Of a stretch of DNA of 64,000 nucleotides, positions 1 through 64,000 are shown piece after piece. The stretch covers positions 7,483,446 to 7,547,445 of the forward strand of contig CM119269.1 in the NCBI GenBank assembly GCA_051294375.1, read 5' to 3'. Positions within the stretch are counted from its first letter, which is position 1; each line of letters begins with the position of its first letter. The position numbers and the translations under genes are program-made. Under the pieces are notes generated by a model. The model worked only from the letters and a program-made list of their open reading frames with translations, searched no databases and was not told the origin of the DNA. This DNA is from Paraspadella gotoi (taxonomy: Eukaryota; Animalia; Chaetognatha).

Positions 1-526
1 TGCCTGCCCGGACGAAGCAGTGATCTCTCGATAAGCAGTCTTAAGAATGTGGGCAAACCAGCGCGTGGCGAGTCAGGGACGGGAGAAGGGGCGGGGCGAG
101 AGGCAAAGGACACGAGCAAAGAGCAGGATAAGGCAAAGGACAATAGTTGTTTTTTTTTCTTTTCGAAATATGATGAACTCGGTAGCGGAGAGCGGGACGA
201 ACACGCGAGCTTCGTGGACGCACGAAAAGAAGAAGGGAGGAGAGATGCGATCGACTGAGGCTTATCCGGTTATCAATGACTATTCGAATAAGAAAAGAAA
301 AAAAGGAAAAAAGAAAGAAAAGATAAAAAGAAAGAAGTTCGAGACCCGATAGCAGATTTTGGAGGCTGAGGATCGGATGGGATTCTGCAGAAGACGGGAC
401 AATCGGCACGATGCCTTTGCAAAAATGCAATGGAGACAACGATGGGCGGGATCTTAGATGGACATCTTTTTTTTTTAACTCGTACATCATGCGATATCGA
501 ATTAGGGGGGAAGGGAGGCGCAAGGA

Positions 527-576
<50 letters not shown>

Positions 577-675
577 AAAGAGAAAGTGAGAAGGCCATAA
601 TGATCCCACCCTCAAAAAAATCGATGCCTCGTTTTTTCTTCCCCTTCACCCGATTTTTTTTCTCCCTAATGAGTT

Positions 676-734
676 TCGATGTCACGTGACTAAGGCGTCG
701 ATGTCACGTGACTTTTATTCGCGCGTCACGTGAG
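676..734. promoter_or_regulatory. Cluster of three GTCACGTGA(C) E-box/CLEAR-type motifs
   Basis: GTCACGTGAC at 681 and 703 (inside a 16-bp direct repeat TCGATGTCACGTGACT) and GTCACGTGAG at 725. Confidence 0.4.
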
Positions 735-1125
735 ATCATTGGACGGAAAATGAGATTCGCGTGGGAAAAAACCTCGAATCAAGAGGAAAAAAGATTGTGA
801 CAAAAAAAAAATAAAAGTGACGAACCAACGATTTCCCTTTTCCTTTGAAATCGGAAAAAAAAACTTTTTCCTTTTCTTTCTTTTCCTTTTCTTTCTTTTC
901 CTTTTTTTCATTTCTACCCTTTGTGGTTTCCTTCTTTTTTCTTTTCTTTTTTTATTTATTTGTTTTTCATTTCGTTCTTTCTTTCTTTTTTTAAATAAAG
1001 ACCAATAGACTTTTCGGTGACTGAAAAGAACCGAACGACCAAATGTTTATCTTTTGCTCTCATTATTTTTTTTCCCCTTCTTTCAATCCCATTACCGCTC
1101 TTTTTTTTCATCCTATCTCCGATAT

Positions 1126-1215
<90 letters not shown>

Positions 1216-1584
1216 CGTGAATCACAACAAAGAGACCGAATCACTTTTTAGTTCCTCCCCAAATTCACCGCCAACTGTTACCTTTTGAGGTTCGCGCGTT
1301 GGTGACGAAATCGTCGACATGGTCGTCGTTATCGTCGTCGTCGTCATCTTGTTTGTATTTTCACGCAGATTATAATTACGTCTCTCAGTTCAAGTAACCG
1401 TGTCAAAAACGAGTCTTTTGTTTTCCTATATGTCAGTTGTCTGTCTGTCCGTTTGTCTGTTCTCAATCACTTTTTCGGTCTCTCGATTCAACACATATAT
1501 TAAATATCATATCATATATGACTCTTCGGTTTTACTTCTACATAAACTTTTACTTATTTTTCTCCATTGACTCGAATCACCTTC

Positions 1585-4500
1585 TCACATCTCACATCCG
1601 CTCACCTCCTTCTCTTCCCCACCGGCCGGGGAGTTGCAGTCCGAGGAGCAGTTGGAGCAGTCCGAGGAGCAAGAGTAGCCGCCGGGATTGAACTTGGAGC
1701 CGCCGGAAGAGCGGCCGAGAGAATGAACGTCGGTGAAGCAGACGAGAGGATTCGTGGCGTCAACGAGCCCCGGACTCAACGCCAGATGGCGATCGAAATC
1801 GGTAAACGGCGCCGCTCCAGACCCGGCGCTCCCCACCACGACGCCGGCGACGCCGTCTTCGTCCTCGGAAACGTCTGATCGCCGGCGTCGATGGCGCCGG
1901 GCGTGGCGCCGGAAGTGACAAGCGCCGAGGACGAGAATAGAGACGAGGATGGCGACGCCGAGAAGAATGAGGAGAAGGATCCACCAATCGTGAGTCAGAC
2001 TGAATCCGTGAGGATTTCGATGACGGAGATTGTCGAGTAGCTCGTCGATGTCGTTGTTGTCGTTGTTGTTGTTGTGATCGATGATTGGATCGTCGTCTTC
2101 GTCGTCCTCCCTCGCGATGAACGTCTCCACCCCGAATCTCTCCAAATCCGCGACGAGGCGGCTCCGCTTCTCTGCCGCGGCGTCGGGCTCCGTCACTTCC
2201 ACGACCACCGTCGCCGCCGCGCAGTTGGGCACCGGAAGCGAAGCGGCGCTCCCGGCGTCGATTCCGGCGGCGGCGGCGATCGTGGCGGCGCGATGCGCCA
2301 ACGTGGCCTGACGCTGACAGCTTTCGTCGACGCCGACTCCGACGTTGCCGACGCATTCGTCGCATACGACGTAATCGAAAGAGTCTTTGCCGACGTAGCC
2401 CGGCGGAGGACGGTAGAGGACGCTACCGTGACCGGGGATGACGATGATTTCGGCGCCCGCTGTCGTCGTCGTCGTCGTAGCGGCGTCACCGGCGTCATTG
2501 CCGGCGCCTCTGACAACGAGGCTGAGTTTCTGATCGTCCGCTTCGTCGTCGTTGTCGAGATCAGGATCTCCGTATTGATAGTGGACGGGCACGATGTCCG
2601 GCGCATCTCGCCCGACTATCCACGAGAGATTCCGGGCGAAAGGAGGATCGTTGACGGGCAGGATCTCCACCTCCACCCGCCCGTCCACGCATGCGCCGTG
2701 AGAGTCGCAAGCCGTGTATTCCAGGACGTCAGAGCCCCAAGCGTCCGGTCGCCCGCGGACGGAGAGACGTCCCGAGGCGGCGTTAAACGTTGCTCGGAGT
2801 TTTTGGGTCGTCTTCGACTTGAGACGAACGGCGCCGGACGCGACGGAGCCGTCCTCGACGTCGTCGAGCCACTGGAGGAGATCCACCGAGCCGGCCGCGT
2901 CTTCAACGATAACGAGACGTCCCGGCGCCGCGGTCGGGGCGTCGTTGACCGGCTGAACGACGACGGAGACGTCGACGGCCGTGCAGGCGGCGCCGTCGCA
3001 AACTTTGAGCTCGAAGACATCGGAATCTGCGTCGCTTTGAGTGAAGGAGTCCGTCGGCGGCGCGAAGGCGAAGACGCCGTTTGTGATGTTCCATCTGGCG
3101 CCGCCGACGCGTTTTGCGATGAGGACGGCGTCGGCGTCTCGAATGTCGCTGTCAGGATCGAAGACGTCGAAACAAGTCAGCAGCGGACAGACCACGCTCG
3201 CGTCCTCCAGGATGTGCAGCACCGGATTACGGACCCGAGGGGCGTCGTTTTCCGGCGAGACGTCCACGTGAAAGACTGCGCCGCTGCAGGCGCCCGCCGA
3301 GTCGCAGACGGTCAGGTTGACGGTCTCACGACCGAAGAAATCGGGCGGCGGAAGAAAGGAGAGGCGGATCTCTTCGAGAAGTCGGTCGCCCGCTCGCTCC
3401 TTCAAGCTGGAATCCATCCTCGAGATGCTGCTGTTCTTCGTCGTCGTCCAACTGATCGTCGACGGAATATTCTTCTCGATGTCAAAGACGATGATCTTCA
3501 CTTCTACAGAGTGATCTTCTTTGGTCGATAGAAAAGCGGGATTGCCTTCACCGTTGACATCCACGGCCGGCGGATCGTTGATCGGCGTCACCTCCAACGA
3601 AACCGCCGCCGGTTCGCTGCAGAGATTGTCCGTGTCGCAGGCGGAAAAGTTGAAACTATCCGCGCCGAAAAAATCCGCCTCGGGTTCGTAAACGAGAACG
3701 TTGTGACTGCGCAGGCGCAGTTTGCCTCGTTTGGGTTGCGTCACGAAACGGACGAACGGGTAACCGTCGAGTCCCGAGTCTTCGGCGTCGATCATGACTC
3801 TTTTAAGATCGATGACGACTTCGTGATCTTCTCCGAGTTTGAAGTGAACAGGCTGTTCGACTCGAGGCGCGTCGTTGACGGGCCGCAACAGGATCTTGAC
3901 TTCAAAGGGGGCGGAGCAGGCGTCGTCCGCGTCGCAGGCTTTCGCTTCTAATCGATCCATTCCGTGAAAATCGGCTTCGGGGACGAAAGTGATGTTGCGG
4001 TCCTCTTCGATCGTGACTCCGTGACGCGGGAGACGAACGACGGTAAAGGTGAGATCGTCAGTCACGTGATCAGGATCCTCGATGAATCTCAAGAGGTCGA
4101 GACGGAGCCTCTCGTCCTCGACTCCCTCGATCAAGATCGGCACCTCCGGATTCTTGACTCTCGGCGGGTCGTTGCGCTGCGAGACGTCGACGTCGACGCG
4201 GTATTCCCCGAACGCCCCGTCGACGTCGAAGAGTCTCAACGAGATCGTCCTCGTCGTCCGCTTCTCCGCCGTTTGGCTGCGGGAGCAAAAGCGGAGGCCC
4301 TTCAAGCGGCTCGTCCACTCGGAAGGCGTCAGGTTCTCTTTGACGATGAGGAGGGTGCGAGTGGTGGAGGGGCAGGAGGAGGAGGAGGAGGAGGAGGATC
4401 TCTTGGGTCGAGACGGAACAAAGAAAATGACGTCGCCATCTTGTCCGTTGATGATTTCGATCTCGGCGAGAGACAGGATTCCCGAATCACTGTCGCTGAT

Positions 4501-5550
4501 GAAGAAGTCGGCGGGAACGATAGAGACAGAGTCATCACCTTCGGTGTAGTCGATGAGTCCCAGCGGGGCGTCCGTCTCCATCATCGGAGGATCGTTCATG
4601 GTGCGAATCTCCACGTCGACCGACCCATCGGCGGAGAAAGTTCCGTCGCCGACGGAGATTTGGAAAGTCTTGGTGGCGTTGTCAACTTCCTCGGCGTCGT
4701 TGACGTAGACGATACCGGCGATGACCTCTTGATATTCCCGCAAGGGGGCGCGGCCTTCTATCCTGATGGCGCAACCGGAAGTGGCGTGTGTTACGCTAAG
4801 GCCGGGAATGTCTTGACGCGTGGCGCGAATTCGTTCGACGCCGTCTCCGCCGCATGGATGGAGTTGGATGAGGAAGCGATGGAGCGGGGCGTCGCCTTTG
4901 TCCAGATCGAGGATCTTGATTCGATCACCGACGAAACTCCCGTTGGAATTCTCCACGAAGATGATGGATTCGGAATTGTGGATGAGCGGAGGGTTGTCGT
5001 TGATCTGGACGACGTCGATGAAGACCGTCTCCACGTTGGAGTCGAATCCCTCCCCGTCCGTCACGCGCACCTCGACGATCCTCTTCCCCGGCTCCGGTTC
5101 TTCCGCCACGTTGATGTACTTGACGCAGCGCATGAGGTCTTCGTAGATGCGGACGGAGAAAGACCCGCTGATGTTGAAGAGGCAGGAGTCCGCGTTCCAA
5201 GAGATCGAGGGTTTTAAGCTGGAGAGGTAGCTGCAGTTGGCCGACGATCTGATGGGGGGAGGGAGCACAAAACATTTTTGTAAAAATTATTTCTAGAAAA
5301 CATAATTCAAAAAATCATCATTATTAATAGGTTGTATACCATCGGGAAAAAAAATATAATCATTGAATCTATATTTTTATTAATTAACAATTAAAAAAAA
5401 TTTTACGTCAATTTGTTCGTTGTTTGTCATGCCTTTTGTCATCAATTTACCGGTCGAGCTTGAAGGTCTCAAAATTGCAGTCTGCGAGGGGAGAATCGAT
5501 GCGCAGAGTCGCGGATCTCATGTTGAAGAGTAGTGGGTTGTCCTGAGAGA

Positions 5551-5620
<70 letters not shown>

Positions 5621-6230
5621 AATATAAAAATTGTTGTTAATCTCTATTTTCATCTCTGTTTAGTAATAAAAAAAAATATCATCCGCCCAAATTTCTAAAA
5701 GACAATTGAAAGTCAGAATTAAATACACTTTTAGTTAATATCTATTTTGATTGCAATGGTAAAAACGCTGTTGTTCTGCTAATTTTATAATCGTCGTCTA
5801 TCCCATTCCCTACTTGTCACATCTTTTATCCCACATCTTTTATCCCACGCTCCCCCTTTCTCACCTGATCGAATATCGTTGGCCGCGCCAAGACCGAGAT
5901 CGGCGCCCCGCCCTCCAAAAACTCAGCCCCTCGACTGATGACGTGCAGCGTGGGCGAGTGATCGCCCACGAGTCTCAGTTCGACGAGGATGTTGAGGGGC
6001 GCGCCGAGATCGGCTCCGTCGAAGGCGGAGACGGTGACGAGGCGGGGCGAGGGCTTCGGCTCATCGGCCTCGTTGACGTAACTGAGCGTGGCGAGGACTT
6101 GTTCGTAGATTTGAGTTGGGAGGCGAGTCGAATCAGAATCGTTTTTGCGGAGGGTGAGTCTGGGGAATGGAAAGGGAGGGTAAGGTTTTTTATTTCATTC
6201 TTTTTCCATTTTTGTTATCTAGCTCTAACA

Positions 6231-6328
<98 letters not shown>

Positions 6329-9300
6329 TCAAATATTCCCTGAGTCATACGCTGAGGAAGGCTTGCAAAAATTAAAAATCGTTGTTTGTTTACAATAACA
6401 GTTCCTTAACCGTTCTAATTTCAAATTAAATATTTTTGTATTTTTTCAATTCTTATGGCTTTTTACTCTTCCTTTTCTTTTAAACTTTAAAATTTTAAAT
6501 CAAATGTTTTCATTTTATTTTTTATAAACCTTTTTATTACCGAGTTCAAAAATCCTAATCACCTCGCATCATTTATAACACAATCTGATAACAACTCTCT
6601 CATAATAACTCTCCGACCCCCACTCCCTATTTCCCCCACCCGCCCTTCATCTCACCTATAGACCCTCTTCCCCGACGCCTCCACCGCCTCCACCAAAGCA
6701 AACTCCACCACGATCTCTTCCAAATTCTCTCCTCGACTCATCAGCGTCAGAAACTCTTCGTCTTTGTCCAACGCGTTCTCCAAGGAGACGTCCACGTATT
6801 CCACGTCGTCGTCGTCGATGTCCGTCAACGAGATGGCGCGTCCGCGCATGAGCGGCGTCCGTCCGCTGTTCTCCACGTAGGAGGTGCGGCATTGAGCGGC
6901 GGCTGCTTCTGCAGCGTCGGCTACGACTTCGGCTGCGTCGGCGCCGAGAGGCCGACAAGCGACGACGGGTGCGTCGTTGACCGGAAGGACGCGGACCGTC
7001 ACGTTGAGGATCTCTGCGCCAAACGGGCTACGCCCCTCTTCCTCCGCGCCCTCTACAGCTTCGGTGTCTTGGCCGTGGAGACCGACTCGCGCGCTCGTCC
7101 CGTTGGATCCGTCCCAGGCCCGCACTCGCAGCGCCGGCGCAGCGCAGCCCGGAGTCGTCTCGCACCGCACCGTATTAAAATCGGCGCCGGGAACGAAACG
7201 AATCCGGCAGGACGAGTCGAGCAGCGTAGCGCGCCGCGGCGTCGGCAGCGGCGGGGCCAGCGTGCCGAAGATCTCGTCGCCGATAAATCCTCGCCAAGAC
7301 GGCGCCGGCTCTGCAGCGTCGTCGACGGCGTCGCAGTCGGCGCCGCAGCAATGCTGCCAGACGCCGTGGGAGTTGTCGACGCCGATAACCGCAACGCCGG
7401 GGGTGGCGTCGGCGTCGGCGTCGTCAAAGATCCCGCTCAAAACGTTCCCGATGGGCGTTCCGGCGTTAGCGGCGTCGGCGGCGTCCTCTTCGACGTCTTT
7501 GATTCGTCCGTCGCTCGAAAGGCGAGGACGATCGTTGGTCATCTTCATCTCGACGACGACTTGGGCGACGGAAGAGTGAAGGTGGCCGTCGAAGGCGCGG
7601 AAGGCGATCACTCTGGGAGAATAGAATAGAATGGAATATGCAATGGAATAGAATAGGATAGAATAGAATAGAATAAAATAGAATATAATAGAATAGAACA
7701 GGTTAGAATAGCGTGGAATAGAATAGAGTATGGAGTATGGAGTATTGAGTATGAATGGAATAGAATAAAATAGAATAAAATAGAATAGAACAGAATAGAA
7801 CAGAACCGTACAGAACAGAACAGAACAGAACAGAACAGAACAGAATAGAATAAACCGGAATAGAATAGAATAGAATAGAATAGAATAGAATAGAATAGAA
7901 TAGAATAGAATAGAATAGAATAGAATAGAATAGAATAGAACAGAACAGAACAGATTATAATTTCCCCCTTTCTTTTTCCTCTACTTTCCTTTCCTCCCAT
8001 TTTCTTTCCTCCCCACCAACTCCACCCCTCCACCCCAAAACTCACCTCTCTCCCGGAACCGGTTCCGGCGCCTCGTTGAAGAACCTCATGGCGCGAATGG
8101 CGCGCAGGAAGGTGGCGCTGTTGTTGACGGCGCCGGTCGGGTCCTTGGGGACGATCATGAACTCTTTGGGACACGTGGCCTTGTGGACGAGTTTGACGGA
8201 GTTGCCAGCGTTGAGGAAGAGAACCTAGGGGTGGTGAAGGAGGAGGAGGAGGAAGAGGAGGAGGGGAAGGAGAAGAAGAAAGAGTTAAGAATTATTGGAA
8301 CCGCGCACTTTTGACTGACAGACGGACTAAAATACGGACAAACAGAGCGCTAACAAAACAGACGCATCCTGAGAACAGATAGCATAACAAACAGATGAAC
8401 AGACAGACCGACAGACACATAGAAAAACCGAACACAGAGAAAAACCGATACACAAAAAAATACCGAGAAATACATTGATACTGACTAACATACTGACAGC
8501 CAACCGATGGAAAAACCAACACATAGAAACACTCAGATAGACAGACAGATAAATAGACAGATAATTAGACAGTCGGACATGCTGACAGATTAAAAGACAG
8601 TCGGACAGCCAAACAGATTGACAGACTGACCTCATCCTGCTCGCACGATTCGTTCCTCCATTTTTCCTCCAAACGATTCAACTTCATCTCGATGGAAACG
8701 AATTGAATCTCCGCCGAATCCACGTCGAACAAAGCGGCGTCATCGGCGACCACGCTCACCGGATTCTGGCGCTCGAGATAAACGACGCGACCGTCGACGG
8801 CGCCGGCCGCGCCCACCCGGATGACGGGGGCGTCGTTGACCGGGTTGACGTGGACGGTGACGTCGTAGGCGACGGAGGAAAAGGCGTTGGCGTCGGTGGC
8901 GTTGAAGGAAGAGACGTCGACGCCGTGGCGCGGATGGGCGGCGTCGCGGGCGGCGTCGGTTCCATCCCAAGCCAGAATCTTCATCGATGGAATTCGGAAT
9001 TCTCCCGGCGTCGATCGAAAGTTAAAATCTTTCGCCGGCGCGAAGCGAATAGAACAAGCTCCAGGGAGGAGCGTTGCCGATTGGAGAGAGGGCGCTGGGG
9101 TGGCGTCGATGGCGCCGCCGCAGACGCTCGAGTCGCTGCCGTCGAAGGAACGCCACTTGGCGGAGTCGTCGCAACGCCATTGCCAAATGCCGAAAGCGGC
9201 GTCGACGACGACGACGGCGACGCCTGGAGGATCGCCATCTGGATCGTGGAATCCAGTCTTCAACATCGTGGAGATTTTGGTGCCAAAGTTGGAAGAGGAG

Positions 9301-11756
9301 GAGACATCCTCGTCGATCACTTGCAACTCCACCTTCCCGACAATGAACGGCGAATCGTTTTCGTTCTCCACGCGAATCTTCGCCACGCCCACTTCCGGCG
9401 AAAACGCGCCGCCGCCTTCTTTGTCCACGTCGACGTAGGATCCGGTGGCGCCGAACGCGTCGACGTCCCAAGCGCGGAACGTGAACGACGCCTCTCCGTG
9501 AAAATTGGACGCCGGAACGAAGCGGACGAGAACATCGTCGTCGGCGTCGTCGACGACGGCGCCGCTTTTGCCTAGAAGCAGCGCCGAGGAGCGAGAGATG
9601 GCGCCGAAGTTGCGCCACGCCAAGCCGTGAGCCTGAAACTGCCAGGCGCCGGCGTCGGAGTCGGCGTCGGTGACGGCGATGCCGACGGCGTCGCCCTCAG
9701 GGTCGACGAAGTGGCGCCGGAGGACGCCGAGTGGGAAACCGGCGTTGTCGGCGTCGTCTTCGGCGATGGAAGGGAGAGAGACGACGGTGTCGAGGATGCG
9801 GGGAGGGTCGTTGGTTTCCTGAGGAGGAGAAATGATAAGTTATCAATCAATCAAACAATCAATCAAACAATCAATCAAACAATCAATAAACAGAGATACA
9901 AATATGCAATCAATATATCAATAAAATATTTATTTAATCTCTCTATCAAACAGGGAAAAAGGTATTCAATCGATCGATCAATTACCCAATCACTTAATCA
10001 ATCAATGAATAAATCAATAAAAAAAATTAATAGATAAATAATTCTATCAATCAACCTAGGTTCCTATAAATCAAACAATCAAAATAAGAAACCATTACTC
10101 AATGAATCAATCAATTCTTGAAACAAACAAAACCAATCAAATCTTCCCCACCTGAACAATCAGCTTGAGCGTGACGGCGCCCTCGCTGAACGCCGATTGA
10201 CTTCCGGTGTAGGTGGCGTTGATGACGCCGCCGTCCGGAATCTTGTCCGTCCCTCCGGTCAAGTCCCAACAGACGACGGTGAGGAAGGTCTCGCCGGAAA
10301 AGTTTTCGTCCGGCAAGAAACGGAGGAAATTGTCCCATTTGGATCTTGGGAGGGGGAGGAGGAGGAGGAAGAGGAGGAGGAGCAGGAGGAGGAAGAAGAA
10401 AAGGAGGAGGAGGAGGTGGAGGGGAACGAAAAGGTTAGTAAAGGTAAGTTTAGGCGCGACAGAATTAGAAACAGGAATGACGACATCAATAAGACCAACC
10501 TCGTTCACATTCGATCATCAAAAACCACAATCACAACTCACAACTCACAAGAACCCCCCTTCACCACAAATCCTTTTTTTAAAACGAAAATCCACATTTC
10601 ACCCCAAACCCCATTTTTCACCACCATCCCCTACAAATTTCCCCACAACCCCCCCCCGACCTCCCCCCTCACCTCAGCGCCACCGCCGGAACCACCAACG
10701 AGGCGTTCCGCGGAATCTCTCCTCCGACGTCTCCCACGTAAGGATAAACGGCGTCGAGCTTGGTCCACGGCGCCGGATACGAGAGAAACTCCCACTGACC
10801 GCGCCGGTTATCGGCGCCGAGAACGGCGACGCCCTTTTCGGCGCCGGCGTCGCGATCCGACATGAGGGACCCGAAGAGCTCCTCCACGTTCATCGGGACG
10901 ACCTGATTGGCGCTGGAGTCTTCGAGGATGGAGCGGACGGAGGGACGCCGTCCCGGGAGGAAGAAGGGGGCGTCGTTGACGGAGACGACGTCGACGTGAA
11001 GGAGAAGAGGGGAACCGGGGGAAGAGCGGGGGTGGTGGGGGAGGCAGAGTGGACGAGCAGCTGCGGGAGAAGGGGAGGGGGTGGGAGGTGAGGGTGATGA
11101 CGACGACTATAACTACGACTATAACTAAAGCCACCCATCCCTCGACATACCTTGACGATCCGCCTCCCTGGCGAGGGCTCCTCGGCCGCGTTACGAAACC
11201 GAAGAGTCTTGACGACCGATTCCAAATCTCTGGCCGAAGATGCGCCGGCGACGCGAAGGGTCCCGTTGCGGAATGTCACGTCGGGGTAGGATAATTCCAC
11301 CTGGAGTGATGTGGGAGTGAAAGTGGGTAAGTGATGAGAGCTTAACATTATCACGTTATCAACATCAGAAAGATCACTAACAACGAAATCATCGTCAACA
11401 TCATCACAATAAACTTTCAACCCCATCAATCAACCACAGCACCATCAACCCCCTCACCTCCCGTCTCCGCCCTTCCACGGTCACGTTGTATTTCCTCTTC
11501 ACGACATCAACTTCCAAAATCTCGTAATTTCCGTTGAGACGATTCACGATCTTCGCCTCCACGAATTCCAGCTGCTGTTGCGGACGCGTCAGGAGCCGCA
11601 GGGAATCGCCGACGATGCGGACGGCGGGGCCGTCCTCCTTGAAGACGGACTTGACGGCGTCCATGGAGAAGGCGGGGAGGACGACGGCGGAACGACGACG
11701 ACGACGACGTTGCAGACGACGACGAAGATCGGCGAAAGAATCCACGGCGTCGTCGT
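1585..11756 (-). CDS. Giant single-pass membrane protein with tandem cadherin-like/bacterial Ig-like (Big_9/'VNDAP') repeats; 5'-partial. Exons: 11458-11756, 11151-11300, 10673-11060, 10152-10344, 8631-9818, 8046-8224, 6656-7612, 5865-6159, 5451-5542, 1585-5248
   Basis: All junctions are GT-AG with pyrimidine tracts. Phases join in frame (e.g. KLIVQ|ETNDPP, CEQDE|VLFLNAG, PVPGER|VIAFRAFDG, TIFDQ|DNPLLF, FKLDR|SSANC) apart from one 1-nt frameshift near 11040. About 16 modules end in V.xVNDAP/NDPP. TM helix WWILLLILLGVAILVSILVLGAC (about 1919-1987), basic stop-transfer HFRRHARRHRRRR, cytoplasmic tail of about 110 aa, stop at 1585. Strong GC3 coding bias. Confidence 0.9.
7618..7953. repeat. (AGAAT/AGAAC)n pentanucleotide microsatellite filling an intron
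   Basis: Directly visible tandem AGAAT units; reads as a pyrimidine-rich tract on the coding strand. Confidence 0.95.
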
Positions 11757-12400
11757 CTAAATAGAGAAAAGGAAATTGTTTATGTTTTGTTAAGTGAATA
11801 GTGTGGAATAATGTCTTAGTAGTTGAAATTTTTTTTTTATTATGCGTTGTGGTAGAAATATATTTATATTCTATGGCTAAATTGCGAATAAGATTTAAGT
11901 ATCGCCTTGAAATGAACAGTTCACAGTATACAAACTTCAGTTTGCCAGTTTGCTTATTGCTTTTGGATTGGAACAACGATGCCATAATTATTAGAAGTGG
12001 CTTTTTATGTGTCTAAGTTTAACTTCCCATCTGTACTCAACAGTTGGCCTTTTTACAACCTCATTGTTGGCCTTTTCACAATCTCACAATTGGCCTTTTC
12101 ACAATATCTTCCTCCGGCCCAAAAATCCGTTTCACGCGTTCATTGGATTCACGGGATTTTCCTCAGTCGTCGCTTCGATGATCACGAATGAATAAAAACT
12201 TTGTTGATAACAGATCAGAGATGAATGCGACTTTGATGAATACAAATGAATCGTTTAGGGACACGAAATGAATCTGGAAGCCTTAAAAAACCTTGAAGTC
12301 TCACCGCGTGAGAGAGTCATGGTTTCACAGAATCACGGCGCGATAAAGTTGGAAACAAAAGGTAAACAAGGACGACGTGTATCTCGGCATCTGTCGGAGA

Positions 12401-12503
<103 letters not shown>

Positions 12504-13474
12504 GACTGGCACGGGGATCGAGCAAACGAAACGTCAAACCATTGACGTCTGCCTTTTGACGTAATCCTTCGTTTCACAGGTGGTCGAAAAATTGGATTTG
12601 ACGCAATTTACAAACGCGGGCATCAAAATTGGGGCTTATTTCAAGAACGCTGTAGAATCTACAGATTCTACAGTGTAGTTTTATTAAATTTGTATTTATT
12701 TGCCTCGAAAGCAACGAGTTGTTCGTTTGGTTTTTATAAGATGAAACAAGGAACGTTTTAAACTCGAGTCTTCGAAGTACAAACAAATCCTCAGACAGAA
12801 AAACACAAAGGGAACGAAAAACCCAAGAACTAAATCGGAAACAAAAAGATCAAAAAGAAAAACAAAAGATCAAAAAGGGAAAAAAAGTAGCCATCGACCA
12901 AAAAGAAAAGAAATCTCGAGTAGCGATTAAACTAAAAAAGAAAGGGGGGGGCCTTCGCTCGTCCATGGGCCTTTTTCTTTTTCTTCTATGGGCCTTCTCC
13001 CTTTTTTCTACTACGGGGTCTCATGAAGTCTCACGAATTCGTGAATGGATTAATGAGGAAGGATGAATGGAGAGGAGGACGGGGCGGTGAATGAAGAGAA
13101 AGGGGGGGCGCTGGTGTGAATTGATAGAGGCTATGAGCCAGAAGGGATGGTGGGAGAGGAAGGGGATAGAAGAGGGGGGGAAAAGTGGTTCGCTGTGTGG
13201 GAAAACCGCGGAACGAATCCAGTTTGAATTAAGAATCACGAATTAGCGAAAAGCGAACGATTTTGTGATTCGTTAAATTTCGAAGAGAGAAATTGTGAAA
13301 CGGTGATTCGAGTTGATATTCTTTTGTGTGAACGCGTGAGAGGAGGAGGAGGAGGAGGAGGAGAGGTGGAGGAAGGTGGGCGTGTGGGGGTTTCGAAATT
13401 AATAATCGAGAGATTGGGTAGTTTGTGATTGCGGTTATTAAATCTACGGCGTCCGTTCAAATCCACGCGAAAAC

Positions 13475-13572
<98 letters not shown>

Positions 13573-13938
13573 CCCCCACCAAAGTGAACGGATTGTCAAC
13601 CGTCTCAAAGAATATTGATTTTATCCTCCACCTCATTAATAAAATCCCCGTTTGACTCCATGAGGCGAACGAGTAAACAAAAGACGCTTCCTCTTTATTG
13701 TTTCTCTCTCGATCGCCGACGACACATGGGGTTTTACGAGCATTTGGGGTATTTAACTGCGCTTTTGGGCATCGAACGCTGCATTTGGGCATCGAGGGTG
13801 AAACCGTGAGAGGCACCATGGAAAAGCGTGAGACGCACCATGGGCGTTTTAATCTCTGTGGGATTCTTGGCCACAAACAAATCGAAGATGAATCAAAAGT
13901 CTTTTTGGCAAAGTCGTCCAAGAAAAACGACGACGACG

Positions 13939-13980
<42 letters not shown>

Positions 13981-14068
13981 TTTGTAAAAACACTTGGCTA
14001 ATGACGACCATCACGACGACGTTAACAACGACGACGATAACAACGACCACTACACATTTTTTTGTTTG

Positions 14069-14157
<89 letters not shown>

Positions 14158-14548
14158 CCAGATTGTGAGAGCCAATTAAGAGGGGAGAACTTTGGGAGAG
14201 AAAACCAAAAGCAGAAGTTGAATGAGGAAAGAGAAGAAACAGAAACAGAAGGGAAAGAAGCCGATGGGTTGATAAACTCATTTGCATACTGTAGTCTAAG
14301 AATAAAAGCTTGATGGACTTTCTTTTTGATTGATGAAACACTATTTTTTTAGGCTGATATAGTCCATTATTAACTTTATCAGTAACAGTACACCTATTTT
14401 CAATACATGATAATAGTTTTTAAAAAGTGAAATTTAAATCAAATACGTTTTTAAAAAAGTTTATTCGGTTCTGTGAATTGCTTGGGAGCTTAGAGGCTTT
14501 CTACAATAAAGTAAGACGGCTTTAGTTTCATCTTACCATATCTTTAAT

Positions 14549-14584
<36 letters not shown>

Positions 14585-14599
14585 CAAGGGAGAGATGGA

Positions 14600-17346
14600 G
14601 AGAGACACAAAGGAAGGAAATATATATGGACATTGTTTATCATAGGTAGACTTTCTCGTATTACGACTCTTCGCCCCATCCTTTCTTTCCCTAGTTTATT
14701 CCATGGCAGTACATATCCATTATCTCATATCCTTCCAATATACCAGAACATGTGAAGTTCACTTTGTTTCCTTGTGGAGAACAAAACTTTGACAGAAATC
14801 TTTGCATCAGGCTTATGGCATCTGCAGATTACGAGAGTGGCGAAGATGAAATTCTCGATTGATGCGACGTCATGATCTGTCTTTTCCATTTCTCTTCTAT
14901 CTCTGTTTCCCCGTGCAAAGAATTTAGAGCTTCTTCGGGAAAAAACTCTCTGTTTGCGGAAAAGTTAAACATTCTCTCTCTCTCTCTCTCTCTTCTCTCT
15001 GCTCTCTCCTCTCTCTCTCCTCTCTCTCTCTCTTTCCTCTCTCGGTCTCTCATCTGTGCGTACAGGACGGACTGACCTAAAATTGACTGCCTTCTGAGAC
15101 CCTCATCGTCGTTGGGTCTTTGTTTTTTGGAAATCTTAGCCATGCATCGCTTTTTTCCTTTCTTTTTCTTAGTCAATCATCTTCATCATCGTCTTCGTCA
15201 TTGTCTTCCCGTCTTCACTGTTGCGTCGTCGTAGTCGGTCGTCGTCGTCGTCGATCGTCGTCGTCGTCGTCGCGGTCTACGGTGGTTTCGCCTATCTCGT
15301 CGTCAGTGGTCAACCACAATGCCGGGTGGGGATCCGACCTGCACGGCAAGCGTTGCCGTCAGTCCGTTGGGATGACTCCGATAACTAGTGGCAAGCCGGA
15401 GCTAAAGTACCGGGCGACAGCCATCGGGACCGGGAGAGGGGGCTAGCTACCCACCGTGACGGACTCTATCCGAGAAGGTCTGCAAACCGCAAAAAGTGCC
15501 GTGCGCATAGGCGTGGTAGGGAACATTACCGGCCCCTGTGTTGCCTGAGTGACTCGGCAAAAGTCGGAGCGGGCAGAAGGAATCCGACGTGAGCGGGGGA
15601 AATCACCTTAGACCCCCAGGACGGCTGGGACACCATCTTGGTCACTTGTGGAGAGGGAGGGGGTGAAGCCAAACAACACAGGTAGTGCAGGCCTAGGATG
15701 AAGTGTGAAGATAAACCAGGGTGGTTAGGTCGGAGGTGGTTACTCGAGATGGTGTCGCCAGCGGGGAAGAGAATTTTTCCTCAGGGACGTGGATTAAATG
15801 ATGGGGCGCGGCCCAGGGCAATCGTGAGACGGAGCAGAGATTCTTTTGCGGGGATCGTCCGGGAACTAGAAGGGGAGGAAGAGGATGAGGAGGGAGTGAG
15901 GGGAGGCAAGAGGGGAGGAGGAAGAGTAGAAAGCGAGAGTCATGATTAGGAAGAAAAGGAAAGAATGAGGGTTTTCTGTTGGTTTCCTTTTCTTGTCGTG
16001 ATAGGATGAGATGATTTGTCTGTGGAGGCGCGGAATAGAGATGGGATAGGAGATGCGGTTAGTCCTGTGGAAGGAGATTGGTAATAGAGAGTGGGTTAGT
16101 CTGTGGAAGGAGATGGATTGAGATGAGTTAGTCTGTGGAAGGAATGGGATAGAGTTTCAGGTTTTGTGCGACTGACCAGATTTTTTTTCCAAGTATGAGA
16201 GTTTATAAGAATAAAAACAAAAAAACACAAGACGAAAACCTCTCCCCAAATCCTCGGATCAACAGCGACGGTCAACTTTCTGCCAGTCACCAAAGACGTT
16301 TGGGATGAACGTAAACCGCTCGGAATTTCCTAGCTCGTTGTGCCTCGCTGGGGCGGCAGCCGGATGGGCAGACTTCGCTGGCGGCACGCCGCAATTGACG
16401 CGCGTCATCTGCGCAGAAATTGAAGCTGCTTTTTGGGTTAAGCGGATGGAATCGTGGGGTTGGAACCGATTGCTGAAAGACGACGATTTCCTTGTTTTGG
16501 AATCTGGAACATATGAAGCTCGAGTTTATATTTGGCGAAGAGACGGTTAATTTCGGAGAGTCGGACTGAATGGTCGTTTGAGTTATTGCATCGCGGTTCA
16601 TCGCGGATATTTCATTTTTTTTTTTCGTAACTTGATATATACAATTATACATATAATAAATGAATACCCTGCTGTTCATATATATACTATATACGGAGTT
16701 GAAATTTTGTATTGAATGCACTGTACGTCGACGATATTTTTTATTTTCTTCGTAAAAATTACACAGCGAACTCCCTTCAATCCGTCGTCTTTCGATTTCT
16801 TTTTAAATAAAATCGGCAGTTTTAGATTTTCTATCCTTTTTATTTTCAAAACATTCGTTACGTATTAATGAATTTTTTTAATGCAATGTTTTCATTATCC
16901 TCAAAAGCAAAATAAAATGAATTAAAGAAACAGAATTAAACGTAAAAACCGAAAAAGAAAACATTGAAAAAAAAACTCGAATCGAGAATAGGTAAAATTC
17001 TTTTCGTTAGTTAGCGTTCAATAATTAACCATAAATAATGATGATTTTAAGTTGATTTAGTTGAGCGTGAACAATTTGAGTTCTAGTATATTTCACCAAA
17101 ATATATGTATTGTTGGCTCCTATTAGTTTAATCATTAAATTTTATGACACGAACTGACTGAAACTGAAAACAAAAGATTAAATTTATTCTATATAAAAAA
17201 TGTAAATGAAAATTTGAAACTAAATAAAAACCGGAGGGAGTCGCGTGCTGAGGTATGACCGGAATAGAGAGAGAGAACGAGAGAGAGAGAGAGGAAGGAG
17301 AGAATGAGAGAAGAGGAGAAGAGAGAGAGAGGAGAGAGAGAGAGAG

Positions 17347-17377
<31 letters not shown>

Positions 17378-18470
17378 TGAGCTTGACGAGAGATTGATTT
17401 TCTCTTCAAAAGATACGTCATTTTGTTGTTTTTTAGTTTGATCGATTTTTTTTGTTCTTGGAGGATTTTAATTGGGGATCGTCACAAAAGGCGGAAAGCG
17501 CCCCGATGAGGTTTACGAACGGACGACATGACGACGACGACGGGAAGCGAAACCGGGCGCGATATTCGGGATTGATGATGATGATGGATTTAAAGGAGGA
17601 TCTACGCGTGGGTGGAATTGAAAGGAAAGGCGCGACTGAAGGACATTATAACATTAATTAACTATTTGCCTTCAAATAACCAAATTGTCATAAATTACGG
17701 TTAGTTTCAAACTTTCAATTAAAAAAAATAATCGCAATATTATCGACGATATATTTCGGGAAGACAATTTTCTTTCCGCTCCTCTATAATTAAAACCCTA
17801 CTCCGCGTTATTCTTTCTCTTTGTCCCTATTTTCCCGTTTCCACTGCTGTTAAAAAAATTTTCTTCTCTTTGTCCCTTTTTTTTTCCGTCTCCACTTGTC
17901 CTACTCGTTCCTTCTTTTTGTCCCATTTCCATCTCTTTGTCTTCCGCACGCAGACTCTCTGATTTCGATCTTCTTCTCGAGGCTTCAGAGACACTCAACG
18001 CTGCTCCTCCTGCGTGCGTCCTCCTCTCCTCCTCCTCTGGCGCTCCTCCTCCTCTCTCTCTGTTTCGTTCAATTTGAGACCCCGAAAGAATCGACATGGA
18101 TGTCAAGAGGAAAGAAGCCCCCCTTCCGCCCCTTTTATCTTTTCGCGTTCTGGCGACGTCGTTTTCAAAATGCGGGCAGATTTAGATGCCGCGCCGTGAC
18201 GTCAATTATATTATTTAATTTATTATAATTGTTTATATTTTAATATGTGACTAGAATAACACATTATACAAATTGAGACGTTGGTGTCTCGAAAAACGAT
18301 GATGATTATGAATAAAAAACAAAATACAAAAGAATTTAAATCTGAGAATAATGTCGTTTACTTTTTTACGAGACGGTGATTTTGGAAAAGTTGTTGTGAC
18401 ATCGCGGTGATAAAGTGTTCATCAACGTGAGAATACCAATGACTCGCCAATAATTGATGAAAACAAAAAG
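14600..18470. repeat. Left arm of a roughly 3.6-3.9 kb inverted duplication (partner 29070-32605)
   Basis: For example, 14821 TCTGCAGATTACGAGAGTGGCGAAGATGAAATTCTC matches the reverse complement around 32355-32390, and 18330-18360 matches 29282-29310. The copies differ by many small indels. Confidence 0.9.
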
Positions 18471-18589
18471 CTTCCGGGTTGGCGCTGGTGGAGCGGAGCA
18501 TGGATTCACCTTTTGTCCCTGTACCTTGAGAGGAGGAGAGAGAGAGAGAGAGAGAAAGAGAGAGGAGATAGAAGAGAGGAGGAAGAGAG

Positions 18590-18651
<62 letters not shown>

Positions 18652-19096
18652 CATTAGCCTCCTCGACAGACGAAACAAATGATCGGCGAATTTTAAATCT
18701 TCTTTCATTTCGAGTCTGGGATTTTTTTCAGAGTAAAGAGGATTTGAAATCGACAAGTGGCCCCACGCGGAGAAAATTAGGCGGCGGCGGCGGCGGCGGC
18801 GGCGGCGCGCGGCGGCGGCGGCGGCGGCGGCGGCGCAGAGAACGTCGCGGGTGGCGCTATCGTGTGGCAGAGAAATGGTGCAAATCTCTAGGATTAAGGA
18901 GAGGATTTCCCGCTCAATTGCCGCCACTAATCTCTAAATGCAAACTCCAACGTCGCCTTCACTATTGGCCAATCGGCATCGTCTCTGACCACCGCAAAGA
19001 CGATAATAAAGGATTACTATTTACAAAACAAACAAACAAAAGAACTTGTTAACAATTATCGACTAAGATTTTCAATTTCGGCGCCATTTGGTATAT

Positions 19097-19146
<50 letters not shown>

Positions 19147-19802
19147 ATCTCTTCTCTCTCTCTCTCTCTCTCTCCTCTCTCCTCTCTCCTCCCAACACAC
19201 TCGCACTCTCGCTCCCGCGCAAATGATTCTCACTTGACCAGAATAAGACGAATCAATAATGACAATATTTCCAATCTGTCTCCTCACTCTGTCTCACTCT
19301 TTTCTCTGTCTCTATCTCGCACTCTCACGCGCTCGATTTTCCCACCGCCTAAAAGCCGCTAACTGTATCGCCAAGATCTGGCAAGATCTCTATACACCCT
19401 CTCTCTCTCTCTCTCTCCTCTTCTCTCCTCTCTCTCTCTCTCTCTTCAGTCTCTCTCTCTCTCTCTCTCTCATCTCTCTCCCTGATGCGAAAACGCTCCT
19501 ATCGATACCGCGTAACGCCGTCAATAGTTACGAACTTTCCGGTTTCGCGTCACGAGACCCGCGGACCGCGGGTGGACGGTCCCGATGAGCATACGGCAGC
19601 GGGAGTCACGANNNNNNNNNNNNNNNNNNNNNNNNNCTCTCTCATGTCTACTCTCTCTCTCCGTTGTGTTTTCCATGAAAATCTAGGTTTCCTTCCGGAA
19701 AAAGTTCGAGGTTCTCGAATCTCTGGACTACGAGATGCTTCAACATCCTCGTAGATTACATCCGGGAACCGGAAGCGAGAAACAATGATCACTTGTCTGT
19801 AC

Positions 19803-19804
<2 letters not shown>

Positions 19805-19899
<95 letters not shown>

Positions 19900-20100
19900 A
19901 GTTCATTAGCCTCCTCGACAGACGAAACAAATGATCGGCGAATTTTAAATCTTCTTTCATTTCGAGTCTGGGATTTTTTTTCAGATAAAGAGGATTTGAA
20001 ATCGACAAGTGGCCACGCGGAGAAAAATTAGGCGGGGCGGCGGCGGCGGGGCGGCGGCGGCGGCGGCGGGCGGCGGCGGCCAGCAGAATCGTGCGCGGGT
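19805..20100. repeat. Direct duplicate of about 18600-18860 ((AG)n + GTTCATTAGCCTCCTCGACAGACGAAAC… + (GGC)n)
   Basis: Near-identical unique segment of about 130 bp at 18648-18780 and 19901-20030, followed by GGC repeats in both copies. Confidence 0.85.
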
Positions 20101-21833
20101 GGCGATGACGGTCACGATGACGTCATACGCCATTGTCGGTGACGTCACGCCAACAATGGAATTCGGGACTCGATTCTGACCCATGGGAAAATATTGGGGG
20201 GCAGCGATGGTACGGAAAAATTGGGGAGAGGAGGGAAAGGGAAGAGAGAGAAGATTGAAAAGGGAAGAGAGAGAAGATAGAAAAGGGAAGAGAGAGAAGA
20301 TAGAAAAGGGAAGAGAGAGAAGATTGAAAAGGGAAGAGAGAGAAGATAGAAAAGGCAAAAAAGGGAGAGAAGACTTGCATTAAAACCTGAGTTGACACGA
20401 ATATCGCTCCAACACTTCAAAGATAAAAGGTTCTACGATAACGACGCATCAGAAACAGATGGTATTGGCGCCTGCGTTTTCTGACCAACGTCGCTGTCAA
20501 AACCGCAGTTGAGAGAAAAGATAAGAGAGAAAGGATGAAATGTGATGAGATGAGATGAGATGAGATGAGATGAGATGAGATGAGATGAGATGAGATGGAA
20601 AGAGAAAAAATGGAAATGTCAAAATAGTTAAATACTATCATAGTTGTGAGAGGTCGGTGATCGAAACTGGTCATGGCCGCTAAAGGTCCTATTCGAGGAA
20701 AGAAGGAAAGAAGGAAGGAAACGACGAAAACGACGATGACGACGACGACGACGACGACGAAACTCGTCTCACTGCGTGAAGTCGCTCTATTATGAAAACC
20801 TCACGTGAACGGACAAGAGTTAATGACGACGACGACAACGACGACGAAAAAGTCAGGAGATGACGTAGCTTTTTAATCGTCAGAATTTTTCCCGACTGAC
20901 GTCAAAGGAGTGTGTACGCTCTTGATTTAGGTGACAGAGGATCTGAAAAGGTAGATTTAACTCAGTTTTTTGAATTGAGAGAGAGAGAGACTGATGACGA
21001 TGAAGAGAGAGGAGGGAGAGAGCAGAGAAGAGAAGGAGAGGAAGGGGGAGGGAGGGAGGAGAGAGACGAGATGGAAGGAGACGGAGAAGGAGAGGAGAGA
21101 GTGGAGGAGAGAGGAGAAGGCGATGACAGAACATCCGTGCAAATTCCAAAACAACGAAATTTAACGAGAAGCAGGAATTTAAATTCTCCTCATCCTCAAA
21201 ACGATGGGCGATCAAGAAAGGGAATTTATGGGGATTGAGTGTTAAAGCGGAGACAAGGGAAGAGACGAGAGAGGGAAAAATGAGAAAGAGAGGAATTTAG
21301 AGGGGATACGATATATGCTGACCACACGAGAGAGAGAGAGAGAGAGAGAGGATGAGAGAGAGGAGAGAGAGGAGAAGAGAGAGAGAGAGACGAGGGAGAG
21401 AGAGAGAGAGAGAGAGACGCGTGAGCCGAAATAGATAACAGGGATGAGTTCGCCCCGCGCTAAGACGGAACACCTCCTCCTGCCCCCCCCTTTTCCCCCC
21501 TCTCTTCAAACACCTGCGTACCACCTAATTTTAACACCCTCCCCCTTAATCCACCCCGGATTCCTGCCAATGGCGTTATCCCGCGTCCAATCAAAAGGAA
21601 ACTTCGGCGACGACGATTCCATTCTCCAGCGGTGGTGCGGACAGCTGAAACGAGCGACGTACGACCACGGACGAACGACGAGGACGACGACGACGACGAC
21701 GACGCGGACGACACGACGACGACAGGCGACGACGAAGAAGAAGACGAATTAGGTCCGTGCGGCGGACGAGACGACGACGCGACGACGACCGGCGACGCGA
21801 AGAAGAAGAAGACGAAGATAGGTCGGGGTGCAC

Positions 21834-21867
<34 letters not shown>

Positions 21868-24265
21868 ACGACTGGGCGCGACGAAGAAAGAAGACACGAA
21901 GATATAGGTCCGGTGCGACGACGGACGGACGACGACGACGAAGAAGAAAAAGACCGAAGATGTTGGGGTCGGTGATCGACGGGGACCGACAGACGACGGT
22001 ACGACGAAGAGAGACGAAGATTAGAGTCGTGTGACGACGACACGACGACGACGAACGACGAAGAAAGAAGACGAAGATCATCAGGTTCGGTTGACGACGA
22101 CGACGACGACGGACGGACGACGACGTATGACCAAGACCAATAATAATAGAATTGTCGCGAGTGGACAACCAACACGACGCTACGATCGATGACGATGTCG
22201 ATTTCCAGAAGCTTAGGTTTTTGTTTTGATTTTGATCGCCTCGTCGTAATCTTTAACGATTTGTTTTGCTATTTGTTTGTTATTTGTTTGTTATTTCCTC
22301 GCCGCTTGGTATTAGGCGGCTGTCATTGATTTCCTCAGCGGATTTTCCATTTTTCGAATTTCTTTTTTTTCCAATCGAAGTCGATCTCATTATTTTAGAA
22401 TGGAAAACAATTTGACTGACGACCCGACGACGACGACGTATTGAAGCAGACCACCGTAATTCATTCCGACGGTCTCCCCAACAATAGATAAATCATCGAA
22501 ACAATTGCGATTCGGTCGTCAATCGTCCGTTCGTCGGTCGTCGTTACCTTTCCATCGATCTTCATTGTTTAAAAGTTAAGTCAGAGTGATTTTAAATCTT
22601 CGGCTGGGAACATATCGTGGCTGGGAAGGAAGGCGGAACGATGATATTGGGGTACAGGAAGAGGGAATAAAGGGGAGTGAGGTGGGACAATGGGCAGGTG
22701 GGGGGTATTTGGGGGAGCAGAAGGGAGGGCGTTCGATGTTTGTGGCAGGAAGGAAACGCGCAGGGGCGGACGCTATGTTTTTTTAAAACACGAACATTCA
22801 GGACTGAAGGGAAAAATATTATGCAAGAATGGGAAACTTGTGAGCTGTAACGATGCGCAGACGTTCTGCTCTCGTGCTGTCTGTCTGTCTTTCTTTTTAA
22901 CTTTCTTTTCTTATCTTTTCTTTCCTTTCTTATCTTTCTTTTTCTTTTTTCTTTCTTTCTTTCTTCTTTCTGTTCGTTCCTTTAATCGTTTTTCCTTTCT
23001 TGCGCTTTAATTCAGATGTTGTTGTCTTTTGACTGTGAGTGTGAAAATCTTTTTTTTGTGTTTATGGAGCCTCCAAATGACTCGCTGTATATAAAATAAC
23101 TGATATTTTACGAGCGGCGGCCGCTATCATCTCTCCGAACACCAATACTAATACAGTTGTTATTTAAGAAATATCGAAGGAGAGTCTTGATTGGAGCGAA
23201 AAGTTCGCATTTCAGATCAAAAGACAAAAAAAAATCATCTACACAGAGAAGTTTAGTCCGGAACGAGGTCTAGGCAGACGAAGGGCGACCCGGCCGAAGA
23301 GGGGCCTCCAACCGGGAAGGGAGGGGCCTGGCTGGGGCCGACAGTCAGGGCCGGGAGGGGCATTCGAGCCGGGCCCGGTCGGGCGGGGGGGGGTGGAGAA
23401 GGACCTCGCGTCGACTCGCGAAAAAAAGGAGTAATTGAGTTTTTTGGGGTTTTTTTTTCTCTCTCTCTTTCGGCGCTAAACGGATTTTGGGGAGACCGCG
23501 GTATGGTTATAGTTGTTGTTGTTGTTGAATCGCTAGTTGATTGAATGTATGAATTTGTCGAATTGTTGCTTGTAAGGTGGGGGTTAATTGATTGGTTCAT
23601 TGGTTAGTTGGCCGGTCACCAATCCGCCGCCTTCGTTGGCTCCTTCTCTTCTCTTTATCCTCGACTCGCGTCTTCGATTAATTTAATTTTCTTTTTCTTT
23701 TTTCTTTCTTTTTTCAATTCATTTTTTTTAATAATTTAGTTTCGGTTTTGGAGCTGGGTACATCGGGGGCTCATTACTCAAGAATTAGCTTTAAAAAAAA
23801 GACTTAAATTTCTTTTTTCTTTTTTTTTTAAATTCTGATCCCTTTTTTTCTTTCTCGAGGCTAAAAATGGCCCTCGAGGCACAATTTTAATTTAATGAAA
23901 AAATAACTCGAACGAACATCGAAACTCCTGTTGTATTTTTTTTTATGGCGATGGAATTCGATTTTTGCGTCGGGAGATGAAATGTACAGTGAGATTCGAT
24001 CATTTCGACCCATAAGTCTGGTTCTCGTTAAATTTAATAGACCTCGCTGTGTCAAACGAAACGCTGGTCCAAAATGAACAGCACAAAAAGGGCCTTATTT
24101 TTCCGAAACTCCCAGATTCGTCTTGAATTCGGAAATAAAGTAGATTTAAAATTTAAAGATTAGGTTATGGATTAGGTTTAAATTTAGGGATAAGGATTTG
24201 GTTAGTGATCAGGGTAAGGGGTTAGGGTTATGGTTATAGAGTAGGGATAAAGAAANNNNNNNNNN

Positions 24266-24371
24266 TAATCCCGCGTCCAATCAAAAGGAAACTGGCGACG
24301 ACGATTCCATTCTCCACGGGACGCTGACGACGACGACGAAGAAGAAGAAGAAGAAGACGAAGATGAGGTCG

Positions 24372-24413
<42 letters not shown>

Positions 24414-27011
24414 TTGACCAAGACAATAATAGAATTGTCGCGAGTGACAACCAAGACGACCGCTACGATTCCAATGACGATGATTCAGAAGCGTTGATTT
24501 GATCGCCGTCTATTTTAACGATTTTTTGCTATTGTTGTTGTTATTTGTATTGTTATTGTCCTCGCCGCTTGGTTATTAGCGATTGTCATTGATTTTCTCC
24601 GGTTTTTCCATTTTCGAATTCTTTTTTTCCCATCGAAGTCGGACTCATTATTAGAATGGAAACAATTGACGACGACGACGACGACGACAGCGACGATGAA
24701 GACGACCACGTCATCATCCGACGGTCTCCCCACAAATAGATAAATCGAAACATCGTCGTCGTCATCGTCGTCGTCGTCGTCGTCCTTTCCTCGATCTTCA
24801 TTGTAAAAGTCAAGTGATTTATTCGCTGGGAAATATCGTGGGGGAAGGAAGGGGCGGACGATGTTTGGGGTAAGGAAGAGGGATAAAGGGGTGAGGGAGG
24901 GAGGGTGGGGGGTGGGGGGCAGAGGGGGGCGTTCGATGAGGAAGGAAACGCGAGGCGACGTTAATAAACGAAATTCGCGGAGAAGGAAATTTATGCAAAA
25001 TGGGAATTGTGAGGACGAGCGCAGACGTCTGTCTGTCTGTCTGTCNNNNNNNNNNNNNNNNNNNNNNNNNNNNNNNNNNNNNNNNNNNNNNNNNNNNNNN
25101 NNNNNNNNNNNNNNNNNNNNNNNNNNNNNNNNNNNNNNNNNNNNNNNNNNNNNNNNNNNNNNNNNNNNNNNNNNNNNNNNNNNNNNNNNNNNNNNNNNNN
25201 NNNNNNNNNNNNNNNNNNNNNNNNNNNNNNNNNNNNNNNNNNNNNNNNNNNNNNNNNNNNNNNNNNNNNNNNNNNNNNNNNNNNNNNNNNNNNNNNNNNN
25301 NNNNNNNNNNNNNNNTGTGAGTGTGAAATCTTTTTTGTACTGAGCCTCAATATGTGTATAAATTACTGATATTTGTACGAGCGCGGCGCATAGTCTTCGG
25401 AACAATACAATACAATTCTTTTTAGAAATATCGAAGGAGAGTCTTGATTGTTCTTTATCCCTACTCTTTAAAACCATAACCCTTAACCTCCCTTACCCTG
25501 ATCACTAACCAAATTCGTTATTCGCTAATTTTAACCTATAGATCATAACCTTCTCTAATCTTTAAATATTTTAAATCTACTTTATTTTCCGAAGTTCAAG
25601 AACGAACTGGGAGTTCTTCGGAAAAAATAAGGGCCCTTTTTGCTGCTGTTCATTTTGGAGCACCAGGCGTTATCGTTTGACAGAGACAGCGAGGTTCTTA
25701 TTAAATTTTAACGAGAACCAAGACTTTATGGGTCTAATAATGAGTCGAATGCTCTCAACACTGTTGATCCATGTTCATCTTTCCCGACGCCAAAAAATCT
25801 GCGATTCCATCGCATAAAAAAAATACAACAGAGTTTCGACTGTTTTTCGTTCGACGGTTATTTTTCAATTAACATTTAAAATTGCTTGCCTGAGGGCCGA
25901 TTTTTAGCCTTCGCAGAAAGAAAAAAAAGGCGTCAGGAATTAAAAAAAAAAAAAAAAAATAAAATTTAATGTCTTTTTTTTAAAGCTTAAATCTGTCAGT
26001 AATGAGCCCCCGATGTTACCCAGTCCCGCTCCAAAACAACGAAACTAAAGTATTAATAAAAAATGGCAATTGCAAAAAAGAAAGAACAAAGAAAAAGAAA
26101 ATAGATTACATATTGAATCGAAGACGCGAGTCGTAGGCTAAATGAGAAGAGAAGGCAAGCGAACGAAATGGCGAGCGAATTGGTGACGGGCACCTAACCA
26201 ATAACCAATCAATTAAACCCCAACCTTAGAAGCAACAATTCGACCGACACAATACATTCAATCAAACTAGCGATCTCACAATACAGACAACAACATATAA
26301 CGTATATAGATACTGCGGTCTCCCCAAGATCCGTTTTAGCCGCCGAAAAGAGATGATAAAAAAAACCCCCAAAAAACTCAATTTACTTCCTTTTTTTTCG
26401 TTCCGCTAGTCGACGCGGAGGTCCTTCTCACCCAACCCCCCGCCCGACCGCGGCCCGGCCTCGAAGCCCCCTCCCGGCCCTGACTGTCGGTCCCAGCCAT
26501 GGCCCCTCCCTTCCGCGGTTGGAGGCCCCCTACTTCGCGCCGGGCGCCCTTCGTCTTGCGCGAGACTCGTTTCCGGACTAAACTTCTCTGGTGTAGAATG
26601 ATTTTTTTTTGAGGTCTTTAGATCTGAACAGGCGAACTTTCGCTCCAGATCAAGACTCTCCTTCGAATATTTCTTAAATAGAAATGTATTAGTATTTGTA
26701 GTTTCGAAATAGTTCGAAGCCTTGGCCGCCGCTGTACAAATATCAGTTATTTATATAACGAGTCATTTGGAGGCTCTAGTAACCAAAAAAAGATCTTCAC
26801 ACCACAGTCAAAACAGAACTCGAATTAAAGCGCAAGAAGGAAAGAGATTAGAACGAAAGAAATGAAAAAGAAAGAAAGAAAAAGAAAAAGAAAGAAGAAA
26901 GGATAAAAAGAAGAAAAAAGTAAAAAGAAAGAAAGAAAGCAAAGATAAAGAAAAGAAAGATAATGATCACATCAAGAAAGAACTCAAGAAAGAAAGAAGA
27001 TCTCTCTACTT
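24266..27011. repeat. Redundant copies of 21580-24255: direct copy at 24266-25450, inverted copy at 25451-27000
   Basis: 24269 TCCCGCGTCCAATCAAAAGGAAAC repeats 21579. 25316 TGTGAGTGTGAAA repeats 23034. 25451 TTCTTTATCCCTACTC is the reverse complement of 24239-24254. The block is bounded by N gaps. Confidence 0.9.
25046..25315. other. Assembly gap (other gaps: 19612-19636, 24256-24265, 27012-27036, 28146-28155, 28366-28601, 29147-29281, 31572-31581)
   Basis: Runs of N. Confidence 1.
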
Positions 27012-27651
27012 NNNNNNNNNNNNNNNNNNNNNNNNNGTAGGGATAAAGAAACAGAAATGGGGAGCTTTCAGAAAATGATTCGATCCTTCTTTTTCGTTTT
27101 TATCCGGACTTCACTGTTTCAGCTTTTTTTTTCTTTTTAATCTCGAAAGGTGAAGTTCTCTTTTTGAAAAAAAAATTGACATTTTATTAATTTTAAATTA
27201 TATTTATGGATATGAAAAATAATTGGATAAAACTTATACGAAATTCTATCGCGTTTTTAGGTACGTAAGAAATTTTAAAATTGATTTTTAAAATGAAGAA
27301 ATGGGTGAGGAAAGGAGAGTAAGTTTCGGTTTTGGGTAAGGATCATCGTTTTAAAAGGAAAGAAAAAATAATCGTTAATTTTACACCTGCTCTTTTGTTT
27401 GAACTAAGATTGGAGGCGGAACCCGAAGAAGAGGAGAACGAAGAGGAGAACAAAGAGGAGAAAAAAGGAGAATAAAGAGAAAAACAAGAAATCTAAAGAC
27501 GGAATGAGAAGAAAACCGAAACGCGTGTCGATTAAAATGAAATTTGATGACAGGAAATGGATAGAAATAATGATGAATATTTTTGTTAGAAATGAAATTG
27601 AAAGAAATAAAGTAATAAAGTAATTTAGAGATGGTCAAAGAAAGAACTGAC

Positions 27652-27789
<138 letters not shown>

Positions 27790-30289
27790 GAACTCTGACT
27801 CAAATTGAGAGGACGAGTGTCTCGGTCGGGACAACTTTGGCGTCGGCACGTGCCGAGAGGTAGACTGATGTTGTTGTTGTTGTTATCTTTTGTGTTGTAG
27901 TTCTTTTATCGTCAGATCGTGGATGGGTGGTATAGTGTATAGTATAGTATACACTGTATACCGTCTATGCTGTATACTATAGAGCGTTTATCATAAATGA
28001 AGTGTATGTCTTTTTTAATTTATAGCGAGAATGAAACACGAATTGAAGATTGGAATTTTTCAGAATGAATCATTGAAGCGGAAAAGGAGATTAACACCTA
28101 TTTGAAGGAGGGAAAGAAAGAAAGAAAGATAGAAAGAAAGAAAGANNNNNNNNNNGAGAGAGAGAGAGAGAGAGAGAGAGTATGAGGAGGTGTTGGGATT
28201 TCCCTTCTTTTCCATTATTCGGAGGATGACGCCGCCGCCGCCGACGACGACGACGACATCATAGATCGATTTTTTCCCTCTTCTTATCTTTCATCCCAAA
28301 ATTCCTTCTGCCAGTTTCGCAATCGAAACACAAACTCTGTCGTCGTCGTCGTCGTCGTCGTCGTCNNNNNNNNNNNNNNNNNNNNNNNNNNNNNNNNNNN
28401 NNNNNNNNNNNNNNNNNNNNNNNNNNNNNNNNNNNNNNNNNNNNNNNNNNNNNNNNNNNNNNNNNNNNNNNNNNNNNNNNNNNNNNNNNNNNNNNNNNNN
28501 NNNNNNNNNNNNNNNNNNNNNNNNNNNNNNNNNNNNNNNNNNNNNNNNNNNNNNNNNNNNNNNNNNNNNNNNNNNNNNNNNNNNNNNNNNNNNNNNNNNN
28601 NGGGTGGATAAAGAAGGGTGACTTCTTGAGTGGCGTCGGCGGACTGGCGACGGATTTGGAAACAGTTGCGATGGAACCTTGGATTGAACCTTGGATGGAA
28701 CCGACCAAAAAGCCTTTGAGAACAACGAGCATTGATTAAAGTCACGAAAAATGGAATAAGTTGACACGTCTTCACTGTGAGGCGGTGTCGGTCATATTAG
28801 CTTCAAGAAAGAATCTGATGACGAAATTCCGAGTGAAGGTCATCGAACGAAAAAAGGCAAATCTGGCAGAAGGAAGAGGTCATTGCATTTGGGGTCGAAA
28901 ATCGAGGTTGAGGGACGAAATCGTTTTGGTCAATTGAAATTCGTGTGAGGATCGGAATCGCCGATCACGATCTCACAGAATCTCAGGATTTTATCACGTT
29001 GTCGACAGATTCGATTTGAGTGAGTTATCTTTTGATCGTCGGTCACCGAGAAAAGGATATTTGATTTTGGATTTTTGGTTTCATCACATTATTGGTGTCA
29101 TTGGTCTTCTCACGTTGGAACACTTTATCACCGGATGTCACAACAANNNNNNNNNNNNNNNNNNNNNNNNNNNNNNNNNNNNNNNNNNNNNNNNNNNNNN
29201 NNNNNNNNNNNNNNNNNNNNNNNNNNNNNNNNNNNNNNNNNNNNNNNNNNNNNNNNNNNNNNNNNNNNNNNNNNNNNNNNNAAACGACATTTTCTCTAGA
29301 TTTAAATTCTTTGTATTTTGTCTTATCATAATCATCATCGTTTGTCGAGACACCAACGTTCAATTTGTGTGTTCTAGTCTAATATAATACATACATAAAA
29401 TATAACAATTATAATAAATTAAATAAATATAATTGTAATAATTGACGTCACGGCGCGGAATCTTATAATCTGCCCGCATTTTGAGAAACGACGTCGCCAG
29501 AAGCGAAAGATTAAAAGGGGGGCGGAGGGGGGGGCTTCGTTTCTCTTTGACATCCATGTCGATTCTTTTCGGGTCAATTGAAACGACAACAGAGCGGGGA
29601 GATGAGGAGGAGGAGGAGGAAGAGGAGGAGGAGGAGGAGGAGCAGGTGAAGTGTCTCGAAGCCTCGAGGAAGAAGATCGAAAATCGAGAGTCGCGTGGCG
29701 GGAAGACAAAGAGATGGAAATGGGACAAAAAGAAAGGAACGAAGATAGGACAAAGTGGAGACGGAAAAAGGGACAAAGAGAAGAAAATTTTTTTAACAGA
29801 GTGGAAATGGGAAAAGGGACAAAGAGAAGAATAACGGGATAAGGGTTTAATTATAGAAGGAGGAAAGAAAATTGTCTACCGAGATTTTATCGTCGATAAT
29901 ATTGCGATTTTTTTTTTTATTTGAAAGTTTGAAACTAACGTAATTTATGACAATTTGGTTATTTTGAAGGCAAATAGTTAATAATGTATAATGTCCTTCA
30001 GTCGCGCCTTTCCTTTCAATTCCACCCACGCGTAGATCCTCCTTTAAATCATCATCATCATCAATTCCGAATATCGCGCCCGGTGTTCGCTTCCGTCGTC
30101 GTCGTCGTCGTCGTCGTCACCGTCATCGCGGGGCGCTTCCGCCTTTTGTTGACGATCCCCAATTAAAATCCTCAAGAACAAAAAAAATCGATCAAAAATA
30201 AAAAAAACACAAAATACGTATTCTTTTTGAAGAGAAAATTGCAATCTCTCGTCAGCTCATCTTCTCTCTCTCCTCTTCATCCTCTCTCT

Positions 30290-30327
<38 letters not shown>

Positions 30328-31069
30328 CTCCCTCTTCTCTCTCTTTTCTATCTCTCTATCCGGTCAATACCTCAGCACGCGACTCCCTCCGGGTTTTATT
30401 TTTAGTTTCAAAATTTTCTATTACATTTTTTTTTAGAATAAAATTTAATCTTTTGTTTCAGTTTCAGTTTCAGTTTTCGCGTCATTAAACTAAATAGGAG
30501 AAAAAATACATATATTCTGGTTGAATATACTAGAACTCAAATTGTTCAACGCTCAACTAAATCAACTAAAATCATCATTATTATGGCTAATTATTGAACG
30601 CTAACTTTAACGAAAGAACTTTACCTAATTCTCGATTCGAGTTTTTTTTTTCATGTTTTTTCTTTTTCGGTTTTACGTTCAATTCTGTTTTCTTTAAATC
30701 ATTTCTTATTTTGTTTTGAGGATAATGAAAACATTTGATAAAAATTTTCATAATACGTACGAAATGTTTTGAAAATAAAAAGGAATAAAAATCTAAAATC
30801 TGCGATAAAAGAAATCGAAAGACGACGGATTAAAGGGAGTTCGCTGTAATTTTTACGAGAGAAAATAAAATATATCGTCGACGTACAGTGCGATTCAATA
30901 CAAAATTTCAACTCCGTTATATAGTATATATATGAACAGCAGGGTATTTCATATTATTATATGTATAATTGTATATATATCAAGTTACGAAAAAAAAAAT
31001 GAAATCCGCATGAACCGCGATGCAATAACTCAAACGACCATCAGTCCAGACTCTCGAAATAACTCTCTT

Positions 31070-31330
31070 TTTCTCAATAAAACTCGAGCTTCATATTTCC
31101 AGATTCCAAACAAGAAATCGTCGTCTTCAGCCAATTCGGTTCCACCCCACGATTCCATCCGCTTAACCCAAAAAGCAGCTTCAATTTTCTGCGGCAGATG
31201 GTCGCGCCGTCAATTGCGGCAGTGCCGCCAGCGAAGTTGCCCATCCGGCGCCGCCAGCGAGGCACGAGCGAGGAAATTCCAGCGGTTTACGTCATCAACG
31301 TCTTTGGTGACGGCAGAAGTTGACCGTCGC
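31070..31330 (-). CDS. Candidate exon with indel errors (…TKDVDDVNRWNFLARASLAAPDGQLRW…IEAAFWVKRMESWGGTELAEDDDFLFGIWKYEARV…)
   Basis: CAG acceptor near 31331 and protein-like, Trp-rich translation with a frame break. A noisy inverted copy lies at about 16262-16545. Confidence 0.3.
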
Positions 31331-31449
31331 TGTTGATCCGAGGATTTGGGGGGTTTTTGTTGGTTTTTTTTTGTTTGTTTTTTTGTTTTTTATTCTTTAT
31401 AAAACTTCATACTTGGAAAAAAATCTTCAGGTCGCAACAAACCTGGAAC

Positions 31450-31570
31450 TCTATCCCAGCTCCTTCCACAGACTAACCCATCTCTATCCCATCTCCTTCC
31501 ACAGTCTAACCCATCTCTATCCCATCTCCTTCCACAGACTAACCCATCTGTATCCCATCTCCTTCCACAG
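31450..31570. repeat. 33-bp minisatellite (CTATCCCATCTCCTTCCACAGACTAACCCATCT), about 3.7 copies, running into a gap
   Basis: Tandem units directly visible. Confidence 0.85.
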
Positions 31571-31904
31571 ANNNNNNNNNNTCTATCCTATCACGAACAA
31601 GAAAGGAACCAACAGAAAAAACCCTCATCTTTTCCTTTTCTTTCCTTAATCATTGACTCTCGCTTTCTACTCTTCCTCCTCCTCCTCCTCCTCATCCTCC
31701 TCCTCCCCTTTTATTCGGACCCAAAAATGTCCCAATTATCGGAAATTCTCTTCCCCCGCTGGCGACCACCATCTCGAGTAACCACCTCCGACCCATAACC
31801 ACCCTTTTCCCCTCACTGCTGCCCCTTTGGGTCTTCCACTCGTCCTCTTGGGCTCTGCCCCTCTGGCACGGAGCAGCATTGTTCAAGATTCTTCGGGGGC
31901 TTGA

Positions 31905-31948
<44 letters not shown>

Positions 31949-32113
31949 AAAACAGTGAAGACGAGGAAGACAATGATGAAGACGATGATGAAGATGATGA
32001 CGAAGAAAAAAAGAAAGGAAAAGCGATGCCGACGGCTAAGATTTCAAAAAACAAAGACAACCACGATGAGGTCTCAAGAAGGCAGTCAATTTTAGGTCCG
32101 TCCGTCCTGTACG

Positions 32114-32159
<46 letters not shown>

Positions 32160-32187
32160 GAGAGAGAGATGAGAGAGAGAGAGAGAG

Positions 32188-32239
<52 letters not shown>

Positions 32240-32599
32240 AGAATGTTTTAACTTTTTCCGCAACAGAGATTTTTTCCCGAAGAAGCCTTTGCGAAATTCT
32301 TGCACGAAAACAGAGAAATGGAAAGACAGAGTTTCATGACGTCGCTGCAATGAGAATTTCATCTTCGCCACTCCCTCGTATCTGCAGATGCCATTAGCCT
32401 TGATGCAAAGATTTCTGTCAAAGTTTGTTTCTCAACCAAGGAAACAAATTGAACTTCACATGTTCTGTGGAATAGTGGAAGGATTGATGGATGGATAAAT
32501 GGAAAGACTGATGGATGAAATAGGGAAAGAAAGGGTGGGGCGAAAGTCGTAATACGAGAAAGTCTACTTATGAATACATGTCCATTATAACCTTCCTTT

Positions 32600-32658
<59 letters not shown>

Positions 32659-34333
32659 AAATCTCTCTCTCTCGACCACCGAGACTCAAAATCATAAACA
32701 AAATAAGTCTCCTCTTCGAACTAAATTTTTAAAACAAAGAAGATTTTCGGTCAGAAAGAGCAAAAAAAAAGTTCGGTGATAATCGGACAGAAACTGCGAA
32801 GTAAAAAATTGTAAAATAAATGTAAAAACACTAAAAAAAATCCTCGAAAGTAAAAAAAAAAAATTAGGATGATTCATGGTGACACTAAAAGATGTCGATG
32901 AGAATAAACAAAATAAAACGGACAAAATGAATGACATGTTTGAGAATTTTATTTTTTTTAATTTCTGACGAACGAATTTCGCGCGGAGTTTGTTAGCGCT
33001 GAAAAAGTGTTTCTCCTTTGAAGTTTTCCTCCATCTCTGAACGAAACATCTTTTATGAATTTTATTTATTATCAACTTGAATTTATTTTTTTTTCGTTGA
33101 TTTGTTTAAAGCCTCGACTGGAAAAGTTGAGGGTTTTTATTTCGTCGGTCAGTCTGTTGATGCTTTGTTTATTAATCCAAACTAAGTTTAATACAATCAG
33201 TTACGAGGAAAGATCTCTTCCGAGAATCGTTCGGTGAAAAAAATTAAAAAGAAAGAAGAGGAAAATGTCAAAATAATTGAGTGACCAGCCGTAACGTTGC
33301 CACATTTGAATATATCTAAACTTTTTGTAACCCTTTTAACAATTTCCAAAAATTATTTATCTTATCAAAACTTGATTTCTACGATTCCCTTTTTGATTTC
33401 ATCCACTTATTCCTTATAAATTTAATTCAAAATATTTATTTTCCCCTCAAAATATTTTATCATCGATCATTCTTTTATTTTTATTTTTATTTCATTTTCC
33501 ACCCATTCGTTCGAAAACTTTTATATCATTCTCAAATTTCATTATTTCTTCCCTTCAATATTTTATTTTTCATCGGATTTCATTTTTTCACAAATTCGAT
33601 GCTTAACACGTGATTCTTCTCTTTCCTTTTATTCGAATCAGACTTTGTGTCTAGTCGAAGAACCAACCTTGATTCCTCATGCCTAACCTTCACACCAATC
33701 TCTCTCAAACCTCACCGGTCACCACCATTAACCACCATTAACCACCATTAACCACCTAACCCAGGGATTCGATGACCGCTTGCAACGAATTCGATTTCTG
33801 AATGATCCATCTTGAAGTCAAACTTTGTCCACTACGCCTCCTCGATCCCCACCCACTGACCACCACGCCCTTGTTAACCACCTCGACCACCATACAGCCA
33901 CGCCCGATTGACTCCCATGCCTCGAATTTACCCAAAGACGTTTCATTAAGGACTTTTGATTTGGCTTCAATTCTCTTTTTCATAATCCGATCCAGCCTTC
34001 AAGGCTCAGCCGGCTCGGAGGCGCGGCTTTTTGCCGCTCGGGCTCTCTCGCCCTTATTTTCAACCTCTCGATTCTTTTAATCGCATCTTTGTTGTTTGGG
34101 ATCAACGTTGCTCGATATTTATTAAAGTTTATTATTTTTACACTTACGTTAGATTATTTTCGCTTTCTTTAAAAGTTAGTTTTCTTATTACCGATATTGT
34201 AGTGTTTTTTGGCCTTATGTTAAACAATGCAATGGAAATTCAGTGCAAATCAAAATCGGTAAAGTCAGATTCAAAAATTCGAAAGACAACCAAATTTTTG
34301 GGACAAAATCAAAGAGAAAAGAGGACGACGCCA

Positions 34334-34364
<31 letters not shown>

Positions 34365-35815
34365 AGCTCGTCGCGCGAGTCTCGATTTCGCGATTGTGAT
34401 TTTGAACTAAAAAAAAAAGGAAATAAAGAGACAAAAAAGAAAGGAAATCAAGGGAATAAAAGGAAAGAAAAGGTCACGCTTTATTCTTTGTTCTTTTTCA
34501 TTTTCTTTGAGTCCTTTTAAGGATCAAATATTGATTGGAGCTCTCGATAACAGGAAGAAAAAAAAAGAAATTGAAAGCCCGAATCGGTTCAATGAAACTT
34601 CAGTTTCACGCCTTTTGAACAAAGAAACTTTGTTTCCCCTTTTAGAAGAAAAGATATTTTAGTTTCAATTCGGACCCAAGGTCTTCCTAAAATTCTGGAT
34701 AAGGCATTCGGGATCAGCAATGCCGTATCCGTGATTCGGTATTTCGGCATTGGATACATTGAGGAATTCGAAATGCCGCACTTCACTTCCGTTTGCGAAT
34801 GAGGGGAGGATGCGAAGGAAGAGGAGAGGGAAGAAGAACGGTAGAAGATAAGGGAGAGGGGGGAGGGAGAGGGAGGAGTGAAAGATGAGCTGAAGAACGA
34901 TAATGAAAACAAAGACGAAGAAAAGTAAGGTGAGGAGGAGGAGGAGGAGGAGGAAGATAAGGCGGCGTCGACGGACCTTTCCATCGACTCTGGCGCCGAC
35001 GTTTCCGCTTCCCGCGGCGACACTCACAACTCTACATTGTACCGCTTTAGATTTCACACCCTCGCTCGAGTCACCACCCTCACTGGCCTCTACTCTCATC
35101 CCGAGAGAACCGCCCACGGGCATTCCCTGACCCGTTTCCGTCGGGGGGGTCAATTTATTCTCACCCCCGGCTCTCACCAATTATAGAACGGTTTCGGTTT
35201 TGGACGAGGGTATCTTTACATTTATACGAGTTTGTAATGATTGTTAATTTTCACAGTTTATTTTATTTCTATTTTTGAGAAAAGTGTACTTAAAGTCTAT
35301 TTTCTCCGTTTCCTATTATCTTTTTTCTGACTTACTCTTCCTCCTACTTCTTCGTTTCGTATTGTAAACTGTAAATCGAAGCTGTAGGACTCCCAACCTC
35401 GCGGCTCGACTCTCGTCTTCCTTCCTCATTCCTTCTTCCACACTTCTCATCCATAACTTTTTAACTCACCCCCCCACCCCCAGTCCTCCCTCCACAGGCC
35501 CCACCTTGACCTCAACCCCCACCTCCCCCTCCCCATCATCCTTCGATCGAGAGTGTTCGATCGCCTCGGGGTTTCCCAGACTCGAATGCCGATCGCCTCA
35601 GTCCAAAATTCCAAGTTTTATGTTGTTGTTTTTTGTTTTTTTTTGTTTCTTGTTTTGTTGATAAATTTTTGTCTGACCCTTTTTGTTCTAATAGCGAGAG
35701 GGCCCATTGTACAGTATTACGACATCAATGCCTTAGAAATATTGAGAAATCTCTGCATGATAACTCTTGGAATTATTTTCTTAATTGCATGGTTGCTGTC
35801 GGTGTTGGTCGTTGT

Positions 35816-35846
<31 letters not shown>

Positions 35847-37335
35847 TTATTCGTTCCCATCATTTCTGAGAAGCGTTCCCCCCACTCAAATTTTTATGGG
35901 ACCCGAAACGGACCAGTGGAATGGAACCATGGATTCGTGACGACGAAATTGGTTCCATCGCGAGTTTCGATTCCATCGAATCCTCATAAACGCGAACGAC
36001 GTTTTTCTTTTTCCTTCGTCGTCGTCGTCGTTGTCGTCGTCGTTGGAGTTCCCACTATAAACGTCAACGGTAAAGTTTATCTCGTTTGAATATTTCCTTT
36101 TTCTGAAAACGCAACAACATTATTCTTATTTGCATATTGTAGAGTTTAACGAATGATAAGAGTAAAAGTGTTGTTACCGTTTTAAAGCGAGAGAATTTTA
36201 CAACTGAGCATTATCAAAAACAATAAAAAATTAAATTAATTGCTCTTATGTTTGTAATTAGAAATGGTAACTTTTGTTTAACAAAAATGACAACCTGCAG
36301 TAGAAAACTATATAAAGAATCGAAACATAAAACCAAGAGAAATGTAAATAGTGAATAAAATTTAGAGATAAAATAAAAGTGAAATTATATTACTTCGCCT
36401 GCGTTGTTAGAATCTATGAACAAGATATTAATGATATCGGAGATATTACTCTATTACAATCCAGTATGTTCATTCTTTTAGCTCAAATAATGTAAAAGGA
36501 TTATGTTCGTAATATTTGTTAAGTATACCTCAATAAAAAGAATTCCCTGATCCGTAATATAATTTCCTATTCATCAATGATCCCAAAGTTACAATCAAAC
36601 GGGTAACGAACAAAGATTCCCGGTGCGAGGTCAATCGGCCTTCGCCGCGTCGCCGCCCAACGGCGCAGCGGGTCGGCTGCAGCTCAGATTCAGCGGCGGC
36701 GTATTGCGGTTCTCAGCAGCGGCGCAGCGCGGCGCTGCCGCGCGCGGAAAGAGACCGGAAATGAAGGCGTTTCGACGCGGAACGGAGTTTGCAACTACGC
36801 GATCGAAAGTCAAATCGCGTCGATCGAAAGCAACGAAAAATCCGCGCAACGTGAGGCTGAAATGAGCCGCGACGGCGCAGCGTGAGTCCAGATTAGAGCC
36901 CGGATGTCGCAGCGAGGCGCAAGAACGAACCGGGACGGCGCGCGGTGGGGGATGTGAGAGGTGGAACGATCGGTCAAACGAAGGGCACACATTGATGGAA
37001 TATGATTAAAAGTGAACAACGATTAGACAACGACGTTAACAATGACTATGACAATAAACAACGACGACGAATATAAAGGCACTATTTTTTTTTTCGCTCG
37101 GTGGCATTTTTAGCATCAACCGTCGCTTCCGTCTCTAATTCCCTTTTATGGTTTTATCCTGAAAATCCTCGGACCGCCGAAGAAAACGAAACAAAGAAAA
37201 CAAGGAAATGAAAAACAAAAGATACAACGACGAGATTTTAATGGCGACCGCGGGCGGCGCTAGCCTCTTCAGTCTCGAGGGCTGACCCCCCCAAAAAAAC
37301 TTGTCCTTTTTCTATATTTTTTTTGTGGAGTTTCC

Positions 37336-37420
<85 letters not shown>

Positions 37421-38601
37421 TTATTAACGACCGACAGAGAGTGAGACACAGGAGGTCGTCACCCGGACGATCGTCACCGAATGACGTCGTCAAGGACACG
37501 GGATGACGACGACGACGACGACGACGACGACTAGGAGTCATTGGGTCGGAAAGGCAGCGACGGAGACCGCAAACTTACCCTCTCGAGTGGAGGAGACAAT
37601 GACTCGACCTCACCCGACATCATTTGGGGACCGAGTGTCTGACCGGCAACAACTACAACAAACTAACGACGCGATCGGTTGTCACGTGACAAGGCGTTGC
37701 TAGGGAGCGCCTTTCCTTGGCGACCGATTTCCGGAAAACAATAAGTGAGGTTGGGGAGAAAGAAAGAGAGAAAGAAAGAGAAATAGAAAGAAAGAGAGAT
37801 AGAAAGAAAGAAAAAAAGAAAGAAAGAAAGAAAGAAAGAAAGAAAAAAAGAAAGAGAGAGAGAGATTCAAAAATATTTTTTTCTCTTCTTCAAAAAGTTG
37901 TTATTATCTACGCGGCGGAAGTCAGCGTGACGCGCAGCGGAAGTCAGCGTGGCGCGAGACGCATTGCGCGAGGAAGCGCGAAGCAAAAAGGGAAAACTCT
38001 GACCCCCGACAGAAGCACCTTTTTCATATTCCTGAATTCCTTTGAAAAAAAAAGAAAAAGGAAAAAAAAGGAAAAAAAGAAAAAGAAGGAAAAGAAGAAT
38101 CCGGAAAATCCTGTCGCGAATCAAAAAGGATTTCGGGAAATTAGGGAATTTCGAAAATCGAAAACCTTAACTCTTCAGATGATGATTAAAATTTTTGGCT
38201 ACATCTCGAGATATACTAATTTTTGAAGCCAAAAGTAATAATTATACATGTATCAGTTTCGTTTTAAAAAAATAAAAAGGCAATAAATGTAAAAACCAAC
38301 AGCGGCGCTGATAGTGGCCATAGACTTGAAAGAAAAAGAACATTTGCGAGGATCGCCTATTAAATAATCAATCTCTCTCGATCGAAATAAAACTCCGGAA
38401 TAAAATCATTTCCTCGTCGCGATAAGAAAAATTATAAAGGGTCAAGATTTGGCGAAGATTTGGCGAAGATTTGGTGAAGATTTAGATCAAGATTTAGACT
38501 CAAGAATCGAAATCGATATCCTGGGATTTCGACCTCGGCGATCGACGGTGACGAAGGAAAGAAAAAAAAACAAAAAGACAAAAACAAAGAAGAAGAAAAT
38601 C

Positions 38602-38659
<58 letters not shown>

Positions 38660-38680
38660 AGAGAAAAAAAAAGAGAGGAG

Positions 38681-38742
<62 letters not shown>

Positions 38743-38818
38743 AGTAACAAACATTAAAATGTTGTTTTCCTTTGAGAGTAAAAAGCGGTGGAGAGCATCC
38801 GGAAACGCGCGGGAAATG

Positions 38819-38874
<56 letters not shown>

Positions 38875-39138
38875 TTTAAGAGTTCTCCATTGGTGTCTTC
38901 GTTGAACTTTCACCGCAAAGGAAACGAAATTCAAAGAAACAAAAACCGACTTTTACTTTGATCTTTTCCCTTCTTATGTTTTCTCTTATCCTTCTTTGTT
39001 GCCTTAGTATCGTTTGTTTTAGTTTTATTTAAGACATTTTTTAAACATTACCCAATATTATCCTAAAATATTAGCGAATCGTATCACAGTTTCCCCACCA
39101 ACCAGCCCCGCATTTTGTATCATCGGTATAAAACTCAC

Positions 39139-39372
39139 CCAAAATCGGCAGAGCTGCGGCGCTTGACCGAACGGATTCCTCTCGAAGGCCGCTGGACCGA
39201 GAAGAGTCGAGGAGAGCGCTCGATCGAAGATCGCGAGTGGGAAGGCAAAGGCGCTGGCTCGATCCCAAGATTAGACCCTCGCCCGAATCGATCCGGTGGT
39301 TGTCGTCGTTGTCGTTGTCGTTGTTGTGGATGGGAGAGTCTAACGCCGACCAGACGCTGATGGTGCAGCAGA
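39139..39372 (-). CDS. Candidate internal exon (reading frame uncertain)
   Basis: Pyrimidine tract plus CAG acceptor, strong donor GG|GTGAGT at 39137-39138, GC-rich, two frames open. Confidence 0.35.
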
Positions 39373-40063
39373 CTGATGGGTGAGGCGAGGGTGAGGCGAG
39401 GGTGGGGGAGAGAGAGGAAGGTGAGGGAGGAAGATGTGTTTAAATTGGTAAGTAAATTATAGGCAAGAAAAGACGGGTGAAACAAACAAGTCATTTTATT
39501 AATCAATTAAGTTCAACAATTTTCCCGATTCAAGGGATATATATCAAAAACCCCCAATATCCATCTCATTCCCCAATTATTCAATCCCGCTCCCCAATCT
39601 TCACCAATCCCCATTTTCGCAAACTCGAGGAAAAGCTGGCAACGCCTGGGCGTTTAACATATTTTTTATCTTTTCCGAAACAAATACTTAAAATCGGACA
39701 AATAAAAAAAAAGGGTTTACGATCGGCAAAATCTTAGCTTCTGATTCTCTACCCAGTTTTTTTTTTTTTTTTTTCCAAGTGATGTGGATCAGACACAGTG
39801 GGATTTTTTAAGATTGATGTACAATTTATCGGGAGAGGGAGAATAGCGTGAACTGTTTTCCTTGATGTCTGTGTGATTTGATATTGATGAGAGATAATAA
39901 ACCAATCAATCAAACAAGCAACCGATTAACCGACCAATCAATTGAAACGGTGAGTTAGTGGTCTAATAATACAAAAATCATCAATATAAATTTTTTTTCC
40001 CTTCTTTTTCTCAGCGAACTATTTCAGTTTTCTCTTTCAACCTCACCCATTCCCAAGTCTTAC

Positions 40064-40501
40064 CTTCGCCCAATCCCTTTCCTCCTCTAACTTACCTTCT
40101 TCTTCCAATTTCGGCGCCACAATCTTAGCTCTCATCTTCACTTTCCCTTCCTCGTCGGCGCTCTCTTCCAACCGGCGCCCTTCCAAAACAGCGCGCGACG
40201 CCGCGGGCCGTAGAGCGCCGCAGTCGCTGGTGACGAAGACGACGACCGACTCCGGAAGTGGTCGGCGCCCTAGGATTTCGGAGGCGTTGAGATTGAAGAC
40301 TTGGCGCCAGGAGGCGTCGGTGTTTGCGGCGCCGAGTGAAGGTGATTGCGGCGCGGTCTCCGCGGCGACGGCGTCGTAGTCGATTATCGGACGCCCAGCG
40401 GCGTCATGGTTCTTTTCGTTGTAGTTGTTGTTGTTGTTGTTGTCGTTGAAGATGTTAGAGGAAAAGTTCTCACGGACAATCGGCGAAGGTCGAAGGCGCG
40501 T
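40064..40501 (-). CDS. Candidate internal exon (…DAAGRPIIDYDAVAAE…WRQVFNLNASEILGRR…EERDWAK), probably N-terminal region of the giant gene
   Basis: GC-rich open frame of about 146 codons after a (CT)n tract and AAG acceptor, ending at AAG|GTAAGA. Phase does not match the signal-peptide exon, so an indel error or a missing exon is likely. Confidence 0.45.
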
Positions 40502-40510
40502 CTTTGGAGA

Positions 40511-40551
<41 letters not shown>

Positions 40552-40558
40552 AGAAGAG

Positions 40559-40590
<32 letters not shown>

Positions 40591-41076
40591 AAGAGAGAGA
40601 AAGAGAGGAGAGAGGAAAAACAAAAGAAAAAGTTTTGGATGAGTTTTGAGAAAGAAAAGAAGACAAAATAAATTTGGGAGTCGGAGTAAGTGAGGAAGAG
40701 AAAGAAGGGAGGAAGGGGGGGAAAGAGTTGTTTTTAAATGGGTGGTCTAAAAATAGAACTCAAATCGATACTCTCTCGCATTTCTTGATTTTACTACTTC
40801 CCTTTTCCGTCTCCACACCTTAATTAAATTTCCGACATTAAAAGGAGACAAAATAATTCGACGACGATAAATTAACAACTTTTTAAAAAAAACTTTTAAA
40901 AAACACAATCGTCGGCTCAACTTGATCGTCTAATTTAATTTCCCTCGAAAGTTAAAAAAAAAATTTTCTTGAGGAGTTTTTATTGTTTTTATTCTATATT
41001 TTATGGTTTCGTACTTTTTTCTCGTCAAAAGTCCCAAAGTTCAGAGAGAAAAATTTAGGTCAGGCATTAGACGGAT

Positions 41077-41187
<111 letters not shown>

Positions 41188-41529
41188 AGAAGCTCTCAAG
41201 TCAAGGATCGCCCGGCCCTTTTTCTTTTTGGGCTTTTTTTCTTTCCCTCTCTCCCAAATCAGTAAAATGCTCAAGATGCCTTCGATGACAGTCAATGCAG
41301 TTCGTGGGAAATGTTCTATATTTCTCTCTCTCTCTCCCTCTCCCTCTTTTTAACTCTTTCTCGCTCTCTCTCTCTCTCTTGCTTTCCCGCGTTCCTCTTC
41401 GTCAAATGTTTTTTGTTTTTGTAGGCGGGAAAAACAACAACCGATCGCGAAGATAACGAATCTTCACATTCGAATGTACAATCACAGAATCACAGAAAAG
41501 TTTCCCGCCAACGAAAAACCCATTCTCAC

Positions 41530-41644
41530 CGGGTTTCGTTTCCGCGCTCGTCTCTTCTCCGGAAACGACGGCGCCGACGACGACGATAACGACGATTAAT
41601 GTCACAGACGCCGAGGGCGTCTTTATCACAGTTTCACACTTCAT
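41530..41644 (-). CDS. Putative first coding exon with signal peptide (MKCETVIKTPSASVTLIVVIVVVGAVVSGEETSAETKP), probably of the giant membrane-protein gene
   Basis: ATG, hydrophobic h-region, AVVSG|EE cleavage-like site and a good donor G|GTGAGA. Same strand as the downstream type I membrane protein, which otherwise lacks a signal peptide. The link is inferred. Confidence 0.5.
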
Positions 41645-42517
41645 CGTCGAAAAGTGAAAAAGGGCTGTTTTGTTGTTTTTTTTTTTAGGCGAGAGTTTGA
41701 ATCCGAGGATCGACAAGTTTGAAGACGAAATTAGTTTTCGTTTTTTTTTCCTCCCGTTTATTGTGAACTAATTAGTTTCCAGTTTGTTATAAAATACTTA
41801 GATCCAACCTCGACGAGTGTCACAGTAAGTGGGCGGGTCATATCCGTAGACGAAACGTTATTTCCGTTTGACGACGCGAAGTCCAAATTCTTAAAAACAA
41901 AACAAAAATGGCGTTTTGATTAATATTAATTGAATTTGAATTCGATTCGTTTCCTAAGCCGATGCGTCCTTTACACGCCAGGAGGATATTAAATTTAAAA
42001 AAAAAGACATAATAACCTGATTTTCATTGGCAAGAATAAGCGCCCTACAGGAAAGTTATGACATTTATAAAAGGGAAAGGAAAAACTACTTTATTAAAAA
42101 TCATAAAAAAAAAAAAAAATTTCAGTCCAAGTCCAACTTTGGCCGCACTGGCGTTGACGACGAACATGCAACAAACATTTCTCGCTGACGGATAGAACGT
42201 CTCTTTATTGTCTGTCAGCCCGTAAGTCGGTCCGTCTCTCGCGGTCGTCCATTTCCCCTCGTTCCAGGTTGTCACCCTCGGGGGCCGAATGTCCCCATGG
42301 GAACCGAAAAAAAAAAAGGTTCGTGGTTCCAAAGGAAAAAGAGGGTTTAGATTATGAATGGGGATGAAAAGAGGGAGGGAAAACTGATTCGCAAAATTGA
42401 TTGTGTTACGTATTTGTGAGATGTGAATTGAATAGAGAACGGGGTCGGCAGATGGAAGGAGACAACAAAACACCATGAGGGGGAGGAGAGAGAGAGAGGG
42501 AAGAGGAGGAGAGAGAG

Positions 42518-42560
<43 letters not shown>

Positions 42561-43243
42561 AAAGAGAGAGAGAGAGAAGAGAAAATGTCGCTGTTCTTGT
42601 TGACTCAATAGAATCAAACATCAATTATTACAGCAACATATCTTGTTTAATTGTGAAAAGCGTAAAATGCAATCAAACTGAATTAAATATATACTATTTT
42701 TGATAATTTTTTTCTGTTTAATTTTGTTAAGAGTTGCATTGTGATGGATATTAAATAAAAATTGTTTTAAGCTTATTCAATAGAAAATTTCGAAAATGAG
42801 ACCATGAATGAAAGATATAAAGTTATATAAACTAATATAATGAGACATTTTACGAAAGTAAACATAAAAAATAAAATAGAATTATATTTATTCGATTACA
42901 TTATTTCTTGAGTTAAAAAAAATGACGAACAAATCGTTTGTTTTTTTAGGTTCACAGGAAAAAAAGGTGAGATTCACGAAAAAAACGTGAAAGCGTAAAA
43001 ATCCTGGGGGTGACTTTTCACTACTCGTCGTCGTAGTAGAAGTCGAGTGAAAGTAAATACGACGGATGTGTTAGGATAAAAAAAATCACGAGTAGGGAGT
43101 GGAAAAAATAAGAGAGAGAAAGTTAGGAGAGCGAGAGGGAGAGACGTGAGGACGAGTGGGAATAAAGAAAATAAACGAGAGCAAAAGGGGGGAGAGAGAG
43201 AGAGAGAGAAGAGATGAGAGAGAGAGGAGAGAGAGAGAGAGAT

Positions 43244-43274
<31 letters not shown>

Positions 43275-43481
43275 AAAGAGATGTTGTCGGCAAAATTTGT
43301 AACGAAGATCGAAAAGCAAAATACAACCGACGATGATGATGAACACGAACTAAAAAAAAGAAAAAGAAAAAGAAAAAAAAACAACAATTGACTCGAAACG
43401 ACGCGCGATTTGAGTTACGCGGAAAGTTTTATTTTTCTGGTTTTACATTTGATTTATTTTAATTTTCGCAAAGGAAAATAA

Positions 43482-43513
<32 letters not shown>

Positions 43514-43655
43514 CGAAGTTCCGAGTGGAGATCCGTTCCGTGCTTCGGAAGAAACTGAATAATGAGAGGAGGAAAGAAGAAGGAACGGGGTGGTCGTCGT
43601 CGTCCTCTTCGTCATCATCATCGTTGTCGTCGTCGTCGGGACCAAAGCCTCAAAG

Positions 43656-43695
<40 letters not shown>

Positions 43696-44595
43696 GTCGG
43701 CGCGCGACTCGTGTCGGGCAAAAGCCGCCGCAAGGGGGAGGAGGAAGAGGAAGAGGAAAAGAGAGGAAATCGCAATTCTTAGAAAATCTTCCTAGTCTTC
43801 CTTGTTTATTTTTCGTTTAATTCAAATTTAAAAGTATGCCGTGAACTACTATTGCTGGGGAAAAAAAAGAAGTTGTATTTTAAAAGTTAAAAGAGGATTA
43901 CCAGTCGGTTATTACCTTGCTGTCTCATAATACTCATATCATCTTAGATTACTGTTGAACCATACCCCTTCTTTACATTCTGAGGTGAAACCGGAAGTCT
44001 CGGCAAAATATCTTCCGGAAAAACTGACTCGTTAACAAGCCCATAAACATAACCATAAAACAGTGTAATCATCCCACCAGAGAAAGCTTGTACAGAGAGA
44101 CCTCCAGGTTAATCTCCCGCTCTTCTCTGCACCCACCATTTTTTTTTCTTTCTCTCTCTTTTCTTTCTCTCACTTTCTCTCTCTTCTTTTATTGCTATCA
44201 GTCAGATTCGCTCTTTCTCTATTTATTCATTATTTTTATTTTATTATTTTAGTTTTATTTTATTATAAATTTTAAAAATATTTTATCATTATTTAAATTA
44301 TAATTTTTATTTATAATTGTTTTCTTAATAAATTCAAAGAGTTGTCTACTCTCCTGATACTTCAAACCGCATAAAACCACAAAATATCAATAAATAAAAA
44401 TATTATTAAATATACTAAAACATTGCTATTGTAATATTCCTTTCTTTTTCGTTGAGTTTAAGGATTGACAGTTTGAAATTTTATTGCATCAACGATTTGT
44501 TTTTTAATAGTACGGACATGTTTCGACTCTTTAATTGCGAGTCTTCGTCAGCGCAAAACAGTTATGAAATGATTTTTTACAAATTGTGCAAAAAA

Positions 44596-44650
<55 letters not shown>

Positions 44651-46388
44651 TTGAAAGAGGGCAAAAAGTTTCCAACACAGAGATAGTGGTTAAAAGGTGA
44701 GGACAGTTTTTAGATGAGGACAGATCAGTTGTGAAAAGAAGTGAAATGGTCAATTGGTGAAAGAGAGAGAAAGAAGGAGATAAAATAATAAATTGTGCAA
44801 TGTACAACAAAAGAAATAAATTTTTTAAACTAAATAATAGTGATTTAACAATTAATCTGAGGGATAGGTAAGTGACTGATAAAGTGAAGAATTAAGAATT
44901 AAGATAGAGCTCAAAATGAGCAGGCCTTTCATTTGCATAAAACCAACTATTGAACCCTTTTTTAAAAATTAGATTAGAGGTTTGTGGCACCGTTCGCCCG
45001 CCCCCCGCCACGAATCCTAAAATAAAATTTTAACCACTTAAATAATTGCTAATTCACTATACTTCATTACTTTTGAGCAAACAGTAGATACCAGTAGGGG
45101 TAGACTAACTCAGTAAGGTGGTTAAGAAATTTGAATTAAGCACCTGCTCAAACGAAAATTTAAACATTTTTAAAAAAAAACTAAATTGTCAAATAGTCAA
45201 TTACCCCATATATTAATTTTTTAATATTTCTAAATAGGAAAGTCTAAAAATTTGTTTTATATATTTTTTTTTCAAATTAGATTCAGGTAGATATTTTGAT
45301 CATAAGCGGGTGAAAAATATGAAAAACTATTAATAATAATCATCATCATCATACTAAGTCGATAATTTTATTGCATTTTCTTAATTTTGACCAAGAAAAC
45401 AATAATTTTTAAAAGTTGTAGATATATTTTTTATTTAACTTTTTATGCTCTGTCAGAATCCATCAAAATATAATCGATTTAAAAAAAATATCATTATGTA
45501 GTAATATTGTTATCTTGATAGCAACAATAAAAGCATTAAAATAGAACTTTTTTAAAAAATCCTTTTTTTTACCTGAAAGCAGACTTCAAGACTAAAGTTT
45601 TGAACCCCTGCCCCGATTGAATTAAATTTCATAATAGATTTCTACCAGTTAATGAGAAACATACTTTCTATAACTGACCTTTTAAATTTAACTCACTTCT
45701 AATCTCAGTCTCAGATTTAAGAGTGAGCTTCTGAGACAACCGAGCTGCCTTTTGTCAAAAACAAATCCGTGAGCGATCTATTTGAACAGATTACTACCGC
45801 CATCTTTAGGAGTTTACCTTTTTTCTATATTGACCATGGCCCATGGCATGGGCAATCTGTTTGCAAGCCTTTTATTAATAAAATATATCATCATAATGCT
45901 ATCATTAAAACTCAACAATAATATAATAAAAAAAAGCAGTTTGGTGACATGATTCTCGTTTTTATTAATCGAATTCGTGAAAAAAAAAGAGATTTCGCTC
46001 GAATCCTATACAATATTAATTCTAGAAATGAGAAAACCATGCAAAAAAGGAGAACCGATGGGAAGAAGGGGGGGGGGATAAAACTTTATTTTTCAGTCTT
46101 TCTCTTTTTTTTCGCAATAAACGAAAACAGCTCCGCAGTTTCGGCAAACCAAGGTCGAAGATCGAAGATCGAAGATCGAAGATCGAAGGTCGAAATGGGG
46201 ATCGACGTGAATAGACGAGACTAGAATTTGGGTCACGTGATCGGAATCGACGCGAGTCGTGATACGCGCCGTATTGCGCGTCGTGATGCGCTTATGGGTC
46301 GTTGCCGTAAGCCTGGGGGTGGAGGGGAAAGGATGAAAGGGAGTGATAAAAATAGAGAGCAAACGGAGCGAGACTAAATAAAAACCCA

Positions 46389-49300
46389 TCACGCCATTTC
46401 TCGCCACGATCTCACTTGAGTGATTCGAGGCGGCAACTGCAGAGTGCAGCACATGATGCCGGCGATATTGCGGGAAACCTAAAGGGAGGAAGAGATCAAA
46501 CAATTCATTCGTCCACTCCAATGGGGAACGTGGCCTCTCACCTTGGCGTCCATGACTTCCCATCGGTCCTTCTCCACGTCGTACCGTTGAATGAGATCAA
46601 GGAAATTCCGAGAGTTCCAAGTGTAACCGCCGATGTTACAGATGAAACTTAAAGACCGATTATAATTAAATTGACACATGAATATAAATTTCGCCTAGCA
46701 GAAAAACACCCGCAACTTACCCGTGAAAGTAAACGGGGAAAGTGTGTCCCTGACCCCGACACATCGAGGTGAGCGTCGTCCACTGCTCCGTCTCCGGGTC
46801 GAAACACTCGGTGCTGAGAGCGTCGCATCTGAGGGCGTTGCTGTTGACGTAGTTCCCGCCGAAAACATAGATCTACGAAATTATACATTTATTTTATTAC
46901 AAAACAAAACGAAATTATACATTTATTTTATTACAAAACAAAACGAAATTGTACATTTACTTTATTACAAAACTAGATACTAATTTCCACCTTGTCTCGA
47001 ACGGAAACCATCCCGTGATACATCCGCGCGCGCATCATGGAGAGTTTCGTCGACCACTGATCATCCTTTGGGCTGTAGCACATGAACTTGTTGGAGACGT
47101 GGCCCGACAACGAGCCCCCGCTGTGCAAAGCACGGGGAGAGGTGAGTTTGAGTAATTATAGAAAAATGGATAAAGGGAAATGGAAAGAGAGAAATAGCAA
47201 AAACCAAAGAAAAAAAAAAACATTTCTAAGCTCGTCGGTCGTCACGTCCACCTGATGTAGACGTTTCCTTTAGCAACGCAGCCCGCGTGACCGTGGGTCG
47301 AAGCCGACAATGGAGCGATGTACTCCCATTTATTTTTCTTGAAATCGTACTGAAAAGGGCAAAAAGATGTGCGAATAGCGATACAGAGAGCGAGTCAACG
47401 AGCTTTTTCTATGAAATTGGTACAACCAATATAAAAATTATCCATTCATTTAATAAATAAGCTATCTTGCCCCTGACTTTGGACAGGCTTTGGTGGTTAA
47501 GGCCTCCATCACTCTTACAAGATAATGACATAGCATATATTACCTTCTCGGCGGTGGAGAGGGAGCCGAAGCGGTTCCTTCCGCCGACGGCGACGACGTG
47601 GTGACCTACGGCCATCGCGCAGAACGTCGCCCTCTCCTCGTTCATCGACGCCATTTGCATCCACGTGTCGAAGTTGGGGGAATACCTGAAGGCGGGGAAA
47701 AGTAAGGTTTTCGGAACGTTGAAACAGGGGTCGCTTTAAACCACATAACAAAATCGTCAGCTTAAAAAATAGAGGCACATTGGAAAAATAATAATAATAA
47801 TAATAATAAAGATAAACGAAAAGAACCACACCGGTGGTCAGAATCGCGATTATGTTAACAATCCCAACGATTCCATTCTCAAAAATTAGAAGTTAATAAC
47901 AACAACAACGACTTCAACCTATAGACGTGTTTGACGGCGTGGCGATCGTTGGTGCATCGATCCGAATCGCCGCCGAGAACGAAGAGGAAATTCTGATAGA
48001 CGACGACGGCGCCGTAAGCGTGAGGGATGGCCATCTCAGTGAGCCGCTTCGACTTGGACGTGAACGTCCCGTTCTCCATGTCGAGATAGTCGATCTGAAA
48101 GAGAGAGGAGCGGAGAAAGAGGCTTGTGAGGGTGACAATTTATATTGGTGCCTCCCGCATCCCCAGTTTCCACCTGTTTGATGAGGGGCAGGGAGGAGTC
48201 TTCCGGGTTTCCGCCGATCGTAATCATGTGCGTCGTGGATCCCCTGAAAAAACCAAAAGACTCGATCAATGAAGACGACCAAATGATCTTCGTCTAAAAA
48301 GATCATCAACTCACCTGGGTTGGGTCAAGTGGGAGCTCATGAGGGGCTGGAGGGTGGGTTTGAGATGAAAGTTCATGGCTTGAAAGAGGAGTTTGGCGCA
48401 GGACTCGTTGGCGGCCATGACCTTGGCCTGTTGCACGTGCTCGATTATTTCGTCAGGGGTCATCACAGAAAAACTAAGAGAGAAAGCAGAGAAAGGTGTG
48501 GGATTAGAATGAGCCGAGATATATCCAATTTTGTTGTTTATAGTTTTACTGTCAATAGTTTTACTGGGGTTGCAGTTTGCCACAGTTTGTTTTTAAAGAA
48601 AAATGATTCCTCGAACGATAGAGTTGATTCAAAAAATAAAAATTCATTAAAAAAGAATCGGGATGTTAAATGAACGCTTTATGAGGCGTCCTTAGCGCTG
48701 CTCCCTACCGTTTCCCTCCCTTAACCAAATTCAATTCTCCCCAAATCAAAAATTAATAAGGAAATAAAAAACAAAACAAAAGCAAAACAAAAAGGGAAGG
48801 CGAGAAAACTTGAGCCACGAAAATGGCGACGGCAGCTCAGAGGGAGGCGGACCGGAAGTTGAAGGAGAAGGAAATGCGCCAAGCCATCAATCAGAGGCTA
48901 AAGGAATCCGGAGAGAGGGATAAACTCAAGGTGCGTTAGGGAGTGAGGTGGCGTTTTGTGGAAGAGGATTATGAAGTATGTGGATCTTGTGGACATGAAA
49001 TTCATCAATGGATTGATCCGAATAATAATTAACTAATTTACTGAAAGAATTTGTGGTGATGGTGATGATAGTAAAATATGATAAAGTAATTCACAAGAAT
49101 GGCCATGGTTCAGGACCTTCTGCGGCAGCGGCTGATCGAGTGCGGGTGGCGCGATGACATGAAGGCCTACTGCAAGCAGCTGATTAAGGAGCGCGGTCTG
49201 GAAAACATCAACATCGACGAGTTGGTCGAAGTGGGTTTTCGATTGTCAGTAAAAAAAAAATAACGAAAAAGAAAAACACATGTAAAATAGAAATGAAGAA

Positions 49301-51797
49301 TTAATATAAATAATATAAATTATAATAAATATTGTATATTGTATATAAGCAAGCCACGAATAAATTAGTGACTTGGAAACAGGAAATCACGCCGTACGGG
49401 AGATCGAAGATTCCGGAGGAAATCAAGAAAGAATTGCTGCAGCGCATTCGACTCTTCCTGTCACAGCAGTTTCAGTGAAGACTGAAGAACAGTTCCAGTT
49501 CAAGATTTTATAGCAGACGCGGTGAGGATTGTAAATTAAACAGCGGTTCCAATAAGAAGCTATTTTTAGAAGGGGTTAGGGGTCCGGGGGTTTAGGTTTT
49601 GGAAGGGCTTTGAAGAACAACGAAGAAGAAAAAACCAGTTTGAATTTTTGTCACAATCATTTTCGTGTTTTTCCATCGTGTTTCGAGAAAATACAGCTCG
49701 AAGTTTTCGAGATAAGTTTTGCATTTATCATTGATTATAGAATTACCTCCTAGTAAGGTACGCTTATACTTTTTTTATCTCAATCAATAAAAATACTAAG
49801 TACTACTACAAGAAGATAGAAAACATCTCACCGAATGTTAGATAGAATTTGGGAGGCGTGCTCAGTCCGCGTCTCCACGTCCTGCTGGAGCCATCGTAAC
49901 GCGATCTGGGGAGAATAAGGCAACCTCGGATGTTGGACATTTTACTGATAAAAGAACATCGACGTCGGTCGCAAATCCCCGTCTTCTCCACCCGCCTAAC
50001 CTGAAATACGCGAAGTTCCGAAGAGCACTGTAGCTTGTCGGAAGAGAGAAAATGGCACAATTGATGGTGGGTGAGGGAAATGAACTGCGGGTGGGGGTTT
50101 CAGGGGGAGAAAAAAAGGCGCGACTTTAGAAACGGGAGATTCCAGAAGAGTGAATCCCTTCTCCCCACTACGAAAACTTACCTGATCGTTCTCGGAGACG
50201 CGTTCGAAGTTTTTCAGGATAAAGTTCTCGATGTGATCCTGCACTCCGGTCAACTGGTAGAGTTCGGCGATGTCAGAAAATTCGAAGCAATTCTCCACGT
50301 CCACTTCGGACCTGTGGATGTTGCAGATGGTAGTTTGTTTTTTTTCGGTGAAGGTTTATACTGCGAGACTAAATTCCCAACTACCTGAAAATATTAACTA
50401 CGATATTCTAATGAGATGTAAATGAGGAATCCTCATTGAGGATTGAGGATGCGAATGAGTGGAACATTGTGTGGAACATGTGTGGAACATGAGTGGAACA
50501 TGAGTGGAACGAGCAATTGTTTTTGCTCTCTATCAAAACGAACGTGGGACAGTAACGGGAAAGTGTTTCCCCGACTGTTTTTCCCCCCATTAGCAGTTAA
50601 TAAAAATCTAGTTTCTCCAAATAATGAATCGATTTGGGTTTATTTCTCATCCTCACTTAAGAAACTGGCAACAGTAATCGACGACTTCGGTGAACTGGAG
50701 ATGAGACGCCGTCTGGAGGATGTCGTGGATGTGGGCGGCGCAGAGGGCGAGACGAGAAGTGTAGACGAAGTCCAGCACTGTCCTCAAACCCAAAGCCGTC
50801 ACGCCCTTCAACTCGATCTCCTTCAAGTGGCTCTCTTGAAAATCTCTACGGGGGCAGGGGGGGGGGAAGAAATCAATAATAATAATATTAAAAATTACAA
50901 AGAATAGCTAAGTTATGCGATTGCTAATGGTCTCCAACCTCGTCATGGCTGCGAGATGCGAGCACGACACGTCTCCTACCTGGTAAACATCGTTCTGAAG
51001 TAATGGCTGCATGATGCGAGCACGACTCTGTGCGCCTCGAACTTTCGATTTTCCACGATCAAAACCACGTCGCAGAGCGAACCTTCGACCCAAAGATGTT
51101 TGAAGCCGGCGAGAACCTGGCCGGCGAAAAAAGAAAATTAAAACGATCTTTAGAAGGGATAATTTTATAGTTAAAACAATTTAACAGATCTTCTTTCTGT
51201 CAGGGCTGTTTTAATATAAGATTTTGAAGACCGAGAAAAAATATGAGCATGAGTGTGGCCGCAAGTTCTGAAGACCTCCCTGTCGACGGCTTTAACTTTA
51301 AGAAAAGTTCCGACTGAACTTTTGGACACGTGAGATCGTGAGATAGTGATAGTGGGAGAAAAATGGACAACGGGTAGGTACATTTTCTAAACAATAATTC
51401 GAGTCCCACAGCTCGTAGCCGGTGTTGCCCACCTGGGACGAGTGATCGTTAGAGGTAAAGATAAGAGTTTTGCCCAAATTGGAGGGAGACGTGGGGGAGA
51501 CGACGGTGATGGTGACGGAGCCGCCGCTGGCGCCACCGACGCCGGACACGAGGTTCTTCGAGAGAGGAAGCGAACCCAAAACCCCAGACGTGTTCGGACC
51601 TGAGAGGAATCAGTTTATGGGGCGTAGGTTACATTGTCAAATGTAGTTTATTCAATATTTGTGCCAGGCGTAATCGCGAGTACCAGCGGCGCACCTGACG
51701 CTGAGTGCGAGAGATTAACAGGCGGCGGATTTCCCGTCGCGTTCGATCCCATCGACGACTCGTTGGCAAAGTCCCAAAAGTTTAGCGGGTCGCCCAT
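46389..51797 (-). CDS. BTB-BACK-Kelch protein (KLHL9/13/26-like). Exons: 51695-51797, 51433-51599, 50980-51116, 50657-50845, 50182-50311, 50001-50084, 49832-49905, 48315-48473, 48174-48243, 47919-48094, 47544-47685, 47252-47349, 46991-47120, 46721-46872, 46542-46647, 46389-46478
   Basis: BTB: [49 protein letters not shown]…[24 protein letters not shown]: [16 protein letters not shown]…[14 protein letters not shown]…IRFSVM. Kelch repeats with GG…Y…W motifs (LFVLGG…[42 protein letters not shown]). Junctions are GT-AG and phase-consistent; the first and last exons are less certain. Confidence 0.92.
46875..46972. repeat. 34-bp tandem repeat x3 (ACGAAATTATACATTTATTTTATTACAAAACAAA) filling a Kelch intron
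   Basis: Three consecutive near-identical units. Confidence 0.85.
48823..49478 (+). CDS. ENY2: ENY2/Sus1 transcription and mRNA export factor (SAGA DUB module/TREX-2), 106 aa. Exons: 48823-48930, 49114-49230, 49383-49478; nested antisense in Kelch intron 48474-49831
   Basis: Spliced translation [106 protein letters not shown] matches the ENY2 signature (GER.RLK.LLR..L.ECGW.D…[20 protein letters not shown]). Both introns are phase-0 GT-AG. Confidence 0.96.
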
Positions 51798-53247
51798 CGT
51801 CAAAGATTTCGATTCCTAGATTCGATCTCGATCATTTGAGTCGTTGGCGGGGTCATGTTAGAGGAAGGGGGCGTGGCGCGAATCGAAGACAAGACTCCGC
51901 GCCTTTTTGACTCTCAGTGTATTGAATTACATAGAACGGGGTCGCCGAATAATCTAGTTTAGTGAAGAAACTAAACACCAAATATACCTGACGAAAGAAA
52001 AAAAACTAGGAGAGGTACACAAAATAAAAACACAAACTATAATGTAATAATATAGATAAAATATAGAGAACAAATGTCAACGTTTAATAATTTTATAGCA
52101 GTGATTGGAGGCAGTTACGAAAATACCAACAGAGGTGAGCGTTGATTTATAATTACTGATAATTATAAAACAGAGGGGGAATATTTAAAACCAAACTCCG
52201 GTCGACTAGAAAAGGTAGAAAAGTGCGTATATCATAAATTGGCTTATTTGGTTTATCAATAGACCGATACGATCGTTGACGGTTAGAATATGTTTGAGAC
52301 AATGTTTAAAACGCTTAGGTTGTCCGATTGGTTTGATTCAAAAAACCATTGGCACATGTTCTCTGGGTTAAAAAAAGTCTTTGCGAGTCAGAAGAAAGTG
52401 CGAAGCTTGAAAAAGGTGAAACATATAACTAAAATCCGAACTCCTGTCTCGTTTTTGGTTTCATAACCTCCAAAGATTTCAAATAATTCATTTCGCGTCA
52501 AATGAACAGAAAATAGTATAAAAATGTTCTTAGGGACGTACAAAACGTTTTAAAAAAAAATCCCCTTAATACCAAGAACTAGGATTCCTAGTAAGAACAA
52601 AATAAAATTTCAAAATAAAAACTTTGTAAAGTTTGTATACGACACTGGATGTGTTACAATTTGTATTTTCAAGGTTGTTTCAAAAACTATATTAAGAAGT
52701 TACGTACATAAGGTTGTTTTAAAAACACAGGTAAAAAGTAAACGTTTGTAAAGCCAGAGTGGAATGCAAATAAGGAATGACAATACTGAACACAAATATC
52801 AACCATTACTTTTAAGCTTTTATATTTGGGATACTCTACTGAGATCGGATATTGGTAATAAATCTGCTTTAAGTAACAACACACAAGAATAACTAAAGCA
52901 GATTTTTTTAGAATGGACAAAAAATAAAATCATTATGAGATTATTTTAAATAGTCGTGTAAAGAAAGAAAACACAGAGGTAGGAAATGTCCAATATCCAT
53001 GTTACTTTGTCTAAAAAATTAAATTAAAAAAATTATTTATTTGGATGTATTTACTTAAACGAAGTTGTCTTACGAAAACCTAGAAGAGCCAACAATTAAA
53101 ACATGGTAGGAATTATCTACAAATTTGTATTTAATGCCAATGTAAAATAAAAATGTCAGGCGAAAAAAGGGAATAGTTATAAAAGAATTCATTGACAGCT
53201 TACTTTCAGTTGTTTAGGTAATACTAAAAATTTAAAAAAAGTAAATA

Positions 53248-53882
53248 CAGAAGGCTTCATATTATAAAATGAGGTAACAGTTTTTTTGTGACCAGAACAC
53301 GTTCCGAGAAAACTACGGGTCCAAATTCATTGAAATTTGGTATGAATGATCATTATGCGAATATAAATAGAACTATCGAGGCGAATTTCAATATTTGACC
53401 CCTAAGCCGAGATATGGGGGTCAACCATCGGGGCAAAAAATGTTAAATTTTTTAAATTATTTTTGTTTTGAACTGTTACCTCAAAAATATTAGTTTACCT
53501 TAATTTTCAACTTCATGAACATCAGCAGTTCAAGTCAGATTTGTATATTTTGGAAAAATTTATTAGTAAAATGAGCAATTGAGCATGCATCTTCAAACAA
53601 TGCTTAAATTTTTAATAATTATCAATTTTAGTTCTAAAATGTTTTTTTACATGTTTAAGACGTCAATGCACCTGATGCTACTAAAAATATTAAAATATAA
53701 AGAAAAAATTTAGCCTTTTTTGGTTCCCTAGGGGTCCAGCCCCAGGGGTTGATAATTAAAATTCGCCTGGATAGTTCCATTTATATCGTCATAGGACTAT
53801 ATGTAAAATTTCATAAAATTCGATCGGGTAGTTTGGTGAGAACAAAAAAGGGGTACCTCATTTTATAATATGAAGCCTTCTG
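53248..53882. mobile_element. Non-autonomous Tc1/mariner-type MITE, 635 bp
   Basis: Perfect 29-bp TIR CAGAAGGCTTCATATTATAAAATGAGGTA (53248-53276 / 53854-53882), TA on both flanks, imperfect inverted similarity extending about 150 bp inward, no ORF. Confidence 0.88.
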
Positions 53883-55077
53883 TATATATGTATAATATTT
53901 TCTGCTCTATTACCTTTTAATATTTCTTTGCTTTTATTGCAATAATGCCTTTCAGGTTAATTAAATTTTAAGGTTTTCTATTGATGTGCAGGAGCTTAAT
54001 AACTAAATTACTGTTATATTTCAATAGATACAACGATTATAACTATCAATAGTTTTCTTTTTTTTTAAAAGATAGTTTGAATAAATTTAGAATAGTTTTT
54101 GAAATAATTTTTTTTACTATTTGAAAATATTTTCTTTGGCGCTATTTTTGCAATAAGTTCGATTACGAACTATTGTTCAATATTCAGCGTGGGTTCAGAT
54201 ATTTACTAAAATTATACAACGAAAGTGTGAGCAATAGTTTCCAAGGCAACAAATTGTGAAAGTTATTAAAAATTTAGAAATTTAAATAAAAAAATTATAA
54301 TACAGAAGTGCGAAAGGCATAATTTTGGAGTCATAAGCAGATTATGAGATCAGAATACTGATATACAAAATCCAGGAAAATGAGAAATTTTCCTTCTCAC
54401 TGGAAGTGCACCACTCGTTTAGTTTCGTCCACCCTCCTTACCGATATATCTTATAAGTCAAAAAATAAAGTTTATGACTCAAATCAATTTTCTGTGTTTT
54501 AAAGATCCAGTATTATACTTTCAATTAAGTAGCTGACCCCTTTTATGGGTATAAATTAGGGATCAAAAACAAATTACTTTTAAACAAGTCAAAACAAATA
54601 TAAGATTATTTTTCTTATTCTTTTTCTAAAATATGACTGGAAACGAAAGGAGGATTTTCAAAACATTCAATGTAGATAAATAATTTAACAAAAATAAATC
54701 AAAACGGCAACTCGGACTAGATCATATTTTCATTAATTTGGCGTGGTTAAATTAAAAAATAAAATTGCAACAACGATCACTGCATACTTGCTAATTCATT
54801 TTGTTCCCAAATTATTCTAATCTGCAAGTGTTTGTTCTTATAGTTTTAACGAAAATAAAGGGAAAAATCACAATAGAACCAAATAAAAAAAACTATAAAA
54901 ATAATACTTTAAGATCTAAAGTTCTAGCAATTATTAACAGAACAATAAAAAAAATTTCGATGGTCTAATAAAGCCAGGAACATACCTAAGGCACATCTAA
55001 CACAAATCCGGATATTCATGAAAATATAACATGGAAAGTTTTCTATTTCCATTCCGAAAGTCACGGATGTTGTTCTG

Positions 55078-57263
<2,186 letters not shown>

Positions 57264-57489
57264 TTAGGAGTCGGTTGACACGAGACGAGAAAACGGGATG
57301 CGAGGTATTAATTACAGGCATGTGCTTGACACGAGTTTCTGTTTATTTGTTTGCATACACGAAAAACGTTAGTGAACTGTTAAACGAAAACAATGATTAA
57401 GAAAAACTTGACAATAAAAAAACCGAGGAACATGAAAATGGACGATTGAAAATGTGATCAAAAGATAATCTGCAAACAGGAATCTGTCT

Positions 57490-58139
57490 TCAAGGTGGAT
57501 CCAAGGCGACCTCAACATCCGAGGGCTTAGAGGACAGCTCCGCCTCAGCGTCTTCGACGTCAGAGTCTTGGCTGCAGGCGGCGGAAGCGTCTTTCTTCGT
57601 TATGAAGGCGCGTTGCATATCGAGCTTCTTGAAGGATCGTTCGAAGTATCTCAGCTTAGGGCGGGAGGCGTCGGCGGCGGATTGACCGGAATAGGAAGAG
57701 GTCAGATTGAAAAGCTGCAGGAAGGTTTTTATTTATGTTTATTAGACAGCAAGAACAATCTAATGAGATCTTTTACTTTACCATAGAGTCAGAGATAAAG
57801 ACATCAGCTGAAAAAAGACACAACCCGAAAAAGCCTCACCTGCTCGGGCCGCAGCTGGGAATCCCCCGTCAACGACGTTAGGAAGCCATCCATCCCTTCC
57901 GAGCTCTTCCCACTTCCCTCCGCATCCTCGTTGTCTTCCTCAAAGAGAACAGATGTGCCGACGGAGTCCTCGAACTTTCCCACGAAAAAGTATTTGTCCA
58001 ACTGGAGTATCGGCTGAGCAGAGTCCACGCCCCAGAGGCGGCATTTGGAGGGGTCGCACTTGGAGAAGTACTCGGGGTCGATCATCCCCGACAACTCCGT
58101 TAGGACGTAGACGTCCTCGTAGTCGTCGTCCTCGCTCAT
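57490..58139 (-). CDS. GTF3C6: General transcription factor IIIC subunit 6-like (TFIIIC35). Exons: 57840-58139, 57490-57714
   Basis: MSEDDDYEDVYVLTELSGMIDPEYFSKCD…CRLWGVDSAQPILQLDKYFFVGKFEDSVGTSVLFEE is the TFIIIC sub6 motif. Exon 2 carries KLRYFERSFKKLDMQRAFITKK (compare LKY…KKL.M.R..L..K). Phase-0 intron; AATAAA at 57342-57347 on the minus strand. Confidence 0.85.
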
Positions 58140-58659
58140 TCGCGAAAGAGAAAAGGTTTAAAATTCGGAGAGAAAGGATGAAACGGGAGAAAGGAAGGAA
58201 AAGGAAAATATGATTGTCGCCTTAGATATCGAGTATCAACAACAGAGGCCATTGAGAAATGAGAATCTCAAGGATTTCCTTTTTTCCCTCATTTTCTGGA
58301 AAGAATCAATCGAAGATGCAATTAAACGATAAATGGAAATTCAAAAAAACAAAGCAGTTAACTTTAAAATGTAATTTGCAAACAATACCTTAATATTAAT
58401 GAAAGGAAACAAGTGGAGAAAGTGGGGAAACAACAAAGCAAGAAGTAGCAGGATCTCGTGCATGTAAACACCTGAAGTGAGGATGGAGCAAGTCAGAAAC
58501 AAAAGGCTATCAACCATTCTTACAGACTTTCATTTCATCAGAGTTTCAATTTGTTTTGACTTTAGTCAAGATATATATCACATAATATTCAAAACTGTAA
58601 AATATATTTTCTAAAGATATGATATTAATTTTTAGTATTTATCAAAAAGGCAAAATAAC

Positions 58660-59032
58660 AAATAAAAGAAAATAAGAAAAGATAAAAAAAATTAAAAAAG
58701 AAAAGAAGAAAAGAGAAGAAAGAAAAAATAAGAATAGAAAAAAGAAGGATAGAAAAAAAGGATAGAAAAAAGGATAGAAAAAGGGGAAAAAAAGGAAGAA
58801 AAGAAAGATGAGGAGAAAAGAAGATGAAGAGAAAAGAAAGACAAGAAGAAAAGAAAGACAAGAAGAAAAGAAAGATGAGAAGAAAAGAAAGATGAGAAGA
58901 AAAGAAAGATGAGAAGAAAAAAAAGATGAGAAGAAAAAAAGATGAGAAAAAAAGATGAGAAAAAAGAAAAATGAAAAGAAAAGAAAAAAGAAAAAGATGA
59001 GAGAAAAAAAAAAAGAGAAGAGAAGAAAGAAA
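58660..59032. repeat. Purine-rich low-complexity tract with 17-bp units (AAGAAAAGAAAGATGAG)
   Basis: Tandem A/G-rich units between GTF3C6 and actin. Confidence 0.85.
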
Positions 59033-59933
59033 CAAGGCGCTTGAAAGAATAAATTTAACTCCAAAATACCACCATTTTTGCTGACTAATGGCTAATGGGT
59101 ATTAAATTAATGCATTCAATTTTACATCTTTTCTATCAACGGTAACGGCTTGAGATATTTTCTATGTATTTTATGCACGTTCTATTCAATTCAACCGCGT
59201 ATATACTATATAAAGTTTATAAACTATACTATATATATACTATATAGCGTGTAGGAAAAAGATCTAGTGACAAAACTAACTTCAGAGTTATAATTCAGCA
59301 ATCCAATCAAATTTTTCATTGAACGGGGTCGATGAAACAAGTTTTTTTTAAATTTAAATAAAATCACTCAAACTAAAAAGTGACTTTTTCTCAATTCATT
59401 ACAGTGAAATCTAAACATGTTTTTAACGAACCATTCCAAAAAATAATATTGAAATTACAAAAAATCTTAATCTTTCAAAAAAAAGAGGGAAATTTTAGTG
59501 GCTGTCAAGAAAGAAAAAACATTTCGTCGACTCAGAACCAGAAAAGAAATTTAATTGACCAAATAAGGTCACAGCTCGGACACAAAACGATTGAAAGTAA
59601 ACAAACTGGATAGCGAATCGCTTGTAAAGAACCGAGTGTTTTAACGTTTGATAAGAATAAACCTTTCCCGCTATTCAATCTTTATTATTTTTTTTGACTG
59701 GGCGTATTTGAAGTTTAAAACGGAATTTTCCCGAAATATTCAGTTTTTACCTTTTTCTTTCGATAACAATTTAACACTCCACATTCGATGACTTAGTTCT
59801 CTAACCGACACACCCTCATCTCAGGCCCCTTCCATCGTCATCAACACATCATCGTCATCATCATTATCATCATCATCATCCTATGATTTCGAGAGCCTTC
59901 AGCGAATAATCATCCTCGATCCGACCGACTCAT

Positions 59934-60000
59934 CCTTACTTGGTCATCCAAAAGTCGAGACTCATTTTAACACTAATCTCTTCAATCTTTTCTTACTTGG
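59934..60000 (+). promoter_or_regulatory. CArG-like elements upstream of actin
   Basis: CCTTACTTGG (59934-59943) and TCTTACTTGG (59991-60000) are imperfect CC(A/T)6GG sites; TATAAA lies near 60168. Confidence 0.3.
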
Positions 60001-60575
60001 AGACTAGAATGTATACATTACAGATGCATCCATTCACTATTCAATTTTTCCGTTTTAACATTATTTTTCTATCTTTGAAAACGAAGATTTTTTAAATCGG
60101 ACTCAAAATAGAAATTTCAAGACCGGGAGGTCAGAACTATTAAGTATGTAGTGGTCCGATTAGGTCGTATAAAGAAATAACTAAAAACATCCCATTTGCT
60201 CGATGCCCTGTTTCCGCGATGCATCCAAACTATCTCGAACTGCTCGGATCACAAGATCGAAAAATCACGCGAAAAAGCCGAGACCAACTTCGAATGATCG
60301 CGTATTATTCACTCTCTCTCACCCACTGCCCGTCCCCAACCCATTCGTCCTCCTCTTCCCCCGCCCTCGCTTCGCCTCCTCTTCATCCTCGGCTCGCAAT
60401 CCTCCCGCCTCCCGGTCCTCAAAAGAGAGAGATAGGAGCATCCACCCTTTCACTCATTGCGCGTTGAAGCACCAGTGAAGAGCGAACGGCGTGTGTAAGG
60501 AAGAAAAGAGAAACGAAAATCTCAAGCGCATCTTTAGTTTTCAAAAAAATAAAAATAAATTTAACTTTTATATAA

Positions 60576-62151
<1,576 letters not shown>

Positions 62152-64000
62152 AAACACGGTTTAATGCGTCTTTTAGAAATTATATCAATAAGTCGTTCGA
62201 AAATAGCTAATAATTAACCAATGTTTTCAAACGCTTTTATAATAAATTTATTTTTAAACTAAAGCAATACGTGATAATTTAATATTAACGTTAACTGTTA
62301 GGATAATACATAAGTAATGCGCATTAATCCAACGCTCAAAGGTTTAGCCTTATCATATAGCGCTTGCTACTCTCACCTCTTTCTCTCTCCCAAAAACCGG
62401 CCAAGGATGAAAATTTTAAGTCAGCGTCGGCGGGGGCGGGGGGAGAGGAAAAGGGAAGGAGTGGTGGTGAATCAGTAGTGATCTATGGGCCTCGACGCAG
62501 AAGCCAGTGACTGACTCTGCAGCAGCAGCAGCCGCATTGAAGCGTCGGTACGAACCATCCGAGATTCAACATCAAAAGATAAAAAAAAATGAGGCAAAAG
62601 GTTCGAATAACCAACCGGGGCTCGACTTCGCTGGCCACAGATTCACTCGATCAACGCCCCACTATCTCTCTCTCTCTTTTCCCTCTACCTCTTCACCCCT
62701 GCGGTACCACCTATGAAAACATAACATTTGCCATAGAAAATCAAAAAGAAACGGCTACGCAATGCATGAAAAAGAAGCAGAAGAAACAAAGCCGGGTCAG
62801 TCATTCATCCGGTCTATTTTGAAAATTTCTTTCTCGTAAAGAACGTCGATGAAAGGTTAAAATTTAGGCACGGGAGTGGGGCAAAATGGAGGGGGTGTAG
62901 CCTCGGGGGGCTGAATCGGTTAGAGTGATCGCATAGCCTTAGCATTTCTTCGCTGATTGTGTTTCAACCAAGAGATAAAATGGAGGATCTGAGTTTTTCC
63001 CCCAATTTTTATCAATCTTTTACGGTTTATTATAAGGCTAAACGAATTCATAGTACTAGTTTTTTTTCCTTCACTCAATTCATTACAACAGTTTTTGTTT
63101 TTTGAACAATACTCAAAGCAGAAATAACTTTTCTTTCGTTCTTCGATGTTGTGTTTCAAGTGTAGACTTATCAATTCAAGCGATGTAAGTAAAACTATTA
63201 TTAACGCTTATTGCAATCATTGTATGCTTAGTCGAGCAACTTTTTTTTTTACACTCTCTAGAAACTAATTACTTCGTGTTATCCACCGTAATACGAGGTA
63301 ACTAAACATTTCCGGTCGTGATATAATTTGTTTCCAAATGCTTTTTTTATATCCGACCGTGACTTAATTCAAAGCTTTGAATCGAGACATGGTCGCCATG
63401 GTTATATTCGTATCCGAAACCATTGTTTTCATATTTACAAGATCTTAAATTTTAATTAAACGCGCAACGATGGTTTTTGTTAATGGCACTTCGACACATT
63501 CTACAAGGGATCCTTAACTACAATACATTCGTTGTTTCATCGTTATGCTTTTTAATGTACAGAATAAAAATTCATATTGTAAAGCACAATAAGTTTTCCC
63601 TTTCCATAAGTAAAAAACCCGATTGACTCCAGAAGATTAGTTCTACAAGGAGGCAAACTGACAGTAAATTTTAAATAGAGAATAATTTTATCAAGCTAGT
63701 CACGAGGCAATTCTTTTGAATAGTCTGGAAACCACTGAGCTTTTACAACGTTTATGGTACTTATTAAGGCGGGCCAGAATTTAACATTTTTTTCTAATAT
63801 GAAACAGTCTGCAATAAAAGTCTTTTGTCCTTTCACAACCAAATTGACTTATGATGTTAGATATTGATTCAATTCGTTTTCCTTATGCATGGAAGCATTT
63901 TAATATTTTACAATATATAAAAAATGCTTAAACAAATTTTAAGGAAATTTAATTTTTAAAATTTATTCTGATAAAGATTAAAAAGTTAGATAAAGGTTAG

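Follow-up and report, generated by a model that had tools for sequence, protein, structure and literature searches.

How does an arrow worm come to carry a spliced gene for a giant surface protein whose repeats are of the bacterial-adhesin type? The gene lies in a 64,000-nucleotide stretch of the Paraspadella gotoi genome, referred to below as the window, and an initial sequence-only reading had offered two answers, a horizontally acquired and domesticated bacterial gene or an ancient, patchily retained one. The underlying observation, an intron-containing gene for a giant receptor built from repeats, was confirmed. The gene probably belongs to an uncharacterised family inherited from the ancestor of animals and choanoflagellates, of which it is a rapidly evolving and shortened copy, and its single-pass product, with 16 bacterial-adhesin-type repeats, is predicted to form a calcium-stiffened adhesion stalk.

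Ten exons were identified on the minus strand between positions 11756 and 1585 (Table 1), and all nine introns are bounded by GT and AG. About 7.4 kb of coding sequence is free of stops, eight of the nine junctions are in phase, and, when exon 3 begins at 11106, the exons join into an open reading frame of 2,482 aa, a minimum length for the protein. This open model needs an intron of 44 nt, because the stronger acceptor, at 11060, does not continue the frame of exon 2 and requires a one-base slip in a C-rich run. When fitted to the family profile at this junction, read-through with the slip scored 63 bits and the 44-nt intron 59 bits; from this fit, the slip appears slightly more likely. GC3 was 0.75 in the gene, compared to 0.72–0.84 in six neighbouring exon slices. 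Together with a single transmembrane helix, the exon structure bears out the earlier description of a spliced, single-pass animal gene.

Table 1. Exons of the window gene and the candidate upstream exon (positions in the window).
Feature	Position	Strand	Content and remarks
Exon 1	11458..11756	-	Internal, phase 1 start, AG acceptor and GT donor; polybasic furin-type site, then beginning of module A0
Exon 2	11151..11300	-	Second half of A0; module matches amphioxus 1089-1206
Exon 3	10673..11106	-	End of A0 and first half of B1; start uncertain, 11106 or 11060
Exon 4	10152..10344	-	Second half of B1
Exon 5	8631..9818	-	B2, B3, first half of A1
Exon 6	8046..8224	-	Second half of A1
Exon 7	6656..7612	-	End of A1, B4, first part of A2
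Exon 8	5865..6159	-	End of A2, start of A3
Exon 9	5451..5542	-	Middle of A3, 30 aa; frame-compatible at both ends
Exon 10 (3.7 kb)	1585..5248	-	End of A3, A4, A5, C1-C6, acidic linker, TM helix, 110-aa tail, stop
Candidate upstream exon (unproven)	39139..39372	-	Phase 1/1, compatible with exon 1

Contigs of low depth were available from a run that we guessed to be RNA (X1, containing 12% of the sequence words). Seven of the eight longest pieces fell on exons, and one lay at 12135–12300. Contigs were located at 11455–11624 (exon 1), at 5996–6161 (exon 8) and, in four cases, on exon 10, while another stopped exactly at the donor of exon 3 (10673), leaving 7 unaligned letters. No X1 contig spanned two exons, and none covered the exon 2/3 junction.

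The gene model is 5'-incomplete, since exon 1 begins at a splice acceptor and the model contains no signal peptide. Within the window, tblastn with 21 family proteins and a search with the N-terminal profile yielded nothing credible beyond 11756, and no upstream match to a signal peptide or N-terminal head; this stretch is error-prone in assembly, containing eight gaps of N and an inverted duplicate at 86% identity. The candidate upstream exon was the sole acceptor- and donor-bounded stretch above the coding-score filter in 11757–46000. It is separated from exon 1 by 27 kb rich in repeats and gaps, and produced neither a Pfam nor a family match. A signal-peptide-like stretch at 41644–41530, which may derive from GTC repeats, was set aside because its coding score is -0.2 and its phase does not fit the candidate exon that follows.

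Splitting the protein at its NDxP-type linkers gave the module order A B B B A B A A A A C C C C C C, that is, six A, four B and six C modules, in agreement with the numbers estimated earlier. The array is followed by the transmembrane helix at about residues 2350–2372. The A and B domains span 135–186 aa and contain large inserts; a linker opens 15 of the 16 modules (A0 has none in the model), and a DxD/E motif occurs in 15 of 16. Pfam models were run on nine of the ten exons, each separately, leaving out the 30-aa exon 9. Big_9 (PF17963) matched in six stretches with 159 bits (cut-off 23.6), Cadherin_4 with 92 bits and Cadherin_5 with 85 bits, and module C scored 182 bits against the NCBIfam tandem-95 model NF012211 (cut-off 90). 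The proposed identity of C as a Big_9/tandem-95 repeat is thus backed by both curated cut-offs, and A and B have clear homologues among the repeats of bacterial giants, as had been proposed. The scan of these nine exons gave no match to PF00028 at E 0.1, nor to EGF, laminin-G, catenin-binding or Calx-beta domains, Cadherin_3 reached 16.8 bits, under its cut-off of 25.5, and the gene model contains no LDRE/LDYE motif; the reported absence of classical cadherin features therefore held. An AlphaFold2 model of B2-B3, the only modules modelled, had a pLDDT of 86.6 and resembled two cadherin domains. Its Foldseek and VIA match lists consisted mostly of cadherins, with moderate fold scores (best Z 8.1, rmsd 4.7 over 204 residues, TM 0.33). 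A PDB sequence search with exons 10 and 5 returned 0 matches at E 1, and a metagenome contig scan with exon 10 returned 374 pattern matches and 0 confirmed relatives.

The best full-length matches of the window protein were uncharacterised giant single-pass proteins from amphioxus (Branchiostoma belcheri KAI8492147), two hemichordates (Ptychodera flava XP_070566489 and Saccoglossus kowalevskii XP_002741598), a sponge (Corticium candelabrum XP_062517662) and two choanoflagellates (EukProt Salpingoeca infusionum P005495 and Bicosta minor P002279). These members agree with the window protein in the kinds (A, B and C) and order of their modules, in the signatures of the B subtypes and in having a single C-terminal transmembrane helix. 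In a Blastp search of the spliced model against 170 proteins, the top nine were family members, with 518 bits for amphioxus and 380 and 363 for the hemichordates, compared to 257 for the first non-family protein. The colinear A-B-B-B ... A(n)-C(6) array of the family is present in the window protein, whose module order follows that of amphioxus except for two missing A modules and the juxtamembrane part. When scored against 79 family and 276 other proteins, 13 of the 16 modules matched the family best, while B2, A5 and C1 scored slightly higher to non-family proteins (65 vs 59, 22 vs 20 and 39 vs 31 bits). On the family profile of the third B subtype, B3 and B4 reached 135 and 143 bits, compared to 63–74 and 60–69 on non-family profiles.

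The named members range from 4,497 to 6,753 aa. They have an N-terminal region, which in amphioxus is SibA-like and P_proprotein-like, and also a juxtamembrane module, some 600 aa in length, that is absent from the window copy. The juxtamembrane profile matches the window protein at columns 1–151 of 702 only, and C6 leads almost straight into the transmembrane helix inside one exon, so that the window copy counts as a shortened variant. In the two hemichordate orthologues an RxRR site immediately precedes A0, where the window protein has its furin-type site; the second cut site of these orthologues, near the membrane, is missing from the window copy. No description of the family was found in the literature searched, and searches with four accessions gave no papers; the gene-family tables of PMC6040629, which lay outside this search, may hold it as a numbered group. 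The hemichordate genome supplements had no entry for cadherin, calsyntenin, adhesin or the Saccoglossus locus number. Judged from sequence comparison, the window gene is a fast-evolving, shortened member of a family undescribed in this literature.

Phylogenetic analysis of the B modules (73 rows; bootstrap not settled) placed B1 as sister to Ptychodera B1 (99/95), B3 with amphioxus B3 (99/90), and united B3 and B4 with the choanoflagellates in a clade of 17 rows, all from the family (99/99). Three of the four window B repeats hence fell in family-only clades, and B2 had no resolved place; a 285-row FastTree put B1 and B2 among non-family rows, without starred support. In a tree of the membrane-proximal block (29 rows), the choanoflagellates were followed by Corticium with unlabelled rows (97/97) and then by the window protein with amphioxus and the hemichordates (84/97), the window branch being long (2.06) and compositionally odd. 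On this alignment the gene tree follows the species tree. As choanoflagellates and a sponge have the family as well as acorn worms and amphioxus, its presence in animals is probably a legacy of their unicellular ancestors, and the colinear architecture and species-like tree favour the earlier option of an ancient, patchily retained gene. The sequence-only reading had counted as evidence against itself best matches, with vertical phylogeny, to a characterised and broadly conserved metazoan family such as FRAS1/FREM, calsyntenins or protocadherins; vertical phylogeny was indeed found, but in an uncharacterised family that is none of these.

Calsyntenins consist of two cadherin repeats, a laminin-G domain and CLSTN_C. 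Both hemichordate orthologues pass CLSTN_C (PF19699; 49 and 46 bits vs 27), with the best stretches in the A-module region, whereas the window exons lack CLSTN_C, PF00028 and laminin-G matches, and the architecture differs. The giant non-classical cadherins Fat, Dachsous, CELSR and cadherin-23, and coherin, lefftyrin and hedgling of choanoflagellates and sponges, likewise carry long cadherin-fold arrays on a single transmembrane helix, and the B2-B3 model matches pairs from CELSR1 and cadherin-23 at Z of about 8; the window protein differs from these giants in lacking PF00028, EGF, laminin-G and catenin-binding matches, and in the size and large inserts of its A and B domains. FRAS1/FREM/CSPG4, which are likewise found at the animal cell surface or in the matrix and have cadherin repeats resembling bacterial ones, are built from Cadherin_3 (CSPG) repeats, with Calx-beta in FRAS1/FREM. 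They were the top ESM feature matches of exon 10 (0.89, a lead only), but the window protein stays under the Cadherin_3 cut-off and has no Calx-beta. Classical cadherins and protocadherins have PF00028 repeats with LDRE-type motifs and a cadherin cytoplasmic domain; the nine scanned exons matched none of these domains, and the motifs are absent from the gene model.

Compared to bacterial giant tandem-95/cadherin-like adhesins (Big_9, Cadherin_4, Cadherin_5), which share the A, B and C repeats, the window protein has spliceosomal introns and a type I transmembrane helix with a cytoplasmic tail; its B modules of the third subtype also contain an insert and a Cys pair specific to the family. The sequence-only reading had taken added Cys pairs and sequons as animal adaptations. 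Of the Cys pairs, only that of the third B subtype is family-specific (48/49 family vs 1/149), and it is already present in choanoflagellates; the pair in C occurs outside the family as well (465 of 1,979 non-family C modules). Sequons occur at 9.8 per 1,000 aa in the window protein, compared to a median of 13.9 in non-family proteins; sequons and the C-module pair were consequently rejected as marks of domestication.

An early choanozoan may have captured a bacterial giant adhesin gene and provided it with a membrane anchor and tail, a reading to which we give real weight although we hold it short of probable. It concerns the origin of the family and is compatible with later vertical inheritance. 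Capture before the choanoflagellate–animal split is conceivable because A, B and C repeats are likewise present in bacterial giants, all three being combined in 11 non-family proteins. ESM Atlas look-alikes of the B modules are mostly bacterial, chiefly Planctomycetota, and the full juxtamembrane module was found in the family only, a Mastigamoeba protein sharing about 105 columns. Uptake of cadherin-like domains by bacterivorous Filozoa is discussed in PMC8164589, and a published S. rosetta screen marks other cadherin and tandem-95-like proteins as foreign. However, the B tree picks out no bacterial donor clade, and most non-family rows lack a taxon label. The family B modules need three changes on this tree, and a single origin is neither shown nor excluded. 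Moreover, repeats of the Big_9 type are also found in plant GEX2-type clusters and module A is similar to the C-terminal domain of calsyntenins, so that the repeats may go back to an ancient common pool. A bolder form of the same idea, tentative and rather unlikely as a whole, is that the ancestor of animals and choanoflagellates captured an entire bacterial A/B/C adhesin and anchored it for prey capture or cell holding. The undescribed family would then survive in choanoflagellates, sponges, amphioxus, acorn worms and the arrow worm, unseen by PF00028 surveys, and the C-terminal domain of calsyntenins may derive from it.

The linker motifs seen in the protein predict a Ca2+-dependent adhesin. 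The acidic NDxP, ED and DxD linkers would bind Ca2+ and hold the 16 domains in a rod of about 70–80 nm, cadherin-type domains being about 4.5–5 nm long each. Furin-type cleavage ahead of A0 would trim the N-terminal part, and the window copy would stay membrane-anchored, because the second cut site of the hemichordate type was lost with the juxtamembrane module; the ligands of the loops inserted in the B domains would be glycans, matrix or a partner cell. For bacterial cadherin-like/Big_9 repeats, PMC12153261 describes adhesion that depends on Ca2+.

It is doubtful that the family serves instead as a receptor by which bacteria or particles are captured or taken up, in feeding or immunity, and that the window copy keeps this role. 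The six named carriers are all suspension or deposit feeders, but the arrow worm is a predator. Tails of the choanoflagellates and the sponge clade contain one to five DPF motifs, presumably AP-2-binding, whereas neither DPF nor NPxY occurs in the tail of the window protein. The amphioxus protein carries the N-terminal domain of Dictyostelium SibA (PF24907), a head not found in the window; loss of SibA impairs adhesion and phagocytosis, as stated in PMC9197732.

That the window copy is a decaying pseudogene is improbable. The frame conflict at exon 2/3 with the strong acceptor, the missing signal peptide and head, the lost juxtamembrane module and the long branch would fit decay, but the coding sequence is open and almost entirely in phase, the Ca2+-type linkers are retained, the nearby assembly is error-prone, and the contigs of the probable RNA run sit on exons. 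Very improbable, and on the sequence evidence largely refuted, is a recent bacterial acquisition in the arrow worm lineage with later gain of introns, cysteines and glycosylation sites, which accords with the bacterial-type Pfam/NCBIfam matches, the whole-protein score rankings (non-family bacterial-type giants first) and the three modules closest to non-family proteins, but not with positional orthology to amphioxus and hemichordates, colinear orthologues down to choanoflagellates that already have the B insert and Cys pair, a gene tree in species order and a sequon density that is not raised. Taken together, the sequence-only interpretation survives as to bacterial-shared repeats, a non-classical cadherin and ancient origin, but not as to horizontal acquisition specific to this lineage.

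The likely inheritance of the family from the animal–choanoflagellate ancestor carries a caution for alien-index screens, in which whole-protein scores put bacteria first for a vertically inherited gene. Counts based on PF00028 would miss the family, and surveys that drop mostly prokaryotic domains, a filter described in PMC6792448, possibly do so as well. The origin of cadherin-type adhesion and its exchange with bacteria is an open question according to PMC8164589. To this question the family contributes a single traceable case, with one colinear architecture from choanoflagellates to bilaterians and all three of its repeats also found together in bacterial giants.

Ten GC-rich exons on the minus strand (11756-1585), with microsatellite-rich introns between them, join into a reading frame that stays open for 2,482 aa. 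All nine introns begin with GT and end in AG, and GC3 (0.75) is at the level of six neighbouring exon slices (0.72-0.84). The predicted protein contains a hydrophobic helix at approximately aa 2350-2372, followed by a 110-aa tail. Cutting at NDxP-type linkers yielded 16 modules of three types in the order A B B B A B A A A A C C C C C C. Exon 10 matched Big_9 with 159 bits (six stretches) and tandem-95 with 182 bits (cut-off 90), as well as Cadherin_4 and Cadherin_5; no match to PF00028 was obtained in the nine exons scanned. The GT-AG exons, the 16 modules and the profile scores bear out the sequence-only reading, which had described a spliced gene with A, B and C repeats, the last of Big_9/tandem-95 type, a transmembrane helix and animal neighbours.

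The assembly around the gene is error-prone. At exon 3, acceptor 11060 is the stronger one but clashes in frame with exon 2. Two solutions are available, acceptor 11106 with a 44-nt intron or a one-base slip within a C-rich run. The read-through version scored 63 versus 59 bits and retained four residues that match the Ptychodera module; we slightly prefer the one-base slip. Among low-depth contigs of X1, a sequencing run guessed to be RNA, seven of the eight longest pieces lie on exons of the gene, and one contig ends exactly at donor 10673, with seven loose letters. None of the contigs spans two exons, and X1 points only weakly to RNA from this gene. An X1 contig at 12135-12300, upstream of exon 1, may come from pre-mRNA or a UTR exon, or else from a repeat or from DNA. 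Exon 1 begins at a splice acceptor and the model has no signal peptide; upstream of it in the window, no exon with similarity to the family was found. Two coding-like exons further upstream (see table) are either the lost 5' end of the gene or part of a different gene. Alternatively, trans-splicing, described as common in chaetognaths in PMC12460157, could account for the acceptor before exon 1; in that case the protein would have no signal peptide. The region, which comprises eight N gaps within 19.6-31.6 kb and an inverted duplicate (see table), looks error-prone or mis-assembled.

Features in the surroundings of the receptor gene (window positions)
Feature	Position	Strand	Remarks
Coding-like exon	40501-40096	minus	phase-compatible; no Pfam match
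Coding-like exon	39372-39139	minus	phase-compatible with the receptor gene; no Pfam match; candidate
Compact ordinary genes	46700-62150		BTB-kelch protein, EnY2, CaMK-like protein kinase, TFIIIC subunit 6, actin (by eye)
Inverted duplicate	15889-18359 and 29282-31706		~2.5 kb, 86% identity

A search with exon 5 retrieved 2,477 proteins at E 0.001, and among the 150 matches listed many-repeat giants from outside the family headed the summed-score ranking. Blastp of the whole model against 170 proteins ordered the matches differently: the nine best were long and Cys-richer, eight of them with a C-terminal transmembrane helix, and the top family score was 518 bits versus 257 for the first non-family protein. 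The named members of the family belong to animals (Branchiostoma belcheri, Ptychodera flava, Saccoglossus kowalevskii and, among sponges, Corticium candelabrum) and to choanoflagellates (Salpingoeca infusionum and Bicosta minor), and all are uncharacterised. The juxtamembrane module, a conserved region of ~600 aa, is common to 60 of 225 proteins; the carriers other than the named members, where included in the block tree, cluster with Corticium. Of 5,897 candidates, a word-based, length-limited search for this module matched 29, and none of the named ones came from a cnidarian, protostome, echinoderm or vertebrate. The distribution suggests a patchily retained family. Some sponge-clade members (P0025, P0031, P0034 and relatives) appear as single open frames of ~6,000 aa, suggesting a nearly intronless 18-kb coding exon in which the A-A-A-B-B-B block is triplicated. 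A juxtamembrane sub-module of ~100 residues recurs in P0204, a kelch protein of the amoebozoan Mastigamoeba balamuthi, and in proteins P0224 and P0225, while P0307 (4,530 aa) carries two B modules with IPT/TIG, CLSTN_C-like and P_proprotein domains, thus the same repeats in another architecture.

In module order the window protein is colinear with the amphioxus protein; what it lacks by comparison is the juxtamembrane part, one C-like module (the seventh) and two of the A modules. With the non-family set enlarged by 120 matches to exon 10, 13 of the 16 modules scored best to the family; for B2, A5 and C1, non-family proteins were ahead by 2-8 bits. Family B modules form three positional subtypes, each present in choanoflagellates and animals. 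Subtype profiles built without the window protein assigned B1, B3 and B4 to their own subtype, well above non-family profiles, while B2 tied (99 vs 97-104 bits). In an IQ-TREE analysis of 73 B modules, in which the bootstrap had not converged, B1 was sister to Ptychodera B1 (99/95), B3 was sister to amphioxus B3 (99/90), B3 and B4 fell within a family-only clade (99/99), and B2 took no settled position. In a 285-row FastTree, B1 and B2 grouped with rows from outside the family, at nodes lacking starred support. In the membrane-proximal block tree (29 rows, rooted on choanoflagellates), the window protein grouped on a long branch with amphioxus and hemichordates (84/97).

Modelled with AlphaFold2 on an alignment of 40 rows, B2-B3 gave a confident structure (pLDDT 86.6, pTM 0.78) that matched tandem cadherin domains over ~100 residues per domain, with large inserts; the best Z was a moderate 8.1. 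Fifteen of the 16 modules retain acidic linker motifs. If the array behaves like the bacterial cadherin-like/Big_9 adhesins treated in PMC12153261, Ca2+ would stiffen it into a rod of ~70-80 nm. A polybasic site just before A0 is shared with both hemichordate orthologues, which have a second one in the juxtamembrane module that the window copy lacks; the protein would therefore be trimmed at its tip yet remain membrane-anchored. We favour surface adhesion as its probable role. The main rival is a capture or uptake receptor, in line with the SibA-type N-terminal domain of the amphioxus protein (SibA is a Dictyostelium receptor, and its loss impairs adhesion and phagocytosis; PMC9197732) and with DPF motifs in choanoflagellate and sponge-clade tails; however, the window tail has no DPF motifs.

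As to the origin of the family, A, B and C occur together in 11 non-family proteins (B mapped on the first 225 proteins only), and most look-alikes of B are clusters from planctomycetes. It is therefore plausible that an ancestor of choanoflagellates and animals captured a whole bacterial adhesin, founding the family; uptake of this kind is proposed for cadherin-like domains in PMC8164589. However, the 73-module tree picked out no bacterial donor, non-family rows are mostly just presumed bacterial, Big_9 is also present in plant GEX2-type clusters, and the profile of the calsyntenin C-terminus matches the orthologues from hemichordates. Other cadherin and tandem-95-like proteins of S. rosetta are flagged as foreign in a supplementary table of PMC7971027, but the architectures in five such rows differ from that of the family. 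Recent horizontal transfer into the Paraspadella lineage fails on colinearity, module scores, the 73-module B tree and the block tree, and is thus very unlikely. Nor do the proposed signs of domestication hold: the C-module Cys pair also occurs in 465 of 1,979 non-family modules (63 of 86 in the family), the Cys pair in the third subtype of B is specific to the family (48/49 vs 1/149) but older than animals, and the density of N-glycosylation sequons is below the non-family median.

We conclude that the gene is real and that its family of non-canonical cadherin-fold receptors is likely pre-animal. The family is apparently undescribed, as our literature search found no description of it; subscription papers and gene-family tables could still contain one. 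As an arrow worm, Paraspadella gotoi would provide the first protostome member among the matches found.
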